Below are positions 1 to 64,000 of a stretch of DNA of 64,000 bases, piece after piece. The notes beneath the pieces are model-generated. The model searched no databases, was not told where the DNA came from, and saw nothing but the letters and a program-made list of their open reading frames with translations. Location of the stretch: NCBI GenBank assembly GCA_964527965.1, contig CAZGPH010000002.1, positions 97,072-161,071 on the forward strand, in the 5' to 3' direction. Within the stretch, counting starts at the first letter, position 1, and every line of letters begins with the position of its first letter. Source of the DNA: an uncultured Marinoscillum sp. Lineage in GTDB: Bacteria > Bacteroidota > Bacteroidia > Cytophagales > MED-G16. A program made the position numbers and the translations under genes.

Positions 1-506
1 TCATGATAAGACTTTTGAAGTTTGTACTTATCTCGAAATGTTTCAGATAAAACATCCCCCACCCTTAGTCCGTGTCTACCAATTTTATCTTGATAAGTTG
101 GCCCAATCCCTTTTAGTGTAGATCCTATTTTTTTTTCACCCTTATTTTCTTCAAGAACTTTATCAAGTAACCTATGAACAGGTGATATTAATTGTGCTCT
201 AGTAGAAATTGTTAAAATATCTTTTAAATCCATACCGAATTTCTCCTGTATTTGAGTGATTTCTTTCATAAATATAACGGGATCAAGCACAACTCCATTT
301 CCTATTATATTTAATTTATCTTTTCTAAAAATACCAGAAGGTATTTGGTGTAAAACATGTTTTATGCCATCAAACTCTAATGTATGACCTGCATTTGGGC
401 CTCCTTGAAACCTAGCTATAAAATCATAATTTGGAGCAAGAAAATCAACAATTTTACCTTTTCCTTCATCTCCCCATTGAAGTCCTAATAGTACATCTAC
501 AGACAT
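1..506 (-). CDS. purA: adenylosuccinate synthase, N-terminal part (gene runs off the window start)
   Basis: Absent from the ORF track because it has no stop in the window. Manual minus-strand translation from the ATG at 506-504 gives MSVDVLLGLQWGDEGKGKIVDFLAPNYDFIARFQGGPNAGHTLEFDG..., which carries the GDEGKGK P-loop and GGxNAGHT motif of AdSS. Confidence 0.9.
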   Translation of the reverse strand, partial: MSVDVLLGLQWGDEGKGKIVDFLAPNYDFIARFQGGPNAGHTLEFDGIKHVLHQIPSGIFRKDKLNIIGNGVVLDPVIFMKEITQIQEKFGMDLKDILTISTRAQLISPVHRLLDKVLEENKGEKKIGSTLKGIGPTYQDKIGRHGLRVGDVLSETFRDKYKLQKSYH

Positions 507-944
507 TTATTTTTTATTTTTTTCACCAAAGAAATAGAGCGAATGATTTTTAATTTTAACATCAAACATTTCCTCCAATGTGTTTTTTATTGATTGTATC
601 CTTGGATCACAAAATTCAATAATCTCATTATCATCCAATATAATATGATCATGCTGTCTATTTCCAAAAGATTTCTCATATTTTGCTAAGTTTTCTTTAA
701 ACACATGACGAGTAACCAATTCTAAACTAACTAACAAATCCAAAGTATTGTATATTGTTGCTCTACTAACTCTATATTTTTTTTTAATCATCTGAGAATA
801 AAGTTCATCAGCATCAAAATGGTGATTGAATGAATATATTTCATTTATAATTGCATACCTCTCAGGAGTTTTTCTAAGGCCTTTTATTTCTAAGTGATTA
901 TCAAGAATTTTTTTTACTTGTTCTAAGATCGCTTTAGCTTTCAT
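507..944 (-). CDS. Fur-family metalloregulator
   Basis: 145 aa. Has an N-terminal winged-helix pattern (LRKTPERYAIINEI...SRATIYNTLDLL) and a RQHDH metal-site motif typical of Fur/Zur/PerR. The stop abuts the purA start. Confidence 0.8.
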   Translation of the reverse strand: MKAKAILEQVKKILDNHLEIKGLRKTPERYAIINEIYSFNHHFDADELYSQMIKKKYRVSRATIYNTLDLLVSLELVTRHVFKENLAKYEKSFGNRQHDHIILDDNEIIEFCDPRIQSIKNTLEEMFDVKIKNHSLYFFGEKNKK

Positions 945-946
945 AT

Positions 947-3154
947 CTATAAATCTATTCTTTCAACATTATTAACATTTGGAACACTTCGTAATTTCTT
1001 AATCAATTTAGATAATTGCAAGGTATCAGAAACAAATAAATCTATTTTTCCATCAAATATCCCCTCATTTAATTCAACATTAATAGATTTCATGTTAACT
1101 CTGAGTTGAGATGATATTATTTTAGTTATGTCATCAATTACCCCCACTCTATCTGTACCATCTATTGAAAGGGAGGTTATTAGCTCAATTCTTGATTTAG
1201 AATACCAATTTGCTTTAATTATTCTATAAGCATATTTTGATAATAATTCAGGTGAATTTTTACAATTAGTTCTGTGCACTTTTATACCTTCATTTACTGT
1301 AACAAAACCATAAATATCGTCTCCTGGTATCGGCTTACAACACTTAGATAAAGAGTACTCAATATTTTCTCTTTTACCATCAAATTCAATTAATTTATCC
1401 TTTTGACCTTGAGTATTTCTATTTGATTCTGACTTATCTAAATCAATTTGAATTATACTGTTTTTAGAGTTATCTTTTACTTTTTTAAGATGGTCTAAAT
1501 ATTCCCTAATCCTTTTAAGATTAAAAGATCCTTTAGCTATATCATAATAAAACTCTATAATACTTTTATATTGAAAATAGCTAGATACCTTAGAAATATT
1601 TTCATCAAACTCTAATCTTAATTGTTTAAATTTTCTTTTTACTAAATCTTTACCTTGACTAGATAAATTTTTTCTTTGTCTATTAATATTATTTTTAATT
1701 GCTGACTTTGCTTTTGAAGTAACAACTTTATTTAACCAATCTTCAGATGGCTTTTGAATTGTTGAGGTAATAATATTTACTTGGTCCCCACTTTTAAGTT
1801 TACAATTAATAGGAACAAGTTTATCATCAATTTTTGCCCCTGTACATCTTGACCCTAACTCAGAATGAATAGAAAAAGCAAAGTCAAGAACTGTCGAATC
1901 AATCGGTAAGGTGATTAGATCTCCATTTGGAGTAAAAACAAATATTTCTTCATTATATAAATTTCCCTTAAAATCATCTAAAAACTCTTGAGGGGAATAG
2001 TTTTTTTGACTTATCAAATCCCTAATAGAACTTATCCAATCATCAAACTGTGAATTCTTTTTAATCTTTTCTTTGTATTTCCAATGAGCTGCAAATCCTT
2101 TTTCAGCTATCTCATCCATCCTAGAGCTTCTAATCTGAACCTCTACCCATTTTCCTGAATTACTCATTACTGTAGTATGTAAAGACTCATATCCATTTGT
2201 CTTTGGAGTAGATATCCAATCTTTTAGCCTATCAGGATTTGGGTGATAGCAATCAGTTACACATGAATAAGCTTGCCAACATTCAGTTTTTTCATTAGTT
2301 ATTTCTGATTTGAGTATAATTCTTATAGCAAATAAATCATAAATTTCTTCAAAAGATTTTTTTTGTGATTTCATCTTATTACTTATTGAATAGATTGATT
2401 TTGGCCTACCAATAATTTTAAAATTTAGATTATATGATGATAATTTAATTCTAATTGGTCTTATGAAAGATCTTATAAACTTATCTCTAGATGATTTAGT
2501 CTCACTTAATTTTTTAGAAATTAATTTATAACTTCTGTTATCTGTATATTTTAAATATAAATCATCTAACTCAGATTTTATAGAGTATAACCCAAGTCTA
2601 TGAGCAAGAGGAGAATAAATATATATTGTTTCTGAAGAATTTTTAAGTTGAGCACTTCTTGTCATACTATCAAGAGTTCTCATGTTATGTAGTCTATCAG
2701 CAAGCTTAATTAATATAACTCTTACATCATCAACTAATGTTAATAACATCTTCCTGAAGTTTTCTGATTGAATAGATGAACCTGGAGAAAGCACACCTGA
2801 TATTTTTGTCAACCCATCACATATTTTAGCAACTCTTTGACCAAATTCTTTTTCAATAAAATCTAAAGATATATCAGTATCTTCAACTACATCATGGAGA
2901 AGAGCAGCAATAATTGAAGTAGCTCCTAATCCAATTTCCTGTACGCATATTTGTGCAACACTGATAGGATGAAGTATATAAGGTTCGCCAGATTTTCTTC
3001 TCATTTGATTATGAGCTTCTAAAGAAATCCTGAAAGCTTTCTTTATATTTTTTGAATCTTCCTTAGAAATTAAAGACTTAGAGTGTCTAAGTAACTTTTT
3101 ATATGCTCTAAGAATAAGCTGATTATCCTTTTCTTCTAAAGTTATGTTTTTCAT
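947..3154 (-). CDS. bifunctional (p)ppGpp synthetase/hydrolase (RelA/SpoT homologue)
   Basis: 735 aa. Has an HD hydrolase motif (LLHDVVEDT), a RelA/SpoT synthetase core (RPKSIYSISNKM...DLFAIRII...GYESLHTTV), a TGS region and a C-terminal ACT-like region. Confidence 0.9.
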   Translation of the reverse strand: MKNITLEEKDNQLILRAYKKLLRHSKSLISKEDSKNIKKAFRISLEAHNQMRRKSGEPYILHPISVAQICVQEIGLGATSIIAALLHDVVEDTDISLDFIEKEFGQRVAKICDGLTKISGVLSPGSSIQSENFRKMLLTLVDDVRVILIKLADRLHNMRTLDSMTRSAQLKNSSETIYIYSPLAHRLGLYSIKSELDDLYLKYTDNRSYKLISKKLSETKSSRDKFIRSFIRPIRIKLSSYNLNFKIIGRPKSIYSISNKMKSQKKSFEEIYDLFAIRIILKSEITNEKTECWQAYSCVTDCYHPNPDRLKDWISTPKTNGYESLHTTVMSNSGKWVEVQIRSSRMDEIAEKGFAAHWKYKEKIKKNSQFDDWISSIRDLISQKNYSPQEFLDDFKGNLYNEEIFVFTPNGDLITLPIDSTVLDFAFSIHSELGSRCTGAKIDDKLVPINCKLKSGDQVNIITSTIQKPSEDWLNKVVTSKAKSAIKNNINRQRKNLSSQGKDLVKRKFKQLRLEFDENISKVSSYFQYKSIIEFYYDIAKGSFNLKRIREYLDHLKKVKDNSKNSIIQIDLDKSESNRNTQGQKDKLIEFDGKRENIEYSLSKCCKPIPGDDIYGFVTVNEGIKVHRTNCKNSPELLSKYAYRIIKANWYSKSRIELITSLSIDGTDRVGVIDDITKIISSQLRVNMKSINVELNEGIFDGKIDLFVSDTLQLSKLIKKLRSVPNVNNVERIDL

Positions 3155-3213
3155 TATCTCAAAATATATAAAGATAATTTAAATTAAATTTTCTCATTAA
3201 AATAATTTATTTC

Positions 3214-3221
3214 TAGATTTG
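3214..3221 (+). promoter_or_regulatory. candidate Bacteroidetes -7 promoter box (TAGATTTG) for tRNA-Leu/tig
   Basis: Perfect match to TAnnTTTG, ending 13 nt before the tRNA 5' end. No clear -33 TTG partner was seen. Confidence 0.3.
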
Positions 3222-3233
3222 CACACTTATTTA

Positions 3234-3315
3234 GCGGATGTGGCGAAATTGGTAGACGCACTAGATTTAGGATCTAGCGCCGCGAGGCATGGGGGTTCGA
3301 GTCCCTCCATCCGCA
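3234..3315 (+). tRNA. tRNA-Leu (anticodon UAG), class II with long variable arm
   Basis: Hand-folded cloverleaf. Acceptor stem GCGGATG/CATCCGC. D arm GCG-AAATTGGTAGA-CGC. Anticodon stem CTAGA/TCTAG with loop TTTAGGA. 13-nt variable arm. T arm GGGGG-TTCGAGT-CCCTC. CCA is not encoded. Confidence 0.95.
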
Positions 3316-3337
3316 CTAAATCAAAATAGAGATTAAC

Positions 3338-4669
3338 TTGAAAATAAAGAAGACAAAAATTACTAATACGGAATCTAATATAAATTTAATTTTAGAGAAA
3401 GATGATTATATAAATCAATTTGAAAAAAAATTGAAAGACCTTAAAAGAAAAGCAAACTTAAAGGGCTTTAGACCTGGAATGGTTCCCATTCAACTTTTAA
3501 AGAACTTATACGGTAAAGGAGTACTTCTTGAAGAAATTAATAAAATTGTTAGTGAAAGAATTAATAATTACATTAAAGAATCTAAAATTAAAATTATTGG
3601 AGAACCACAGCCTGAAAAAAATGAAATCGAAAAATTTGATGTCAACAATCTGAAAAATTTCATCTTTGATTTTAAAGTAGGCCATTTAAGTGATTTTAAA
3701 CTTGAATCATTTAAAAAATCTCAAAAATTTACACTAAATACTATTAAGGTAGATAATAAAATAATTGAAGAGACCATTGAAAATCTTAAAACTCAATATG
3801 CTGACGTTAATAATTTAAAAGAAGTTACTAGTAAATCATCGGTGTATTGTGAAATTAATTTTAATGATAAAACAAAAAAAGGTCTTTTAGATCTTGGAAA
3901 ACTTGACAAGGTTGAAAGTAAAAAAATTATTGGAAAGAAATCAGGTGAATCAATTTTAATTAATCTAAAGAAATTATCTAAAAATAAACAAGATTCTTTA
4001 TCTCAAATAATTGGTGAATCTATCGAATTAAATAAGTTTCCAGAGAAAGTTTCTATTAAAATAGAGAATATAATTGAAAGAACTCCTGCTAAAATTAATC
4101 CATCATTCTTCGATAAAATTTTTGGAGCAGGTAAAATCAAGAATAAAAAGGAATTTGATAGTGAAATAAGAAAATCAATTGAATTTAATTATTTAAAAGA
4201 AACTGAATTTTTTCTTAATAAAGAAATTGAAAAAAAAATTCTATCAAAAAATAAAATTGAAGTTCCAATAAAATATGTTAAAGAATGGATTTCAAACAAT
4301 AATGATGAGGAAACATCAAAAAAATTATTAAATGAGGATTTTGATAGTTATTGTAACCAAATTAAATGGTCTTATATAGTTGATGAAATAATTGATTCAA
4401 ATAAAATCAAAGTTGAAAATTCAGAAATTGAAGAAATGGCAAAAAATCAAATTCAACATCAGTTAATGTCTTCAGGAATGCAAAATATGAATAAAGACAT
4501 TGATAAATTTGTAGACAACTATTTAAGACATAATAAAGGAGAAAATTATTTAAAAATATTTAATCAATTAAAGTCAAATAAAGTTTTTAATCATATTAAA
4601 GAAAAAGTTACTATTACAAAAAAATCAATAACATTTGATAAATTTAAGGACATAGCAAAAAAAATATAG
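3338..4669 (+). CDS. tig: trigger factor
   Basis: 443 aa with a TTG start. The N-terminal ribosome-binding signature GFRPGMVP and the tig-clpP synteny support the call. Confidence 0.85.
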   Translation: MKIKKTKITNTESNINLILEKDDYINQFEKKLKDLKRKANLKGFRPGMVPIQLLKNLYGKGVLLEEINKIVSERINNYIKESKIKIIGEPQPEKNEIEKFDVNNLKNFIFDFKVGHLSDFKLESFKKSQKFTLNTIKVDNKIIEETIENLKTQYADVNNLKEVTSKSSVYCEINFNDKTKKGLLDLGKLDKVESKKIIGKKSGESILINLKKLSKNKQDSLSQIIGESIELNKFPEKVSIKIENIIERTPAKINPSFFDKIFGAGKIKNKKEFDSEIRKSIEFNYLKETEFFLNKEIEKKILSKNKIEVPIKYVKEWISNNNDEETSKKLLNEDFDSYCNQIKWSYIVDEIIDSNKIKVENSEIEEMAKNQIQHQLMSSGMQNMNKDIDKFVDNYLRHNKGENYLKIFNQLKSNKVFNHIKEKVTITKKSITFDKFKDIAKKI

Positions 4670-4670
4670 T

Positions 4671-5342
4671 ATGGACAAAAGAGAATTAAGAAAATATTTA
4701 GTAAAAGATAAAAACATAAATGGTTTAACCTTTGATAAATATGTTGAAAAGGTTGAGAATATGACTAGAGCAGTCATTGAAGAAAGACCTACTAATTTTA
4801 GAGAAATTGATGTTTTTTCTAGACTTATTATGGATAGAATTATATTCTTAGGAATGGGAATTGAAGAAAACATATCGAACATAATTACAGCTCAACTTCT
4901 TTTTCTTGAATCAGTAGATTCAAAAAAAGATATATTGTTATATATTAATAGTCCTGGAGGATCAGTCTATGCAGGTCTTGGAATTTATGATACAATGCAA
5001 TATGTCTCACCAGATGTTGCGACTATATGCACTGGGATGGCTGCTTCTATGGGAGCTGTTTTATTATCTGGAGGTCAAAAAGGAAAAAGATCTGCGCTTA
5101 AACACTCTAGGATAATGATACATCAACCAAGTGGAGGAATGCAAGGACAATCTACCGATATGGAAATTACTCTCAGACAGATGCAAGAATTAAGAAAAGA
5201 TTTATATAATATATTATCTCACCACACTGGGAAAACATTTAAAGAAATAGAAAAGGACTCTGATAGAGATAAATGGATGAGATCAGAGGAAGCTAAATCA
5301 TACGGAATTATTGATGAAATACTTCTGAAAAAGAAGTCATAA
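4671..5342 (+). CDS. clpP: ATP-dependent Clp protease proteolytic subunit
   Basis: 223 aa. Has the ClpP core INSPGGSVYAGLGIYDTMQ...GMAASMGAVLL...RIMIHQP, with catalytic Ser and His contexts. Confidence 0.95.
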   Translation: MDKRELRKYLVKDKNINGLTFDKYVEKVENMTRAVIEERPTNFREIDVFSRLIMDRIIFLGMGIEENISNIITAQLLFLESVDSKKDILLYINSPGGSVYAGLGIYDTMQYVSPDVATICTGMAASMGAVLLSGGQKGKRSALKHSRIMIHQPSGGMQGQSTDMEITLRQMQELRKDLYNILSHHTGKTFKEIEKDSDRDKWMRSEEAKSYGIIDEILLKKKS

Positions 5343-6431
5343 ACTTTTTAGTATATTTTCAGCAACTTCTTTTGAACTGTTTTTTACTCCAATAGTTTTT
5401 TTAATTTTCAAGTAATCATTTTTTAATTTTGAAATTACTTCAGATTTATTCAACCTTTTTATTTCTAAAATCAAATTTTTGGTATTAAAATCATCTTGAA
5501 TAAACTCATTAACTACCTTTTTATTTAAAATTAGATTAGTGAGTGAAAAGTACCTAATATTAACAAGCAGCTTAGCAATATAATAAGATAATTTAGATGT
5601 TTTATATACAACCACATGGGGAATATTTAGATATGCTACTTCTAAACTTGCGGTACCAGACATTACAATTGATAATTGAGATGAAGATACTATATTAAGT
5701 GTATCCTCAAATTTTATTTCAACATTTTCTAATTCTTGAATATTCATATAATGATCTTTATTAATATTATTTACAGCACAAACTATAAAATTATAATTAC
5801 TTAGTTTTTTACATAATAATATAAAAATTGGAATTGAATACTTTATTTCCGATTCTCTACTTCCAGGTAATAGTGAGATAATGTTTTGAGATGATATTTT
5901 ATTTTTTGTAAGGTTAGATACCTGTTTATAAATTGGATTACCAACATATTTAATTTTACAATTATATTTCTTAAAGAAACTCACTTCAAAAGGTAAAATT
6001 GAATATATCATATCCGTGTAACTTGATAAAGATTTAGCTCTATTTTTATTCCAAGCCCACGCCTTCGGTGGTATATAATAATGAACATTAAACTCATTCA
6101 TCTTAGAAAATTTTGCAATTCTTAAATTAAATCCTGGAAAATCAATTAATAATATTATTTTAGGATTTAATTCAAGAATTTGTCTTTTACATTTATTAAG
6201 TTTTTTTACTAAAAATCTTAATTTTTGTAAAACCTCAAGAAACCCCATAACGCTATACGAACTGTAGTTTTCAAGCATTTCAGCGCCTGCTTCCTTCATC
6301 ATATTTCCTCCCCAACAATGGATTTTTAAAGATGGTTTTTTTTTTAGAAGCTCTTTAACCAAAAAAGAGCCATGATTATCACCAGATTTTTCACCACAAA
6401 TAATAAAAATGTCTGACTTACTTTTCGCCAT
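5337..6431 (-). CDS. lpxB: lipid-A-disaccharide synthase
   Basis: 364 aa. Has the N-terminal GEKSGD motif, DFPGFNL and a LLPGSRxSEI-type motif of LpxB. Confidence 0.85.
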   Translation of the reverse strand: MAKSKSDIFIICGEKSGDNHGSFLVKELLKKKPSLKIHCWGGNMMKEAGAEMLENYSSYSVMGFLEVLQKLRFLVKKLNKCKRQILELNPKIILLIDFPGFNLRIAKFSKMNEFNVHYYIPPKAWAWNKNRAKSLSSYTDMIYSILPFEVSFFKKYNCKIKYVGNPIYKQVSNLTKNKISSQNIISLLPGSRESEIKYSIPIFILLCKKLSNYNFIVCAVNNINKDHYMNIQELENVEIKFEDTLNIVSSSQLSIVMSGTASLEVAYLNIPHVVVYKTSKLSYYIAKLLVNIRYFSLTNLILNKKVVNEFIQDDFNTKNLILEIKRLNKSEVISKLKNDYLKIKKTIGVKNSSKEVAENILKSL

Positions 6432-6840
6432 AATATTCTACAAAATTTCTAGGAGTTTCATAAAGTCTAATTTTATGTAATTTGCAGTTTATATTTAAAG
6501 ACTTAATCCTTTCATCTAAAATTTCCCAAAATTTTATAGTAACATTTTCAGTTGTGGTTATAATCCCATCAAGAAACGGCACATCTATATTCAAATTCTT
6601 GTGGTCAACTTTATTAATAATTTCATCTTTTAAAATTTTAGATAAAATTTTCAAATTAATTAACATTCCACTTCCTGGATTAATTTTTCCTTTTAGTGTC
6701 ACTTCAATTTCATAATTGTGACCATGCCAATTTTTATTCGAGCAAACTCCAAATTCTTTTTCATTTTTTTCTTTGGACCAAGAAGGGTTAAAAAGTTTAT
6801 GCGCAGCATTAAAATGTTCTTTTCTAACTATATATATCAT
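6418..6840 (-). CDS. queD: 6-carboxy-5,6,7,8-tetrahydropterin synthase (6-pyruvoyl-tetrahydropterin synthase family)
   Basis: 140 aa. FNAAHKL...CSNKNWHGHNY matches the PTPS/QueD zinc and catalytic motifs. Confidence 0.85.
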   Translation of the reverse strand: MIYIVRKEHFNAAHKLFNPSWSKEKNEKEFGVCSNKNWHGHNYEIEVTLKGKINPGSGMLINLKILSKILKDEIINKVDHKNLNIDVPFLDGIITTTENVTIKFWEILDERIKSLNINCKLHKIRLYETPRNFVEYYGEK

Positions 6841-7331
6841 TTTATTAAAACTTTTGGTGAATCATCCAACTTAACTTCAACGTGTTCAGTCTCAGAGGTA
6901 CTTAACTCAAGTCCTTTATAATCAGGATTTAAGGGGAAGTTTTTATAGTATCTTTCAATTAGTACAGCTATTTGAATTTTTTTTGGGTTAAATTTTAAAA
7001 GTTCATTTATCGAGTACATTAGAGTGCCCCCAGAATTCATTACATCATCAATAATTACTACAACTTTATTGCTTAGCATTTTAGAATTTAATGATGGAAT
7101 AATTTTGTCAATAGACCTAGACTTTTTTTCAATTTCTATAAAGTGGAGATTTAATTTTATTTTTGAAAACTGAGTTAAAAATTCTGAAATTTTATTAGAG
7201 AGATATTTACCGTTTGGAAGAACCCCAACAAGAAATATTTCATTTTCATCAAAATTTTTTTCTAAAATCTCAAAAGAAATTCTTCTTATTTTATTATTAA
7301 TATCAATTGAGTCTAATATTATATTTTTCAT
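6837..7331 (-). CDS. phosphoribosyltransferase-family protein (PyrR-like)
   Basis: Has the PRPP-binding loop VVVIIDDVMNSGGTL. I moved the start to the ATG at 7331 (MKNIILD...) because the track's longer start (7418) overlaps the upstream Lrp gene by 80 nt. Confidence 0.7.
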   Translation of the reverse strand: MKNIILDSIDINNKIRRISFEILEKNFDENEIFLVGVLPNGKYLSNKISEFLTQFSKIKLNLHFIEIEKKSRSIDKIIPSLNSKMLSNKVVVIIDDVMNSGGTLMYSINELLKFNPKKIQIAVLIERYYKNFPLNPDYKGLELSTSETEHVEVKLDDSPKVLIK

Positions 7332-7338
7332 ATCTATT

Positions 7339-7797
7339 TTAAACAGGGATAACCTTGTTATCCTTAAAAGTAGATAGAATAACCATTGACTGCAAACTAT
7401 CAGCAACTTCAATCTCACTTACTTTTTCTAACATTAGAGCTTGATATGATTCAATATCTTCGGCAACAACTTTTAAAATAAAATCTCCACTTCCAGTGAT
7501 ATGATGACACTCAACAATATTTTCTACATCTTTTATTTTATCTAGAAATGATACTAAATTTTTTTTATTATGACCTTTAAGCGAAACCATAACAAATGTA
7601 CTAACTCCCAATCCAATTTTAGATTTATTTAATTTTGCATGATAACCACTAATTATTCCATTTGATTCTAATTTTCTAACTCTTTCAAGTGTAGGAGCAG
7701 GAGATAAACCAATTTCCTTTGATAGCTTAGCGTTTGTTATTTTAGCATTCTTTTGAAGAATATTTAAAATTTTTTTATCTATATTATCTAATTTCAT
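7339..7797 (-). CDS. Lrp/AsnC-family transcriptional regulator
   Basis: 152 aa. N-terminal HTH (LDNIDKKILNILQKNAKITNAKLSKEIGLSPAPTLERVRKLE) followed by a RAM/AsnC_trans_reg domain. Confidence 0.85.
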   Translation of the reverse strand: MKLDNIDKKILNILQKNAKITNAKLSKEIGLSPAPTLERVRKLESNGIISGYHAKLNKSKIGLGVSTFVMVSLKGHNKKNLVSFLDKIKDVENIVECHHITGSGDFILKVVAEDIESYQALMLEKVSEIEVADSLQSMVILSTFKDNKVIPV

Positions 7798-7883
7798 ATT
7801 AAGAATTATATTTGGTAAAACGAGTTTAAATAGATGAAAGTTTTGTTTAGCAATGAATTTATTAGAAATAAAAAAATTTATTT

Positions 7884-9080
7884 TTATTTTTTGATATAAT
7901 CTCTTGATTCAATATTTAATTTATCTTTTCTATTTGTGAGTTTTAATACTTTTTTAAAATAATATTTAGCCTCAATTTTTTTTCCAATTTTTAAGTGGAG
8001 TTTACCAAGTAGAAAATTTGAGTAAATAGTATATCCTAATTTTTTATTTTTAAATTCGTTTGAAAATTCAAGAGATTTTTTTAAATGAAAAATAGAATTT
8101 TCAAATTTTCTCTCAGAAAAAAACACTTCACCAAGAAAGAAATGAGCTAGCCTAATATCATTTTGATTATAACCAAACTTTCTATTTTTATAATAATCTA
8201 TAATTTTTAGTGATTCAATTTTACATAAAGATAAATTTGATGTTCTATATAGTTGCTGAGAGTAATATCTATGAAATATAGAATTATTTGGAAATGTATT
8301 ATGAAGATACTGAGATAAGTATAAAGATTTTTTTAGATTATTTTCACCTGAAAAAATTCTAACTAAAAAATACTGAGCTTCTGTCCTAGTATAAAATGAA
8401 TTATTTGCAGCATTATTTAGCTGATCAATCCCTAACTTTTTATCCCCTTCTGGGAAAAGACCCACAATTGGTTTTAATAAAGGGTATCTGTCAGATATCC
8501 AGATAGAATAATAATTAAAAAGTCCATTTCCAAATGATATTTCTGGAATCATAATATCATCTTTCCTTATCTCTTTTAAGTATTTAAGTGCATTCATACC
8601 AGCAAATGCAGCTGCTCTCCATTTTCTCCTTTCAGATAATAATCTTCCTTTAAAACCATATGAAGCGGCTAAGAAAAAAGCGCCATCAATTTTATTTCCA
8701 TTTTCATAAACTTTCTTTGATAAAAAAATTGACTTATCCATAAGAGACAAAAATTCTTTGTCTAATAATTTTAATTCATCTGTTATTTTTATTTTAGGCA
8801 ATCCAGAATAAGAATCAATTTTCCACCATTTACTCAAACCTAATAAAAATACTGGAAGAGGATGATTTTTATATTCTTGTACTAACCACTTAAATTCTTT
8901 TTCTGCATCGTCAAATTCAAAATTATACATTTTATTAATTGCAGATGTAGCTTCAATTTGAATATCTATATCTGTCAGGATACTAGTTGAATCTTGCGAC
9001 ATAGTAATAATCGAATTGAAATTAAAAAGAATAAAAATTTTAAAATATAAAAATCTCACAACACAAAATAACTGAATCAT
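7884..9080 (-). CDS. conserved hypothetical protein with TPR-like C-terminal helices
   Basis: Long ORF with no recognisable catalytic motif. The C-terminus has TPR-like helical repeats. The start is uncertain; an alternative ATG lies at 9002 (MSQDS...). Confidence 0.5.
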   Translation of the reverse strand: MIQLFCVVRFLYFKIFILFNFNSIITMSQDSTSILTDIDIQIEATSAINKMYNFEFDDAEKEFKWLVQEYKNHPLPVFLLGLSKWWKIDSYSGLPKIKITDELKLLDKEFLSLMDKSIFLSKKVYENGNKIDGAFFLAASYGFKGRLLSERRKWRAAAFAGMNALKYLKEIRKDDIMIPEISFGNGLFNYYSIWISDRYPLLKPIVGLFPEGDKKLGIDQLNNAANNSFYTRTEAQYFLVRIFSGENNLKKSLYLSQYLHNTFPNNSIFHRYYSQQLYRTSNLSLCKIESLKIIDYYKNRKFGYNQNDIRLAHFFLGEVFFSERKFENSIFHLKKSLEFSNEFKNKKLGYTIYSNFLLGKLHLKIGKKIEAKYYFKKVLKLTNRKDKLNIESRDYIKK

Positions 9081-9134
9081 TAAGAATATGATTATAATTA
9101 TTTTAATTATTTTCGCCTTTATTCTTTGATTAAT

Positions 9135-12092
9135 ATGGAATTTAAAAAATTAAATAACTATAGTGGTTGGCTAACATTTTTAATAGCTCTAATTGTTTAT
9201 TCCATTACAGTAGAAGATACTGCTAGCTTCTGGGATGCAGGAGAATTTATTGCAGTATCAAATAAGTTAGAAGTTCCACATCCACCAGGAGCTCCTTTTT
9301 ATCTATTATTAGGAAGGTTTTTCTCTCTTTTTGCTTTTGAAAATCTTGAAAAAATAGCTTTAGCAATAAATTTCCTAAGTGTTATATCTAGTGCATTTAC
9401 TGTATTATTTCTTTTTTGGACAATAACTCATCTGACATCAAAGATTATAAAAACAAATAATATTAATAATATACTATTGGTTTTACTTTCAGGGCTTACA
9501 GGAGCTCTATCCTTTACATTTACGGACTCTTTTTGGTTTTCAGCTGTTGAGGCTGAAGTATATGCTATGTCTTCTTTCTTTACTGCATTTGTTTTTTGGG
9601 CAATATTAAGATGGGAAAACTCAAAAAATATTTCAAGTCAAAACCGCTGGATAATATTAATAGCTTATATGATGGGATTATCCATCGGTGTTCATCTCCT
9701 TAATTTAGTTGCAATTCCTGCATTAGCATTAATTATGTATTTTAAGAAGTCTGAAAAAGTTTCTTTTTTTGGAGTTACTTCATCACTTATCTTAGGGTTA
9801 TTAGTTGTAGGAATTATAGTTGAAGGAATAATACCAGGATTACCTTCAATTGCAAGTTTTGTTGAAAGGCTTTTCGTAAACTCCTTTAGTTTACCTTTTG
9901 GGTCTGGTATTATTTTCTTTATAGTAATTTTTATTTCTTCTCTAATTTATCTTATCTGGTATTCTCATAAAAAAGAAAAAATAGTTTTAAATACCTCATT
10001 ATTAGCATTTACATTTATCTTAATAGGTTATTCATCATACTCACTTGTTTTAATTAGATCAAATTATAATCCCCCTATAGATGAAAATAATCCTGAAAAT
10101 ATTCTAAATTTTATCTCTTACCTCAAAAGAGAACAATATGGATCTAGACCTCTAGTTAAAGGACAATATTTCGATGCAGAAGTAATAAAACAAGAAGAAA
10201 GCGGTATAAACTATAAAAAAGGTGAAGAAAAATATGAAGTTAAAGAAAAAAAATTCAGGTATGTTTTTGATCCTAAAAGATCTACAATATTTCCAAGAAT
10301 GTACAGTAATTCTCCAAATCATATACAGAGATACAGAGAAATAACGAATCTTAGTAAAAATGAAAAACCAACATTTTCTGATAATTTAGAATTTTTCTTT
10401 AAATACCAGATTGGACACATGTACCTAAGATATTTCATGTGGAATTTTTCTGGAAGATCTTCAGATATTCAAAATGCTAATTGGTTAGGGTTACAAAATG
10501 TTTTTGATGAAGTACCATATCAATTAGAAATGAATAAAGCTAGAAATAATTATTTAATGATTCCTCTTCTTCTTGGAATATTAGGTTTATTATTTCAATA
10601 CTACAGAGATAACAAAAACTTTTATGTTGTTATGCTTCTATTTATTTTAACTGGAGTAGCATTAGTAGTTTACCTTAACAGTCCCCCTACAGAGCCAAGA
10701 GAAAGAGATTATATCTATGCAGGATCGTACTATGCCTTTTCTATTTGGATAGGATATGGATCACTCTTTATTTTTTCAACATTTAGCAGATTAATTACTA
10801 ATAAAAATATATCGATTGCTTTAACTGCCTTAGTATCGTTATCTTCTCCAATTATTTTAGCTAAAGAAAATTGGGATGATCACGATAGATCTGATAGATT
10901 CTTAACTGTGGATTCAGCTAAAAACTTATTAGATTCTTGTGCTCCTAACTCAATTTTATTCACTGGTGGAGATAATGATACATTCCCGCTATGGTATGTA
11001 CAGGAAGTTGAAAACTTCAGAACAGATGTCAGAGTAATAGTATTAAGCTATTTTAATACTGACTGGTACATTGAACAAATGATGTCAAAGAAGAATGATT
11101 CTGAAAAAATTAATTTTTCTATATCTCTTGATAATTATATTCAGGGAGGCTTAAATGATTATTTACCTTATGTAAATAATCCTAAAATTCAAAATGTAGC
11201 AATTAATCTTAAAGGCTACATAAACTTAGTTAAGAGGAATAGCAAAGCTATTCAAGTAGCAACATCAGCAAGTAACTACAACTCTATTCCATCAAAATCA
11301 TTTTGGTTATCCATTGGTAATACTGAAAAATTAATACCTCAAAAATTAAATAAAATTAAACAAGACACACTTTTCATAAGTCTAAAAAGTAACAAAAGTG
11401 GACTAGAAAAAAAAGATTTAGCATTTTTAGATTTATTACAAGCTAATAATTGGGAAAGACCCATTTATTTTAATAATACTTCATTAAATGGAATAAATTT
11501 AGATCTAAAAAGAAATGTTGTACAAGAAGGTTTTGCGTACAGGTTATTTCCTGTTTTAAATCCTAATTCAGGGAGTATCATAAACACTGAATTAATGTAT
11601 TCAAATATTATTAATAAGTCATATTGGAGAGAACTAAACAACCCAAATGCTTACTTCTCAGAAGATCATAGAGGATTTATAATGAATTATAGATCTACAT
11701 TTAATACATTAATTAAAAGTTTAATTTCTAATAAACAATATGATAGGGCACTTGAAGTTATAAAAAAATCAATAGAATTAATTCCAGATGAGGCTATAAT
11801 GTATGATCATTTCTCAGTTCAATTAGTTGACTTTTTAATAGATTTAGAAATTAAAGCAAATTTTGATACAGAAAGTTTAGCAAATGAAATAGCTGAAATT
11901 ATTAGCCAAAGGTCTGATGAACTATTAAATTATTATTTTGATAATAAGATTAATGATAAGTATGAAATTCAGAAGAATTTAGTATCTCTAAACACTCTTG
12001 CAAGAGCATATAATAAAAAGCCTAGTTCAGAATTAGCAAAAAAATATAGAGATTTATTTGAAAATAATTATTCTAGAAGTTCAGTAAATTAA
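9135..12092 (+). CDS. DUF2723-type polytopic membrane protein (glycosyltransferase-C-like, protein O-mannosyltransferase-related) with C-terminal TPR-like domain
   Basis: About 985 aa. The N-terminus WDAGEFIAVSNKLEVPHPPGAPFY plus many TM helices matches what I recall of the DUF2723/TMEM260-like family. I prefer the ATG at 9135 over the TTG at 9126. Confidence 0.7.
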   Translation: MEFKKLNNYSGWLTFLIALIVYSITVEDTASFWDAGEFIAVSNKLEVPHPPGAPFYLLLGRFFSLFAFENLEKIALAINFLSVISSAFTVLFLFWTITHLTSKIIKTNNINNILLVLLSGLTGALSFTFTDSFWFSAVEAEVYAMSSFFTAFVFWAILRWENSKNISSQNRWIILIAYMMGLSIGVHLLNLVAIPALALIMYFKKSEKVSFFGVTSSLILGLLVVGIIVEGIIPGLPSIASFVERLFVNSFSLPFGSGIIFFIVIFISSLIYLIWYSHKKEKIVLNTSLLAFTFILIGYSSYSLVLIRSNYNPPIDENNPENILNFISYLKREQYGSRPLVKGQYFDAEVIKQEESGINYKKGEEKYEVKEKKFRYVFDPKRSTIFPRMYSNSPNHIQRYREITNLSKNEKPTFSDNLEFFFKYQIGHMYLRYFMWNFSGRSSDIQNANWLGLQNVFDEVPYQLEMNKARNNYLMIPLLLGILGLLFQYYRDNKNFYVVMLLFILTGVALVVYLNSPPTEPRERDYIYAGSYYAFSIWIGYGSLFIFSTFSRLITNKNISIALTALVSLSSPIILAKENWDDHDRSDRFLTVDSAKNLLDSCAPNSILFTGGDNDTFPLWYVQEVENFRTDVRVIVLSYFNTDWYIEQMMSKKNDSEKINFSISLDNYIQGGLNDYLPYVNNPKIQNVAINLKGYINLVKRNSKAIQVATSASNYNSIPSKSFWLSIGNTEKLIPQKLNKIKQDTLFISLKSNKSGLEKKDLAFLDLLQANNWERPIYFNNTSLNGINLDLKRNVVQEGFAYRLFPVLNPNSGSIINTELMYSNIINKSYWRELNNPNAYFSEDHRGFIMNYRSTFNTLIKSLISNKQYDRALEVIKKSIELIPDEAIMYDHFSVQLVDFLIDLEIKANFDTESLANEIAEIISQRSDELLNYYFDNKINDKYEIQKNLVSLNTLARAYNKKPSSELAKKYRDLFENNYSRSSVN

Positions 12093-12412
12093 TTTTTGGA
12101 AAATTTAATAATTTCTCTTTTGTCAAGAATTTTATTATCAAGAATTAAGAAATAATATCCATTATTAAACTCTTCAAGAAATATTCTTAACTCATTATCA
12201 GATATAATTTCCTTATTAAAATTCATTTGATTACCAATTAATGAATGAATAGAAAGATCATAATCATCTGTCTTAAAATTTGCATTAAGTTTTAAATTTA
12301 TATATTCAGATGCTGGATTAGGATAAAGTTCAATACTTCTTTTCTCATTAATTTCTTGTGAAAAAACAGGTGTCGATATTAAGAATAAAACAAATATTAA
12401 TAATCTATTCAT
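12089..12412 (-). CDS. small secreted protein consisting of signal peptide + T9SS type-A C-terminal sorting domain
   Basis: 107 aa. Signal peptide MNRLLIFVLFLISTPVFSQ. IELYPNPASEYINLKL...GYYFLIL is the Por/T9SS CTD pattern. Confidence 0.7.
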   Translation of the reverse strand: MNRLLIFVLFLISTPVFSQEINEKRSIELYPNPASEYINLKLNANFKTDDYDLSIHSLIGNQMNFNKEIISDNELRIFLEEFNNGYYFLILDNKILDKREIIKFSKN

Positions 12413-12466
12413 ACTTAAAATAAATTAAATTTAATGAGTAATCAAAAAGTATTTTATTAAGAAAAG

Positions 12467-13531
12467 TTAAAAATAGCCCCTAATTCTCTCAGAAATCCAA
12501 TTCCCAACTTCATTTGTTGAATAATATTTTTTTTGATTTATATCTTGAGTCACAAAACCATTATTAAGCGCTTCCTCTACAGATTTAATAATTATTTCTG
12601 ATTCTTTTTTCATATTAAATGATAAGTCTAACATTAAAGCTGTAGATAAAATCATTGCCATAGGATTTGCTATATTTTTTCCAGCCGCATCAGGATAAGA
12701 ACCATGTATTGGCTCAAATAAAGATACTTTATCCCCTATCGAAGCTGAAGGAAGCATACCTAATGAACCAGTTATTACTGATGCTTCATCAGTAATAATA
12801 TCTCCAAACATATTTTCTGTAAGTATCACATCAAAATCTTTTGGATTAGTAATGATTTTCATAGCAGCATTGTCTATAAATAGATATGTGACTTTTACAT
12901 CAATATATTTCTTAGATATTTCTTGGACTATCTCTCTCCATAACCTAGATGTATCTAAAACATTTGCCTTATCTACCAATGTTAATTGCTTTTTTCTTTT
13001 AAGCGCTTCTTTAAAAGCCAAATGAGAAATTCGTTCAATTTCTTTTGAAGTATATGAACAAGTATCAAATGCAGATTTTCTATCATTAGAAATTGCTTTA
13101 TTACCAAAATAAATACCTCCAGTTAATTCTCTATAAACCACAAAATCTGTTCCTGAAATAATATCTTTTTTTAATGGAGATGCCTCTATGAGAGATTCAT
13201 AAGTTTTCACAGGTCTTACATTAGCATAAAGCCCTAAAAATTTCCTCATTTCCAAAAGGCCATCCTCTGGTCTCATTTTTGCCTTAGGATTATTATCATA
13301 TTTTGGATCACCAATAGCTCCAAATAAAATTGCATCAGAATCCTTGCAGTTTTTTTTAGTTGAATCAGGAAACGGATGACCTTCAGCATCAATAGCTGCT
13401 GCACCCACTAAACCTTTATCATAATGAAATTTAATATTTGTTTTATCAGAAATAATATCTAATATCTTAAGGGCTTCCTGCATTACCTCAGGCCCAATAC
13501 CATCACCTTCTAAAACAGCAATCTTTTTCAT
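12467..13531 (-). CDS. leuB: 3-isopropylmalate dehydrogenase
   Basis: 354 aa. KIAVLEGDGIGPEV, the NMFGDIITDEAS...GSLGMLPSAS signature and leu-operon context. Confidence 0.95.
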   Translation of the reverse strand: MKKIAVLEGDGIGPEVMQEALKILDIISDKTNIKFHYDKGLVGAAAIDAEGHPFPDSTKKNCKDSDAILFGAIGDPKYDNNPKAKMRPEDGLLEMRKFLGLYANVRPVKTYESLIEASPLKKDIISGTDFVVYRELTGGIYFGNKAISNDRKSAFDTCSYTSKEIERISHLAFKEALKRKKQLTLVDKANVLDTSRLWREIVQEISKKYIDVKVTYLFIDNAAMKIITNPKDFDVILTENMFGDIITDEASVITGSLGMLPSASIGDKVSLFEPIHGSYPDAAGKNIANPMAMILSTALMLDLSFNMKKESEIIIKSVEEALNNGFVTQDINQKKYYSTNEVGNWISERIRGYF

Positions 13532-14115
13532 GGTTTACTTTCTTCAAATTTTAGAATTTTATCTTTTATATTTAATAAGTAATCAATATTATCAAATCCA
13601 TTAATCAAACAGGTTTTATTATATTCATTTATTTCAAATCTTTCATCAAAAAAACCATCTTCAGAAAAAAATCTTTGTTCTTCCAAATCAACAGAAAATG
13701 AAGAATGAATATCATCTGATATTTTTTTGAAAATCTCATCAATTGTTTTTTGATCAAATTGTATAACTAGTAAACCATTATTAAGAGCATTGCTTTTAAA
13801 AATATCAGCGAAAAAACTACTCAAAACAACCCTAAATCCATAATCATAAATAGCCCATGCTGCATGTTCTCTACTTGAACCACATCCAAAATTTCTTCCT
13901 GCAAGAAGAATTTTAGAATCATTCTTAATTTTATTTAAATTAAAATCTTCAATTAAATTTTGATTATTATCATATCTCCAATCTCTAAATAAATTATCAC
14001 CAAAACCATCTCTTGTTACTGCTTTTAAAAATCTAGCAGGAATTATTTGATCAGTATCTATATTCTCAATATTTAGAGGCATTATGGTAGAATCAAGTTT
14101 TTTAAATTTATCCAT
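13528..14115 (-). CDS. leuD: 3-isopropylmalate dehydratase small subunit
   Basis: 195 aa. DTDQIIPARFL...GRNFGCGSSREHA motif. Overlaps leuB by 4 nt. Confidence 0.9.
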   Translation of the reverse strand: MDKFKKLDSTIMPLNIENIDTDQIIPARFLKAVTRDGFGDNLFRDWRYDNNQNLIEDFNLNKIKNDSKILLAGRNFGCGSSREHAAWAIYDYGFRVVLSSFFADIFKSNALNNGLLVIQFDQKTIDEIFKKISDDIHSSFSVDLEEQRFFSEDGFFDERFEINEYNKTCLINGFDNIDYLLNIKDKILKFEESKP

Positions 14116-14116
14116 A

Positions 14117-15508
14117 TTAATTATTATCTCTTATATCAGTTACATAACCCTTTACAGCTGATAATGCAGCAGTAGCTGGACTTGCTAAAAAAGTTCTTGA
14201 ACCAGGACCTTGCCTTCCCTCAAAGTTTCTATTTGATGTAGAAACACAATATTTTCCTTTTGGTATCTTATCTTCATTCATAGCAAGACAAGCTGAGCAA
14301 CCAGGCTGTCTGAAATCAAAGCCTGCATTTCTAAAAATTATATCTAAACCTTCTTCAATTGCAATTTTTTCAACAGATTTTGATCCAGGAATTACCCAAG
14401 CATTAACATGATCAGATTTCTTTTTTCCATTAATAATATTGGAGGCAATTCTTAAATCTTCTATTCTAGAATTAGTACAAGAACCAATAAAAACATAATC
14501 TATTTTTTTATCAACTAATCTCTCCCCTGACTTTAAATTCATATAATTTAATGATTTGATAAATGATTCATCTGATGTATTTATTGCTTTATCTGGAATA
14601 GGATCTTTAATTTTAATACCCATACCAGGATTAGTACCATATGTTATCATTGGCTCAATATCTTTGGCATCAAACTTTATAACTTTATCATATTCTGCAT
14701 CTTTATCAGATCTTAAATTTCTCCATTTTTCAACTTCAATTTCAAATTTTTCTTCTTTTGGTGAAAATTTCTTACCCTTAAGATATTCAAATGTCACATC
14801 ATCTGGGGCTATCATTCCACCTCTAGCTCCCATTTCTATACTCATATTACAGATTGTCATTCTAGATTCCATTGAGAGAGAACGAATAGCAGATCCTGAA
14901 TACTCAACAAAATAACCTGTCCCCCCAGAAGCAGTAATTTTAGAAATTATATATAATATTATATCCTTTGAATAAACACCTTCACTTAACTCACCATTTA
15001 TTTCTATAAGCATTGTTTTAGGTTTATTTTGAAGTAAACATTGAGTAGAAAGAACCATCTCAACTTCACTTGTCCCAATTCCGAATGCAATAGAACCAAA
15101 AGCTCCATGTGTAGAAGTATGACTATCTCCACAAACTATAGTCATTCCAGGTTGAGTAATTCCTAATTCTGGGCCAATTACATGAACAATACCCTGATAC
15201 TTATGCCCTAAACCATATAAATCAATTCCATGTTCATTACAATTTTTATTTAATGTATCAACTTGATTTCGAGATAATGCTTCTTTAATAGGTAAATGCT
15301 GATCTATAGTAGGAACATTATGGTCAGCAGTGGCAACAGTTTTGTCTGGTCTAAAAACTTTTAACCCTCTTTTATTCAAACCTGCAAATGCCTGAGGACT
15401 AGTAACTTCATGAATTAGATGTTTGTCTATATAGAGAATGCTAGGTCCATTGGGAATAGAATCAACCAAATGATTATCCCAAACTTTTTCAAAAAGGGTT
15501 TTTCCCAT
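14117..15508 (-). CDS. leuC: 3-isopropylmalate dehydratase large subunit
   Basis: 463 aa. Aconitase-family motifs [25 protein letters not shown] and the Fe-S cysteines (CSACLAMN). Confidence 0.95.
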
Positions 15509-16659
15509 TATTTATATTTTTTCATTAGCTCGTAAAGATCTTCATCATGAAGAAGTTTTTTTTCATCAGCCATTTCAATAAAATTAATATAAATAGTTTC
15601 TAATTCTACTTTAGAAAAGCTAAAACCGAGTAACTCAAGTCTGTGTTTTAAAGCTGCTCTTCCACTTCTAGCAGTTAAATCAATTGATGAAGCTTTTAAG
15701 CCAACATCTTCAGGATTAATAATCTCGTAATTATCTCTATTCTTCAAAAACCCATCTTGATGGATTCCAGATGAATGTGCAAATGCATTTGCTCCTACAA
15801 TTGCTTTATTTCTTTGAATAGGCATATTCATCAATCTACTGACCTTTTTACTAATTGGTACTATTTTTTTTGAATCAATATTTGTATCGAGATTTAGATC
15901 TGGATGTGATTTTAATGCCATAACAACCTCCTCAAGAGATGTATTTCCTGCTCTTTCCCCAATTCCATTAATAGTAGCCTCAAATTGTCTGGCACCATTT
16001 TGAAGGCCGGCAATTGAGTTTGCTGTAGCAAGACCTAGGTCATTGTGACAATGTACAGATATAATTGCTTTATCAATATTAGGAACATTATTCATTAAGT
16101 ATTTTATTTTTTTTCCATACATCTCTGGTAAATTATAACCAGTAGTGTCAGCAATATTTATTACAGTTGCTCCTGCTTTTATAACTTCCTCAACCATTTT
16201 ACACAAAAAATCTTGATCTGCTCTTCCTGCATCTTCTGGATAGAATTCTACATCCTCGAAAAACTTTTTTGAATATTTAACAGCTGCAACAGCTTGTTCT
16301 AATATCTTTTCTCTCGTTGAATTAAATTTATGTTTTATGTGAATATCTGATGATCCAATTCCTGTATGAATTCTTTTTCTTTTAGCATTTTTTAATGCTA
16401 AATTAACCATATCTATATCAGAAATAACAGCTCTAGATAAAGCACATATTATTGGTTTTTTGACCACTTTAGAAATTTCAGAAACAGAATTGAAATCTCC
16501 AGGACTTGAAATAGGAAAACCAGCTTCAATAATATCTACTCCTAAAGACTCCAAATCAAGAGCAATCTCTATTTTTTCTTTAGTATTAAGTTGACACCCA
16601 GGAACTTGTTCACCATCTCTTAATGTTGTATCAAATACGTAAACTTTATCTTTTGACAT
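15508..16659 (-). CDS. leuA: 2-isopropylmalate synthase, short form (catalytic TIM barrel only; no C-terminal LeuA regulatory domain)
   Basis: 383 aa. [10 protein letters not shown] and [12 protein letters not shown] motifs of the HMGL-like/DRE-TIM family. The gene ends 1 nt into the leuC start, so no regulatory domain can be encoded here. Confidence 0.8.
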
Positions 16660-16670
16660 TAATTAAATAA

Positions 16671-17897
16671 TTACATGTTATTCACAATCTCTTGACCAAA
16701 GTCAGAACAAGACAAAAGAGTAGCATTATCCATTAATCTTTCAAAATCATATGTAACTTTTCCTGATTCTATTGATTTTGTTAAACCTTTATGTATAAGA
16801 TCCTTAGCCTCATTCCATCCTAAATGCTCTAACATCATTGCTCCTGATAAAATCACTGAGCCAGGATTTACTTTATCTTGTCCTGCATATTTTGGAGCTG
16901 TACCATGTGTAGCTTCAAAGATAGCATGTCCAGTTTGATAATTAATATTTGCTCCTGGTGCTATTCCAATACCACCAACAATGGCTGCCAATGCATCTGA
17001 AATATAATCACCGTTAAGATTCATTGTAGCAATGACTGAGTATTCTTTTGGTCTTAATAAAATTTGCTGAAGGAATGCGTCAGCAATCACATCTTTTATT
17101 ATTAACTGATTTGAACCATTCTTAATTACTTGCCATGGTCCCCCTTCATAATCAACAGCTCCAAACTCCTCTTTTGCAATCTTATATCCCCAATCTCTAA
17201 ATGCTCCTTCGGTATACTTCATTATATTTCCCTTGTGTACCAAAGTCACTGAGCTTCTATTTTGTTTTATTGCATAATTTATAGCAGACCTTACTAATCT
17301 ATAAGTTCCTTCAACAGATATTGGTTTAATACCTAATCCAACAGAATCAGGAAATCTTATTTTATCAAATCTCTCGGAAAAATTTTCTTTGAGTAGATCT
17401 TTAAGCTTTTTGTTATTATCACTTCCATTTTCAAATTCTATTCCTGCATAAATATCCTCAGTATTTTCTCTAAAAATAACCATATCGGTAGTAGAAGGGT
17501 TTTTAACAGGAGATGGAGTTCCGTTAAACCATCTTACAGGTCGTACACAAGCAAATAAATCTAACTTTTGTCTTAAAGCAACATTCAATGAAGTAATACC
17601 TCCTCCCACAGGTGTTGTTAAAGGACCTTTAATACCCACTAAATATTCATTAAATAGATCAAGTGTTTCTTGAGGTAACCATTCTCCAGTATTATTATAA
17701 GCTTTTTCACCTGCTAATACTTCTTTCCATATAATTTTCTTTGAACCTGAATAAGCTTTTTCAACCGCTGAATCCAAAACTAATTTACTAGCCGGCCAAA
17801 TATCTACCCCTATACCATCCCCCTCAATAAACGGTATTATTGGTTCATTAGGTACGATGAGGTTTCCATCTTTAAATTGTATTTTATTTCCTTCCAT
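16671..17897 (-). CDS. icd: NADP-dependent isocitrate dehydrogenase (homodimeric, E. coli Icd type)
   Basis: Near-colinear with the E. coli Icd motifs I recall ([48 protein letters not shown]). I prefer the ATG at 17897 (MEGNKIQ...) over the TTG at 17927. Confidence 0.9.
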
Positions 17898-17975
17898 AAT
17901 CTGCTTTTTTTGATAAATAGAAAGCAATTATAGATATTTTTTATCTAAATGAATAGATAAAAATTAAATCATTTT

Positions 17976-18527
17976 TTACTTCCATTTTATATTACAACCC
18001 ATACTTGGAAATTGATTTATATCTACTTCTTTATTTTTTAATGTAGATTCAATTGCATTTCTTAAATCTTTACCATTAATCTCTTCGGAATTACCTGGTG
18101 AGGATGAATCTAATCTACCTCTATAAACCAATAAGTTTTTTGAATTATATAAGTAAAATTCAGGAGTACATTCAGCATGAAATAATTTTGCGATTTCTTG
18201 CGTTTCATCAAATAAATATGGAATAGAAATACCTAAATCGATAAATAGTCTTTTCATTTTTTTAGGAGAATCCTCAGGGTAATTTTCAATATCATTAGAA
18301 CTAATTGCAATAAATCTAAGCCTATCACTATAATCCATTATTATTTTTTTTAATTCATCATGATAATGAATTACATATGGACAATGATTACATATAATCA
18401 TTACTACAGTATTTTTTTCTGATTTAAGACTTTCAGTTGAATAATCTTTATCAGTTAAAACGTTTAATAATTTGAATTTAGGTAACTCTGTGTTGAGTGG
18501 TAACATTTGTGAATAAGTGAGAGCCAT
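17976..18527 (-). CDS. thioredoxin-fold thiol-disulfide oxidoreductase (AhpC/TSA-like)
   Basis: 183 aa. The CNHCPYV (CxxC) redox motif sits in a thioredoxin-fold context. Confidence 0.7.
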   Translation of the reverse strand: MALTYSQMLPLNTELPKFKLLNVLTDKDYSTESLKSEKNTVVMIICNHCPYVIHYHDELKKIIMDYSDRLRFIAISSNDIENYPEDSPKKMKRLFIDLGISIPYLFDETQEIAKLFHAECTPEFYLYNSKNLLVYRGRLDSSSPGNSEEINGKDLRNAIESTLKNKEVDINQFPSMGCNIKWK

Positions 18528-18592
18528 TATTTTTAATTGTAATTTTTAAATTTTATATTAAATAAATTTAGTACCAATTTTAACCTAATACA

Positions 18593-20176
18593 ATGAAAAA
18601 AACTATACTTATTCTTTTTATCACATTAAGTAATTATGTTTTTGGGCAAATTGAAAAAGCTCCAGAAAGATATAGAGGTGAAGGGCCTTTTAATCAATTA
18701 ATCATCAGAGGTGCAACATTAATAAATGGAAATGGTGCTCCTCCAACTGGGCCAGTCGATATAGTAATTGAAAAAAACATTATCAAAAGTATAAGAAATG
18801 TAGGGTATCCTGGTCTTGAGATAAAAGAAAGCAGAAGACCCATTGCAGAAAATGGAGCTAAAGAAATTGACGCACATGGCAAATATGTTTTGCCAGGACT
18901 TATTGATATGCATGGACATATTTCTTCACAAAGAGAAGGAACAGCTGAATACGTATTTAAACTTTGGATGGCTCATGGAATTACAACCATAAGAGACCCA
19001 TCATGTGGACAAGGACTAGATTGGGTTCTTAATCAAAAAGAAGAAAGTAAAAAAAATAATATAACTGCTCCAAGAATATTAGCTTATACTAGTTTTGGAC
19101 AGGGAGCAAAAAATGGAATAAACTCTCCTTCGGAAGCAATAGAATGGGTTAGAGAAAATGCAGATAGAGGAGCAGATGGTATTAAGTTTTTTGGTTCAAG
19201 ACCTGATATCTTTAGGGCAGCTCTCCAAGAAAACAAAAGACTAGGATTGAGATCTGCTTGTCATCATGCTCAAATGAATGTTGCAGAAATGAATGTTCTC
19301 GAAACTGCTAGAAATGGTCTTACAACAATGGAACACTGGTATGGTCTACCAGAAGCATTATTTGAAAATAAAACAGTTCAAAATTATCCTTTAGAATATA
19401 ATTATATGAATGAAGGGAATCGTTTCGAAGAGGCAGGAAAACTTTGGGAGCAAGCAGCCGAGCCCTATTCCAAAAAGTGGAATGATGTAATGAATGAGTT
19501 AATTTCTTTAGACTTTACTATAGATGTAACCTTTGTTCCTTATAGTGTATTTAGGGATGTTCAAAGAGCTAGTAGTCTTCCTTGGCACAAAGATTATACA
19601 AGACCAAAGCTTCTTAAGTTTTTCCTACCTGCAAGAGATTCTCATGCTGCTGCTTATTATGATTGGGGATCAGAACTTGAAACAGTATGGAAAGAAAATT
19701 ATAAAATATGGATGACTTTTATTAATGAATATAAAAACAGAGGAGGAAGAGTAACCGCTGGTGCAGATTCAGGTTATATGTACAATCTTTATGGGTTTGG
19801 ATATATTCAAGAATTAGAGTTACTAAGAGAGGCGGGTTTTCATCCAATGGAGGTAATAAGATCAGCTACTCTACATGCTGCAGAAGCTATTGGAATGGAA
19901 GGTAAAATTGGTACTATAGAAACTGGAAAATTTGCTGATCTTATTATTATGGATCAGAATCCATTAAAGAATCTTAAATATCTATATGCAACAGGTGATA
20001 TAAAATTAGAGGGAAATGAAGTAATAAGGGTTGGAGGAGTATCAAAAACCATAAAAGATGGAATAATTTTTGATGCAAGAGAATTATTAGAAGACGTTAA
20101 GAAAATAGTTGATGAAGAAAAAAGAAATACACCAGGTTGGGAAAATCTATTATTTGAAAATATTCAAAGAAAATAG
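18593..20176 (+). CDS. exported amidohydrolase-family metallohydrolase
   Basis: 527 aa. Signal peptide MKKTILILFITLSNYVFGQ. GLIDMHGHI metal-binding motif and a C-terminal FADLIIMDQNPL motif typical of the amidohydrolase superfamily. Confidence 0.75.
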   Translation: MKKTILILFITLSNYVFGQIEKAPERYRGEGPFNQLIIRGATLINGNGAPPTGPVDIVIEKNIIKSIRNVGYPGLEIKESRRPIAENGAKEIDAHGKYVLPGLIDMHGHISSQREGTAEYVFKLWMAHGITTIRDPSCGQGLDWVLNQKEESKKNNITAPRILAYTSFGQGAKNGINSPSEAIEWVRENADRGADGIKFFGSRPDIFRAALQENKRLGLRSACHHAQMNVAEMNVLETARNGLTTMEHWYGLPEALFENKTVQNYPLEYNYMNEGNRFEEAGKLWEQAAEPYSKKWNDVMNELISLDFTIDVTFVPYSVFRDVQRASSLPWHKDYTRPKLLKFFLPARDSHAAAYYDWGSELETVWKENYKIWMTFINEYKNRGGRVTAGADSGYMYNLYGFGYIQELELLREAGFHPMEVIRSATLHAAEAIGMEGKIGTIETGKFADLIIMDQNPLKNLKYLYATGDIKLEGNEVIRVGGVSKTIKDGIIFDARELLEDVKKIVDEEKRNTPGWENLLFENIQRK

Positions 20177-20182
20177 AGTTAA

Positions 20183-21919
20183 TTATAATCCTAATTCTTT
20201 TAATTGATTTTTATCAATCTCTGAGGGAGAATTTATCATTACATCTCTTCCTGAAGTATTTTTAGGAAATGCTATGAAATCTCTTATAGATTCTTTTCCA
20301 CTGAAAAGAGCACAAAGCCTGTCAAAACCAAATGCTATTCCTCCATGTGGAGGTGTACCATATTTGAATGCATCTAATAAAAATCCAAATTGTTTATTAG
20401 CTTCTTCTTTTGAAAATCCTAAAATTTCAAAAACTTTTTCTTGAAGTATTCTATCATGAATTCTTATTGATCCTCCTCCAATTTCTACACCATTTATAAC
20501 TAAGTCATAAGCATTAGCTCTAACTTTTTCTGGGCTCGAGTTAAGGAGATCAATATCATCTATAATTGGTGATGTAAATGGGTGATGCATAGCATGGTAT
20601 CTTTTTGATTCTTCATCCCAGGATACTAATGGAAAATTTACAATCCATACAGGATTAAAAATATCTGGATCTCTCAAATTTAATTTATCCCCCATAAGAA
20701 GTCTCAAAGATGACATAGCAGAAAAAGTTTGGTTTTTCTCTCCTGCTAGAATTAATATTAAATCTGAAGGATTGGAATTATTTTCATTAGCAATTTTCTT
20801 TAAATCATCTGTAGAATAAAATTTATCTACAGAAGATTTTAATGTCCCATCCTCATTGTTTTTAATATAAACTAAACCTTTAGAGCCAATTTGAGGTGTT
20901 TTCACAAATTCAGTAAGTTCGTCTATCTGTTTTCTAGAGTAATTACTGCATCCTTCTACATTAATTGACAAAATAACTTCAGAATCATCAAATACTTTAA
21001 ATCCTTTTCCTTTAACATTTGACGTTAAATCATTGAATTTCATCCCGAACCTTAAATCAGGTTTATCAGATCCATATAATCTAATTGCATCATCATACTC
21101 CATAATAGGTATTTCACCTAAATCCTTATCTAATATATTTTTAAATAACCAAGTTATAAGACCTCCAAAATTTACTAATACATCTTCTCTATTAACAAAT
21201 GACATTTCACAATCTATTTGTGTAAACTCAGGTTGTCTATCTGCTCTTAAATCTTCATCTCTAAAACATTTAACTAACTGATAATATTTGTCAAATCCAG
21301 AAACCATAAGAAGTTGTTTAAATGTCTGTGGAGATTGAGGTAAAGCATAAAACTCCCCTAAATTCATTCTTGAAGGAACTATAAAATCCCTTGCACCCTC
21401 GGGTGTGGATTTAATCAATACTGGTGTTTCAATTTCTAGAAAATCCTTAGAATTAAGATAATTTCTTGTTTCTTGCATTAGGCTATGTCTAAGAATTATA
21501 TTCTCTTGGAGCGGAGATCTTCTTAAATCTAGATATCTATATTTCATTCTTAAATCTTCTCCTCCATCTGTTTCATCTTCTATAGTAAATGGAGGGATAT
21601 CTGATTTATTTAAGAATTCCATTTCAGAAACTTTTATTTCTATATCTCCTGTATCAATATTTGGATTTTTAGAGAGTCTCTCAAAAACTTTTCCTTTAAT
21701 TTTAATTACATACTCTCGTCCACATTTCTTTGCTAATTCAAAAATATTTTTTCCAGAGAATTCCTCTTCAAAAATTAATTGCGTAATTCCATATCTATCT
21801 CTAATATCAATCCAAATTACTTTTCCTTTATCTCTAATTTTATGAGCCCAACCTGATAAAATAACGTTAGACTTTATATCTTTTTTTCTTAACTCTCCAC
21901 AATTATGTGTTCTTAACAT
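20183..21919 (-). CDS. aspS: aspartate--tRNA ligase
   Basis: 578 aa. [12 protein letters not shown]-terminus, class II motifs ([35 protein letters not shown]). Confidence 0.95.
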
Positions 21920-21992
21920 AGATAATGATTTTCAACAAAATTAATAGAATTATAAAGAATGCGTTAATTTTTTTTATAATCTTACACTAGTT

Positions 21993-22442
21993 ATGAATAT
22001 ATTAAAAAACAACCATGAATATTTTATGAAAATGGCTCTTAAAGAAGCTAAATCGGCTTATGAGGAAGAAGAAATACCAATTGGAGCTGTAATAGTTCAT
22101 AATAATAAAGTGATTAGTAAAGGTCATAACCAATCTCAAAGACTAAATGATGCCACAGCACATGCAGAAATGATAGCAATTACTTCTGCGCAAAATAAAT
22201 TAGGTAGTAAATACTTAAATGAATGTGAACTTTATGTGACACTAGAGCCTTGTATGATGTGTAGTGGGGCTATACATCTCTCTAAAATAAATAAAGTAGT
22301 TTATGCTCTAGACGATAAGGAGAAAGGATATTTAAAGAAATCAAAGAAAGAACTAAATAAAAAACTGGTAATTGTTTCAAATATTCTTGAATCTGAATCA
22401 AAAAATCTATTAGAATCTTTTTTCTTTAAATTAAGAAGCTGA
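21993..22442 (+). CDS. tadA: tRNA adenosine(34) deaminase
   Basis: 149 aa. CDA zinc motifs HAEMIAI and PCMMCSGA. Confidence 0.9.
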   Translation: MNILKNNHEYFMKMALKEAKSAYEEEEIPIGAVIVHNNKVISKGHNQSQRLNDATAHAEMIAITSAQNKLGSKYLNECELYVTLEPCMMCSGAIHLSKINKVVYALDDKEKGYLKKSKKELNKKLVIVSNILESESKNLLESFFFKLRS

Positions 22443-22509
22443 ACCTTCAGTATTTAAAGTAAAATTCTTAAATTCATTAATAATTTAATTTTAATTAAAA
22501 AAAAAAACA

Positions 22510-23106
22510 ATGTCATTCAATTTACCTGATTTACCTTATTCTTATGATGCTCTTGAACCTCATATTGATTCTACAACTATGGAAATTCACCATAAAAGAC
22601 ATCATAACCTTTACATTACAAATCTCAATAATGCAATTGAAAATTCTAGTCTTGAAGGGTTATCTATAGAGGATCTATGTACAAAACATTCAGATAATAT
22701 TACTGTAAGAAACAACGGAGGTGGTCATTACAATCATTCGTTATTTTGGGAAATTCTTTCCCCAAATGGTGGTGGAGAACCAACTGGAAAAGTAAAAGGT
22801 CTGATAGAATCTAGTTTTGGAGATATAAATAATTTTAAAGAAAAATTTAAAACTGCAGCAATGACAAGATTTGGTTCAGGATGGGCATGGTTATGTCAAA
22901 TTGATGATCATCTTGAGATATGCTCAACTGCTAATCAAGATAATCCTTTAATGCCTGGGATTTGTAATGACTCGAGTAATATTTTAATGGGTATTGATGT
23001 ATGGGAACATGCTTACTATCTTAATTATCAAAATAAAAGAGTTGAGTATGTAGATGCTTTCTTTAATCTTGTAAATTGGGAAGAAGTAAATAATAGATTA
23101 AAATAA
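22510..23106 (+). CDS. Fe/Mn superoxide dismutase
   Basis: 198 aa. [16 protein letters not shown]...HHKRHH...DVWEHAYYL signature. Confidence 0.95.
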
Positions 23107-23112
23107 TTACCA

Positions 23113-24474
23113 ATGAATAATAGAAGAGGATTTATTAAGAATGCTGCTAAAATTGGGATTGGATCTCAGTTTCTTTTTAATACACCTCTTGAGTTAATTG
23201 CTAATAATAGATCAAAAATATCATCAAACGATAAAATTAATTTTGGAGTAATTGGGTGTAAAGGTATGGGTTGGAGTGATATGAGATCAATTTTAAAAAA
23301 CAGTGAAACTGACTGTATAGCACTTTGCGATGTTGATGATAAGGTTCTAGAAGAAAGATCAGAAAATGTAAAAGATATTACTGGTAAAAAACCTAAAATC
23401 TATAAAGACTACAGAAAGTTATTAGAAAATAAAGATATTGATGCTGTTGTTATTGGTACACCTGATCACTGGCACTGTTTAAATTTAGTAGATGCTCTTA
23501 GTGCAGATAAACATATATATTGTGAGAAACCTATTTCAAATTCAATTGAAGAAGCAGATATAATGTTAAAAGCTTCATTAGAAGCAAAAAAATGTATTCA
23601 AGTTGGACAGTGGCAAAGAAGCGGAGGTCAATACAAAGAAGCGATGAATTATTTATGGTCAGGAGAAATAGGCAAAGTAAGATTAGTAAAAGTATGGGCT
23701 TATATGGGTTGGTATGGATGGGTAGATAATTTAAAAGATACTGATACCCCTAAAGGAATAGACTATAATATGTGGTTAGGTCCTGCACCTTTAAGAAAGT
23801 TTAATAAAAATAGATTCCATGGTAGTTTTAGGTGGTACTGGGATTACGCTGGTGGCCTAATGACTGACTGGGGAGTTCATGAAATTGATATAGCACTTTG
23901 GGGGATGAATGCAAAAAATCCTTTATCAATTTCTGCAGCTGGAGGTAAGTTTGCTTACCCTAATCAAGATACTGAGACGCCAGATTCTCTTCAAACTATA
24001 TATGAATATAAAGATTTTACAATGTTATGGGAACATGCAAATGGAATTGATGGTGGAAATTATGGACTTAGTGAAGGGATAGCATTCATTGGAGATAAAG
24101 GAACTATTGTAGTAAATAGGACTGGATGGGAAGTAATTCCAGAGAAAGATCACCGTAATAGTGGAGACTTATTTATTGAAGATGTCCCTAGGACTACTTT
24201 TAACTGGGATGATGTTAGAAAAAAGTATGGCAATGCTCTTGATTTACATACAGAAAACTTTGTAGATAGCATTAAAAAAAATGACCCATCAATTTTAAAC
24301 TGTGGAATAGAAAGTGGAAGCCAAGTTTCAAAAGTTGCTCATATGGGTAATGTTGCTTTTAGAAGTGGATCAAAAATCAGATGGAATGAGGAAAAAAATA
24401 ATTTTGATAATTCTTCAGCAAATGATTTAATAATTCCTAGTTATAATAATGGATGGAAATTACCTAGAATCTGA
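23113..24474 (+). CDS. Gfo/Idh/MocA-family oxidoreductase with Tat signal
   Basis: 453 aa. Twin-arginine N-terminus MNNRRGFIKNAAKIG. Rossmann region FGVIGCKGMG and the EKP motif (YCEKPIS). Confidence 0.8.
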   Translation: MNNRRGFIKNAAKIGIGSQFLFNTPLELIANNRSKISSNDKINFGVIGCKGMGWSDMRSILKNSETDCIALCDVDDKVLEERSENVKDITGKKPKIYKDYRKLLENKDIDAVVIGTPDHWHCLNLVDALSADKHIYCEKPISNSIEEADIMLKASLEAKKCIQVGQWQRSGGQYKEAMNYLWSGEIGKVRLVKVWAYMGWYGWVDNLKDTDTPKGIDYNMWLGPAPLRKFNKNRFHGSFRWYWDYAGGLMTDWGVHEIDIALWGMNAKNPLSISAAGGKFAYPNQDTETPDSLQTIYEYKDFTMLWEHANGIDGGNYGLSEGIAFIGDKGTIVVNRTGWEVIPEKDHRNSGDLFIEDVPRTTFNWDDVRKKYGNALDLHTENFVDSIKKNDPSILNCGIESGSQVSKVAHMGNVAFRSGSKIRWNEEKNNFDNSSANDLIIPSYNNGWKLPRI

Positions 24475-26481
24475 TTTTTGAGATATTATTTTAATTAATT
24501 CAATATTTTCATCTCTCAATCTAGCTGCTTCATAGAAGTCTAGATTCTCAGCAGCTTTACTCATCTCAATTTTATTCTTTTCTATAATATTTTCAATTTC
24601 TTTTTTGGACATATCTTTTATTACAGGATCAATTTGAAGATCAGAAACAAATTTTATTTTAGAATTCTCCTGATGAGCAACAGTTGTTTGCTCTAATATT
24701 TTTTCTTTTGATTTGACAATAGTTTTTGGTGTAATACCATGTTCAATATTATATGAATGCTGTATTTTTCTTCTTCTATTAGTTTCATCAATTGTTGATT
24801 TCATAGATTTTGTTACTTTGTCAGCATACATTATAACTAATCCTTTTACATTTCTAGCTGCTCTACCAACAGTTTGAATTAAGGATTTCTCATTTCTTAA
24901 AAATCCTTCTTTATCAGCATCTAAAATAATAACTAAAGAAACTTCTGGTAAATCTAGACCTTCTCTCAATAAATTAACTCCAACTAACACGTCAAAAGTA
25001 CCTAATCTTAATTCCCTAAGAATCTTGACTCTCTCCAAAGAATCTATTTCAGAGTGCATATATCTAGCTTTGATTCCACTGTTATTAAGATATTTATTAA
25101 GTTCTTCAGACATTCTTTTAGTAAGAGTGGTTATCAAAACTCTCTCAGATTTTTCAACTCTTTTAAATATTTCATTAATAATATCATCTATTTGATTTTC
25201 TGTTTTTCTTACCTCAATAGGAGGATCAAGTAAACCAGTAGGTCTAATTATTTGTTCAACAATTGATCCACCTGAAGAGTTAAGCTCATAATCAGAAGGA
25301 GTGGCTCCAACAAATACAACTTTATTAATAAGAGATTCAAACTCTTGAAAATTTAATGGCCTATTATCTAAGGCTGATGGTAGTCTAAATCCGTAATCTA
25401 CAAGATTCATTTTTCTAGATCTATCACCTCCCCACATAGCTCTTATTTGAGGAATAGTAACATGACTTTCATCAACAAAAAGCATAAAATCATCAGGAAA
25501 ATAATCAATTAGACAGAAAGGTCTCTTCCCTGGTTTTCTTCTATCAAAATATCTTGAATAATTTTCAACACCAGAGCAATATCCTATTTCATTTATCATT
25601 TCAATATCAAACTCAGTTCTTTCTTTAATCCTCTTAGCCTCATTAAACTTTCTTTCTTTCTCAAAAAACAGAATTTGTTTTTCTAAATCATTCTCAATTT
25701 CATTTAATGCTTTATCAATTACATCTTTTGAGGTGACAAATAAATTTGCAGGATATATTTTAATTGAATCTTCGGTAGAAATAGACCTACCAGTAGATGG
25801 GTCTACTTTTTGAATAGATTCCACTTCATCTCCCCAAAAAATAATTCTCAAAATATAATCAGCATATGCTAAGTATATATCTAGAGTGTCTCCTCTTAAT
25901 CTAAATGTTCCCCTTTTAAAATCTGATTCATGAGACCTTTCATATAAAATATCTACTAAAGAAAATAATAGCTCTTTTAATAAAATATTTTGCCCAACAC
26001 CTATTTCAATAACATTTTTACCAAAATCTTCAGGGTTACCAATACCATAAATGCATGATACAGAGGCAACTACAATAACATCATTCCTTCCAGAAAGCAA
26101 AGATGATGTTGCACTCAACCTCAACTTTTCAATTTGTTCGTTAATTGATAAATCTTTTTCTATATAAACATTAGAACTTGGAATATAGGCTTCAGGTTGA
26201 TAATAATCATAATAGGAAATAAAATATTCAACACAATTATTTGGAAAAAAAGATTTTAATTCTCCATATAATTGGGCGGCAAGTGTTTTATTATGAGAAA
26301 TAATTAAAGTTGGTTTATTGATTTTTTGAATAACATTTGCCATTGTAAATGTTTTACCAGAACCTGTGACACCTAATAAAACTTGACTCTTTTCATTATT
26401 ATTGATTCCCTTAACCAATTCATCAATAGCCTTTGGTTGATCACCTCTAGGAGAAAATTCTGAATGTATTTTAAAGTCCAA
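24460..26481 (-). CDS. uvrB: excinuclease ABC subunit B
   Basis: 673 aa. Walker A GVTGSGKT, DESH box, helicase motifs and a C-terminal UVR domain (FYEAARLRDE). Confidence 0.97.
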   Translation of the reverse strand: MDFKIHSEFSPRGDQPKAIDELVKGINNNEKSQVLLGVTGSGKTFTMANVIQKINKPTLIISHNKTLAAQLYGELKSFFPNNCVEYFISYYDYYQPEAYIPSSNVYIEKDLSINEQIEKLRLSATSSLLSGRNDVIVVASVSCIYGIGNPEDFGKNVIEIGVGQNILLKELLFSLVDILYERSHESDFKRGTFRLRGDTLDIYLAYADYILRIIFWGDEVESIQKVDPSTGRSISTEDSIKIYPANLFVTSKDVIDKALNEIENDLEKQILFFEKERKFNEAKRIKERTEFDIEMINEIGYCSGVENYSRYFDRRKPGKRPFCLIDYFPDDFMLFVDESHVTIPQIRAMWGGDRSRKMNLVDYGFRLPSALDNRPLNFQEFESLINKVVFVGATPSDYELNSSGGSIVEQIIRPTGLLDPPIEVRKTENQIDDIINEIFKRVEKSERVLITTLTKRMSEELNKYLNNSGIKARYMHSEIDSLERVKILRELRLGTFDVLVGVNLLREGLDLPEVSLVIILDADKEGFLRNEKSLIQTVGRAARNVKGLVIMYADKVTKSMKSTIDETNRRRKIQHSYNIEHGITPKTIVKSKEKILEQTTVAHQENSKIKFVSDLQIDPVIKDMSKKEIENIIEKNKIEMSKAAENLDFYEAARLRDENIELIKIISQKSDSR

Positions 26482-26490
26482 TTTTAAAAA

Positions 26491-27225
26491 TTATTTATTC
26501 CATATTTCCCATGATAGCTCTGCTTGTTTTACAAGCATTTCATATCCATTTTTAATTTTAGATCCATTATCCATTGATAATTTAAGAAATAAAGTAATTT
26601 CTGGATTATAAATCAAATCATAAACATAATGATTTTTAGAAAGTAATTTAAAATTAAAAGAAGGATGGATATTTATATTTGGGAACATGCCCAAAGGTGT
26701 TGTATTTATAATTAATTTATTATTTTTTATAAAATCTCCTTTTAATAGTTCATCATAAGAAATTTCTGAACTAGTTGGTTTCCTTGATACAAATAGTGAA
26801 GGAATATTCAATTCTTTGAGAGCATATTTTATAGCTTTTGAGCTTCCTCCCGTACCTAAAACAATAGATGAAAATTCTAAATGAGGTAACCATAATTTTA
26901 ATGAATACATAAATGCAACATAATCAGTATTGTACCCTATAAGTTTTTTATTTTCTTTATTTATGACATTTACTGACCCTATTTCTTTTGCAACAGATTC
27001 TGTATTATCCAAGTATGGTATTACTTGTTCTTTGTATGGGATAGTAACGTTTAATCCACAAATATTTTTTTCTTTTTTTATTAAATTCCTAATATATGAT
27101 ACTTTATCAATTTCATAGTTTTTATACTCTGAATTTAAAATATTTTCTTCTTTGAACTTATTCTTGAAATACCCTTGAGAGAAAGAATGTGTTAATGGCG
27201 TTCCTATTAATCCAAATTTTTTCAT
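26491..27225 (-). CDS. aroE: shikimate dehydrogenase
   Basis: 244 aa. GLIGTPLTHSFSQ, NVTIPYK, NTDY and GTGGSSKA motifs of AroE. Confidence 0.85.
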   Translation of the reverse strand: MKKFGLIGTPLTHSFSQGYFKNKFKEENILNSEYKNYEIDKVSYIRNLIKKEKNICGLNVTIPYKEQVIPYLDNTESVAKEIGSVNVINKENKKLIGYNTDYVAFMYSLKLWLPHLEFSSIVLGTGGSSKAIKYALKELNIPSLFVSRKPTSSEISYDELLKGDFIKNNKLIINTTPLGMFPNINIHPSFNFKLLSKNHYVYDLIYNPEITLFLKLSMDNGSKIKNGYEMLVKQAELSWEIWNK

Positions 27226-28088
27226 TTTGATTTAATATTATATCCTATAAATCCTGTCAATATAAATATTAATAAAGAAAATATAAATAAATTATTTTCA
27301 CCAGTAACTCTATAATATTCCATTGGAAAAAATAACTTTTCATTATAAGTCCAAGGCCAAACTTTATTTAAGGCACCTAACATCAAACCTGACAAAAAGA
27401 AAATAGTTGAATTATAGTAGTTATTTAATAGCCAGTAAATAATTTTAGAAAAGGATAAAACGCCAAGAAAGGCACCTATGGAAAAAATTAAAATATTATC
27501 AATATAAAGATTAGAAATAGATTCTAACATAAACTCATATTTCCCAATCATCAATAAAATATAACTACCAGAAATTCCAGGAAGAAGCATAGCAGAAATT
27601 GCTACAAATCCAGAAAGAAAAATAGATAAAAAACTATCTGAAGTATTTATTGGGTTAATTAGTGATATAAAAAATCCAAAAGAAAAACCTAAAATTATAA
27701 TAAGATTGCTTTTTATTGATTTAGGCTTAAAGTCAAATATAATTTTTAATGATGAAAAAAAAATTAGACCAAAAAAGAAACTAAATAATAATATTTTATG
27801 ATTAATAATTAAAAATGAAATTATTTTAGAAAATAAAAGAATTGAAGTAATAATCCCAATAAAAACTGGAATCAAAAATTTAAAATTTAATTGATTAGAA
27901 AGTTTATTATAGTTGAGTGTCAAAAAATAAAAAAGAGTTTCTTTATTAAAAGAATTTAATGAGTTAATTAGATTTTTATAAATTCCAAGTAACAAAGCCA
28001 CAGTTCCTCCTGAAATTCCAGGAATTAAATCAGATACACCCATTGCCATACCTTTTAAAAAAAGTAATAGGCGATTTTTTATTATCAT
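27222..28088 (-). CDS. DUF368-family polytopic membrane protein (family implicated in undecaprenyl-phosphate translocation)
   Basis: Duplicated PGISGG(T/S) motifs (DLIPGISGGTVALLLG and LLPGISGSYILL) are the DUF368 hallmark. I prefer the ATG at 28088, which avoids overlapping the upstream gene. Confidence 0.8.
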   Translation of the reverse strand: MIIKNRLLLFLKGMAMGVSDLIPGISGGTVALLLGIYKNLINSLNSFNKETLFYFLTLNYNKLSNQLNFKFLIPVFIGIITSILLFSKIISFLIINHKILLFSFFFGLIFFSSLKIIFDFKPKSIKSNLIIILGFSFGFFISLINPINTSDSFLSIFLSGFVAISAMLLPGISGSYILLMIGKYEFMLESISNLYIDNILIFSIGAFLGVLSFSKIIYWLLNNYYNSTIFFLSGLMLGALNKVWPWTYNEKLFFPMEYYRVTGENNLFIFSLLIFILTGFIGYNIKSK

Positions 28089-28089
28089 A

Positions 28090-28845
28090 TTAGAGATATT
28101 GGTTAAAAGTATCACCCCGTAAACCAACTCTAATAGTTTCTAAAGATATAACCTCATTTCCAGATATGTTACCTAGATTAACATTTTGACCTAATAATTT
28201 AACAAACCAAACTTGCTGTGATTTAAGAGGTGCTTCCCATAAGATCTTTTCTGTTGGTATTTCTGTGAGTATTTCTTCAACAAGTCCTTGTCTTACCTCT
28301 CCGGAAGATCTAAATAAGCCTACACTACCCGACTCTCTTGCTTCACCAATTACTTTCCAAGATCCAGCATTAAGTTCTGCTCTCATTTGTCTTATCCATT
28401 TATATGGAGGTATAATTTTTTTTTCGTCTTTTGAGCCAATCTCTGAAAATACAGTTACATAATTAGCTAATTTTTCAATGTATTCACATTTCTTTTTATG
28501 AGGTATGGAAATTGAACCATCAGATACTTCTGCATACTTTAAGTCATATTCTTTTAAAATTTTAATATAATCATCTATCTGATTCCTTATAGCAAAAGCT
28601 TCAAAAAGGGTACCACCAAAATATACATTGATATTTGCATCTCTAAATAATTTTAATTTTTCTTTAAGGTTTGTAGCAAAATTTGATGTAGTCCAACCAA
28701 ATTTTATAAAATCAATATATTTTGAAGAGGATTCAATTAAATTTTTACATTCTTGAATACTAGAACCCTTATCTATAACCATAGTTATTCCATCTTCTCT
28801 AGGTTTCTCAGTTCTTTCAGGTATATTTTTTAAATTAAAATTCAT
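28090..28845 (-). CDS. comA: (2R)-phospho-3-sulfolactate synthase (ComA family)
   Basis: 251 aa. The N-terminus ...PERTEKPREDGITMVIDKG, the length and the overall pattern fit the ComA/YitD family as I recall it. Confidence 0.75.
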   Translation of the reverse strand: MNFNLKNIPERTEKPREDGITMVIDKGSSIQECKNLIESSSKYIDFIKFGWTTSNFATNLKEKLKLFRDANINVYFGGTLFEAFAIRNQIDDYIKILKEYDLKYAEVSDGSISIPHKKKCEYIEKLANYVTVFSEIGSKDEKKIIPPYKWIRQMRAELNAGSWKVIGEARESGSVGLFRSSGEVRQGLVEEILTEIPTEKILWEAPLKSQQVWFVKLLGQNVNLGNISGNEVISLETIRVGLRGDTFNQYL

Positions 28846-30254
28846 TTTAAATTATTCTTTCTATACTGATTAATTACCCTTATTAATGCAGATTGTGATT
28901 CAAAGTTAGGGACAAAATCAAAAAGTACTTCATGATTATCAAAATTTAATGATAATGCACTTTCTAAAACATTAATAGATTCTTTATACTTTCCAGCATC
29001 CATAAGATAAATCACAAGTCTATAATAGAGTAAAGACTCATGAGGGACTTCATCGATAGAATCTTCAATAATACTTATAGCCTTATCAACATCTCCACTT
29101 TCATAATACATCAATGAAAAATCTAAGGAAATATTAAAGTCAGAAGGATCAAGATCAAGTGCTTTTTGATATAATTCAACACTAGAGACCATATTCCCAA
29201 CTTTAAATTCAGCAAAAGCTAAGGATTTTATATAATTTATATTTTCATTATCTAGTTTAAAAGCTTTTTTAAAATAATGAATAGCTTCAAACCACTTATC
29301 AAAAGATACTAAAGATTTCCCAAGCCAGTAATAAGACTCTTTATAGAATTGATCAATTTTTATCGATTTTTGAAAATATTTAATTGATGTTGTAAGATCA
29401 TCTAAATAGTAGTATGCTCTTCCTATCGATGAATATATTTCAGGTGAAGGACCATCCAATTCTAATGATTTATAAAAATATTTTTTAGATAATTTATAAT
29501 CTTTTAGGTGTATATATGACTCCGCTAAACTTGAATATGCACTTGAATATTCATCATCAATAGCGATTGCAAATTCAAAAGCTTCAGATGCTCTCTTATA
29601 ATATTTTAATTTTAAAAAAATATTTCCAAGATTAAACCAAGCATACTCTGAATATGGATCCTCATCAATGAATTTTTTATAATAATGAACACTATTTTCA
29701 AGCTCACCATTTATTTCTTGGCAATATGCTAAATCATATAACGCATTTTCATGGTTTATATTAATTTCAATTGCATTTTTGAAATATACTGATGCTTCTT
29801 TAAACTTTTTTTGAGATTGATACGCTAATCCAATCTGATAATTTATCTCATCTTTATTTTCAGAATATTGAAGTGCATCATTCAATAGAGAAATTGCTCC
29901 TTCATATTCAGCAAGAATTATTTTAACCTGACCCATTAATATAAATATATTTTCATCAGTTGGATTTAGTGAGTGAGCTCTCTCTAAAGAAAATAAGGCA
30001 TCAGAAAATTTTTGAAGAGCTATCAATATGTTAGCTTTTTGAATTAATAAATCCGAAGAGAATTGATGTTGTGATAATGCAAAATTAACAGCTTTAAGAC
30101 CAAGCTTGAACTTATGATTATCTATGTACCATTTAGTAATTTTCTCATAAGACTCAGAATCATAGTAAATATCAATATCATTCTTGATCTTCATCTCAAA
30201 CTCCAAAACTAACTTATATATTTCGTCCTTCTTTTTTTTAAATTCTTCAGCCAT
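28842..30254 (-). CDS. TPR-repeat protein
   Basis: 470 aa of recurring 34-residue TPR-like units (A..Y/F..A..L.P patterns throughout). No signal peptide. Confidence 0.7.
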   Translation of the reverse strand: MAEEFKKKKDEIYKLVLEFEMKIKNDIDIYYDSESYEKITKWYIDNHKFKLGLKAVNFALSQHQFSSDLLIQKANILIALQKFSDALFSLERAHSLNPTDENIFILMGQVKIILAEYEGAISLLNDALQYSENKDEINYQIGLAYQSQKKFKEASVYFKNAIEININHENALYDLAYCQEINGELENSVHYYKKFIDEDPYSEYAWFNLGNIFLKLKYYKRASEAFEFAIAIDDEYSSAYSSLAESYIHLKDYKLSKKYFYKSLELDGPSPEIYSSIGRAYYYLDDLTTSIKYFQKSIKIDQFYKESYYWLGKSLVSFDKWFEAIHYFKKAFKLDNENINYIKSLAFAEFKVGNMVSSVELYQKALDLDPSDFNISLDFSLMYYESGDVDKAISIIEDSIDEVPHESLLYYRLVIYLMDAGKYKESINVLESALSLNFDNHEVLFDFVPNFESQSALIRVINQYRKNNLK

Positions 30255-30294
30255 ATAGTGATTTTTTCAATGAAACTTAAAGCTAATAATTATA

Positions 30295-30324
30295 TTGTTT
30301 ATTTATAAATGAAATTTATTTTTG
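30295..30324 (+). promoter_or_regulatory. candidate Bacteroidetes sigma-A promoter for tRNA-Arg (TTG -N19- TATTTTTG)
   Basis: -33-like TTG at 30295-30297. Perfect TAnnTTTG at 30317-30324, ending 6 nt before the tRNA 5' end. The spacing fits the published Bacteroides consensus. Confidence 0.45.
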
Positions 30325-30330
30325 TTGAAT

Positions 30331-30402
30331 GGCTCTGTAGTTCAATGGATAGAATAGAAGTTTCCTAAACTTTAGATACAAGTTCGATTCTTGTCAGAGC
30401 TA
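30331..30402 (+). tRNA. tRNA-Arg (anticodon CCU)
   Basis: Hand-folded 72-nt cloverleaf. Acceptor stem GGCTCTG/CAGAGCT. Anticodon stem GAAGT/ACTTT with loop TTCCTAA. T arm ACAAG-TTCGATT-CTTGT. Confidence 0.9.
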
Positions 30403-30404
30403 CT

Positions 30405-30887
30405 ATGATTATAATTATAGCTTTCATTTTTCTATCTATTGATATGAATATAGGTATTTTGGAAAAAGGAATTAGAAAATATAATAAAGGCAATTACCAA
30501 AAAGCTATCGAAATTCTTAATAAAGTTGAGAAAAAAGATAGAAATTTTGAATATTACTTTTATATGGGTCATTCTTATTCATTTCTAGATAAGAATGAAA
30601 TATCAATAATTTACTATGATTCGGCAATTCAAATTAATGATAAAAAAGATATTGTTTTTTTTGAGAAAGGGTTTTCAAATTTTATAATGGGAAATAGTAT
30701 TGAAGCTTTAAAAAATTTAAATAGAGCCATTGAGTTAAAACCAAATAATGCTAAATATTATGTAAATAGAGGTACAATAAAATATGATTTAGGAGATAAA
30801 GAATCTGCTTGTAATGACTGGTATAATGCTATGAGAATAGATAATGAAATTATTAACTACGGTATGATTCAATCAAATTGTAATTAA
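30405..30887 (+). CDS. small TPR-repeat protein
   Basis: 160 aa with TPR units (YQKAIEILNKV..., AIELKPNNAKYYVNRG). The track start lies only 2 nt after the tRNA; an alternative start is the ATG at 30444 (MNIGILEKG). Confidence 0.6.
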   Translation: MIIIIAFIFLSIDMNIGILEKGIRKYNKGNYQKAIEILNKVEKKDRNFEYYFYMGHSYSFLDKNEISIIYYDSAIQINDKKDIVFFEKGFSNFIMGNSIEALKNLNRAIELKPNNAKYYVNRGTIKYDLGDKESACNDWYNAMRIDNEIINYGMIQSNCN

Positions 30888-31528
30888 TCTTTTCTTTTGA
30901 AATCTCCTCTTTTTATAGCTTTAATAAATTTCACCCATGCAAAAGGGTTAAGTAATGGGTTTGAGGGTAATTGATATTTAGTTGATGTTGCCATCATCTG
31001 CTGATCCATAAAATATTTATAATTCATATTAGCACTCATTGGCTCGTTATTATACATTCGCCTTAATAAATCTTTATCTAGAGATTTATCTAGATTCTCA
31101 AGGTCTCTCCTATTTGGAAGTTCAACAGCTAAAACAGCTTTTTTGAATAGTTCCTCGGTAGGATATGGAAAAATTTCAAGCTCTGGTAAGACAGTGGTAT
31201 CTGGTTTTAACTCAATAAAAAGTGTAACAGAGACACCTTTATCTCCAGGCATTATAAAACTTTGTTTCTGATATCCTATTGCGCTAACTATTATACTATC
31301 TTCCGCCAATACTGGCATTGCAAAATATCCATAGGGATTAGAGGTAGTACCTCTACCTGCCTTTGGTACATATACATGAACACCTCCGACGCCTGAAATA
31401 CTATCTTGTCCAACAACAACACCTGAAAGTTGAATTATTTTTTTTTGACCCTGAGAGAAGGAATCAAAAACAATTGTTAACGAAATGATAACAAATAATT
31501 TTAAGATTAAAGTTTTATTAAGTGTCAT
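30884..31528 (-). CDS. exported CarboxypepD_reg-like domain protein
   Basis: 214 aa. Signal peptide, then LSGVVVGQDS...GVHVYVPKAGRGTTSNPYGYFAMPV...IVSAIGYQKQ, a carboxypeptidase-regulatory-like beta-sandwich pattern. Confidence 0.6.
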   Translation of the reverse strand: MTLNKTLILKLFVIISLTIVFDSFSQGQKKIIQLSGVVVGQDSISGVGGVHVYVPKAGRGTTSNPYGYFAMPVLAEDSIIVSAIGYQKQSFIMPGDKGVSVTLFIELKPDTTVLPELEIFPYPTEELFKKAVLAVELPNRRDLENLDKSLDKDLLRRMYNNEPMSANMNYKYFMDQQMMATSTKYQLPSNPLLNPFAWVKFIKAIKRGDFKRKD

Positions 31529-31620
31529 GTTACAATGTTATTTTTAAATAACATGCTAAATTACTTAATAAATATGTTTTTTTTATTTAGAATAGTTTCT
31601 AATAACAATATTTAACATCT

Positions 31621-32001
31621 ATGAGATTAAAAAAATTTAATATTGAATATGGCAAAACAATATTTAAATCTTTTTCAGATGTGTCTAGAATAAGAATTTT
31701 AAATATTTTGTCAAAGAAAAAAGAAGTTTCAATCTCTGATCTTGAAATGATTCTTAACTTCACTCAAACTAAAACTTCAAGACATATTTATTACCTAAAA
31801 AATTCAGGATTATTAAATTCAAAGAATATAGATCAATTTATTTTCTACTCTTTAAGGGAGGAAGCCCTAGATATTATTGATCAGATATTTGAATTTTTAG
31901 ATAAAGATGATCAACTTAAAAAAGATTTAGAAACTTATGACACAATGTATTCTAATAGAGAGCTAGCAAAAAATAAAATTGAGTTAAAAACTTGGAAATA
32001 A
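31621..32001 (+). CDS. ArsR/SmtB-family transcriptional regulator
   Basis: 126 aa. FSDVSRIRILNIL...VSISDLEMILNFTQTKTSRHIYYLKNSGLL is the ArsR winged-HTH pattern. Confidence 0.75.
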   Translation: MRLKKFNIEYGKTIFKSFSDVSRIRILNILSKKKEVSISDLEMILNFTQTKTSRHIYYLKNSGLLNSKNIDQFIFYSLREEALDIIDQIFEFLDKDDQLKKDLETYDTMYSNRELAKNKIELKTWK

Positions 32002-32016
32002 ACATTTAAATAAACT

Positions 32017-33645
32017 ATGAATAACGCATATTTTGAAATACCTATACCTATAAATGAACCAGTCAAAGAATATAGAGAGGGGTCAGTAGAAAAAGAAAAT
32101 CTAATTAATACTCTTAGTGAGATGAAGGGGAAACCTATTGATATCCCCATGATTATTGATGGAAAAGAAATTACTACAGAAAAAAAGATAAAAATCACTG
32201 CACCTCATGACCACAATCTTCATCTTGGAGATTTTTATGAAGGTGATAAATCTCATGTATCGATGGCAATTAAATCAGCTCTAAAAGCAAAAAATAACTG
32301 GGGATCAATGAGTTGGCAGAGTAGGGCTTCGATATTTCTAAAAGCAGCAGAGTTGATTGCTGGACCTTATAGATCAAAAATTAACGCTTCTACTATGCTT
32401 GGACAATCTAAAAATATCTATCAAGCTGAAATAGATGCAGCATGTGAATTTATTGATTTTTTAAATTTTAATGCTTCCTATATGGAAGAAATATATAAAA
32501 ATCAACCTGAATCTTCAGATGGAATGTGGAACAGATTAGATTATAGACCTCTTGAGGGATTTATATTTGCTATAAGTCCTTTTAATTTCACTTCTATTGC
32601 TGGAAATTTATGCGCTAGCCCAGCTTTAATGGGAAATACCGTCATATGGAAGCCTGCATATCCTCAAATTTATTCAGCTAAAATAATTATGGATGTCTTT
32701 AAAGAAGCTGGACTCCCTGATGGAGTTATTAATTTAATTTTTGTTGATGGTCCAGAAGCAGGAGATGTGATATTTAAAGATAAAAATTTTGCAGGATTAC
32801 ATTTTACTGGGAGCACAGGAGTTTTTAAACATCTATGGAAAGAGATTGGAAATAATATTAATTCTTATAAATCTTATCCTAGAATTGTAGGTGAGACTGG
32901 TGGAAAAGATTTCATCATTGCTCATAAATCTGCAAAAGCAAAAGAAGTTTCAACAGCAATAGTTAGAGGTTGTTTTGAATTTCAAGGACAAAAATGCAGT
33001 GCTCCATCAAGAGTTTATATCCCAAAATCTCTTTGGGGAGACGTCAAAGAAAACCTATTAAGAGATATTAATAGTATCAAAATTGGTATACCTGATGATT
33101 TCTCTAATTTTATGAATGCAGTTATTGAAGAAAGAGCTTATGATAAAATAGTTTCTTATATAGAGGATGGGAAAAAAGATAAAGATCTTAAACTTCTAAT
33201 CGGTGGAGAACACGATAAATCAAAAGGGTATTTTATAAATCCTACAGTATTTGTTACTTCGAACCCAAAAAACAAACTTATGGTTGAAGAAATTTTTGGG
33301 CCAGTTACATGTATATATATCTATGAAGATAGAGAATATGATAAAACTCTAGAGTTAGTAGACGAAACTTCTCCATATGCTCTTACTGGAGCTATATTTG
33401 CAACAGAACAAGCAGCTATTGATAAGGCATATAAATCTCTGGAATACTCAGCTGGAAACTTTTATATTAATGATAAGCCTACAGGCGCAGTAGTTGGTCA
33501 GCAGCCTTTTGGAGGGGGAAGAGCTTCAGGAACAAATGATAAAGCAGGGTCTTATTTAAATCTTTTAAGATGGGTTTCTCCCAGAACTATAAAGGAAGTA
33601 TTCAATACTCCTTCTGATTATAGATATCCTTTTATGGATGTTTAA
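32017..33645 (+). CDS. pruA: L-glutamate gamma-semialdehyde (1-pyrroline-5-carboxylate) dehydrogenase
   Basis: 542 aa ALDH. Motifs FNFTSIAGNL, GETGGKDF, FEFQGQKCSA and EEIFGPV. The length and N-terminus fit PruA/RocA. Confidence 0.85.
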   Translation: MNNAYFEIPIPINEPVKEYREGSVEKENLINTLSEMKGKPIDIPMIIDGKEITTEKKIKITAPHDHNLHLGDFYEGDKSHVSMAIKSALKAKNNWGSMSWQSRASIFLKAAELIAGPYRSKINASTMLGQSKNIYQAEIDAACEFIDFLNFNASYMEEIYKNQPESSDGMWNRLDYRPLEGFIFAISPFNFTSIAGNLCASPALMGNTVIWKPAYPQIYSAKIIMDVFKEAGLPDGVINLIFVDGPEAGDVIFKDKNFAGLHFTGSTGVFKHLWKEIGNNINSYKSYPRIVGETGGKDFIIAHKSAKAKEVSTAIVRGCFEFQGQKCSAPSRVYIPKSLWGDVKENLLRDINSIKIGIPDDFSNFMNAVIEERAYDKIVSYIEDGKKDKDLKLLIGGEHDKSKGYFINPTVFVTSNPKNKLMVEEIFGPVTCIYIYEDREYDKTLELVDETSPYALTGAIFATEQAAIDKAYKSLEYSAGNFYINDKPTGAVVGQQPFGGGRASGTNDKAGSYLNLLRWVSPRTIKEVFNTPSDYRYPFMDV

Positions 33646-34907
33646 CTATTTGATTTTAATTGAATTTCTTCTTTATTAAAATATAATACTACAATAAGGG
33701 ATAAAATAAAATAAATCATTATTATAAAATCTGCATTAGTTATATATTCATTCATAAATGTCCAATTGCTTGAGAATAAAATTAAACTAGTACCAAATGA
33801 AGCTTTAATTAGTTCAAAAATCCAAGAATTATTCTCCTTATCCATTAGACTAGTTAGACTGTAGACACACGTAAATAAAAAAATTGCAAATAAAATAGCA
33901 TCTCTAAATAATAATAGGTGTAGATGGTTTATATAATACATAATAAATAAAAATATTATACCAAATTGAACCCATGACCAAAGTTTTAAACTTTCTGATA
34001 ATTTAGGGTAATATTTTTTGTAGTCATATGGAGATTCAATATCGTTTAAGGGATATTTTAAAATAACATCTTTTGGTCGCCATCCAGTAGGCATAAACCA
34101 AATTCTAAATTTATCTAGAATATTATTTGTTCTCCATGCATCTTTAATTAATTGAAATAAGTGAGAAAAATTTATAAGAATTGGATTCCAAGATCTTAAT
34201 GGCCTCTTTACCCCATAAACAGGAGGCACATCTTCAAGTTCTTCTTGAAAAGTTCCAAATAATTTATCCCATATTATAAAGACTTGAGATAAATTTTTAT
34301 CTAAATATTCATTATTAATTGCATGATGAACCCTATGATGGGACGGAGTAACAATTATATATTCTAGAAAGCCTAACTTTCCAATTAATCTAGTATGATA
34401 CCAATACTGAGCAAAAAGATGAAGAGGAGCTAAAATTGCAATAACCTCAGAAGGTACACCTATAATAGCTGTTGGAATCAAGAAAATAAAGGAAATAGAG
34501 AAAAAATTAGAAATAGACTGTCTTAAAGCACAAGCTAAATTAAATTCTTCACTGCTATGGTGAATTATATGGTGATTCCAAAAATAATTAATACTGTGGT
34601 TAATCCTATGAACCCAATATCCTGCAAAATCAATACCAATAAATGCAATAACATAAACTATTATGGATGATTCCAAATTAAATATTGCAAGGTGATCTAC
34701 CATGTATCCATAGGAAATAATAATAAAAGTTAAACCAAGAACATCTTTTATTATATTAGTTAGGCCTGAACATAAACTAGACAAAGTGTCCATACTTCTT
34801 ATCACATAATCTTTTCTGTATATTTTTGAAAAAAGAATTTCTATTAAAATAAGTGTAACAAATAAGGGGATAGCAATATTAAGAGTAGTTATATAATATG
34901 TTGGCAT
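33642..34907 (-). CDS. fatty-acid hydroxylase/sterol desaturase-family membrane di-iron enzyme with extra C-terminal TM domain
   Basis: 421 aa. Histidine boxes HRINH, HHIIHH and HHRVHH. About 170 aa of additional hydrophobic C-terminus. Confidence 0.8.
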   Translation of the reverse strand: MPTYYITTLNIAIPLFVTLILIEILFSKIYRKDYVIRSMDTLSSLCSGLTNIIKDVLGLTFIIISYGYMVDHLAIFNLESSIIVYVIAFIGIDFAGYWVHRINHSINYFWNHHIIHHSSEEFNLACALRQSISNFFSISFIFLIPTAIIGVPSEVIAILAPLHLFAQYWYHTRLIGKLGFLEYIIVTPSHHRVHHAINNEYLDKNLSQVFIIWDKLFGTFQEELEDVPPVYGVKRPLRSWNPILINFSHLFQLIKDAWRTNNILDKFRIWFMPTGWRPKDVILKYPLNDIESPYDYKKYYPKLSESLKLWSWVQFGIIFLFIMYYINHLHLLLFRDAILFAIFLFTCVYSLTSLMDKENNSWIFELIKASFGTSLILFSSNWTFMNEYITNADFIIMIYFILSLIVVLYFNKEEIQLKSNS

Positions 34908-34974
34908 TAAACAAATTTATATTTTTTAAGAAAAACTTATATGATTATAGGGTATATTCGTGCAAAAAAATTCA

Positions 34975-37179
34975 ATGAAAATTTTATTCAAATTTTTTAT
35001 ACTTTCTTTTATTTTTTTTTCAACACAAGGTCAAGAGGTTCACTTTCCAAAAAAAATATCAGATACTAAAATAAAAATTGATGGAATAATAGACTCTAAT
35101 GAATGGGAAAATGCTATTAAAATAGAACTTGATAATGAAACTGAGCCTGGTTATAATATTGACCCTATTGTAAAAACTTCTGGTTACATTTTGTATTCCG
35201 ATTATCATATATATCTAAGATTTGAGTCTGAAACAAAAGAAACCGTAAGAGCATCAATCAGAAAAAGAGATGATTTTGGGATTTTTAATGATGATGTAAT
35301 TGGCATCAGTATTGATACTTATGGAGACGGGAGAAATAATCTTTTTATTGGATCAAATCCTTATGGTTCTCAAGTAGATGTAAGAGTTATGAATGCATTA
35401 CAGGAAGAATCTAGATATGATTTATCATTTGATTTAGAATATGAATCTGCTGGATCAATTAGCGGCAATAGTTATTTTGTAGAAATGAAAATACCTTTTT
35501 CATCACTTCCTTTTCCAAGTGGTAAAGATCAGAAATGGAAGTTTAGTTTGTTTAGAAAATATATTGACTATAATATGTCATCAAGTAGAACAGATAGAGA
35601 CAACTCATGTGTCACATGCCAATTTGATGATGAAGTTTTCTTTGAAAATATCAAAATTGATAAAAAACTTGATTTGATCCCATATATCACAAGTGGCATT
35701 GAGGGTGAATTTAATAAGAATACAGATAATATTGATTATGAAAAAATAAATAGCAATATAGGCATCAGTATAAATGCTGAGCTTTCAAAAAGTTTATCAT
35801 TGGAGCTTGCAATTAATCCTGACTTCTCTCAGGTCGAAGCTGATGTTACGCAAATTGATGTTAATTCTGCTTTCTCATTAAGTTATCCTGAAAAAAGACC
35901 GTTTTTTAATAAGGGAACTGATATATTAAAACTTAATAATCCAGACTTACAACCATTTTATTCTAGATCAATTAATGACCCAGCTTTTGCATTAAAATTA
36001 TTAAACCAAGGAAAGAAATCTAGATTATTTTATTTATCATCATTAGATAATAATTCACCCTATCTAATAGCTGGTAGAGATAGATCTTACTTTGGTGAAG
36101 GTAAAAAATCTATTGTAAATGTTTTAAGGTACCAAAGAATTTTAAAAAATGGCTCAAAAATTGGTTTAATCTCAACTAGTAGAGCTTATAATGGAGGAGG
36201 ATACGGGAATCTGTTTGGGTTAGATGGTCTTATTCAAATTACAAATAGTATAAGGCTGACTTTTGATTTACTTAAAAACTATAATGAAGAGCCAACAAAT
36301 AATTGGATAGAATCCGATGATTATTTTAATGAATATTCTGTCAGGCTTGATGGAGAAAAATTTAATGGCAATGGAATGTTTATAGGTCTTTCTAGAAATA
36401 CAGAAAATTGGCGTACCTACTTAGGATATAAATATATAGATCCTGAGTATAGGGCGGATGTAGGATTTGCTGTAAAAAATGACAGAAAGTGGCTTACATT
36501 TTTTCAAAATTATGAGTCCTTTTATGAAAAAAGATTTCTTCAAAAAATTGAGTACTCAATTAAATATGACATGCTACATAACTTTAATAATAAACTTGAT
36601 GTAATAAGTTTAGATGGTAAAATTAGTGCTGGATTTAAAGGAAATACCGAGATTTCCATTACACATGATTATGATTTTGTTTCATATTACTTAGATAAAA
36701 AATATTCAAATTATGCCTCTACGAGAATAGGTTTGAACACTAGTCCTATTGAATTACTTTCTTTTGGATCTGATTTAAGCTTTGGGAAAGATGTAGCATT
36801 CAATGATGAAAATCCTGAGTTAGGAAAAGAATTTAATTTTAGAGCCACTTTAGGCCTACAATTAAATAATAATTTTTCTGTTTCAAACCTATTTAGTTTT
36901 TCAAGTTTAAAAAAAATAGAAATAAATGAATTTTATTATAAAGGGTTTATAAATAGACTCAACACAAAATATCAATTTTCAAAATCCCTAGGTTTGAGAC
37001 TAGCTACTGAATTTAATGATTTTTCAGATTCAATATTTTTACAGCCATTATTTGAGTGGACCCCAAACCCTTTTACTATATTTTATATTGGAGGGAATCA
37101 AATTCTTAATAAGGATGATAAATATTTTGTTGATAGGTCACAGATGTTTGTTAAATTTCAGTATCTGATAAGTCTATAA
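34975..37179 (+). CDS. exported CBM9-like + DUF5916-type outer-membrane protein
   Basis: About 735 aa. Signal peptide MKILFKFFILSFIFFSTQGQ. An N-terminal IDGIIDSNEW...A CBM9-like region, then a long beta-rich C-terminus. Family assignment is from memory only. I prefer the ATG at 34975 over the GTG at 34960. Confidence 0.6.
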   Translation: MKILFKFFILSFIFFSTQGQEVHFPKKISDTKIKIDGIIDSNEWENAIKIELDNETEPGYNIDPIVKTSGYILYSDYHIYLRFESETKETVRASIRKRDDFGIFNDDVIGISIDTYGDGRNNLFIGSNPYGSQVDVRVMNALQEESRYDLSFDLEYESAGSISGNSYFVEMKIPFSSLPFPSGKDQKWKFSLFRKYIDYNMSSSRTDRDNSCVTCQFDDEVFFENIKIDKKLDLIPYITSGIEGEFNKNTDNIDYEKINSNIGISINAELSKSLSLELAINPDFSQVEADVTQIDVNSAFSLSYPEKRPFFNKGTDILKLNNPDLQPFYSRSINDPAFALKLLNQGKKSRLFYLSSLDNNSPYLIAGRDRSYFGEGKKSIVNVLRYQRILKNGSKIGLISTSRAYNGGGYGNLFGLDGLIQITNSIRLTFDLLKNYNEEPTNNWIESDDYFNEYSVRLDGEKFNGNGMFIGLSRNTENWRTYLGYKYIDPEYRADVGFAVKNDRKWLTFFQNYESFYEKRFLQKIEYSIKYDMLHNFNNKLDVISLDGKISAGFKGNTEISITHDYDFVSYYLDKKYSNYASTRIGLNTSPIELLSFGSDLSFGKDVAFNDENPELGKEFNFRATLGLQLNNNFSVSNLFSFSSLKKIEINEFYYKGFINRLNTKYQFSKSLGLRLATEFNDFSDSIFLQPLFEWTPNPFTIFYIGGNQILNKDDKYFVDRSQMFVKFQYLISL

Positions 37180-37211
37180 AACAATATGTAATAAATAACG
37201 TTAATGTTATT

Positions 37212-37679
37212 ATGAAAAATAGAAGAAAATTTCTCAAGAGTGCAGGATCGACTGCTTTATTTACAAGCTTAGGAACCTCTTTTTTTGTTGCATGTAGTGA
37301 AGCTGAGGAAATTATAGACCCTGATAATAATAATAATAATGTTTCAGAAAACGGATTTACTGTTGATGGTAATGTTTATACTATAGAACTTAATCATCCA
37401 AGTTTCTCTGTATTGAAATCTACTGGAGGATGGTATAGATTTGATGAGGGTGGTATGCTTCTTGTTAATGTTGGTCAAGATATAATTAGAGCTTTTTCAA
37501 GTAGTTGCCCTCATGATGGTTGTAGAACAAGTTGGAAATATTCTAATGAAAACTTTACTTGTACATGTCATAACGCAGTATTCACAAAATTAGGAGAAAA
37601 AGTAAGTGGACCTGCTAATAGTGATTTAGTTTCCTTCAGTGTTTCAAGGGATGAAAATGTAATAACAGTTTCAACATAA
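37212..37679 (+). CDS. Tat-exported Rieske [2Fe-2S] lipoprotein
   Basis: 155 aa. Twin-arginine signal NRRKFLK plus lipobox FFVAC. Rieske ligands are CPH (SSCPHDGC) and CTCH. Confidence 0.75.
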   Translation: MKNRRKFLKSAGSTALFTSLGTSFFVACSEAEEIIDPDNNNNNVSENGFTVDGNVYTIELNHPSFSVLKSTGGWYRFDEGGMLLVNVGQDIIRAFSSSCPHDGCRTSWKYSNENFTCTCHNAVFTKLGEKVSGPANSDLVSFSVSRDENVITVST

Positions 37680-38237
37680 TTATATTTTTACTTGTAAACC
37701 ATTCTTGAAGTAGACTTCTTTAATTAGCTTACCATCTCTTCCATATATTTTCATAAATCCATTTTGTACACCCTTTACATTTTCTGTTTCATCTGAAAGT
37801 GTGCCATCTCCAAAATAATTTTTCTGTAAACCGTCTCTTAAACCATTTTTAAAATTCCATTCACTTTTTAAGTTTCCATTTTTATAATAAAGATACGATG
37901 TCCCATTTCTAACAAGTTCTTTATCAAAAGTTTCCTTACTTTCTGTCCTACCACTTTTATAAAATCTAGTAACTGAAATCTTATTATTTCCATAAACCCA
38001 TTCACTTTGAATTGGACCTTCTTTATAAAAAAGCTTAGTATAAAACTTAATTCCATTATTATATTTTTCCTCAGCTCTTAATTTATCATCTAAGTCTTTT
38101 TTTATTGCTAAACCTGAAAACTTATTTCCATTATAATATGTTAAGTCATCAATGATTTCTAACTGGCTAATTAAGACTTTATTCTGACATGAAATGAATA
38201 AAATAAAAAGAATATATGTTAATCTACTTTTGACCAT
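37680..38237 (-). CDS. MORN-repeat-variant (YwqK-like) lipoprotein
   Basis: 185 aa. Lipobox LFISC. Repeated G..g....Y/W..nG motifs (YKSGRTESKETF, YYKNGNLKSEWNFKNG, YFGDGTLSDE). Confidence 0.65.
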   Translation of the reverse strand: MVKSRLTYILFILFISCQNKVLISQLEIIDDLTYYNGNKFSGLAIKKDLDDKLRAEEKYNNGIKFYTKLFYKEGPIQSEWVYGNNKISVTRFYKSGRTESKETFDKELVRNGTSYLYYKNGNLKSEWNFKNGLRDGLQKNYFGDGTLSDETENVKGVQNGFMKIYGRDGKLIKEVYFKNGLQVKI

Positions 38238-38599
38238 ATTGATTCATAAATTATTTCAGTAGTTTTTACTGAATCTAATTTTATTTTTCGACTAAAGTTT
38301 AAAGATAAAATATCATCATCCATAAACTCATATTTGAAGGCACGAGATAAATCATTTGTTTGTTCATCATATAAAAAAAGACTGTCATCTTGGACTTTAT
38401 AGTACATCAAAGTATTATAATAAAAAACAAGATTATCAGATCTAAAAGATGTGATGGTTGTAGGACCCTCTAATGAGGGAATAGCTTCATTGTCTCTAAA
38501 TAAATTAACTAATTTCCAATCACCGGAAAAATTATCTTTTTCTGAAGAAGAACATGAAAATAGAATAAATAATCCAACTAATGAAATTAAGTATCGCAT
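38219..38599 (-). CDS. small lipocalin-like lipoprotein, hypothetical
   Basis: Start trimmed to the ATG at 38599 (MRYLISLVGLFILFSCSS, lipobox). The mature part begins FSGDWKLV and has a late DDDILSL segment. Confidence 0.5.
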   Translation of the reverse strand: MRYLISLVGLFILFSCSSSEKDNFSGDWKLVNLFRDNEAIPSLEGPTTITSFRSDNLVFYYNTLMYYKVQDDSLFLYDEQTNDLSRAFKYEFMDDDILSLNFSRKIKLDSVKTTEIIYESIWSKVD

Positions 38600-38627
38600 A
38601 AGATTATTAAATTTATCAAAAAAATTT

Positions 38628-38804
38628 ATGAATATCACCTTTATTCATTTAATAGGAATAATATTTTTACTTTGGATGATATATTTTTCCTTAGGAGCAT
38701 TTGCTAATATGACAGAAAATAAATTTCTTCTAAACATTTTTAAATCATTTAAGTATATAATGGGAGTAATTATTCTATTTGCTCTTTACTTATATTTTAA
38801 ATGA
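38628..38804 (+). CDS. candidate 58-aa two-TM membrane peptide, translationally coupled to the TonB-dependent receptor
   Basis: This is the last 58 codons of track ORF 38451..38804 (MNITFIHLIGIIFLLWMIYFSLGAF...IMGVIILFALYLYFK). It has two hydrophobic helices and an ATGA stop/start overlap with the next gene. The upstream part of the track ORF overlaps the opposite-strand lipoprotein and is discarded. Confidence 0.35.
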   Translation: MNITFIHLIGIIFLLWMIYFSLGAFANMTENKFLLNIFKSFKYIMGVIILFALYLYFK

Positions 38805-41014
38805 GATTTATTTCAAAAATTATTTTTTTCATTTTTTTTTCTCAAGCCTTAATTGCTCAAAAATTAATTACTGGCAAGATTGTTGATAAAATATATCTTC
38901 ATCCTCTTGACAGTGTTGAAATTTCAGTTAATGGAAAAACTCTTTTCTCCAATAAAAAAGGTTTATTTTCTTTTATTTATAAAGAACTACCAGTAAAATT
39001 AATTATTAATGATTACAGATATTTTTATAAAGAATTAAATTTAAAAACCTCTGATTTTTTTGAAATTAAACTTACTAACAGAGGAGTAATTTTAAATGAA
39101 TTAATTGTGAAGACAGATCTGTTTTCTAAAAAGTTAAAAAATGTATCATTAGCAACATCCATATTAGATGATTTAGAGGGAAGAAAGAGTGAAGGACAAT
39201 TTATAATTAAATCATTAAATCAAATTCCAGGAATATACACTCATTCTGCAGGATATAATACAAATAGAATTACAATAAGAGGCATGGGATCAAGATCTCC
39301 CTACTCCACTAATAAGATTAAAGCATATTTAAATAATATTCCTCTTTCTAATGGTGTTGGAGAAACATCAATAGAAGATTTTGGCATTGATATTTTAGAT
39401 CAGGTTGAGATAAATAAAGGACCAAATTCAAGTATTTATGGTTCTGGTCTAGGCGGTAATATAATTTTAAAGACTTCTAAAAATCTCAATAAAAATATTA
39501 AGGTTAAATCAATTTATAAATCGTTTAATACATATCAGAATAGTATTTCTCTTTCTAAAACATTTAATCGTTTAAGCTTACTATTTAACTTTGAAAAAAT
39601 TAAAAGTGATGGATATAGAGATAATAATTCATATGAAAATAACAGAATTTTCACAAGTATCAATTATGAAATAAGTGATAATTACACCCTTGACTTTATT
39701 CATTTCTCTAATTCTGCAGATGCATTAATTCCTTCTTCTTTAAGTTTTGAAAATTTTATAAATAATCCATCAAGTGCAGCATTTTCATGGAGGAATGTCA
39801 AGGGAGGAGAAGATTATAGTAGATCAGTTTCAGGATTAACATTTAACTCAAAAAAAGACAAATACTCATCAAATACTACAATGTTTATTAAAACATTTTA
39901 TAATAACGAGAATAGACCATTTAATTACTTAATTGAAGATAGCAAAACATTTGGCATAAGACATTTTGGAAAATCTGTGTTAATTCCTTTCGACTTGAGT
40001 TACGGTCTTGAGTATTCATTTCAACAATATTTTTTTGATACTTGGGATGATTTTGGAAGTGTCAACCAATCACTATTATCTCGACAATCACAAGAGAGGA
40101 ATAACTATAATTTCTTTTTACAACTTGACAGATCATTTAAAAATTCATTTTTTACTTTTGGAATTGGATCTAATAAAATTATTTATAATTGGGTAAATGA
40201 AATTGAGTCAACTACATTAAGTTATAATACAAAAACAATTCTATCACCAAGGATTTCTTATAACCATACACTTAATAATAGTTCAATATTTGCAAATGTA
40301 AGTCATGGTTTTTCTCCTCCTAATATTGATGAGACTCTTGATGAAAATGGTATAGTAAATCCTAATATTAAACCTGAAACAGGATGGAATTACGAATTAG
40401 GGTTAATCGGAACTACTAGGGATAATAAACTGTCTTATAATTTTAACTTTTATTATATGGATATTAGGAATCTCCTCGTTGCGCAAAGGACAAGTTTTGA
40501 TACATTTACTGGAGTAAATGCCGGGAGAACATCACACCCAGGATTAGAAACAAATATAAATTTTCCATTATTTCAAAGTAAAAACCTAATAATTATATCA
40601 TCAAATAACTTTTCTAAATACTGGTATGTTTTTAAAGACTTCAATAATAATGGTAATGACTACTCTCAGAATAAATTAACTGGGGTACCAACCCACACAT
40701 CCTATTCAAAAATAAAAATTGATTTTAAAAATTACCTTGCACAAATTTCATTACAAAATATTGGAAAAATACCTATTAATGATTCTAATGAATTATTTTC
40801 TGGTTCTTATTCAGTAATTGATTTTAAAATATCAAAACTTTTATCTTTCAATAATTTTGATGTAAATATATCATCAGGTATCAATAATTTATTTGATAAA
40901 AAATATGCTTCAGGTATAGTAATAAACGCTAGAGGTTTTGGAGGTAGAGATCCAAGATATTATTATCCGGGTTTACCAAGAAATTATTTTATATCTTTAA
41001 ATCTTAGTATTTAA
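38801..41014 (+). CDS. TonB-dependent receptor (non-SusC size class)
   Basis: 737 aa. Signal peptide, CarboxypepD_reg-like N-terminus (ITGKIVDK...), plug motifs (ITIRGMGSRS, NKGPNSSIYGSGLGGNI) and a C-terminal barrel ending in an aromatic-rich strand. Confidence 0.85.
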   Translation: MRFISKIIFFIFFSQALIAQKLITGKIVDKIYLHPLDSVEISVNGKTLFSNKKGLFSFIYKELPVKLIINDYRYFYKELNLKTSDFFEIKLTNRGVILNELIVKTDLFSKKLKNVSLATSILDDLEGRKSEGQFIIKSLNQIPGIYTHSAGYNTNRITIRGMGSRSPYSTNKIKAYLNNIPLSNGVGETSIEDFGIDILDQVEINKGPNSSIYGSGLGGNIILKTSKNLNKNIKVKSIYKSFNTYQNSISLSKTFNRLSLLFNFEKIKSDGYRDNNSYENNRIFTSINYEISDNYTLDFIHFSNSADALIPSSLSFENFINNPSSAAFSWRNVKGGEDYSRSVSGLTFNSKKDKYSSNTTMFIKTFYNNENRPFNYLIEDSKTFGIRHFGKSVLIPFDLSYGLEYSFQQYFFDTWDDFGSVNQSLLSRQSQERNNYNFFLQLDRSFKNSFFTFGIGSNKIIYNWVNEIESTTLSYNTKTILSPRISYNHTLNNSSIFANVSHGFSPPNIDETLDENGIVNPNIKPETGWNYELGLIGTTRDNKLSYNFNFYYMDIRNLLVAQRTSFDTFTGVNAGRTSHPGLETNINFPLFQSKNLIIISSNNFSKYWYVFKDFNNNGNDYSQNKLTGVPTHTSYSKIKIDFKNYLAQISLQNIGKIPINDSNELFSGSYSVIDFKISKLLSFNNFDVNISSGINNLFDKKYASGIVINARGFGGRDPRYYYPGLPRNYFISLNLSI

Positions 41015-41017
41015 ATT

Positions 41018-41734
41018 ATGAAATTAGGAATTGATAAACTACAAAAATATGGAGTAGAGTCTCTAGTGATTTTATTTAGTATAATTCTATCTTTTTACAT
41101 AGAAGGTCAAAGAGACCTAGCTGAAAAAAATACTGATAAAAATAAGTTAATAACTGATCTAATTAATACCATAGATGAAGATCAAAAGCAATTAGATTAT
41201 ATTAAATCAGAAATGAATAAAACAGTTAAACTTATAAATGAGATACAATCAGACATAAATTCGCAAAATAATAATTTAGCTAAAATTGAGATAATTAATA
41301 AAATATCTGAAATTAAGGTTTCATATTCATTTTTTCCTCAAGAAGGTATATTTAACCAGTTAATTGCAACTGGTAGTTTCGAGTTGATAGAAAATGAAGA
41401 TCTTAAACTATTACTACTAAAAATATATAATCATCAAAACAATAGAAATTATGCAATATCAAACCTTATAGATATATTTTCTATAGAATTTTACAATACT
41501 GTTTATCAAAAATTTAGAATAGATATAAATGTTAATAATATGGAAGGTGAAATATATGGTATATCAGTAGTAAGCGATTTTAAGTTTAATAAAACATTCT
41601 ATTTATCAGATGAATTCTATGGATTTTTAACAAGAACAAAAACGTATGCAAATCTATACTCAAGATTATTAAATGATATTAGTGAAAATTATAAACAAGC
41701 TAGAATTTATTCAGAGTACGAAATAGAAAACTAA
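41018..41734 (+). CDS. hypothetical N-terminally anchored protein (DUF6090-like architecture)
   Basis: 238 aa. Has a single N-terminal TM segment (VESLVILFSIILSFYI), then a helical/coiled region. The family assignment is tentative and from memory. Confidence 0.45.
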   Translation: MKLGIDKLQKYGVESLVILFSIILSFYIEGQRDLAEKNTDKNKLITDLINTIDEDQKQLDYIKSEMNKTVKLINEIQSDINSQNNNLAKIEIINKISEIKVSYSFFPQEGIFNQLIATGSFELIENEDLKLLLLKIYNHQNNRNYAISNLIDIFSIEFYNTVYQKFRIDINVNNMEGEIYGISVVSDFKFNKTFYLSDEFYGFLTRTKTYANLYSRLLNDISENYKQARIYSEYEIEN

Positions 41735-42081
41735 TATAGAAGATGTTTTTTGTCTTTGTTTCTCCAACCAGCTTGAGATTTATATTCAACAAAAAAAATA
41801 TTAATATCTGCCTGAGATTTATATTCTTCAAAAAATATTTTTTTATCTGATTGAGATTCAAAGTCTATAAAATACCATAAACCATCATTTCCTTTAGCTT
41901 GAGATTTATAATTTACCTTAAACACTAATAGGTCTGCTTGACTTTTATAATTAACAACATAAACACTGAAATCAGACTGGGATTTATACTTTACACTAAA
42001 AATATTTTGTGAAAAGGTTTCTAAATTAGGATGTACAATAAAGAAAAAAATTAAAAAAATTAATTTATTCCTTATCATCAT
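41731..42081 (-). CDS. small secreted protein with six 13-residue YKSQAD repeats
   Basis: Start trimmed to the ATG at 42081/42078 (MMIRNKLIFLIFFFIV..., signal-like). Six copies of the motif [YF][KE]SQ[SA] at a 13/13/16/13/13-residue spacing. Ends ...SQAGWRNKDKKHLLY. Confidence 0.6.
   Translation of the reverse strand: MMIRNKLIFLIFFFIVHPNLETFSQNIFSVKYKSQSDFSVYVVNYKSQADLLVFKVNYKSQAKGNDGLWYFIDFESQSDKKIFFEEYKSQADINIFFVEYKSQAGWRNKDKKHLLY
41767..42000 (-). repeat. in-frame 39-bp-period coding repeat (YKSQAD units)
   Basis: Read directly from the translation: VKYKSQSDFSVYV / VNYKSQADLLVFK / VNYKSQAKGNDGLWYFI / DFESQSDKKIFFE / EYKSQADINIFFV / EYKSQAGW. Confidence 0.85.
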
Positions 42082-42319
42082 TCTTATTAAGTTCAGAAAT
42101 AATTGAAAAAGCCATAGTATTTGCTGATTTTGCATATTTATTAGCTTCAGCTGACTCTTTCTTAATTTCATCTAACTCAAAAAGTGAATATTCTAATTTT
42201 GAATTGATCTCGTTTAATTCATTCCTTGATTCGTGATTTTGATATGCTAAAATTATCAAACCAAAAAAAGTTAGATTTTGGAAACTCAAATAACCTCTAT
42301 ATCTTAAAAGATTTTTCAT
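42065..42319 (-). CDS. hypothetical small membrane-anchored coiled-coil protein
   Basis: ATG at 42319 (MKNLLRYRGYLSFQNLTFFGLIILAY..., one TM segment), then a helical acidic/basic tail. It overlaps the downstream repeat gene start by about 14-17 nt, which suggests coupling. Confidence 0.4.
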   Translation of the reverse strand: MKNLLRYRGYLSFQNLTFFGLIILAYQNHESRNELNEINSKLEYSLFELDEIKKESAEANKYAKSANTMAFSIISELNKNDDKE

Positions 42320-42371
42320 ATTAATTGTTTTATCCAAAAATAGAGATTTAAGATAAATAACTTAGAATAGA

Positions 42372-43148
42372 TTATTGTTTTTTATGTGGAGATGACTCAA
42401 GGTGTTCTACTATTGCATTTTTTGCAAAAAATAATGACAATAATAAGGTAATAATACCTCCGATCCATAATCCTGGAACAAAATCTAAATATAGAAAATA
42501 GTCATAAATTGCATGAAGTAGTATTGGCACTAGAATTGAAAGTGAAATAAATAAAAATTCTTTTTTCTTTCTAGATTTTGCAATACCTAAGTAATACCCC
42601 ATTATCACGGCAAAAACAAAATGAGCAGGGATTGCAGAAAGCATTCTAAATAATGCCAAAGAAGGATTACCCTGTAGTACAAATGTAAGATTTTCAGCAG
42701 TTGCAAAACCCATACCAACAAAAACAGAGTATACTATTCCATCAAATGGTTCGTCAAATGCCTTATTAGGATAAATAATTAAAATAACAACAATGAATTT
42801 TAAGAGCTCCTCAGTAATTGCAACTGTCAAGGCTTCGCCACCTACTTGAAGAAAAATGTTACTCATATTTATATATCCAAAGACAAATTCTAATATATCA
42901 ACATCAAGATGAAGATTAATAGCACCAAATATGAAACATAATGCTAGTAACCATAGAGGCTCTTGATCATCTTCGTCAAGATTATAAATAAAAATCATTA
43001 TAAAGATTCCTGGAGATATTGAAAGTGATACTAACAATAAGTCATACCAATCAAACTTATGAATTAATATAAGAGGATAGAATAAAACAAGATATAATAG
43101 GGTAATAATTGATGATCCATATATACTTGATTTAATTAATCTATTCAT
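42372..43148 (-). CDS. PrsW-family intramembrane metalloprotease
   Basis: 258 aa and polytopic. Motifs ITEELLKF (EExxK) and HAIYDY (HxxxD), as in B. subtilis PrsW. Starts 5 nt after the upstream gene's stop. Confidence 0.75.
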   Translation of the reverse strand: MNRLIKSSIYGSSIITLLYLVLFYPLILIHKFDWYDLLLVSLSISPGIFIMIFIYNLDEDDQEPLWLLALCFIFGAINLHLDVDILEFVFGYINMSNIFLQVGGEALTVAITEELLKFIVVILIIYPNKAFDEPFDGIVYSVFVGMGFATAENLTFVLQGNPSLALFRMLSAIPAHFVFAVIMGYYLGIAKSRKKKEFLFISLSILVPILLHAIYDYFLYLDFVPGLWIGGIITLLLSLFFAKNAIVEHLESSPHKKQ

Positions 43149-43153
43149 CTAAT

Positions 43154-46100
43154 CTAAAATTTAAGAGATATCATCCACTCATCATATGATTTATTATTCA
43201 TATTATTATCATATGCTCTAGCCCAACCCACAGATAATACTGCAGATAAATGAGAAAACATAACCAGTTTTGTATCAAGCTGAGCTCCAATATTAGAAAA
43301 GTTCTCTCTTATCTCTGGAGTATTTGGCAATGAGGATATAATATCATTAGAATATAATTTACTAGTAAAAATTGAAGGAGATATATTAGTAACAAAGAAA
43401 TTAAAAAATCCAAATTTTCTAAATCTAACAGGTGGTAAAACCAATTCTGCCATAACCTTATAAAAACTTTTAGCCAATAGTAATCTATCTGAATCAAAAC
43501 TGACTCCTGGAAAAGAAAATATACTCCTATACATTTTAGATGAATATCTATCAATATAATTATTACCAAAAGAAGCAAAACCAAATCTTGTGAATGGATT
43601 AATTTTATCACTAAAAGAATTTCCAAAAGAATTTCTAAACCATAAAGAAGTATGCTTTACAGGTAGCTGAATTCCTAAATCTAAATTTCCATAAGCTTTT
43701 GGATAGAAATTACCCTCAGAAATAGATGAAGAAACGGCAAGAGATGTATTTATACCCTTTTCTCCCTCAACGGCGCCAACTGACCTTTTAAGATGGGAGA
43801 AAGATAAAGATGCCTTAACATCATAAAATAAATTAGTATTAAATTCATCCTTACTAAAATTAATCTGTTGAAATTCTGGAGATTGATCTAAGCCATAGTA
43901 TCCAGTAAATCCAAGGTTTACATCTAATATACTAGGTGGGTCATAAATTATTGAATTTGAGTAATCAAAGCCAAAACTTACTCCTTTTCTAGATCTCTGA
44001 GTTGGTCCAAATAAATCATAAAAGTTAGCTTTATTATATGAAGCAAAAATATTATAATTTCCTGATAAAAAACCCCCTAATCTAACAGCAGAATAATTTA
44101 TAGATGAGTGAATTTGCTCATCTTTTTCTAGTTCTCGATCTCCTTCTATCAATCCATTTTTCCATTCATTTGGAGTGTATGATATTGAAAAATCAAGTTC
44201 TCTGAAACTAAATGGATCCTTAAAATTAAATCTATAGCCAACTCCAACATTATTTTTATATCCTACAACTATAGGATAAGCATAATTAAGTGTCATTTGT
44301 TTACTTGATTGGTAATAACCTTCTTTGGAATTAATCTCATTACCTTCAAATGTACTTTCAGTGGGAATTTCTGTTTTCCAACTTTTTAGAACTGGATGTT
44401 TCTGAACAGTTTTGTTACCTAAAAATTCAATTGATGATACATTATCTACTGGGGAATTTGGAACAGTAACAGGGGCAAAACCATCACTTGTATATCTAAA
44501 ACAGAACATTCTATCTGAATCAATTTGAATTGGCCTAAAATAACCAGTTATTGCATTAGACATTACTTCTATTTCAAGATTTTCAACATTAACTCTAAAA
44601 ATATTACTCACTCCTGAGTAAAAGGAAGAGCCAATTAAAAATTTACCATCATCAGTAAACTTAAAAGTTTGAGGTGAGGCTACCTCGAAATTAAAAACTT
44701 CATCAAATTTTATATTTTCTTTGTCAACATTATCTATGGAAGCTAAATCATAGATATTTAGGTACTGATTTCCAAAATAATCAGCAACTGCAGCACTAAG
44801 TTTTGTTCCATCAGGAGAAATATCTAAATCAAATATATCATGGCCATATGGTAAAGTATACTTCTGTTCCCAGACTGAATAATACTGATTTGGATTTTCA
44901 GAATTAAATTTTGGTATTCTTATCACAGTATTTATCCCATTCATATGCATTACTGCCCATAGAGACTGGTCTTTTTTATTATACGCTAAGTCTCCTGATC
45001 TAAAGTTTTTTTGAAGTAAAGTATTCTGTCCATTTTCTAAATTATAAGAATATAAATCTCTATTTGCACTATTATCTGTTGTATAAAATAAAAAATCATT
45101 ATTTTCATCATAGGCTAATGAAGTAACATTAAATAGCGCAGGACCCTTTATATCAGTTAATCTTTTTATTTTACCTGTAGAGATATCTAGAGATGCAAGA
45201 TGAGGAACCTTTCCAGGATAATTTACAGCAACATATATTTTATTTCTTTTTTTATCAAAGAATGCATGAGAAACACCTCCAAGAACCTTATCAGAAATCC
45301 TTTTATCTTCAGTTATTTCACTTTCGTTTAGACTTTTTATATTTTCATTTTGAAATTCTTTTTCAAACTGTATCCAGTTATCCCAAGCTTTTGAAATATT
45401 TAGATCAAATACATGCTTAAAGTTTGCTGCAAAACCTCTTTTAGTTCCATCTTTTCTTTTAATCCACTCCATTAACTTATTAGGGTCATATTCATGAGCG
45501 AGGTAGCTCATAAATCTAGTACCATAATAATATGAATTAGCTTTTGACATAAAGTCTGCTGTTGTACCTTCAGATTCTAAACCTTGGGCAGTATATATTC
45601 TAGAATTTTCAAGAACTCTAGTCCTAAAAAACATCTCATCATAATTACCTAAAGCATTACCTACTCCACCTGACATCCATGTCTCAACAAATACCGCTAT
45701 ACCCTCATGGAGCCATCTAGGAGAGTAATATCTTGGACTTGTCAGATAACTATAAAACATTGAAATAGGATGATCACTAGTATTTAGTACTTTACCGCCA
45801 AAAAATTTCTGATAAAATACATCTGAACTTGATGCGGCATCCAGTGCTGCTATATGAACAAGTTCATGATTCATAATTGCAAAAACTCTCTCTCCTGCTA
45901 CACTAGATTCGAATGCATAGTTCATGGGTGAAATACAAGTTGACACAAAATTAACAGGGATTGATGTTGCTCCTCCATTTCCATAGTCACCAAAATCTTG
46001 TATAAAAACTGAAATTTTTTCTCTTGGTTCATACTCAAATAAATCCCTATGAAAATTAAGTGCATTGTGTGCACATCTTACAGAGTGATTAAGAACATAT

Positions 46101-46219
46101 TTAGTCCCAATTCCAAAACTTACAACATTAAAATCATCGGTTTCAATTTTATTTAGTTGAGAAAAGGAGTTATTAAAAGAAAGTAAATAAATAATAGATA
46201 GTATTAGTATATTTTTCAT
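43154..46219 (-). CDS. 1021-aa exported protein: peptidase-MA-like (HExxH) domain + TolB/WD40-like beta-propeller + C-terminal beta-barrel
   Basis: Signal peptide MKNILILSIIYLLSFNNSFSQ. Gluzincin-like pair MNHELVHIA ... WLHEGIAVFVE. The middle has repeated propeller-like blades (LDISTGK, LYSYNLENGQ, LDISPDGTKL). The C-terminal 400 aa have alternating beta-strand patterns and end ...WMISLKF, with the terminal Phe typical of OM barrels. Confidence 0.7.
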   Translation of the reverse strand: MKNILILSIIYLLSFNNSFSQLNKIETDDFNVVSFGIGTKYVLNHSVRCAHNALNFHRDLFEYEPREKISVFIQDFGDYGNGGATSIPVNFVSTCISPMNYAFESSVAGERVFAIMNHELVHIAALDAASSSDVFYQKFFGGKVLNTSDHPISMFYSYLTSPRYYSPRWLHEGIAVFVETWMSGGVGNALGNYDEMFFRTRVLENSRIYTAQGLESEGTTADFMSKANSYYYGTRFMSYLAHEYDPNKLMEWIKRKDGTKRGFAANFKHVFDLNISKAWDNWIQFEKEFQNENIKSLNESEITEDKRISDKVLGGVSHAFFDKKRNKIYVAVNYPGKVPHLASLDISTGKIKRLTDIKGPALFNVTSLAYDENNDFLFYTTDNSANRDLYSYNLENGQNTLLQKNFRSGDLAYNKKDQSLWAVMHMNGINTVIRIPKFNSENPNQYYSVWEQKYTLPYGHDIFDLDISPDGTKLSAAVADYFGNQYLNIYDLASIDNVDKENIKFDEVFNFEVASPQTFKFTDDGKFLIGSSFYSGVSNIFRVNVENLEIEVMSNAITGYFRPIQIDSDRMFCFRYTSDGFAPVTVPNSPVDNVSSIEFLGNKTVQKHPVLKSWKTEIPTESTFEGNEINSKEGYYQSSKQMTLNYAYPIVVGYKNNVGVGYRFNFKDPFSFRELDFSISYTPNEWKNGLIEGDRELEKDEQIHSSINYSAVRLGGFLSGNYNIFASYNKANFYDLFGPTQRSRKGVSFGFDYSNSIIYDPPSILDVNLGFTGYYGLDQSPEFQQINFSKDEFNTNLFYDVKASLSFSHLKRSVGAVEGEKGINTSLAVSSSISEGNFYPKAYGNLDLGIQLPVKHTSLWFRNSFGNSFSDKINPFTRFGFASFGNNYIDRYSSKMYRSIFSFPGVSFDSDRLLLAKSFYKVMAELVLPPVRFRKFGFFNFFVTNISPSIFTSKLYSNDIISSLPNTPEIRENFSNIGAQLDTKLVMFSHLSAVLSVGWARAYDNNMNNKSYDEWMISLKF

Positions 46220-46242
46220 ATTCAGAATTTATATCGTTTTTA

Positions 46243-46281
46243 ACCAAAAAAAAAGGAGAAAATAAAATATTTTCCCCTTTT
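46243..46281 (-). terminator. rho-independent terminator downstream of the nonapeptide-repeat gene
   Basis: Arms AAAGGAGAAAAT (46252-46263) and ATTTTCCCCTTT (46269-46280) pair over 12 bp with 1 mismatch and a 5-nt loop. On the minus strand the hairpin is followed by a run of about 9 T (46243-46251). Confidence 0.6.
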
Positions 46282-46301
46282 CATTATACTTCAGAATTTA
46301 A

Positions 46302-47357
46302 TTACATATTCTTCTGAAATTTAGCTCCTTTCATGAACTTCTGAAAATCAGCTCCTTTCATAAATTTTTCAAAAGTTTGTCCTTTTGCAAATTTAGCATA
46401 AGCTGAACTTTTCATAAATTTCTGAAAATCGCCTCTCATCATGAATTTAGCAAAATCTTGATTTTTAGCAAATTTTTGAAAAGATGAACTCTTAGCAAAT
46501 TTTTCAAAATCAGCACCTTTCATAAACTTCTGAAGGTCAGCTCCTTTCATAAACTTCTGAAGTGTAGCATCTTTCATAAATTTTTGAAAGTCAACACCCT
46601 TCATGAACTTCTGAAAATCAGCTCCTTTCATAAACTTCTGAAAAGCTGCATCTTTTTGAAATTTCTGAAAATCTCCTCCATTTTTCATGAACTTCTGAAA
46701 TTGATCATTCTTCATGAACTTTTGAAACTCAGCACCTTTCATAAATTTCTGAAAATCAGAAATTTTATTAAAAGTTGCAGGATTAATAGATCCAACTAAA
46801 ATTGCTCCACCTTCACCACTAATTCCAGAATCGTTGTTCGCAGGATTTCCTCTCTGTCCGACAACATATGTCTCTTCAGAATTAGAGCTATTCATTGAAC
46901 GATTAGAGCTTAAATTTCCTCTATTACCACTCATATTACCTCTGGATTGAATAGCGTCATCTCCTAAGTTTCCTCCCTTGTCTATTCCTCCTCCATTATT
47001 AAATTCTAGGCTTCTATAAATATCACCTAATATTCCAATACCATCTTTGTTATCTAAAACTTTAACAAAATCTGGATCAGAAGCTAATTTTGAAAATTCA
47101 CCAGATGTGATCATCTTTTGAAAATCTGGGTTATTCAAAACATCTTGAATTTCTTCGCCATCTAGCTCTACGACTACATCATTCTTACTTACGTACTTAT
47201 CGGCTTTTTTAACACCTTTAATACCAGAACTTGTTCCTTGTGAAGGATCAACTACTCCGGATTGTACCATTAAATAAGAAACTGCGCCTAAAACTACAAC
47301 AACAGCTATCATTAAGAAATTCAATTTACCATGCACTTTATTTGTATGCTTACTCAT
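46302..47357 (-). CDS. N-terminally anchored protein with G/N/S-rich linker and C-terminal array of ~17 nonapeptide FQKFMKGAD repeats
   Basis: 351 aa. Basic N-terminus plus a TM segment (KLNFLMIAVVVVLGAVSYLMV). Three degenerate units at residues 78-104 (DFQKMITSG/EFSKLASDP/DFVKVLDNK). Low-complexity NGGGIDKGGN...NRSMNSSNS region. Residues 196-351 are almost entirely 9-aa units. Confidence 0.75.
   Translation of the reverse strand: MSKHTNKVHGKLNFLMIAVVVVLGAVSYLMVQSGVVDPSQGTSSGIKGVKKADKYVSKNDVVVELDGEEIQDVLNNPDFQKMITSGEFSKLASDPDFVKVLDNKDGIGILGDIYRSLEFNNGGGIDKGGNLGDDAIQSRGNMSGNRGNLSSNRSMNSSNSEETYVVGQRGNPANNDSGISGEGGAILVGSINPATFNKISDFQKFMKGAEFQKFMKNDQFQKFMKNGGDFQKFQKDAAFQKFMKGADFQKFMKGVDFQKFMKDATLQKFMKGADLQKFMKGADFEKFAKSSSFQKFAKNQDFAKFMMRGDFQKFMKSSAYAKFAKGQTFEKFMKGADFQKFMKGAKFQKNM
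46305..46772 (-). repeat. 27-bp-period in-frame tandem repeat array (about 17 units)
   Basis: The units are FQKFMKGAE, FQKFMKNDQ, FQKFMKNGGD, FQKFQKDAA, FQKFMKGAD, FQKFMKGVD, FQKFMKDAT, LQKFMKGAD (twice), FEKFAKSSS, FQKFAKNQD, FAKFMMRGD, FQKFMKSSA, YAKFAKGQT, FEKFMKGAD, FQKFMKGAK and a truncated FQKNM. A 35-nt stretch is identical at 46330-46364 and 46600-46634, offset by 270 = 10 x 27. Other units differ at synonymous sites. Confidence 0.9.
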
Positions 47358-47517
47358 AATTTTAAATTTTAATATTTAATTAAACAAAAATCATTTCCCA
47401 AACAACTTTAAACGTTATTGGTCAATTGAACCTTAAATATACACAAAAAAAGAAAAATGAATTTTTAATTACTTGATATTTGATCTATCTTATCGAAATA
47501 TGTAAATTATAATAGAA

Positions 47518-47835
47518 ATGAAAATTATTACATTAGTTCTTTTATTGTCAAGTCTATCAGTTAATAATAAACTTCAGGGTATCTGGAAGTCTACAGATAT
47601 TAATACTATTAAATATCTGAATTTTAAGTCTGATGGAAAACTTTTAGAAATTAAAAACAAAGAAACATATAGCTATAATTTTACTACAAAAGAAAACTTT
47701 ATTCAATTAGAATTAAAGAATGGGGGTATAATGGAACAATCATTTTATATAGAAGGTGATACTTTAATACTTCAATCCTTTGTAGATGGAAAACAAATTA
47801 TTAATAAGTTTATTAAAGAGAAATTAGCTCTATAA
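47518..47835 (+). CDS. small exported lipocalin-like protein, hypothetical
   Basis: 105 aa. Signal peptide MKIITLVLLLSSLSV. The mature part starts LQGIWKST and ends ...YIEGDTLILQS, a lipocalin-like G-x-W ... G-D-T-L pattern. Confidence 0.5.
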   Translation: MKIITLVLLLSSLSVNNKLQGIWKSTDINTIKYLNFKSDGKLLEIKNKETYSYNFTTKENFIQLELKNGGIMEQSFYIEGDTLILQSFVDGKQIINKFIKEKLAL

Positions 47836-47958
47836 ATGACAAATAAAAAAAAAAGAGAGTCAAAAGGTCATCTAGCTCAAGTAGTAAGAAGAAAAAACTC
47901 AACTAAAATCAAGCCTTCAGGAAAAATTTATAAACGAGATAAGAGGATAAAAGAATAA
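47836..47958 (+). CDS. candidate 40-aa highly basic peptide (not in ORF track)
   Basis: Manual read: TAAATG junction (stop 47833-47835, ATG 47836-47838), then MTNKKKRESKGHLAQVVRRKNSTKIKPSGKIYKRDKRIKE* with 16 K/R in 40 residues. The stop lies 3 nt before the convergent PspC gene. No homology evidence is available. Confidence 0.3.
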   Translation: MTNKKKRESKGHLAQVVRRKNSTKIKPSGKIYKRDKRIKE

Positions 47959-47961
47959 ATT

Positions 47962-48144
47962 CTAAGTCTTATCAGGAATTATTACCCAAGCAATAATATA
48001 AGTTAGAATTCCTCCTCCAAATAGAAAAAAAAGTGAGATAAATATTAATCTAAATAGAATAGGATCAATATTAAAGTATTCTCCAAGACCTTCACAAACA
48101 CCCCCAATAATTCCATTAAAACTATCTCTTTTAATTCTTCTCAT
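47962..48144 (-). CDS. PspC-domain small membrane protein
   Basis: 60 aa. GIIGGVCEGLGEYFNIDPILFRLIF followed by a TM helix, which is the PspC domain pattern. Confidence 0.75.
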   Translation of the reverse strand: MRRIKRDSFNGIIGGVCEGLGEYFNIDPILFRLIFISLFFLFGGGILTYIIAWVIIPDKT

Positions 48145-48787
48145 TCAATTTAAAGTTATATATATTATAACTAACTCTTAGTTGAGTTGATAAATTTCTA
48201 ATAGAAATTCCTTGACCTCCACCTGGACGAGTATTTAATAACCCATATGATAAAAAACCACCAATAGCTATTTTATTAAAATTATAATTTAGTCCAAATT
48301 GTAATCCTAAGTCTAAAGGTTTTAATGTATCTGGAGGTTCATTATTTAAATTATTTCCTATTCTTCCAAAAACTTTATTCTTAGTTATGTTATTAATGAG
48401 ATATTCTCTCATAGCAAAACCAAAATATGACCCTAATTCTATAGATAGGTTTTCAGATGAAATAATCTTAGCACGAAAAGGCATGGTAATATAATTAGAG
48501 TAAGACCTCACTCTTACCCCAGATTGATTATTGGTATACCCCTTTACTGAATAATTTAATTCTGTAACTAAAAAAATATCATCTTCAATTAAATATTCAA
48601 CTTTAAGTCCATGAAATTCTGCTGGAAGAAAACCTTTGCCGTAATTGAAATCATCAGAAGAATTACTGGCAAGTATCGTAGAAAAATTAATTCCAGAGTG
48701 TAACCCAAGCTTTAATTTATTAGGAAATACATTAAAGGAAAAAAAAATTAAAACTAAAGCAGAATAAAATTTTATTTTTGGTATCAC
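48131..48787 (-). CDS. small outer-membrane beta-barrel (OmpA_membrane/PorT-like porin family) protein
   Basis: 218 aa. Signal peptide, alternating hydrophobic beta-strand pattern and G/N/Y-rich turns. Confidence 0.6.
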   Translation of the reverse strand: MIPKIKFYSALVLIFFSFNVFPNKLKLGLHSGINFSTILASNSSDDFNYGKGFLPAEFHGLKVEYLIEDDIFLVTELNYSVKGYTNNQSGVRVRSYSNYITMPFRAKIISSENLSIELGSYFGFAMREYLINNITKNKVFGRIGNNLNNEPPDTLKPLDLGLQFGLNYNFNKIAIGGFLSYGLLNTRPGGGQGISIRNLSTQLRVSYNIYNFKLNEKN

Positions 48788-48826
48788 ATTTATATTTTAA
48801 CTTAATGATAAATAATAAATTGTAAT

Positions 48827-49588
48827 ATGTTGTCAGTAAAAAGATTAAATCTTGACTCATCTTGGCATGTAAGTTATAATGGGACTAATTTTATTGTTGA
48901 CCCTTGGTTAATTGGTTCTGAAATAGATGGCTTCAAATGGTTAAATGAACAATGGCACATAAAAGAACCCGTTAAAATTACTGAATTACCTGATTATAAT
49001 TTTATTCTTATATCTCAAAGTTATGAAGACCATTGCCACATAAAAACATTAAAAAAAATATCAGAAAACAAAACACTAATTGCTACTGAAAAAGCCTACA
49101 ATAAATTAAAAAAAGAATTCCCAAAACGTAAAATAATTCTATTAGAAGATAATAAGGTTATATCTCACGAAGGCTTAAATTTTATATCACTAAGACCAAA
49201 TAAAATTCTTGATCCAGTATATTATTCGGTAGTAATAGAAAATAATAATGAAGCAATATTTTATGCGCCTCATGGATTCACCTTGAACAACCAACAGCTT
49301 GATTTAGTTAATAAGAATAAGATTAAGCTTCTTATTACTACTTTCACAGAATTTGAGATTCCAAAAATAATGGGAGGAAAAGTTAATCCGGGAATGGAAA
49401 ATGTTTATGAGCTGTACAATCAAATAAAACCTGTAAATACAATCAATACCCATGATGAAGAAAAAAAAGCAAAGGGGCTTGTCTCATCTCTTGCAAAAAT
49501 AAAATATGCAGACTTTGATAAAATTGAGTCCAAAAATTCAATTAATTTTATAAGAATTGATAATTACTCAAAAAAAATAATCACGTGA
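48827..49588 (+). CDS. MBL-fold metallo-hydrolase-like protein
   Basis: 253 aa. ILISQSYEDHCH resembles a variant HxHxDH motif of the MBL fold, with later HG and NTHD histidines. Low specificity. Confidence 0.6.
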   Translation: MLSVKRLNLDSSWHVSYNGTNFIVDPWLIGSEIDGFKWLNEQWHIKEPVKITELPDYNFILISQSYEDHCHIKTLKKISENKTLIATEKAYNKLKKEFPKRKIILLEDNKVISHEGLNFISLRPNKILDPVYYSVVIENNNEAIFYAPHGFTLNNQQLDLVNKNKIKLLITTFTEFEIPKIMGGKVNPGMENVYELYNQIKPVNTINTHDEEKKAKGLVSSLAKIKYADFDKIESKNSINFIRIDNYSKKIIT

Positions 49589-49980
49589 TTTTTAATCTTA
49601 TAATATCTCTCATACTAATAAATATCAATGAAGATATTGAAAAAGAAAACTTAGTAGGTAACTGGGAAAGAGTTTGTTTAGAGAATGAAGCATTAGGTTT
49701 TAAAATTTCTCATTGTAATTTCTTTGGAGATAGAGAAATGTTTATAAATGAATGGAACTATATAGAGATGACTTTTAAAAATGGTGAAAGAAGGTTTTAT
49801 GATTACAGTCTTGATGGTGACAAATTAAAAATATTTTATAAGTATAACGAGGAAATTGAAACTAATATCATAATAGATGGTGATACTTTAATAATTGAAT
49901 CTAAAGAAATATATAATGAGATGATGAATAGAAAATTTGAAGCGGAATATAATAGAGTATATTTTGTAAGAGATAATTAA
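49585..49980 (+). CDS. small lipocalin-like protein, hypothetical
   Basis: 131 aa. GTG start overlapping the upstream stop (GTGA). LVGNWERV ... IIDGDTLIIES pattern as in 47518..47835. Confidence 0.45.
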   Translation: MIFNLIISLILININEDIEKENLVGNWERVCLENEALGFKISHCNFFGDREMFINEWNYIEMTFKNGERRFYDYSLDGDKLKIFYKYNEEIETNIIIDGDTLIIESKEIYNEMMNRKFEAEYNRVYFVRDN

Positions 49981-50609
49981 ATTATTAGATACATCATCAG
50001 AAAATGACAAAAGGCTCCTAATAAAACAAAAACATGCCAAATCACATGATTAAACTTCATATTATCCATAGAATAAAATATAGTTCCAATTGTATACATA
50101 AACCCTCCAATAACCATTAGAGTTATAGCTTTTTCAGAAAAAGAGTTTAATACTGCATCAAAATCAATTACTATCAGCCACCCCATAAATAAATATATAA
50201 TTAAAGTTGCCCTTTCAAAATATTTAAAAAAAAATATTTTATGTATAATACCTATTATAGCAATTACCCAAATAATTATTAATATTTCATTACCCATACT
50301 ATACCCTAATTTTAAAATTAAAGGAGGAGTGTAAGATCCTGCAATTAGAAAATAAATACTTACATGATCCATTTTTTGTAAAAAGTAGGAATGTTTTGTG
50401 TCAATAAAATAATGATAGAGGGTAGATGAACCAAACATAAACATAAGAGAAAAACCATATATAATAGATGAAAATAATTTTTCATCTGAGGAATAGATTA
50501 AAGACTTATTAATTAAAAAAAAAGTTCCTAATACACTTAGCAATAAACCAAATCCATGAGTTTTATAATTTAACTTTTTCTCAAAATTTGATTCTATTCT
50601 AACACCCAA
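49977..50609 (-). CDS. hemolysin III / PAQR-family membrane protein
   Basis: 210 aa with 7 TM segments. STLYH, MDHVSIYFLIAGSYTP and HVIWHVFVLLGAFCHF motifs of the Hly-III family. Confidence 0.85.
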   Translation of the reverse strand: MGVRIESNFEKKLNYKTHGFGLLLSVLGTFFLINKSLIYSSDEKLFSSIIYGFSLMFMFGSSTLYHYFIDTKHSYFLQKMDHVSIYFLIAGSYTPPLILKLGYSMGNEILIIIWVIAIIGIIHKIFFFKYFERATLIIYLFMGWLIVIDFDAVLNSFSEKAITLMVIGGFMYTIGTIFYSMDNMKFNHVIWHVFVLLGAFCHFLMMYLII

Positions 50610-50673
50610 AATTTTACAGATAATTTGATAAAGTATTATTTATTGATTTATATATATTTAAATTATCAATCAA

Positions 50674-51846
50674 ATGAGAATTTATATAACTATTTTAATT
50701 CTATCAATATTTAATATTGAAATTTATGCTCAAGATAAAATTAGGGCAAGAGATTTAGGAATACCTTTTAATGGGAATCCAGGAAAATATAACTCTATAA
50801 CAGATATAGATGGTATTCTTGTAGGACATGAAACTATAATTGAGGGAGAGGGGAATCTCATAATCGGTAAAGGTCCTATTAGAACTGGAGTTACATCTAT
50901 ATTACCAAGAGGAATGGAATATGATCCTGTATTTGCTGGTTGGTACTCATTAAATGGAAATGGTGAAATGACAGGAACAACATGGGTTGAAGAGTCAGGT
51001 TTTTTAGAGGGTCCAATAATGATAACTAATACTCATAGTGTAGGGGTTGTTAGAGATGCAGTTATCGAATGGAGTTATAAAAATAATTTTTTTAAAACAT
51101 TATACAATATAGAAGATCTTTTTTGGGCATTACCAGTTGTAGCAGAGACATATGATGGATCACTAAATGACATTAATGGGTTTCATGTAAAAAAAGAACA
51201 TGCTTTTAAAGCACTAAATAATGCTAAAGGGGAAATAATTAGTGAGGGAAATGTCGGTGGGGGAACCGGTATGATTTGCCATGGATTTAAAGGAGGAATT
51301 GGCACATCATCAAGGGTAATATCTATACAAAATGAAGAATATACAGTTGGAGTATTGGTTCAGGCTAACTATGGAAATAGAGAAGATTTAACTATCGCAG
51401 GAGTACCTATAGGTAAAGAGATAAAAAATCTCCAACCAAAAATTACTTTTGGTGAAAAAAGAGAAGGATTAGGATCAATTATTGTAGTAGTAGCTACAGA
51501 TGCTCCACTTCTTCCAAATCAACTAAAAAGATTGGCAAGAAGAGTACCTGTTGGAATTTCTAAAGTAGGAGGTTTTGGATCAAACGGTTCTGGAGATATT
51601 TTTATTGCTTTCTCTACTGCAAATCCCGAAGCATATAATAGAGAAGAAATAAAAAAAATTAGTTTTTTACCTAACGATCTAATGAACCCTTTCTTAAAAG
51701 CTACTGCTCAAGCAACAGAGGAAGCAATAATCAATGCATTAGTTTCTGCTGATACAATGACTGGAATAAATAATAATACTGTGTACAATTTACCACATGA
51801 TGAGCTAAAAAAAATATTAAAAAAGTATAATAGGATTTATGAATAA
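50674..51846 (+). CDS. exported P1/S58-family peptidase (DmpA/BapA-type aminopeptidase)
   Basis: 390 aa. Signal peptide MRIYITILILSIFNIEIYAQ. RARDLGIPFNGNPGKYNSITDIDGILVGH...IRTGVTSILP and GNVGGGTGM...GGIGTSS match the DmpA-family pattern. Confidence 0.8.
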   Translation: MRIYITILILSIFNIEIYAQDKIRARDLGIPFNGNPGKYNSITDIDGILVGHETIIEGEGNLIIGKGPIRTGVTSILPRGMEYDPVFAGWYSLNGNGEMTGTTWVEESGFLEGPIMITNTHSVGVVRDAVIEWSYKNNFFKTLYNIEDLFWALPVVAETYDGSLNDINGFHVKKEHAFKALNNAKGEIISEGNVGGGTGMICHGFKGGIGTSSRVISIQNEEYTVGVLVQANYGNREDLTIAGVPIGKEIKNLQPKITFGEKREGLGSIIVVVATDAPLLPNQLKRLARRVPVGISKVGGFGSNGSGDIFIAFSTANPEAYNREEIKKISFLPNDLMNPFLKATAQATEEAIINALVSADTMTGINNNTVYNLPHDELKKILKKYNRIYE

Positions 51847-53290
51847 AAAAATAGAAAATTTTATAGGTGGAAAATTTTATAAGTCTCAAAATAATACAAT
51901 ATCTATTTATAATCCGCAAGAAGGTAAAATAATAGCTGAAGTTATTGACTCAACTAATGACGATTTAGATTTAGCAATTAAATCTGCTAAATCTGCATAT
52001 GAAAGCTGGTCAAAGTATACTCTAAAAGAAAGAGCTGAAGTTTTTTATGAGTTTAGAAATCAATTAATTAATAATTTAGATTCTCTCTCAAAATCTATTG
52101 TTGATGAAAATGGCAAGACTCTAGATGAAGCTAAAGCTGAGGTTTTAAAAGGAATCGAACTTACAGAATTTGCATGCTCAATGCCACAAATTATTAATGA
52201 TGAAATACAAGAAGTTAGTAAAGGCGTAGAATGTAGGTCATCACATGAATCAATCGGTTTAGTAGCATCTATAGCTCCATTTAATTTCCCAATTATGGTG
52301 CCAATGTGGACAATTCCAAATGCCTTAATATTAGGAAATTGTATGATTTTTAAACCATCTGAACAAACACCTATAGGAGTATCCAAAATTGCTGAATTAT
52401 TAAAGTTATCTGGTTTACCTGATGGTGTTTTTAATGTCATAAATGGAGATAAAAAAATTGTTGAAGCAATATGTGAAAGTGAAGATATTTCTGCTGTTTC
52501 ATTTGTTGGATCAACTAAAATAGCCAAATTAGTTTATCAATTATCAACTCAAAATTTAAAAAGATGCATTGCATTAGGAGGAGCTAAGAATCATTTGATT
52601 GTCTTACCTGATGCTGATAAAGATATGGCTTCAGATGATATTCTTGCTTCAATGTCTGGATGCTCTGGACAGAGGTGCATGGCAGCATCAGCTATGGTTG
52701 GAGTTGGTGAAGTTCAAGAGGTTATAGATATGCTGGTGACAAAAGCTAAAAAAATGATTCCAGGAAAAAATTTAGGATCAGTTATATCAAAAGAAGCACA
52801 AAAAAGGATTGAGAATTACATTGATGAAGCTGAAAAAGAAGGTGCAAAAATTATTTTAGATGGAAGAGGAACAAAAGTAAAAGGAAAAGAAAATGGATAT
52901 TTTATTGGCCCAACAATATTAGATTATGTTTCTCCAAAAATGAAGATTGCAAGGGAAGAGGTGTTTGGACCTGTTCTATCAATAATGAGAACTAATGAAA
53001 TTGATGAAGCAATAAAAATTGAAAATAAATCTAGATATGGAAATGCTTCATCTGTTTATACTCAAGATGGTAAATTAGCAGATTATGTAACTAGTCAAGT
53101 TAGTGCTGGTATGGTTGGAATAAATATTGGAGTTCCTGTTCCAAGAGAACCATTCTCATTTGGAGGATGGAATGAATCAAGATTTGGTGTAGGGGATATT
53201 ACTGGAAAAAGTTCTATAAATTTTTGGACCAGGCTCAAAAAGAGAACAACAAAATGGAACAAAGGAGCTAAAAAAAATTGGATGAGTTAA
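51839..53290 (+). CDS. mmsA: CoA-acylating (methyl)malonate-semialdehyde dehydrogenase
   Basis: 483 aa ALDH. MmsA-specific features: FNFPIMVPMW, GGAKNH in place of the usual ELGGK general-base segment, and the catalytic Cys in SGQRCMA. Confidence 0.85.
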   Translation: MNKKIENFIGGKFYKSQNNTISIYNPQEGKIIAEVIDSTNDDLDLAIKSAKSAYESWSKYTLKERAEVFYEFRNQLINNLDSLSKSIVDENGKTLDEAKAEVLKGIELTEFACSMPQIINDEIQEVSKGVECRSSHESIGLVASIAPFNFPIMVPMWTIPNALILGNCMIFKPSEQTPIGVSKIAELLKLSGLPDGVFNVINGDKKIVEAICESEDISAVSFVGSTKIAKLVYQLSTQNLKRCIALGGAKNHLIVLPDADKDMASDDILASMSGCSGQRCMAASAMVGVGEVQEVIDMLVTKAKKMIPGKNLGSVISKEAQKRIENYIDEAEKEGAKIILDGRGTKVKGKENGYFIGPTILDYVSPKMKIAREEVFGPVLSIMRTNEIDEAIKIENKSRYGNASSVYTQDGKLADYVTSQVSAGMVGINIGVPVPREPFSFGGWNESRFGVGDITGKSSINFWTRLKKRTTKWNKGAKKNWMS

Positions 53291-53293
53291 GAT

Positions 53294-54619
53294 ATGGATA
53301 CAAAAAAATATAATCTAGATAATACAATCTTTGCTTGGTCTAATCAAAAAGGGCTCGACCCTATCCACGTTAAAAAAGCAGAAGGGGTTCATCTTTATGA
53401 TGAGAATGATAAAAGATACATAGACTTCTCATCACAGCTAATGAATGTAAATATTGGACACGGTAGACAAGAAGTAACAGAAGCCGTAAAAAGACAGATG
53501 GAAAAATTAAGTTACGTTTGTCCTCCCTTTACAACTGACTCAAGAGGAATACTAGGTAAGAAACTTGCAGATATTACCCCTAATAATATCAATAAAACTT
53601 TCTTTACGCTTGGTGGTGCTGAATCAAATGAAAATGCTATAATTCTTGCAAGGCTTTATACTCAAAAACATAAAATAATAACTCACTACAGATCATATCA
53701 TGGTGCTACAATTGGATCTGTTTCAGCAGGTGGAGATCCTAGAAAAAATGAAATTGATAGCCAACAGGTACCTAACTTCATTCATGTAGAAAACCCTTAT
53801 TATTACAGGTGCCCATGGTATTCAAGTAGCTTTGAAGAATGTGGAGAGAGGGCAATTAAAAATTTAGAGAAGACAATTAACTATGAAGGACCAAACAATA
53901 TTGCTGCAATTATGATGGAAGGAGAATCTGGGACCTCAGGATGTATAAAATATCCTCCACTCTACTTAAAGAAAGTTGAGGAGTTATGTAAAAAATATAA
54001 TCTCTTGTTGATCATTGACGAAGTTATGAGTGGATTTTGTAGAACTGGAGAATGGTTTGGATTTGATAATCATTCTATAAAACCTGATATAATTAGCATA
54101 GCAAAAGGAGTTACTTCCGGTTATATTCCATTAGGTGGAATTATGGTGTCTGATGATATTATTAATTCCTTTGATGATAAAGTTTTACCATTAGGACTCA
54201 CTTATTCTGCTCACTCAGTGGCTTGTGCTGCTGCAGTTGCTGTTCTCGAAATTTATGAGAATGAAAATATTATTGAAAATGTTAAAAAAATTGGAAATTA
54301 TACTGATAAGAAAATTGAAAAATTAATGGAAAACCACCCTTCATTTGGAGATTGGAGAAATACAGGGATGTTAGGCTGCATTGAACTTGTTAAAAATAAA
54401 AAAAATAAAGACCCTTTAGCACCATTTAATGCAAACCCTAAGCAAATGAAAGATATGAATAAAGTGATTAAGGTATTAAGAGAAGAAGGGATGTTCACAT
54501 ATACAAAATGGAATTATATTTTTATTGCTCCTCCACTTATATCAACTAAAGATGATATTGATGAAGGAATTGAAATAATATCAAAAGCACTAAAAGTAGC
54601 AGATGAATTTTGTTATTAG
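53294..54619 (+). CDS. class-III (omega-amino acid:pyruvate type) aminotransferase
   Basis: 441 aa. GGAESNENA, IIDEVMSGFCRTG and the PLP-lysine context DIISIAKGVTSGY. Confidence 0.85.
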   Translation: MDTKKYNLDNTIFAWSNQKGLDPIHVKKAEGVHLYDENDKRYIDFSSQLMNVNIGHGRQEVTEAVKRQMEKLSYVCPPFTTDSRGILGKKLADITPNNINKTFFTLGGAESNENAIILARLYTQKHKIITHYRSYHGATIGSVSAGGDPRKNEIDSQQVPNFIHVENPYYYRCPWYSSSFEECGERAIKNLEKTINYEGPNNIAAIMMEGESGTSGCIKYPPLYLKKVEELCKKYNLLLIIDEVMSGFCRTGEWFGFDNHSIKPDIISIAKGVTSGYIPLGGIMVSDDIINSFDDKVLPLGLTYSAHSVACAAAVAVLEIYENENIIENVKKIGNYTDKKIEKLMENHPSFGDWRNTGMLGCIELVKNKKNKDPLAPFNANPKQMKDMNKVIKVLREEGMFTYTKWNYIFIAPPLISTKDDIDEGIEIISKALKVADEFCY

Positions 54620-54625
54620 AAAGTA

Positions 54626-56137
54626 ATGGAGATTAAACTAATTATTTTATTTCTCTATTTTCTGATCCTATTTTTTATAGGATGGCAATCATCTAAAAGA
54701 ATTAAAGACATTAAAGATTATTATGTTGGTGGTAAGAAGTTAGGATTTTGGGTAGTAGCTTTTTCTACAAGAGCAACAGGTGAATCAGCCTGGCTATTGC
54801 TTGGTTTAACTGGCCTTGGAGCTATGGTAGGTGTTAGTGCTTTCTGGGTTGTGTTAGGTGAAGTATTAGGGGTTTTTGGTGCATGGTTCTTTATGGCTAA
54901 AAAATTTAAAAAACTTTCTGACAAGTATAAATCTATAACAATTACTGATTATTTAGTAAGAAGACTTGGTTCAAAAACTAATCATCTTAGATATTTATCT
55001 TCCATCTTTCTCACCTTTTTTATAATTATATATGTAAGTGCTCAAATTGATGCAACTGGATCAGCATTTGAAGCATTTATGAATTGGAATTATTTTTTTG
55101 GAGCAATTATAGGTTACATAATTGTGTTAGCTTATGTTGTTTTTGGTGGATTTATAGCTGTAGCATGGTCAGATTTAATTCAAGGTAGTCTTATGTTCAT
55201 GGCATTGATAATATTACCATTAATAGGTTATGCAACTTTTGATGGAGATTTTATGATGATAGACGGGTTAAAAGATATTGATGATGGACTTATTTCTATA
55301 TGGGGTAAAGGAGGATTTAATTCAATTAACCTCTCCACTATTATTGGATATTTATGTATAGGGTTGGCATTTTTAGGTTCCCCTCAAATTTTTGTGAGAT
55401 TTATGTCTATAAAAAATGAAACTGAAATAAATAAGGGAAGATGGGTGGCAGTTATATTTACTCTAATTACTGATTCATGTGCTGTATTAATTGGTATGAT
55501 GGCTAGATATTTTTTTACTGAAAATGGATTAGACGTTGAACAAATACTTGGTAATAATGGACAAAATTCTTTAATTATAATGGTAGAAAGCCTTTTGCCA
55601 TTATTATTTATTGGCTTCTATATGGCAGTAGTCCTTGCTGCTATAATGTCGACAGTTGACTCGCTTTTAGTACTTGCCTCAAGTGCATTCGCAAGAGATA
55701 TATATCAAAATGTTTTTAATCCAAAAATTAATATTACCAAATTAACATTTATATCTAAAATCACAACTTTTGCAATGGCTTCAGTTGCTTTAATCGTTGC
55801 TATTTCAGTTGCAAACTTGACTCCTGAAAGAACTATATTTTGGTTTGTATTAGTAGGTTTTCATGGAATTGCAGCAAGTTTTTGTCCTACTATAATACTT
55901 TCCTTATTCTGGAGGGGTTTATCAGAAACAGGAGCTATTGCTTCAATGATAATAGGGTTTCTTGGTGTATTAATTTTCAAATTTGTTATTCCAAATTTTG
56001 AGCCATACGGAATATATTTTAATAATATAGCTGAACTAGCACCTGCTATGATATTAGGTTTATTAGCAGGATATATATTTTCAAAGCTTTACCCCAATCC
56101 TGAATTAGAAAGAGAATTTGATGAATTATATAAATAA
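54626..56137 (+). CDS. sodium:solute symporter (SSS family, PutP-like)
   Basis: 503 aa with about 13 TM segments. YYVGGKKLG...ATGESAWLLLGLTG resembles the PutP N-terminal signature. Confidence 0.85.
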   Translation: MEIKLIILFLYFLILFFIGWQSSKRIKDIKDYYVGGKKLGFWVVAFSTRATGESAWLLLGLTGLGAMVGVSAFWVVLGEVLGVFGAWFFMAKKFKKLSDKYKSITITDYLVRRLGSKTNHLRYLSSIFLTFFIIIYVSAQIDATGSAFEAFMNWNYFFGAIIGYIIVLAYVVFGGFIAVAWSDLIQGSLMFMALIILPLIGYATFDGDFMMIDGLKDIDDGLISIWGKGGFNSINLSTIIGYLCIGLAFLGSPQIFVRFMSIKNETEINKGRWVAVIFTLITDSCAVLIGMMARYFFTENGLDVEQILGNNGQNSLIIMVESLLPLLFIGFYMAVVLAAIMSTVDSLLVLASSAFARDIYQNVFNPKINITKLTFISKITTFAMASVALIVAISVANLTPERTIFWFVLVGFHGIAASFCPTIILSLFWRGLSETGAIASMIIGFLGVLIFKFVIPNFEPYGIYFNNIAELAPAMILGLLAGYIFSKLYPNPELEREFDELYK

Positions 56138-56154
56138 ATATTATATTTAATAAA

Positions 56155-57810
56155 ATGAAAAAGTTTAGTAGAAGAGAGTTTGTTGCTTCATTAGGTCCTC
56201 TTGCCATGATGTCATGTTATTCAGAAAAAGCTGATACTATTTTATATAACGCGAAAATAATAACCGTTAACCCTGACCAACCCACTGCAGAAGCTATTGC
56301 CATAAGTGGAGATAAAATTATTGCAATTGGAAGCAATAATGATGTGATGAATCTTGCATCTACATATACCAAAAAAATTGATGTTGAAGGGAATGTCATG
56401 ACTCCTGGTTTTATTGATGCCCACTCCCACCCTGCTGGTGCCGGAAGATCTCACCTTAGAAAGGTTGATTGTGACCTTAGATCCATAAGTGAGATTCAAG
56501 ATGCAATCTTTAAAAGATCAAAAAATACTCCCAAAGGAGAATGGATCAGCGGGTTTAAATACGATGACACAAAGACAAAAGAAAAAAGATTTATTAACAA
56601 TAAAGACTTAGATGAGGTTGCTCCTGATCACCCAGTAATTATAACTCACAGAGGAGGTCATACCGCATATGTAAACTCAATGGCTCTTAAACTATCAGGA
56701 ATTGATGAGAATACACCTAATCCAGAGGGAGGAAGTATAGAAAGAGATCAAGTCTCAGGAAAAATAAATGGTAGACTACTTGAAAGCGCAACATATCTTG
56801 TTGAAAAATTAATTCCAAATGAATTTACTAGAGCTGACTATCAAGCGGGGGCAAAATTGATTTCTGAAATGCTATCTAAATCTGGAATAACCTCAGTAAC
56901 TGATGCTGGAACTGGAGTAAGATCACTACAGAGTTACCAAGACGCGTATTCTAGTGGAGAACTTAAAACAAGAATTTATTGTATGATAAGAGGTTATGCA
57001 TTTGATGAAGTTAACGACTCTGGTAAAAAAACAGGCCATGGGGATGAATGGGTAAGAATTGGTGCATTAAAGTTAGCATGTGATGGGTCAATTTCTGAAA
57101 GAACAGCAAGACTTTCTGAACCATATATTGGTAGACCAAATGATTATGGCATAATAGTCCACGACGAGGAACATCTATATGAAGAAGCTCTTAAGGCACA
57201 CTTAAATGATTGGCAGATTGGGATTCACGCTAATGGAGATGTTGGTATAGATATAGCTTTAAAAGTTTATGAGAGGTTACAAAAAGAAAAATTTAGAGAA
57301 GATCCAAGGTTTAGATTAGAACACTGTACGGTGATTAATAAATCCTTGATAGAGAGGATAAAGGCTTTAAATGCAATACCAAATCCTTTTTCAACATATG
57401 TATACTTCCATGGAGAAAAAATGAAAGAATATGGTAAAAAAAGACTTGAAAACATGTTTGCTGTAAGAAGTTTTCTTGATGCTGGTATTAATGTCACCCA
57501 AACATCTGATTATCCTCCCGGACCTTATGAGCCAATGATGGCAATTCAATCTAGTGTAACTAGGACTGATTATACTGGAGAAGTATGGGGTCCAAGTCAG
57601 AAAATAAGTGTTGAGGAAGCAATTAAAGTTGCTACAATTAATGGTGCTTACGCATCATATGAAGAAAATATTAAGGGTTCTCTAGAGATTGGCAAGTTAG
57701 CTGATTTAGTTATTTTGGGACAAAATCCGATGAAAATTGACCCAATGAAAATTATTGATATACCAATTGAGAGAACAATGGTTGGAGGAAAATGGTCCTA
57801 TGAATCTTAA
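56155..57810 (+). CDS. exported Amidohydro_3 (YtcJ-like) metal-dependent amidohydrolase
   Basis: 551 aa. N-terminus SRREFVASLGPLAMMSC (Tat-like RR plus lipobox). GFIDAHSHP metal motif, HANGD, and a C-terminal LADLVILGQNP motif. Confidence 0.8.
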   Translation: MKKFSRREFVASLGPLAMMSCYSEKADTILYNAKIITVNPDQPTAEAIAISGDKIIAIGSNNDVMNLASTYTKKIDVEGNVMTPGFIDAHSHPAGAGRSHLRKVDCDLRSISEIQDAIFKRSKNTPKGEWISGFKYDDTKTKEKRFINNKDLDEVAPDHPVIITHRGGHTAYVNSMALKLSGIDENTPNPEGGSIERDQVSGKINGRLLESATYLVEKLIPNEFTRADYQAGAKLISEMLSKSGITSVTDAGTGVRSLQSYQDAYSSGELKTRIYCMIRGYAFDEVNDSGKKTGHGDEWVRIGALKLACDGSISERTARLSEPYIGRPNDYGIIVHDEEHLYEEALKAHLNDWQIGIHANGDVGIDIALKVYERLQKEKFREDPRFRLEHCTVINKSLIERIKALNAIPNPFSTYVYFHGEKMKEYGKKRLENMFAVRSFLDAGINVTQTSDYPPGPYEPMMAIQSSVTRTDYTGEVWGPSQKISVEEAIKVATINGAYASYEENIKGSLEIGKLADLVILGQNPMKIDPMKIIDIPIERTMVGGKWSYES

Positions 57811-60718
57811 AAAAATAATTCAAAGTCTTTCTAGTATTTTATTAATTATAATTTTTCCAATAGAAATATTAGCTCAACAAAATAAAATTACATCTGATTT
57901 GAGATGGAGAAATATTGGGCCTTCCAATATGATGGGTCGTATAGCTGCTATTGATGCAAGTAATACTGATTATAGAAATGTTTTAATAGCTTCGGCTTCA
58001 GGAGGTGTATTTAAATCAGAAAATGCTGGAATAACATGGGAAAGCATTTTTGATACCTATGGAGCTGGATCAATAGGATCTGTAAAATTTGATCAAAAAA
58101 ACTTGAACACAATTTGGGTTGGAACTGGAGAATCTGCTAACAGAAATTCTAGCGCATGGGGTGATGGGATTTACAAATCAGTAGATGGTGGCAAATCATT
58201 TAAAAATATGGGGCTAGAAAATACTCATCAAATTGCAGAAATTGAAATTCATCCCAATAACTCAGATATAGTATTTGCCGCTGCTGTAGGACATCTTTGG
58301 GGATATTCAGGAGATAGAGGATTATTTCGTACTAATGATGGAGGCAACTCATGGAAAAAAGTTTTAGGAGGTCTACCAAATGATGGTAAAACTGGTTGTA
58401 CAGAAATTATTTTTCATCCTAGTGATCCTGATATAATTTATGCTGGATTTTATCACAGATTAAGACAGCCTGCTAGTTTTGAAAGTGGAGGAGAAAAAGG
58501 TGGTTTATTTAAGAGTATTGATGGAGGTATAACATGGAAAAAAATCACTAATGGACTTGCAAAAGGAAGTAGTGGGATGATAGATATATCAATTCATCTG
58601 AATAACCCAGATATAATGGTTATGGCATATGAAGCAGATGAAAACTTACCTGAAGATGAACCTGGTACTGGTGTATATATATCTTATGATGCTGGAGAAT
58701 CATGGAAATTTTTATTAAAACATGCTGTTAGGCCATTTTACCATGGTCAAATTGAAATTGATCCTATTAACCCTAATAATATTTATGTCGTATCAAGAGG
58801 TTTTATGATTTCAAATGATGGTGGGAAAACATTTGGGCCACGCAGATGGCGGACAGATGGAGGTGATGATCATGATATGTGGATAGCTCCATATGATAAT
58901 AAAATAATGTATATAGCAACTGATCAAGGTTCTCGCTTATCTATCGACGGAGGAAGTACTTGGTTATCTCATAACAATATGGCCATAGGACAGTATTATG
59001 CTATAGGTGTAGATATGAGGGACCCTTATCATGTAGGTGGCGGACTTCAAGATAATGGACTTTGGATGACACCTAGTAATAGTAGAGAGTACAGAGGTAT
59101 CCTTAATATGCATAGTACTTGGATTGCTGAAGGAGATGGATTTCATACTCAAATTGATCCTGAGGATTGGAGGACTGTATATACTGTTAATCATGTTGGA
59201 TTTGTAGCTAGACAAAATATAGAGACAAGAGAATATACATTTATAACTCCAACACCAGAAACTATATCTAACTTCAAGGATTTTGTCAATTTTAAATATG
59301 ATGAGACAAGAAATAAATATACAATTGATCCAGGAGAACATTGGTTTTTTAGAGAAAGACCAGATAGACCCCTTCTTCCACCTCAATTTAGATTTAATTG
59401 GAGCAGCCCTTTTATAATATCATCGCACGACTCAAAAAAAGTTTTATTTGGATCTAATCATTTATTTCAATCAAATGACAGAGGTGATAATTGGAAAATA
59501 ATAAGTCCCGACTTAACAACAAATGACAAAAAGCTAAGAAATACATCTAATGGAGGAGGTCTAACCAATAGCAATACGGGTGGAGAAAATCATTACACTA
59601 TAATTACGATAAGCGATACACCAATTGATACAAGTATCATATGGGTAGGTACTGATGATGGAAATGTCCAGATAACAAAAGATGGTGGAAAAATATGGGA
59701 AAATGTTAGAGATAACTTCAGTAATGTGCCAAATAAATCATGGGTTAGTAGAGTTGAAGCTTCTAAACATAAGAAAGGAACAGCATACGTAACATTTGAC
59801 AATCACAGGTTTGATGATAATAGACCTTATGTGTATGTTACAGATGACTATGGAAAATCATGGAAAAATATAACAGGAAATCTTCCTGAAAAATATTCGG
59901 TCTATGTAATTAAGGAAGATTATATAGATGAAAATTTATTATTTGTTGGAACTGAAGAATCAGTTTATTTTTCAAAAGATAAAGGAAATTCTTGGGAAAA
60001 ATTAGGTAAAAATTTACCAACTGTAGCTATTCATGATCTTGTAATTCATCCTAGAGAAGGAGATATTATTGCAGGAACACACGGGAAAAGTATTTGGATA
60101 TTAGATGATATATCACCGCTTAGATTCTTAAAGAAAGATAAATCTAACCTTCTTCCAACTAGAATATCAACAAAATGGATAAAAATAAATACAGGAAGAA
60201 AACAACCGTATTTTGAATTTAGAGGAGAAAATCCTCCATATGGTGCAATTATTAATTTTTATAGTAATTCTAAAATAAATGGAGAATTATTAATTTCAAA
60301 AGATAAATTTGAATCAGAAGAAAAAGCTCCAAGTTTCAAAAAATCTATAGAAATAAATAAAGGGATAAATAGATTCATTTGGCCTTTTAAGCTTAAAAGG
60401 ACAGAAGAGGAATTAATTAATTACAGAAATAAATTCGTTGACATAAAAGAGTCTTTCAAAGAAATTGTAGTTGACAGGAAAGGATTAAATTCTTATAATT
60501 TTAAAGAACAAAAATCTTTTAGTGATCTTAATAAATTAAGAAAGAAATTTTTAGATAATTATGGTATGTATGCCAATGGAAAGAAAATGTTTGGAGATAA
60601 ATTATATAATGAATTTGATGTCGAGCAGGGAATATATAACGTAATGATTCGCCTTGATAATGGAGATACATTTACAGATAAAATTATTGTTAGAGAAGAC
60701 CCAATAAAATCTAATTAA
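57800..60718 (+). CDS. exported BNR/Sortilin-VPS10-like tandem beta-propeller protein
   Basis: About 972 aa from the ATG at 57800 (MNLKKIIQSLSSILLIIIFPIEILAQ, a signal peptide). Many S-x-D-x-G-x-x-W (BNR/Asp-box) repeats: SVDGGKSF, TNDGGNSW, SIDGGITW, SYDAGESW, SNDGGKTF, SIDGGSTW, SNDRGDNW, TKDGGKIW, TDDYGKSW, SKDKGNSW. Confidence 0.7.
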   Translation: MNLKKIIQSLSSILLIIIFPIEILAQQNKITSDLRWRNIGPSNMMGRIAAIDASNTDYRNVLIASASGGVFKSENAGITWESIFDTYGAGSIGSVKFDQKNLNTIWVGTGESANRNSSAWGDGIYKSVDGGKSFKNMGLENTHQIAEIEIHPNNSDIVFAAAVGHLWGYSGDRGLFRTNDGGNSWKKVLGGLPNDGKTGCTEIIFHPSDPDIIYAGFYHRLRQPASFESGGEKGGLFKSIDGGITWKKITNGLAKGSSGMIDISIHLNNPDIMVMAYEADENLPEDEPGTGVYISYDAGESWKFLLKHAVRPFYHGQIEIDPINPNNIYVVSRGFMISNDGGKTFGPRRWRTDGGDDHDMWIAPYDNKIMYIATDQGSRLSIDGGSTWLSHNNMAIGQYYAIGVDMRDPYHVGGGLQDNGLWMTPSNSREYRGILNMHSTWIAEGDGFHTQIDPEDWRTVYTVNHVGFVARQNIETREYTFITPTPETISNFKDFVNFKYDETRNKYTIDPGEHWFFRERPDRPLLPPQFRFNWSSPFIISSHDSKKVLFGSNHLFQSNDRGDNWKIISPDLTTNDKKLRNTSNGGGLTNSNTGGENHYTIITISDTPIDTSIIWVGTDDGNVQITKDGGKIWENVRDNFSNVPNKSWVSRVEASKHKKGTAYVTFDNHRFDDNRPYVYVTDDYGKSWKNITGNLPEKYSVYVIKEDYIDENLLFVGTEESVYFSKDKGNSWEKLGKNLPTVAIHDLVIHPREGDIIAGTHGKSIWILDDISPLRFLKKDKSNLLPTRISTKWIKINTGRKQPYFEFRGENPPYGAIINFYSNSKINGELLISKDKFESEEKAPSFKKSIEINKGINRFIWPFKLKRTEEELINYRNKFVDIKESFKEIVVDRKGLNSYNFKEQKSFSDLNKLRKKFLDNYGMYANGKKMFGDKLYNEFDVEQGIYNVMIRLDNGDTFTDKIIVREDPIKSN

Positions 60719-62843
60719 TCTCTCCCCTAGCTAACCTAGATAAAAAATCAGCTGTTGACTTATTAACCTTCATTTGATTCTTAAACATCATAAAGTGGTG
60801 AGTATCATCAACAATAACCATTGTCTCCATATAAACTTTTTTATTTCTTAATCTTTGAACCAAATCTGTACTATGTTTAAAATATACATTTCTGTCATCA
60901 TCTGCATGAATGATTAATACCGGAGATTCCCATGTATTAACATCTGCAATGGGTGATGATTCCCAAGCAGTTTTTCTTGCTAATTCATAATCGGGAGCTT
61001 TCTCATAGTTAATAGAGTTTAGGTATCCATATAGAGTCCTATCATGCACACCATGTATATCAACTCCTCCAGAGAATAATTGAGAGTCTCTACCAAGTGC
61101 CATTGCTGTCAGATAACCTCCATAACTACCCCCATACACATAGATTCTATCTTCATCTATATAATTTTGATCCTTTAACCATAAACCAGCTGCTTTTACG
61201 TCTTTGTACTCTGACGCACCCCTAGTACCTCCATCTATTGGATTATGAAATTCATATCCATATCCAATTCCAAGTCTATAGTTAACTGATATTACCACAA
61301 AATCTTTACTTGCTAAATATTGATTTAGTGCATATGCATTTGAGTAGTAAGATGAATAATGCCAACCTAATAACATTTGTCTAGGAGGACCACCGTGGAT
61401 ATATATTATTGCTGGTTTATTTTTTTTATTATCATTCTTCTCAAATTTAGTAGCATAAACTTCAATACCATCTGTTGATTTAAATTTTATTTGTGTTGGT
61501 ATTACCATTTTTTCTAAAGGAAAGTCTTTAGGAATCCTATCTTGAGCTAATATTTTCTTTTTATTTGTACCTAAATCTAATATAGTAGGAAGAGGTGGTC
61601 TTGTTGGAGTTGCACTTATGTAAGCTACATGTTTCAAATCACCAGTAATTAATGGAGTCCATTCCAAACCAATACCATTAGTAAGAACTTTCATATCAGA
61701 CTTATCAACTGATACATGAACTATATGTCTTCTGTCAATATCATAATTATCATCCCCTGTATTTGCTGTAAATACTATTGATTTTTTATCTGGAGATAGT
61801 TTTATGTACTCACACATAAAATCACCTGGAGTTAATAAAAGTGCCTCCCCTCCATTTTCAGAAATAGAGTATAAATGTTGCCACCCATCATGGTAAGATA
61901 AAAATACAATCCTATTGCTTGCCCAATGTAAATTTGTTCCTCCCTGAGTTCTTGGATAAGAACCTCTTAAAGTTTTTGGGGCAGTCCATAACTCTTTACT
62001 TACCATTGATTTAACATCTGTCTTCACTATTTTCCATGGGTTATGTTTCCCACCTAAAATAGAACTTGGTTTACCTGCGGCACCTGGTTGTCTTATATAT
62101 ACAATTTCTTTCCCGTCCGGTGACCATCTTGGTGAAGTATCTCTGTCAAAAGATGGATTCATCCATTTAATATTTTTTCCAGAGAGATTAATTAACATCC
62201 CTTCTGAATCTAAATTAGCTGCCTCATAAATTCCAATAAAGGATCTATCACCTCTGTATGAAACAAATGCTATTTTTGATCCATCAGGAGACCATGAATG
62301 AGATCCGTTTCTTCCTCTTGCATGAAATATTTTCTTAGGATCACCTTTACCATCTATGGAAGATATCCATATCTGTCCATCTTTAATATATGCAATTTCA
62401 TTACTGAGCGGTGATATGACTGGATTTATGCCTTCATCAATCATAATTGGATCTCCACCTGAAAATGCTACAGCCCATATTTGCACCTTTGGAGGAATAG
62501 GATTAAAAGTTGGATTTACAGGGAGTTCATCATCCCAATTAGAACCAAAGTCTCCACCTCTTATATATACTATCCAATTACCATCAGGTGAAATAGAAAC
62601 ACTCGAGAGCTCTTGACCAGTATCTTCCATGTAGGAAGTCAATCTTCTTGCAACAAATTTGGGTCCCATAGCAACATATATATTTCTCTTACCTTCTTCG
62701 TCAAACGCCCAGGCAATTCTTGAGGCATCAGATGAACCAGTCAGTTCATTAGGGAATGGATATGATTTAATTTGATCTAAAGTAAATTCCTCCTGAGAAA
62801 AACAAATGTGTGTGAAAAAAAATAAAAAAATAAAAAATCTCAT
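60711..62843 (-). CDS. exported S9-family serine peptidase (TolB-like propeller + prolyl-oligopeptidase/DPP alpha/beta-hydrolase domain)
   Basis: 710 aa. Signal peptide, propeller blades (SPDGNWIVY, SPDGSKIAF, SPDGKEIVY, SPDKKSIVF), nucleophile elbow GGSYGGY, and later DDDRNV and HH for the Asp/His of the triad. Confidence 0.85.
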   Translation of the reverse strand: MRFFIFLFFFTHICFSQEEFTLDQIKSYPFPNELTGSSDASRIAWAFDEEGKRNIYVAMGPKFVARRLTSYMEDTGQELSSVSISPDGNWIVYIRGGDFGSNWDDELPVNPTFNPIPPKVQIWAVAFSGGDPIMIDEGINPVISPLSNEIAYIKDGQIWISSIDGKGDPKKIFHARGRNGSHSWSPDGSKIAFVSYRGDRSFIGIYEAANLDSEGMLINLSGKNIKWMNPSFDRDTSPRWSPDGKEIVYIRQPGAAGKPSSILGGKHNPWKIVKTDVKSMVSKELWTAPKTLRGSYPRTQGGTNLHWASNRIVFLSYHDGWQHLYSISENGGEALLLTPGDFMCEYIKLSPDKKSIVFTANTGDDNYDIDRRHIVHVSVDKSDMKVLTNGIGLEWTPLITGDLKHVAYISATPTRPPLPTILDLGTNKKKILAQDRIPKDFPLEKMVIPTQIKFKSTDGIEVYATKFEKNDNKKNKPAIIYIHGGPPRQMLLGWHYSSYYSNAYALNQYLASKDFVVISVNYRLGIGYGYEFHNPIDGGTRGASEYKDVKAAGLWLKDQNYIDEDRIYVYGGSYGGYLTAMALGRDSQLFSGGVDIHGVHDRTLYGYLNSINYEKAPDYELARKTAWESSPIADVNTWESPVLIIHADDDRNVYFKHSTDLVQRLRNKKVYMETMVIVDDTHHFMMFKNQMKVNKSTADFLSRLARGEIN

Positions 62844-62846
62844 GAA

Positions 62847-64000
62847 TTAATATTTTGCAGGAGAATTAGGGATAGTTTTTTTAATGAAGTCTCTTATATC
62901 ATCATTTGAATTTTTCAAATCTTCTCTTCTTAAATACATCATATGACCACTCTCATACCCTTTAAAAGATAATCTGTCTTTCATTTTACCACTTGGGTCT
63001 AATTGCCACATAGTATATTTTGCATCAAAATACTGAGTAGCACCATCATAGTAACCTGATTGAATCATTACATTTAAAAATGGGTTCTTTGCCATAGCCT
63101 GTCTCAAATTATCTCCTGTGTTATCATTGTCCCTATTCCATGGTCTAACATTTCCCCAGACGTTATAATTCATATTTGTTTTATAATTCAAATCATTATT
63201 CAGATAGTGTTGCATTGCAGGGGTAAATGCATGATCCCAGGCATCTAGTTCAGGATAACTCCCTACTGATACTCCAGAATTTTTTTTATCAATACCTCTA
63301 TATCTAGAATCTAACCTACCTAATATAAAACCCTCATCATATAGTAATTTTTTCCAAAAGTATTGATTTGATACATCAAGATTATTATCAGTGTAATCTC
63401 TATCGGTTAGACCTGAATACCTTCCTGCTTTCTTTGCAATTTCATTTTTCTTATTATCAGAAATAGAATTACCAAGAGAGATTGCTGGTAATAGTTCATC
63501 GATTGTAAAGTTTTCGACCTCGCTTAATAGATCTAATAATTCTCTACTCTGAAGTTCATCATCTAATTTATTATGGTACCAAGCAGTTGCTGTAAAATAT
63601 GGTAATCTTAATGCTGAGTCAACAGGACCATCTCTTTTAATTCCAAGGCCTGTAGGAGAAACTAAAATAACACCATTAAGATACGTAGTGTGCCACCTAC
63701 TTTGAAGCTCTAAAGCCATACCAGAACATCTTGTTGTTCCATAACTCTCACCAATAAGATATTTTGGAGAGAGCCATCTATCATATTTATTTATAAAATC
63801 CTCTACCCACTGTGATAAATATTTTATATCAGAATTTACTCCAAAAAAATTCGATCTATCATAATCTTTATCTAATATTCTCGAAAGACCTACATTCACT
63901 GGATTAACGTAAACAATATCTGCAACATCAATTATTGAATACGGATTTTCTTTTATACCATATGGTTGAACAGGAAATCCTTCATCATCTATATTTAAAG
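62847..64000 (-). CDS. S10-family serine carboxypeptidase-like protein (5' end beyond window)
   Basis: The frame stays open upstream of the track's GTG at 63899 (...DIVYVNPVNVGLSR) all the way to the window edge. Nucleophile motif GESYGTTR, as in the GESYAG of S10. Late HMMY histidine. Confidence 0.7.
   Translation of the reverse strand, partial: LNIDDEGFPVQPYGIKENPYSIIDVADIVYVNPVNVGLSRILDKDYDRSNFFGVNSDIKYLSQWVEDFINKYDRWLSPKYLIGESYGTTRCSGMALELQSRWHTTYLNGVILVSPTGLGIKRDGPVDSALRLPYFTATAWYHNKLDDELQSRELLDLLSEVENFTIDELLPAISLGNSISDNKKNEIAKKAGRYSGLTDRDYTDNNLDVSNQYFWKKLLYDEGFILGRLDSRYRGIDKKNSGVSVGSYPELDAWDHAFTPAMQHYLNNDLNYKTNMNYNVWGNVRPWNRDNDNTGDNLRQAMAKNPFLNVMIQSGYYDGATQYFDAKYTMWQLDPSGKMKDRLSFKGYESGHMMYLRREDLKNSNDDIRDFIKKTIPNSPAKY

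Follow-up and report, generated by a model that had tools for sequence, protein, structure and literature searches.

The window, the whole 64-kb stretch of DNA analysed here, contains four closely packed open reading frames (ORFs) on the minus strand. In the direction of transcription, they encode a large protein of 1021 aa (43154-46219), a PrsW-family polytopic inner-membrane protease of 258 aa (42372-43148), a 90-aa protein (42065-42337) and a small secreted protein of the DUF6150 family (41731-42171; PF19647, E 1.7e-25), the longest ORF of which comprises 146 aa. The ORF boundaries are mechanical calls, and all positions are predicted. The spacings agree with those given in a preliminary description of the locus. 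The stop codon of the large gene and the PrsW start are 5 nt apart. The gap between the PrsW gene and the 90-aa ORF measures 34 nt from the TTG start of the latter and 52 nt from an ATG located 18 nt further in, at 42319. The last two genes overlap by 14-17 nt, given a DUF6150 start at Met31 or Met32 (42081 or 42078), the likely start just 5' of a signal-peptide-like segment. Read from its sequence only, the 90-aa protein has one hydrophobic segment and a helical tail; it matches no family in Pfam or NCBIfam. The DUF6150 protein carries six YKSQAD-type repeats, as had been noticed before.

These four genes had been proposed to form one trans-envelope proteolysis system. They share one strand and tight spacing, no terminator-like site was found between them from the large gene through the DUF6150 gene, and the closest relatives (loci L001-L007 and L063) have all four genes in the same linear order. 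Nevertheless, synteny largely refutes the proposal and makes it improbable. The 90-aa gene occurs in just 8 of 80 loci and the DUF6150 gene in 7 of 80, in both cases only in close relatives, and unrelated genes lie 3' of PrsW in other Bacteroidia. Judging by this distribution, both small genes are lineage-specific local passengers outside the conserved module. The conserved third partner is instead found upstream, in a gene (46302-47357, minus strand) that the preliminary description had left out.

This upstream gene encodes a 351-aa protein, predicted to be a type II membrane protein, for which no Pfam or NCBIfam family was found. A short basic N-terminal tail is followed by a single transmembrane (TM) segment at about residues 14-34 and by a conserved juxtamembrane motif, GTSSGIKGVKKADKY. 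Behind it lie three nonapeptide units (residues 77-105), a G/N/S-rich insert (about residues 106-196) and a C-terminal part of about 17 tandem units of the type x-D-F-Q-K-F-M-K-G, spaced at nine residues, giving about 20 periplasmic nonapeptide repeats in total. At the DNA level, positions 46312-46759 form a 27-nt tandem repeat with 16.5 copies. A homologous or analogous protein with a TM segment and 9- or 18-residue repeats is encoded directly upstream of the large gene in 71 loci, and an isolate genome likewise has a TM-repeat protein at this position. Family-wide, the repeat unit reads x-D/A-F-x-x-L/M-M/L-K/A-x and the juxtamembrane motif G-T-I-G-G-x-K-A-x-K-Y. The number of repeats ranges from about 15 to 45, with arrays of 150-400 residues. 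In one distant relative, the partner is helical and non-repetitive, yet keeps a G.IGKA.K version of the motif.

The spacer of 82 nt between the repeat-protein gene and the large gene harbours a terminator-like stem-loop on the minus strand (46250-46282), consisting of 15 pairs followed by a T-run. Most related loci possess a strong hairpin with a T-run at the same position, with differing stem sequences. Given this conserved hairpin, the repeat gene and the peptidase-PrsW pair may be separate transcripts.

Domains of the 1021-aa protein

The large protein starts with a putative Sec signal peptide, MKNILILSIIYLLSFNNSFS (residues 1-20; 46160-46219), followed by Gln21, which is invariant in the family alignment. 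Cleavage by signal peptidase I before this residue would presumably represent the Bacteroidota 'Q-rule'. The mature part has the three-part build that had been suggested for it. Its N-terminal alpha/beta domain (residues 21-300; 45320-46159) contains a gluzincin-type zinc site, recognised by motif conservation and in the AF2 model. The HELVH motif occupies residues 118-122 (45854-45868), and E172 within WLHEGIA (45704-45706) is the candidate third ligand. H118, E119, H122, E172 and G173 are invariant in 81 of 81 family members from many phyla, which confirms the HELVH...EG site proposed earlier. In the AF2 model, HExxH is located in a helix (residues 109-127) and E172 in another (168-182) beyond a small beta-sheet. 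The domain matches Pfam Peptidase_MA_2 at E 8.7e-5 with 22.8 bits, under the cutoff of 32.4. This family is matched by 5 of 14 family members and the BSP family by 6 of 14; a sequence match in the PDB was not found. Motifs and sub-threshold Pfam matches thus mark the domain as a putative zinc peptidase.

Residues ~301-595 (44435-45319) form a TolB/tricorn-like beta-propeller according to Foldseek. The best PDB matches of the full model are mostly TolB chains (7mx5_B, E 9.8e-9), with a TM-score to the target of 0.45-0.52, and S9 peptidases are also among the matches. The propeller has a weak Pfam Lactonase/WD40 match, and relatives of the protein are annotated with PF26550 (Tricorn_2nd).

A linker and an Omp85-type barrel make up the C-terminal 426 residues (596-1021; 43154-44434), which contain about 16 long strands in the AF2 model. 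Nearly all of the top 50 Foldseek matches of the barrel are BamA barrels (8qn4_A, E 1.1e-7; TM-score 0.45-0.5), with FhaC in addition. Pfam Omp85_2 (PF19143) matches 6 of 13 family members, at best with E 2.6e-4. The C-terminus, MISLKF, ends in Phe as reported before; in relatives, the last residue is F, L, I or V. The secondary structure of the AF2 model shows no POTRA-like element in the linker before the barrel. With the topology of Omp85 proteins, the barrel would hold the peptidase and propeller on its periplasmic side, and because of this, the term outer-membrane-embedded protease, used in the preliminary description, does not fit.

The opposite orientation would apply to a type Vd-like autotransporter, in which the Omp85 barrel exports the peptidase-propeller to the surface as a nutritional or surface protease, like the patatin domain of PlpD. 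FhaC among the fold matches is in line with this, and with a non-POTRA enzyme domain placed N-terminal to its Omp85 barrel, the large protein is reminiscent of the PlpD type (PMC4104836). However, PlpD has a POTRA domain, none being visible in the large protein, and a folded propeller of six or more blades would make an unlikely passenger. The large protein, moreover, is conserved together with inner-membrane proteins that reach into the periplasm and with sigma control in the cytoplasm. Surface export is therefore very improbable.

PrsW and the conserved three-gene unit

The assignment of the second gene to the PrsW type holds: the protein matches PF13367 at E 3.9e-34, with 118 bits against a cutoff of 23.5. 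It scores 140.8 bits with the NCBIfam PrsW equivalog, under the cutoff of 225, and is, by these scores, a family member rather than a demonstrated orthologue of the Bacillus enzyme. E113, E114, K117, F148, E152, N153, H176 and H212 are invariant in 72 of 72 PrsW neighbours of the large gene. Neighbourhood analysis bears out the association of the two proteins: in at least 70 of the 76 loci with enough sequence beyond the large gene to judge, the gene that follows it on the same strand encodes PrsW. The pairing spans eight or more phylum-level groups, recurs in the isolate genome and holds down to about 34-36% identity, the tight 5-nt coupling being kept across phyla. More distant paralogues of the large protein occur without PrsW.

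The conserved unit consists of three genes, encoding the repeat protein, the large protein and PrsW. This trio is syntenic in Bacteroidota, Ignavibacteria, Balneolales, Rhodothermaceae, Calditrichia, KSB1, Zixibacteria and Aminicenantes.

The partners to which TolB binds either sit in the membranes or extend from them. By docking onto the TolB-like propeller of the large protein, the repeat protein might act as a TolA/TonB-like tether or ruler that spans the periplasm and links the two membranes, the proteases merely remodelling or releasing it. Its single TM segment in N-in orientation and its long, regular, probably helical array of 150-400 residues would suit such a function. The widely varying repeat number and the non-repeat helical partner of the distant relative would not, and two intact proteases with invariant sites point to a central role of proteolysis. 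Such a tether is therefore improbable.

Sigma-factor linkage and the proposed pathway

Outside Bacteroidia, the trio belongs to an operon-like cluster and lies directly behind the gene of an ECF sigma factor and an RsiW-like anti-sigma domain. In 28 of 41 non-Bacteroidia loci, the sigma gene shares the strand of the trio and lies 1.3-3.2 kb upstream, the upstream sequence of the remaining 13 (at most about 2.4 kb) being too short to judge; it precedes the cluster in every adequately sampled locus. The sigma factor is of an AlgU/SigW/RpoE-like type, and the anti-sigma domain is found in two arrangements, as an N-terminal fusion to the repeat protein or on a protein of its own. The N-terminus of the separate protein (~250 aa) is homologous to the N-domain of ~100 aa in the fusion proteins (E 1e-12 to 1e-17), and a profile of the separate proteins matches the anti-sigma-W factor RsiW of B. 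subtilis (5wuq_C, E 1.7e-10). A GTIG-type juxtamembrane motif is common to the anti-sigma proteins and the repeat proteins. Because it recurs in many phyla, and outside Bacteroidia behind a sigma/anti-sigma pair, the trio looks like a so far uncharacterised pathway for signalling or processing in the envelope.

The window itself contains no ECF sigma factor within its 64 kb, its repeat protein bears no anti-sigma domain, and neither part is found near the trio in its lineage. Because of this, a signalling output for the organism of the window would be an extrapolation from other phyla. The signalling cascade envisaged in the preliminary description gains support from the clusters outside Bacteroidia, but finds no sigma or anti-sigma gene in the window.

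The retention of the trio without such genes would also suit a large protein acting mainly in the assembly or quality control of outer-membrane proteins. Its Omp85 barrel, BamB/TolB-like propeller and BepA-like zinc protease would then serve to degrade stalled or misfolded outer-membrane proteins, with PrsW and the repeat protein as envelope-housekeeping neighbours and no signalling chain. The barrel is BamA-like, BepA is an established precedent for a periplasmic zinc protease at BAM, and a role resembling a BamA-BamB fusion has been suggested for 'WD40-like Omp85' proteins (Heinz and Lithgow, PMC4104836). However, this explanation accounts neither for the RsiW-like domain fused to the repeat protein nor for the ECF sigma gene before the cluster in all adequately sampled non-Bacteroidia loci. 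The lack of a visible POTRA domain and the 5-nt coupling to PrsW conserved across phyla also speak against it, and it is considered unlikely, if less so than the tether.

Gene content, synteny, folds and the conservation of catalytic motifs, all of them observed, lead us to favour, with moderate confidence, a three-gene trans-envelope proteolysis pathway that has the repeat protein as common substrate or regulator and ancestrally controlled an ECF sigma factor. We infer the cleavage partners, the order of cleavage and the nature of the signal. The repeat protein, as a single-pass inner-membrane protein, would serve both proteases. The propeller-gated outer-membrane peptidase would act on its extended periplasmic array, and PrsW would cleave it beside the membrane, in or close to its conserved juxtamembrane motif, in a step parallel to site 1 cleavage of RsiW in Bacillus subtilis. 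The array might alternatively be a structural tether or binding platform instead of a substrate. In other phyla of the FCB group, proteolysis by the trio would have its ancestral role of controlling the ECF sigma factor, the separate anti-sigma protein bearing the same TM-GTIG segment as the repeat protein. In the marine Cytophagales lineage, two outputs are conceivable because the locus lacks both the sigma gene and the anti-sigma domain: the trio may feed an unlinked regulator, or it may be a sigma-independent device for envelope processing or quality control.

Comparison with known systems

A 'WD40-like Omp85' subfamily, with a TolB-like propeller N-terminal to an Omp85 barrel as in the large protein, was catalogued in 2014 by Heinz and Lithgow without an assigned function (PMC4104836). 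Table S3 of that paper lists an aminopeptidase-like region with Phyre2 hits 1z5h, 4kxd, 4ar1 and 3qnf (~99%). The authors proposed a BamA-BamB-like fusion role; PrsW, sigma/anti-sigma genes and repeat proteins are not mentioned (PMC4104836). The earlier impression of an undescribed system is thus mistaken for the architecture and correct for function and the PrsW link, and no published description was found that ties the peptidase-propeller-Omp85 architecture to PrsW, an anti-sigma factor or a repeat protein. Many members are defined by PF01103 or PF07676, both of which the protein of the window fails to reach, and its membership in the same cluster is presumed; several paralogous subfamilies exist, the distant ones without PrsW. 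The catalogued UniProt accessions presumably belong to similar kinds of organisms, among them Ignavibacterium, Melioribacter, Rhodothermus, Caldithrix, Microscilla and Marivirga.

Tricorn protease and prolyl-oligopeptidase types likewise combine a peptidase domain with a beta-propeller, which in these enzymes restricts access to unfolded peptides. The propeller of the large protein may gate its peptidase in the same way. Unlike the large protein, these enzymes have no membrane anchor, and they use serine catalysis in place of a zinc HExxH site.

RsiW is a known substrate of PrsW in the sigma-W/RsiW/PrsW (then RasP) system of Bacillus subtilis and, like the presumed substrate here, is a single-pass protein with N-in and C-out orientation. 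Both systems share a PrsW-family protease in which every family motif is intact, and the clusters of the sister phyla likewise combine an AlgU/SigW/RpoE-like ECF sigma factor with an RsiW-matching N-domain. In contrast to B. subtilis, where prsW is presumably unlinked to sigW-rsiW, the envelope here is diderm, an Omp85-anchored zinc peptidase is encoded directly before PrsW, and an array of nonapeptide repeats, either fused or on a separate protein, forms the extracytoplasmic part. The window differs further in having neither sigma gene nor anti-sigma domain and in a PrsW under the equivalog cutoff.

In the E. coli sigma-E system, DegS, RseA, RseB and RseP are at work, and BepA is a periplasmic zinc protease at an Omp85 machine, the BAM complex. 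An MA-clan-like domain and PrsW stand here in place of DegS (S1) and BepA (M48), PDZ and TPR domains are absent, and the peptidase, unlike BepA, is covalently fused to its own Omp85 barrel. The logic would be the same as in E. coli, with envelope proteases turning the condition of the envelope into the destruction of a single-pass anti-sigma factor.

Gene neighbourhood and its conservation

The window has a G+C content of about 28%. Marinoscillum-like Cytophagales are its nearest relatives, and over this region its proteins share 99% identity with those of a marine MAG that carries the label Flammeovirgaceae bacterium NAT912. As the preliminary description had it, the ORF list contains four minus-strand reading frames here, encoding a 1021-aa protein (43154-46219; "the big protein"), a 258-aa PrsW-type protein (42372-43148), a 90-aa protein (42065-42337) and a DUF6150 protein (41731-42171; longest ORF 146 aa). 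Given alternative start codons, the spacings of 5 nt and 34 or 52 nt and the overlap of 14-17 nt hold as well.

As a conserved unit, the grouping of these four genes did not survive. In a sample of 80 genomic loci encoding relatives of the big protein, the 90-aa gene was found in 8 and the DUF6150 gene in 7, all of them from close relatives. Because of this restricted synteny, the membership of the two small genes in a conserved system was rejected, and a functional four-gene operon is considered unlikely. The conserved partner lies upstream instead. In 71 loci, the gene preceding the big gene encodes a single-pass protein, the C-terminal part of which has a 9- or 18-residue periodicity. The window version, the 351-aa "repeat protein" (46302-47357, minus strand), has one transmembrane (TM) segment, the motif GTSSGIKGVKKADKY and about 20 units of the form x-D-F-Q-K-F-M-K-G. 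On the other side, at least 70 of the 76 loci that extend far enough downstream have PrsW as the following gene on the same strand, which bears out the pairing of the two proteases. The PrsW-linked loci include Ignavibacteria, Balneolales, Rhodothermaceae, Calditrichia, KSB1, Zixibacteria and Aminicenantes, and the trio of repeat protein, big protein and PrsW is also present in the complete genome of a cultured isolate. This distribution supports a conserved three-gene envelope module.

The linkage to PrsW is kept down to about 34-36% identity of the big protein, where the upstream partner lacks the repeats but still has its TM segment together with a motif G.IGKA.K. One such locus, with a 34%-identical relative (L085:1896-8533), encodes PrsW and a TM/G.IGKA.K partner without nonapeptide repeats; a histidine kinase gene occupies the place taken elsewhere by a sigma factor gene. 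At 26-29% identity, the linkage is absent from the two loci concerned (L082 and L083), which encode full-length relatives that match the big protein in length and presumably also in architecture. Its absence at this distance implies that the pairing with PrsW defines one orthologous subfamily among several paralogues, and these two loci without a PrsW neighbour point to several paralogous subfamilies with different contexts.

The spacer that separates the repeat gene from the big gene contains, directly after the former, a terminator-like 15-bp stem-loop followed by a T-run (46250-46282, minus strand). Most related loci, across phyla, have a hairpin with a T-run at this place too, with stems that differ in sequence. 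This suggests a conserved terminator or attenuator between the repeat gene, which would be abundantly expressed, and the pair of peptidase and PrsW; the hairpin may set the ratio in which the repeat protein and the two proteases are expressed. A scan for sigma-70-type promoters is uninformative, since it gave fewer matches than in shuffled sequence and Bacteroidota use promoters of other types.

Several other features surround the trio. The DUF6150 gene contains a 39-nt tandem repeat (41774-41858; 2.2 copies, 82% matches) encoding the YKSQAD-type protein repeats. Its stop codon overlaps convergently, by 4 nt, with that of a gene for a 238-aa coiled-coil-like protein, which begins 4 nt after the gene for a 737-aa TonB-dependent receptor (38801-41734 for both, plus strand). 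Two minus-strand genes (47962-48787) lie some 600 nt upstream from the repeat gene: one for a 218-aa outer-membrane beta-barrel protein (PF13568) and, overlapping its end, one for a 60-aa PspC-domain protein (PF04024, E 1e-22). Conservation of this pair is limited to close relatives. Further along (48827-50609), a 253-aa metallo-beta-lactamase-fold protein is encoded on the plus strand and a 210-aa haemolysin-III family membrane protein on the minus strand; both appear to be ordinary neighbours without a link to the module.

Architecture of the big protein

As a whole, the 1021-aa protein has no significant sequence match in Pfam, NCBIfam or the PDB, only sub-threshold propeller matches in the first two, and family signals were obtained only by splitting it into domains and scanning many members. 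PDB sequence searches with the whole protein, an N-domain profile and a C-domain profile returned nothing useful. Homologues are numerous, with more than 3,000 in one search, all annotated as hypothetical, and 2,093 relatives counted as 50%-identity clusters (E <= 1e-3). Identity is 51-84% among Bacteroidota and 40-45% to members from other phyla; with 40-55% over 1,000 residues in comparisons between phyla, conservation of the family is unusually high. The AlphaFold2 model (pLDDT 78.6, pTM 0.78) consists of three parts, and it agrees with the peptidase site, propeller and barrel read from the sequence in the preliminary description.

The N-terminus carries a putative Sec signal peptide followed by an invariant Gln21. 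A Gln at position +1 of exported proteins is a habit of Bacteroidota, which fits the Gln residues directly after the signal-peptide-like segments of both the big protein (SFS-Q21, 46157-46159) and the DUF6150 protein (TFS-Q, 42004-42006). The N-domain (residues ~21-300) is modelled as alpha/beta, with HELVH (118-122) on helix 109-127 and E172 of WLHEGIA on helix 168-182. This is the arrangement of MA-clan peptidases (gluzincins), an HExxH helix with a downstream Glu on the following helix, and H118, E119, H122 and E172 are invariant in all 81 members compared. In the isolated N-domain, Peptidase_MA_2 scores 22.8 bits (E 8.7e-5), below its cutoff of 32.4. When 14 members were scanned, this family recurred in 5 and BSP in 6, again below threshold, and the NCBIfam HExxH families reached an E of about 0.02 at best.

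Residues ~301-595 form a beta-propeller, for which TolB chains predominate among the best PDB matches. In a Foldseek search with the full model, the C-terminal propeller fold of TolB was matched at an E of 9.8e-9 (7mx5_B), with a TM-score to target of 0.45-0.52 for many TolB entries and an rmsd of ~3 A over ~245 columns in the best superpositions. The propeller dominated this search, and the C-domain (residues 596-1021) was therefore modelled separately, giving ~16 long strands at moderate confidence (pLDDT 67). Its Foldseek matches are almost exclusively BamA barrels (E 1e-7 to 6e-5, TM-score 0.4-0.5), together with FhaC. At the moderate confidence of this model, the protein thus has the 16-stranded C-terminal barrel of the BamA/TpsB fold that characterises Omp85 proteins. 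Among the sequence profiles PF01103 and PF19143, neither matches the window C-domain; PF19143 (Omp85_2) matches 6 of 13 members weakly (best E 2.6e-4). No POTRA domain was matched by Pfam in the big protein, and the modelled linker (596-640) contains only two short helices and one strand. Omp85 subfamilies without POTRA domains are already known (PMC4104836).

By analogy with Omp85 topology, the peptidase and the propeller would hang into the periplasm from an outer-membrane barrel. The same architecture was considered in two other ways, as a BAM-like assembly or quality-control factor, a role suggested in 2014 for similar proteins, and as a type Vd-like surface protease.

PrsW, the repeat protein and the sigma/anti-sigma link

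The identification of the second gene as PrsW-type was borne out. Its product matches PF13367 over residues 63-224 with 118.3 bits (cutoff 23.5, E 3.9e-34), and E113, E114, K117, F148, E152, N153, H176 and H212 do not vary among the 72 PrsW genes adjoining a big gene. These residues, which comprise EExxK, FxxxE-N and two His within the membrane core, are the family's catalytic motifs. Against the NCBIfam equivalog NF033739, the window PrsW scores 140.8 bits, below the cutoff of 225. Judged by its sequence, it is a clear family member and not a certified functional equivalent of B. subtilis PrsW. Outside Bacteroidia, PrsW has 335-350 aa (e.g., L041:10953-11975) versus 227-259 aa within that class; the C-terminal extension of ~90 residues, absent from the Bacteroidia forms, has no family match.

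In the window repeat protein, a G/N/S-rich low-complexity insert (residues ~106-196) splits the nonapeptide array; the homologue of the cultured isolate (L081:5122-5937) has no such insert. Pfam matches of the repeat proteins to STI1/HOP DP, ubiquilin, NblA, Tad8 and others included no significant stretch, and were dismissed as compositional artefacts of amphipathic Met/Phe-rich repeats. One function considered for the repeat protein is that of a TolA-like tether docking on the propeller.

A link of the trio to sigma/anti-sigma control comes from its neighbourhood in other phyla. In 28 of 41 non-Bacteroidia loci, the repeat gene is closely preceded by an ECF sigma factor gene in the same orientation; in the remaining 13, the upstream sequence is too short to tell (<= about 2.4 kb). 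The cluster's sigma factor is AlgU/SigW/RpoE-like. Two arrangements occur. In the fused one, a single protein comprises a cytoplasmic N-domain of ~100 aa, a TM segment, GTIGG.KA.KY and the repeats. In the split one, the sigma gene is followed by a protein of ~250 aa that joins this N-domain to a TM segment, GTIG and a small beta-domain, and then by a short-tailed TM-repeat protein. Fused and split N-domains are homologous to each other (E 1e-12 to 1e-17). In Pfam these domains matched nothing, whether scanned as single sequences or member by member, and the relationship was revealed only by a profile search of the PDB, in which residues 5-76 of the split-protein profile match residues 6-77 of the B. 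subtilis anti-sigma-W factor RsiW (5wuq_C, E 1.7e-10). RsiW is the established substrate of PrsW. The association of PrsW with an RsiW-type substrate is solely genomic here: an RsiW-like domain lies in the same cluster in other phyla, and none was found in the window.

No ECF sigma factor is encoded within the 64 kb of the window, and the cytoplasmic tail of its repeat protein has only ~13 residues. An ECF sigma gene with a membrane anti-sigma factor encoded alongside the proteases is thus absent from the window and present in the 28 non-Bacteroidia loci and in one further locus, L020, the only one among the Bacteroidota loci of the 80 to keep the sigma gene. The repeat protein of that locus (L020:6011-7848) has an N-domain shortened to ~50 residues that the anti-sigma-domain profile does not recognise. 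L020 may thereby capture the anti-sigma domain midway through its loss.

Proposed mechanism and comparison with known systems

The analogy to sigma-W, RsiW and PrsW, together with the fused and split patterns, is the reason for proposing the following mechanism. The repeat protein would be the shared substrate or regulator of the two proteases. PrsW would cut it near the conserved juxtamembrane motif, and the predicted zinc peptidase, anchored in the outer membrane and gated by the propeller, would process the periplasmic repeat array, a step that would either license the PrsW cut or follow it as trimming. The ancestral outcome would be the release of the ECF sigma factor. All substrate relationships within the trio are inferred by this analogy. 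A more far-reaching version, which we regard as rather unlikely, would make the trio an unrecognised FCB-wide trans-envelope signalling device, in which the Omp85-anchored peptidase progressively trims a nonapeptide-repeat "fuse", PrsW is thereby licensed for the site-1 cut and the ECF sigma factor is freed; in Bacteroidia such as the window organism, the device would have been re-wired to a sigma-independent output. On this version, a function would be assigned for the first time to "WD40-like Omp85" proteins, and no earlier PrsW pathway would be known from diderm bacteria.

The preliminary description had assumed four genes and a proteolytic cascade across the envelope. The protease pair and the trans-envelope idea stand, and the gene set has been replaced. 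It had also recognised no described system, which does not apply to the Omp85 architecture: Heinz and Lithgow catalogued a "WD40-like Omp85" subfamily with a TolB-like propeller, to which their Table S3 adds an aminopeptidase-like region, and proposed a role resembling BamA-BamB, leaving a link to PrsW or a sigma factor unmentioned (PMC4104836). For the PrsW link, it holds within the literature searched: the searches turned up no paper connecting PrsW to Bacteroidota, FCB taxa, Omp85 or ECF classification, and as most subscription papers lay outside their coverage, this absence is not proof. The accessions listed for that subfamily presumably come from Ignavibacterium, Melioribacter, Rhodothermus, Caldithrix, Microscilla and others.

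To our knowledge, no function has been assigned to Omp85-family proteins with N-terminal domains other than POTRA, and the genomic context offers a concrete, testable lead for these orphans: the big-protein family may act jointly with PrsW on a repeat protein that crosses the membrane once, and ancestrally it may have stood under or over an ECF sigma/RsiW-like pair. If true, this would extend the Bacillus paradigm of PrsW to diderm bacteria, bring a protease anchored in the outer membrane into regulated proteolysis and account for a striking class of membrane proteins with nonapeptide repeats. For the window, the trio is a conserved envelope module of a marine Cytophagales lineage that is abundant. 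In architecture the big protein matches the "WD40-like Omp85" proteins (PMC4104836), and it may belong to their sequence cluster. The module is best regarded as a novel variation on regulated envelope proteolysis, constructed around an Omp85 architecture that had been catalogued but not characterised.

What the first reader, a model, noticed from the sequence alone, without database searches (positions are those of the whole stretch)
50674..57810. Compact cluster predicted to scavenge beta-/omega-amino-acid conjugates: exported DmpA/BapA peptidase + MmsA + omega-transaminase + Na+ symporter + exported amidohydrolase
Five co-directional genes are separated by -8, 3, 6 and 17 nt. The two hydrolases carry export signals: a Sec signal on the S58 peptidase, and a Tat-like RR plus lipobox on the Amidohydro_3 enzyme. 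The transaminase and MmsA are cytoplasmic, and a PutP-like SSS transporter sits between them. Characterised S58 enzymes (DmpA, BapA, BapF) release N-terminal beta- or D-amino acids. Class-III omega-transaminases convert beta-alanine or 3-aminoisobutyrate to (methyl)malonate semialdehyde, and MmsA turns that into acetyl- or propionyl-CoA. Read together, the genes form a self-contained route: periplasmic release, Na+-coupled uptake, transamination, then CoA-ester formation. Candidate substrates include beta-alanyl peptides (the carnosine/anserine type) or other beta-alanine or aminoisobutyrate amides. I do not know this gene arrangement as a described pathway in marine Flavobacteriia.
Basis: inference. 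Interest (0 to 1): 0.6.

Follow-up and report, generated by a model that had tools for sequence, protein, structure and literature searches.

The report
Beta-alanine conjugate scavenging operon
A marine Cytophagales bacterium has joined the last two enzymes of pyrimidine breakdown (beta-alanine to acetyl-CoA) to exported hydrolases and a sodium symporter, probably to feed on beta-alanine locked in small amides or peptides; this is a new arrangement of known enzyme families, not a new kind of system.

Summary
Five co-directional genes lie at the stated coordinates, with gaps of -8, 3, 6 and 17 nt and the stated families. A sixth gene was missed: an exported BNR/Sortilin-like protein at 57800-60718 that overlaps the amidohydrolase stop by 11 nt.

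The host is a Marinoscillum-like planktonic Cytophagales, not Flavobacteriia.

The transaminase's closest solved relative is a taurine:2-oxoglutarate transaminase. Gene context nevertheless points to beta-alanine:
- In 65 of 74 Bacteroidota loci its orthologue sits directly behind the MmsA orthologue.
- In 52 of 65 it is followed by dihydropyrimidinase, usually with a CN-hydrolase and dihydropyrimidine dehydrogenase. This is the known extended reductive pyrimidine pathway.
- In a sister clade an inositol cassette, which also ends in malonate semialdehyde, is inserted next to MmsA.

The exported hydrolases are linked to this pair repeatedly and in different gene orders:
- MmsA-TA-S58-beta-lactamase-fold hydrolase-NSS symporter (Christiangramia and others).
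- MmsA-TA-S58-Pyd genes (Puia).
- Amidohydrolase-MmsA-TA (Ohtaekwangia).
- TA-amidohydrolase-S58-MMSDH-S58 (a metagenome contig).

The substrates are untested, the lipobox is not conserved, and I could not show what the amidohydrolase does. Novelty: new variant of a known kind. Interest about 0.5.

The parts
50610..50673 (+). 64-nt AT-rich intergenic region between the divergent HlyIII/TrhA gene and the S58 gene; presumed promoter of the operon
   Evidence: Position only. The sigma-70 scan found no more sites than shuffled sequence. The alignment with L013, L093 and L100 is conserved only in the closest relative. Inference.
50674..51846 (+). Exported DmpA/BapA-type Ntn aminopeptidase (MEROPS S58/P1), 390 aa. 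Sec signal approximately residues 1-19. Autoprocessing site G266|S267 (GSIIVVVATD). S-G-D at 306-308.
   Evidence: Pfam PF03576, 394 bits. Best PDB hits are DmpA 1B65 (359 bits) and BapA 3N2W (338 bits), with the nucleophile region aligned. Residue positions. The signal peptide is conserved in orthologues.
51839..53290 (+). CoA-acylating (methyl)malonate-semialdehyde dehydrogenase MmsA/IolA, 483 aa. Catalytic Cys280 in GQRCMA. Overlaps the S58 stop by 8 nt.
   Evidence: TIGR01722, 500 bits against a cut-off of 448.5. The top 10 PDB hits are all MMSDH. Residue. The orthologue lies next to the TA in 65 of 74 loci. An inositol cassette is inserted directly behind it in the sister clade.
53294..54619 (+). 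Class-III (omega) aminotransferase of the PRK06062 group, 441 aa. PLP-binding Lys271, Asp242. Predicted beta-alanine/3-aminoisobutyrate transaminase (PydD-like); amino acceptor undetermined.
   Evidence: NF004718, 486 bits against 472. Best PDB hit 6JIX, taurine:2-oxoglutarate TA, 322 bits, roughly 40% identity read off the printed alignment. Orthologues lie in MmsA-TA-NCS1-dihydropyrimidinase-CN hydrolase-DPD operons.
54626..56137 (+). Sodium:solute symporter (SSS family), 503 aa, PutP/PanF-like but not an orthologue of either. Predicted uptake of the released beta-amino acid.
   Evidence: PF00474, 235 bits. PutP model 313 against a cut-off of 515.5; PanF 181 against 328. The TA-SSS adjacency extends to relatives with 65-70% identity (L010, L017). 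It is replaced by an NSS/SNF symporter in the Christiangramia-type operon.
56155..57810 (+). Tat-exported YtcJ-like Amidohydro_3 metallohydrolase, 551 aa. SRREF twin-arginine motif. HxH at 90/92. Substrate unknown.
   Evidence: PF07969, 327 bits. Best PDB hit 3ICJ, uncharacterised. RR motif invariant, Cys21 not conserved. Orthologues at 58-71% identity flank MmsA-TA in Ohtaekwangia and Cyclobacteriaceae. A 62% orthologue lies in the L142 cluster with S58 + MMSDH + TA.
57800..60718 (+). Sixth operon gene: secreted BNR/Asp-box, Sortilin-Vps10-like beta-propeller protein, 972 aa. Its start overlaps the amidohydrolase stop by 11 nt. Function unknown.
   Evidence: Pfam PF15902, PF02012. Called as 972 aa on identical contigs. 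Conserved behind the amidohydrolase in all clade members. No informative PDB relative. Distant BNR proteins lie near MmsA-TA in L050 and L088.
60711..62843 (-). Conserved convergent neighbour, not claimed as part of the operon: exported S9 prolyl-oligopeptidase-family peptidase with a PD40 propeller. Its stop overlaps the BNR stop by 8 nt.
   Evidence: Pfam PF00326, PF07676. Conserved at this position in L013-L015 and L007-L009.
62847..63899 (-). Conserved neighbour, not claimed as part of the operon: S10 serine carboxypeptidase. The ORF listed ends at 63899; the full gene is 498 aa on identical contigs.
   Evidence: PF00450 on the full-length gene in L001. Conserved in L013-L015.

Best explanation
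This is a six-gene operon (50674-60718) of a Marinoscillum-like marine Cytophagales. It most likely harvests beta-alanine, and possibly 3-aminoisobutyrate, from extracellular amide or peptide conjugates and uses it as a carbon and nitrogen source.

Proposed steps:
1. In the periplasm, the Sec-exported DmpA/BapA-type S58 aminopeptidase removes an N-terminal beta-aminoacyl residue. The Tat-exported YtcJ-like amidohydrolase opens another C-N bond in the same or a related substrate. The secreted BNR propeller protein has an unknown accessory role.
2. The SSS symporter imports the free beta-amino acid with Na+.
3. The class-III transaminase converts it to malonate or methylmalonate semialdehyde.
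4. MmsA converts that to acetyl- or propionyl-CoA.

Shown here: gene order and overlaps; family membership above curated cut-offs; catalytic residues; conserved export signals; orthology of TA+MmsA to the terminal pair of reductive pyrimidine (Pyd) operons; and repeated independent linkage of S58 and this amidohydrolase to TA/MmsA.

Inferred: the substrates, the location of each hydrolysis, what the transporter carries, and the amino acceptor.

Evolutionary reading: MmsA-TA is a shared 'malonate-semialdehyde sink' onto which different upper modules are attached. These are Pyd genes in most Bacteroidota, exported hydrolases plus a symporter here, and an inositol cassette in the sister clade.
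For: Operon structure:
- Anatomy and overlaps.
- The six genes are conserved at 75-100% identity across the clade.

The MmsA-TA pair acts on beta-alanine / malonate semialdehyde:
- MmsA passes TIGR01722, and all top PDB hits are MMSDH.
- In 80 GTDB genome loci with TA orthologues at 59-90% identity, MmsA lies co-directional within 1 kb upstream in 65 of 74 loci with enough flank.
- Of 65 loci with at least 3.5 kb downstream, 52 have dihydropyrimidinase (TIGR02033, 584 vs 393), 49 a CN-hydrolase and 44 a PreT/PreA-like DPD. An NCS1 permease or a cytidine deaminase is often present too. This matches the published Pyd cluster with PydD + MSDH (PMC7332683).
- A TA + malonate-semialdehyde DH operon has been shown biochemically to be a beta-alanine pathway in Pseudomonas (PMC4907197).
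- In the sister clade, iolB-C-D-E-G plus a transporter are inserted between MmsA and TA. Inositol catabolism also ends in malonate semialdehyde (established knowledge of the iol pathway).

S58 is linked to the pair:
- Christiangramia sp. and two other genomes carry [AsnC regulator]-MmsA(59%)-TA(59-60%)-S58(71%)-exported PF00144 hydrolase-SNF symporter.
- Puia has MmsA-TA-S58(57%)-NCS1-DHPase.
- Of 27 metagenome S58 loci with at least 3 kb on both sides, 12 have a co-directional class-III TA within 3.5 kb and 5 an amidohydrolase.

The amidohydrolase is linked to the pair:
- Orthologues at 58-71% identity flank MmsA-TA in Ohtaekwangia and Cyclobacteriaceae.
- L142 has TA-Amh3(62%)-S58-like-MMSDH-S58(63%).

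Other support:
- Export signals are conserved.
Against: - No experiment exists on any of these proteins.
- The TA's nearest solved relative is a taurine:2-oxoglutarate transaminase, and JGI labels some orthologues that way.
- 15 of 27 well-flanked S58 relatives have no TA, amidohydrolase or M28 neighbour, and one looked up by protein stands alone. The family is therefore not tied to this pathway everywhere.
- DmpA-type enzymes also cleave N-terminal D-Ala and some L-residues, so beta-specificity cannot be read from the sequence.
- The amidohydrolase has no characterised close relative, and its structure could not be modelled.
- The symporter is below the cut-off of every equivalog model.
- No regulator is adjacent in the window.
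- I could not check whether this genome lacks PydABC elsewhere.
Confidence: 0.6

Rival explanations
1. Loose association. TA, MmsA and the symporter take up and burn free beta-alanine or 3-aminoisobutyrate from seawater. S58, the amidohydrolase and the BNR protein are general periplasmic scavengers of peptides and amides. They share the operon, and the neighbourhood with the S9 and S10 peptidases, only for common regulation of organic-nitrogen use, not because their products feed the TA.
For: - Exported S9 and S10 peptidases are conserved next door.
- An M20 peptidase lies upstream in L093 and L100.
- 15 of 27 S58 relatives have no TA nearby.
- DmpA-type enzymes have broad N-terminal specificity (knowledge of the family).
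- The amidohydrolase substrate is unknown.
Against: - S58 and this amidohydrolase are linked to TA and/or MMSDH in at least five different gene orders and lineages, with non-orthologous replacement of the transporter (SSS/SNF) and of the second hydrolase (Amidohydro_3/PF00144).
- General peptidases would yield alpha-amino acids, which need neither a class-III TA nor MMSDH.
Confidence: 0.17
2. An exported substitute for the pyrimidine upper pathway. The Tat-exported amidohydrolase hydrolyses ureido or cyclic-amide compounds in the periplasm (dihydropyrimidines, N-carbamoyl-beta-amino acids, hydantoins). This gives beta-alanine or 3-aminoisobutyrate, which is then imported. S58 has only a side role.
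For: - Loci with the amidohydrolase directly beside MmsA-TA lack DHPase, CN-hydrolase and DPD, and the Pyd loci lack it. The one exception is L020, where a 56% orthologue lies about 9 kb downstream of the TA, beyond the Pyd genes.
- Dihydropyrimidinase belongs to the same amidohydrolase superfamily.
Against: - The protein is a YtcJ-like Amidohydro_3 and does not match the dihydropyrimidinase, allantoinase or hydantoinase models beyond weak N-terminal hits.
- A single metallohydrolase would not replace both ring opening and decarbamoylation.
- No extracellular pool of such intermediates is known (my own knowledge).
Confidence: 0.1
3. Sulfonate route. The TA is a taurine/hypotaurine:2-oxoglutarate transaminase. 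The cluster handles taurine released from N-acyl- or peptidyl-taurine conjugates, and the ALDH acts on sulfoacetaldehyde.
For: - Best PDB hit is BkToa 6JIX (322 bits, against 180 for beta-alanine:pyruvate TA 4B98).
- JGI names some orthologues 'taurine--2-oxoglutarate transaminase'.
- From memory, EC 2.6.1.55 enzymes accept both taurine and beta-alanine.
Against: - Identity to BkToa is only about 40%, against 59-67% to the Pyd-operon orthologues.
- The ALDH passes the MMSDH model, and the SafD model is not among its 25 best matches.
- No Xsc-type TPP enzyme, sulfoacetaldehyde reductase or sulfite exporter was found in the cluster or among the recurrent neighbours of 80 loci. The only TPP enzyme nearby belongs to the inositol cassette.
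Confidence: 0.06
4. D-amino-acid peptide salvage, for example of peptidoglycan stem peptides. S58 acts as a D-aminopeptidase like DmpA and its partner hydrolases are D-stereospecific. The TA/MmsA pair is unrelated.
For: - DmpA is a D-Ala-preferring aminopeptidase, and several sources label S58 homologues 'D-aminopeptidase'.
- The PF00144 partner in the Christiangramia-type operon resembles D-peptidases and D-amino-acid amidase.
Against: D-alanine is not a substrate class for class-III transaminases or MMSDH. This reading therefore leaves the recurring S58-TA-MMSDH linkage unexplained.
Confidence: 0.04

Closest known systems
Extended reductive pyrimidine (Pyd) pathway: PydA/B/C + PydD (beta-alanine aminotransferase) + MSDH, uracil to acetyl-CoA. 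Described for Bacillus megaterium (Zhu 2020, Yin 2019, as cited in PMC7332683).
   Same: The window's TA and MmsA are orthologues (about 60% identity) of the pair that heads MmsA-TA-NCS1-dihydropyrimidinase-CN hydrolase-DPD operons in most Bacteroidota. The two terminal reactions are predicted to be the same.
   Different: No PydA, PydB, PydC or nucleobase permease lies in the cluster or elsewhere in the window. They are replaced by exported hydrolases, an SSS symporter and a BNR protein, so the source of beta-alanine is extracellular conjugates, not pyrimidines.
Pseudomonas beta-alanine systems: the bapF (PA1486) - permease (PA1485) - regulator (PA1484) operon (PMC13344977), and the beta-alanine:pyruvate TA + malonate-semialdehyde DH operon (PMC4907197; bauABCD from memory).
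   Same: An S58 beta-alanyl aminopeptidase is coupled to a transporter, and a TA + MSDH pair makes acetyl-CoA from beta-alanine.
   Different: In Pseudomonas the two parts are separate loci. The TA belongs to another class-III subgroup (4B98 scores only 180 bits), the permease is described as an amino acid permease, not an SSS symporter, and no amidohydrolase or BNR protein is involved. Here everything is fused into one operon and both hydrolases carry export signals.
BapA/DmpA beta-peptidyl aminopeptidases (Sphingosinicella BapA, Ochrobactrum DmpA)
   Same: Same family and fold. The self-processing Gly/Asn-Ser site and the catalytic S-G-D/E are conserved. From memory, BapA is also made with a signal peptide.
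   Different: Those enzymes were characterised mainly on synthetic beta-peptides and for carnosine synthesis. The papers I read do not place them in a catabolic operon with TA and MMSDH.
Nylon-oligomer pathway of Arthrobacter sp. KI72 (NylC, P1/S58 family; NylB, PF00144; NylD, class-III TA; NylE, ALDH). From memory, not checked here.
   Same: Same logic and the same protein families: hydrolases release an omega-amino acid from amide oligomers, followed by an omega-transaminase and a semialdehyde dehydrogenase. The Christiangramia-type operon (MmsA-TA-S58-PF00144-SNF) has the same family composition.
   Different: The aldehyde dehydrogenase here is a CoA-acylating MMSDH specific for C3/C4 semialdehydes. 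The hydrolases are exported. The substrate would be a natural beta-amino acid conjugate, not 6-aminohexanoate oligomers. This is an analogy, not membership.

Membership tests
Peptidase family S58/P1 (DmpA/BapA Ntn aminopeptidases) | Match to the family model above the curated cut-off, and close similarity to solved members | tested here: met
   PF03576, 394 bits against 23.9. DmpA 1B65, 359 bits; BapA 3N2W, 338 bits.
Peptidase family S58/P1 (DmpA/BapA Ntn aminopeptidases) | Autoproteolytic Gly/Asn-Ser site giving an N-terminal Ser nucleophile, plus the downstream S-G-D/E catalytic motif | tested here: met
   G266|S267 (GSIIVVVATD) aligns with the DmpA GS and BapA NS sites. SGD at 306-308 aligns with the DmpA SGD and BapA SGE. 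Whether processing actually occurs was not testable.
Peptidase family S58/P1 (DmpA/BapA Ntn aminopeptidases) | Release of N-terminal beta- (or D-) amino acids | not testable with these tools
   Requires an enzyme assay. The only support is context, namely linkage to class-III TA and MMSDH.
CoA-acylating methylmalonate/malonate-semialdehyde dehydrogenase (MmsA/IolA, TIGR01722) | Score above the curated subfamily cut-off; catalytic Cys preceded by the substrate-carboxylate Arg | tested here: met
   500.3 bits against 448.5. GQRCMA with Cys280. All top 10 PDB hits are MMSDH. The role of the Arg is from memory of B. subtilis MSDH studies.
CoA-acylating methylmalonate/malonate-semialdehyde dehydrogenase (MmsA/IolA, TIGR01722) | Genomic association with pathways that produce malonate or methylmalonate semialdehyde | tested here: met
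   Heads Pyd operons in 65 of 74 loci. An inositol cassette is inserted directly behind it in the sister clade.
PydD-type beta-alanine aminotransferase (class III, PRK06062 group) | Class-III fold with a PLP lysine; subfamily model above cut-off | tested here: met
   PF00202, 298 bits; NF004718, 486 against 472. Lys271 and Asp242 are invariant in A1.
PydD-type beta-alanine aminotransferase (class III, PRK06062 group) | Orthologues encoded in reductive pyrimidine operons | tested here: met
   52 of 65 loci with dihydropyrimidinase, 49 with CN-hydrolase, 44 with DPD. I could not compare directly with the B. megaterium PydD sequence, which was not available.
PydD-type beta-alanine aminotransferase (class III, PRK06062 group) | Activity on beta-alanine or 3-aminoisobutyrate, as opposed to taurine | not testable with these tools
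   The nearest solved homologue is a taurine:2-oxoglutarate TA at about 40% identity. Substrate preference needs an assay.
Reductive pyrimidine (Pyd) operon as a whole | Presence of PydA (DPD), PydB (dihydropyrimidinase) and PydC (beta-ureidopropionase) with the TA and MSDH | tested here: not met
   None of these lies in the cluster or anywhere in the 64-kb window. The Amidohydro_1 gene at 18593-20176 does not match the dihydropyrimidinase model. The rest of the genome was not available.
Sodium/proline symporter PutP or sodium/pantothenate symporter PanF | Score above the curated equivalog cut-off | tested here: not met
   PutP 312.7 against 515.5; PanF 180.6 against 328. Only membership of the SSS superfamily is met (TIGR00813, 209 against 184).
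YtcJ-like Amidohydro_3 metallohydrolases | Family model match and the HxH metal-binding motif | tested here: met
   PF07969, 327 bits. AHSHP at residues 89-93, with the HxH histidines H90 and H92 invariant in 14 orthologues. JGI names orthologues 'predicted amidohydrolase YtcJ'.
   S/N-R-R-x-F-[VIL] is found in all orthologues, including distant ones. R6, R7 and F9 are invariant.
   Cys21 is replaced by Phe in P0395 (93% identical) and in 7 others of 14. It is absent in L016, L020, L038 and L050.
Taurine catabolic cluster (Toa/Tpa + Xsc or sulfoacetaldehyde reductase) | Partner enzyme acting on sulfoacetaldehyde encoded nearby | tested here: not met
   No such partner was seen in the window or among the recurrent neighbours of 80 TA loci. 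The ALDH fits MMSDH, and SafD is not among its listed matches.

The most novel reading that the evidence does not exclude
DmpA/BapA-type S58 'beta-aminopeptidases', whose natural role has been unclear, may be the entry enzymes of a widespread modular pathway. In it, exported hydrolases free beta-amino acids from natural conjugates for omega-transaminase/MMSDH catabolism. The presence of a complete six-gene version in an abundant planktonic Cytophagales lineage would imply a significant, so far unmeasured pool of beta-alanyl or beta-aminoisobutyryl compounds in marine dissolved organic matter. The Tat-exported YtcJ-like amidohydrolase and the BNR propeller protein would then catalyse or assist steps not yet described.
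Probability: 0.4. Interest if true: 0.65.

Novelty: new variant of a known kind. Interest (0 to 1): 0.5.

Why it matters
- It gives DmpA/BapA-family peptidases a concrete, testable physiological role. These enzymes have been studied mostly as biocatalysts. Proposed role: beta-aminoacyl conjugate to beta-alanine to acetyl-CoA.
- It gives an uncharacterised group of Tat-exported YtcJ-like amidohydrolases a pathway context.
- It shows how one terminal module (MmsA-TA) is reused behind interchangeable upper modules: pyrimidines, inositol, or exported hydrolases.
- It warns against transferring the 'taurine--2-oxoglutarate transaminase' label to this group by similarity alone.
- It points to beta-alanine-containing compounds as a possible carbon and nitrogen source for streamlined marine Bacteroidota.

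All enzyme families involved are known, so this is an incremental advance, not a new principle.

Tried and rejected
- **Structure of the amidohydrolase.** AlphaFold2 on 14 orthologues (75-100% identical) gave mean pLDDT 41. I ran no fold search because matches to such a model would be meaningless.
- **Promoters and terminators.** Both scans found no more sites than shuffled sequence, so they say nothing about operon boundaries in this AT-rich DNA.
- **Upstream intergenic region.** The alignment across four clade members was conserved only in the nearest relative, so no operator can be claimed.
- **An early conclusion I had to correct.** From I first concluded that S58 and MmsA are absent from the sister clade. 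One search shows they lie 8.4 kb upstream, separated from the TA by an inserted inositol cassette.
- **Neighbours of the Ohtaekwangia-type loci.** Pfam scans found nothing functionally linked apart from BNR proteins.
- **The BNR protein.** It has no informative solved relative.
- **Literature not available.** The BkToa paper and the two Pyd-extension papers are not in the library. Statements about them rest on PMC7332683 or on memory, and are marked as such.
- **Literature searches.** Several searches for a prior description of this cluster found none.
- **Homologue search for the amidohydrolase.** It returned only the same marine clade and added no functional names beyond 'YtcJ'.

Full report

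Yes. The spacings are -8, 3, 6 and 17 nt.

Family assignments hold:
- Peptidase_S58, 394 bits.
- An aldehyde dehydrogenase that passes the curated model for CoA-acylating methylmalonate-semialdehyde dehydrogenase (TIGR01722, 500 against 448.5).
- A class-III aminotransferase that passes NF004718/PRK06062 (486 against 472).
- An SSS symporter that resembles PutP (313 bits) and PanF (181 bits) but is below both cut-offs.
- An Amidohydro_3 protein, 327 bits.

Catalytic residues are in place:
- S58: self-processing site G266|S267 and the S-G-D motif.
- MmsA: Cys280 in GQRCMA.
- TA: Lys271.
- Amidohydrolase: HxH (H90, H92).

A 972-aa BNR/Sortilin-Vps10-like protein with a signal peptide starts at 57800, 11 nt before the amidohydrolase stop, and ends at 60718. 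There it overlaps the stop of a convergent S9 peptidase gene by 8 nt.

The identical locus is found on many independent marine contigs from TARA, JGI and ENA, so it is not an assembly artefact.

**2. Whose genome?**

The nearest named genomes are MAGs labelled Marinoscillum sp., Cytophagales bacterium or Flammeovirgaceae bacterium. Marinoscillum belongs to Cytophagia/Cytophagales.

The rest of the window is housekeeping: leuABCD-like genes, aspS, uvrB, clpP, tig, relA, lpxB and SOD. GC content is 25-34% throughout.

**3. The transaminase question**

By sequence alone it does. The best solved relative is the Bifidobacterium taurine:2-oxoglutarate transaminase 6JIX (322 bits, roughly 40% identity). 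Pseudomonas beta-alanine:pyruvate transaminase 4B98 scores only 180 bits. JGI labels some orthologues 'taurine--2-oxoglutarate transaminase'.

Gene context points the other way. I scanned one genome per GTDB species with an alignment of the TA and obtained 80 loci with orthologues at 59-90% identity. They come from Hymenobacter, Saprospiraceae, Flavobacteriaceae, Balneola, Chitinophagaceae and others. The counts are as follows:
- In 65 of the 74 loci with enough upstream sequence, an MmsA orthologue (58-86% identity) lies co-directional within 1 kb upstream.
- Of the 65 loci with at least 3.5 kb downstream, 52 carry a dihydropyrimidinase (TIGR02033, 584 against 393).
- 49 carry a CN-hydrolase of the beta-ureidopropionase type.
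- 44 carry PreT/PreA-like dihydropyrimidine dehydrogenase subunits.
- An NCS1 nucleobase permease or a cytidine deaminase is often present as well.

This is the reductive pyrimidine (Pyd) pathway extended by PydD (beta-alanine aminotransferase) and MSDH. That pathway is described in the literature (figure legend and references in PMC7332683). A TA + malonate-semialdehyde dehydrogenase operon was shown biochemically to be a beta-alanine pathway in Pseudomonas (PMC4907197).

A second, independent pointer comes from a sister clade with the TA at 80-81% identity. There, a myo-inositol cassette (IolB, C, D, E and G plus a transporter) is inserted exactly between MmsA and the TA. Inositol catabolism also ends in malonate semialdehyde, which MmsA/IolA converts to acetyl-CoA (established knowledge).

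I therefore read the pair as beta-alanine/3-aminoisobutyrate to (methyl)malonate semialdehyde to acetyl-/propionyl-CoA. The amino acceptor cannot be decided from sequence.

**4. Are the hydrolases and the transporter really part of it?**

*Within the Marinoscillum-like clade.* All six genes are conserved in order at 75-100% identity. I first thought S58 and MmsA were missing from the sister clade. One search corrected this: they are 8.4 kb upstream, on the other side of the inositol insertion.

*S58 outside the clade.* S58 is linked to the same pair in other arrangements:
- In Christiangramia sp. and two long-read assemblies the order is [divergent AsnC/Lrp regulator]-MmsA(59%)-TA(59-60%)-S58(71%)-exported PF00144 beta-lactamase-fold hydrolase-SNF/NSS sodium symporter.
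- In a Puia MAG, S58 (57%) sits between the TA and the Pyd genes.

*The amidohydrolase outside the clade.*
- Orthologues at 58-71% identity stand directly before MmsA-TA in Ohtaekwangia and a Cyclobacteriaceae MAG. A second, 32-36% identical Amidohydro_3 lipoprotein lies behind the TA.
- These loci, like those of the Marinoscillum-like clade, lack the Pyd genes, and the Pyd loci lack this amidohydrolase beside MmsA-TA. The exception is L020, where a 56% orthologue lies about 9 kb downstream, beyond the Pyd genes.

*A less biased sample.* I took 80 metagenome loci holding S58 homologues 57-80% identical to the window's protein. Of the 27 with at least 3 kb on both sides:
- 12 have a co-directional class-III transaminase within 3.5 kb. 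This is mostly a different subgroup, PRK07483.
- 6 have an M28 peptidase.
- 5 have an amidohydrolase.
- 15 have none of these.

One contig, L142, has TA-Amh3(62% identical to the window's amidohydrolase)-S58-like-MMSDH(TIGR01722, 566 bits)-S58(63%).

*What this shows.* The same logic recurs with non-orthologous swaps:
- The symporter is SSS in one arrangement and SNF in another.
- The second hydrolase is Amidohydro_3, PF00144 or M28.

That argues for functional coupling, not chance proximity. Class-III transaminases and MMSDH are not needed for ordinary alpha-amino acids. The product of S58 is therefore most simply a beta-amino acid.

The linkage is not universal. About half of S58 relatives, and one looked up by protein, stand without such partners.

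**5. Localisation**

- Every S58 orthologue examined has an N-terminal hydrophobic signal. The mature start lies near RARDLGIP, which matches the N-termini of DmpA and BapA.
- Every amidohydrolase orthologue has S/N-R-R-x-F-[VIL]. R6, R7 and F9 are invariant.
It is absent in distant orthologues. I accept Tat export but not the lipoprotein.
- The BNR protein, the PF00144 protein of the other operon type and the neighbouring S9 peptidase also carry signal peptides.

**6. Mechanism proposed**

1. Small beta-aminoacyl conjugates reach the periplasm.
2. S58 removes the N-terminal beta-amino acid.
3. The metallohydrolase opens another C-N bond of the same or a related substrate, for instance an N-blocked or C-terminal amide form.
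4. The SSS protein imports the free beta-amino acid with sodium.
5. The TA and MmsA convert it to acetyl- or propionyl-CoA and pass the amino group to central metabolism.

DmpA, BapA and BapF hydrolyse beta-alanyl compounds such as carnosine (PMC9235088). In P. aeruginosa, bapF is required for beta-alanine aminopeptidase activity and lies in an operon with a permease. Its authors proposed beta-alanine scavenging (PMC13344977).

Candidate natural substrates are my own speculation and were not tested. They include carnosine, anserine, carcinine, other beta-alanyl amides, pantothenate-type amides and beta-amino-acid-containing cyanobacterial peptides.

The roles of the amidohydrolase and the BNR protein are the weakest links:
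- The amidohydrolase has only uncharacterised solved relatives (3ICJ), and it could not be modelled (pLDDT 41).
- The BNR protein has no informative relative.

**7. Rivals**

- *Loose association* (0.17). The hydrolases are general nitrogen scavengers sharing an operon with a free-beta-alanine pathway. The conserved S9, S10 and, in relatives, M20 peptidases nearby favour it. The many independent linkages count against it.
- *Exported substitute for the pyrimidine upper pathway* (0.10). The near mutual exclusivity with the Pyd genes favours it. The lack of similarity to dihydropyrimidinase-type enzymes counts against it.
- *Taurine route* (0.06). It is favoured only by the PDB hit and inherited labels.
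- *D-amino-acid peptide salvage* (0.04). It leaves the TA/MMSDH linkage unexplained.

**8. Comparison with what is known, and novelty**

Every family here is known, the TA+MSDH step is textbook, and Pyd clusters with PydD+MSDH are described.

What I did not find described, in seven literature searches, is the fusion of that terminal pair with exported S58 and YtcJ-type hydrolases and a sodium symporter. Nor did I find the recurring S58-transaminase coupling across phyla.

From memory, the nylon-oligomer pathway (NylC/NylB/NylD/NylE) uses the same families in the same logic. That is an analogy only.

I rate the finding a new variant of a known kind and score interest at 0.5. It gives the beta-aminopeptidases and one group of exported amidohydrolases a testable natural role. 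It also shows neat module swapping around a malonate-semialdehyde sink. It does not reveal a new principle, and nothing is shown biochemically.

Noticed in passing
window 46302-47357 (-): A 351-aa protein whose C-terminal two-thirds consists of about 16 copies of a 9-residue unit (DFQKFMKGA and variants). It is encoded by a 27-nt tandem array at 46312-46759 (16.5 copies, 66% matches). It has an N-terminal hydrophobic segment and no Pfam hit on identical contigs. Copy number appears to vary: 315 aa in L003 against 351 aa elsewhere.
   Followed up: partly
window 43154-46219 (-): A 1021-aa ORF with no Pfam family on record. It is conserved upstream of the cluster in relatives (1018 aa in L093).
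   Followed up: no
L100 12633-20918; also L007-L009, L015, L016: In a sister clade a seven-gene myo-inositol cassette (KduI/IolB, PfkB/IolC, TPP enzyme IolD, IolE, two GFO/IolG genes and an SSS transporter) is inserted exactly between MmsA and the transaminase. MmsA apparently serves both pathways as IolA.
   Followed up: yes
L093 2775-4313; L100 4626-6155: Relatives carry an M20 peptidase (about 510 aa) a few kb upstream of the S58 gene. This is the family that contains carnosinases and yeast-type beta-ureidopropionase. The gene is absent at the corresponding place in the window.
   Followed up: no
L142 445-7878 (metagenome contig Ga0136615_10001879): A separate lineage carries class-III TA (GABA-T-like) - amidohydrolase 62% identical to the window's - a divergent S58-like protein (463 aa) - MMSDH (TIGR01722, 566 bits) - S58 (63%). 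The same four families appear in another order.
   Followed up: partly
L170, L178, L179, L164 and L173, L175, L166, L114, L140, L149, L153: Two recurrent cluster types occur in metagenomes whose source was not checked: PRK07483-type class-III transaminase - S58 - amidohydrolase (510 aa), and transaminase - M28 peptidase with PA and TFR-dimer domains (about 750 aa) - S58. Neither is described as far as I could find.
   Followed up: partly
window 56215-56217 (codon 21 of the amidohydrolase): The Cys in the signal peptide (MMSCY) is Phe in a 93% identical sequence (MMSFY) and in most clade members. A single-base difference removes the apparent lipobox.
   Followed up: yes
window 18593-20176 (+), and the small gene on the far side of aspS (approx. 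21993-22442): An Amidohydro_1 protein of 527 aa, weakly Xaa-Pro-dipeptidase-like and not a dihydropyrimidinase. A cytidine/dCMP deaminase-family gene lies beyond the intervening aspartyl-tRNA synthetase gene. Neither is linked to the cluster.
   Followed up: partly
window 32017-33645 (+): A second aldehyde dehydrogenase in the window is a P5C (L-glutamate gamma-semialdehyde) dehydrogenase (TIGR01236, 781 bits). A small HTH_5 regulator gene lies just upstream. It is not related to the finding.
   Followed up: partly
window 60711-60718: The convergent BNR and S9 peptidase genes overlap by 8 nt at their stop codons, which leaves no room for a terminator between them.
   Followed up: no
L095 3043-3531 (-); L098 3085-3573 (-): An AsnC/Lrp-type regulator is divergently placed before the MmsA-TA-S58-PF00144-SNF operon in two genomes. 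An Lrp-type beta-alanine-responsive regulator (BarR) is known in Sulfolobus (PMC4977709). The window cluster has no adjacent regulator; the only AsnC-type gene in the window is 43 kb away (7339-7797).
   Followed up: no
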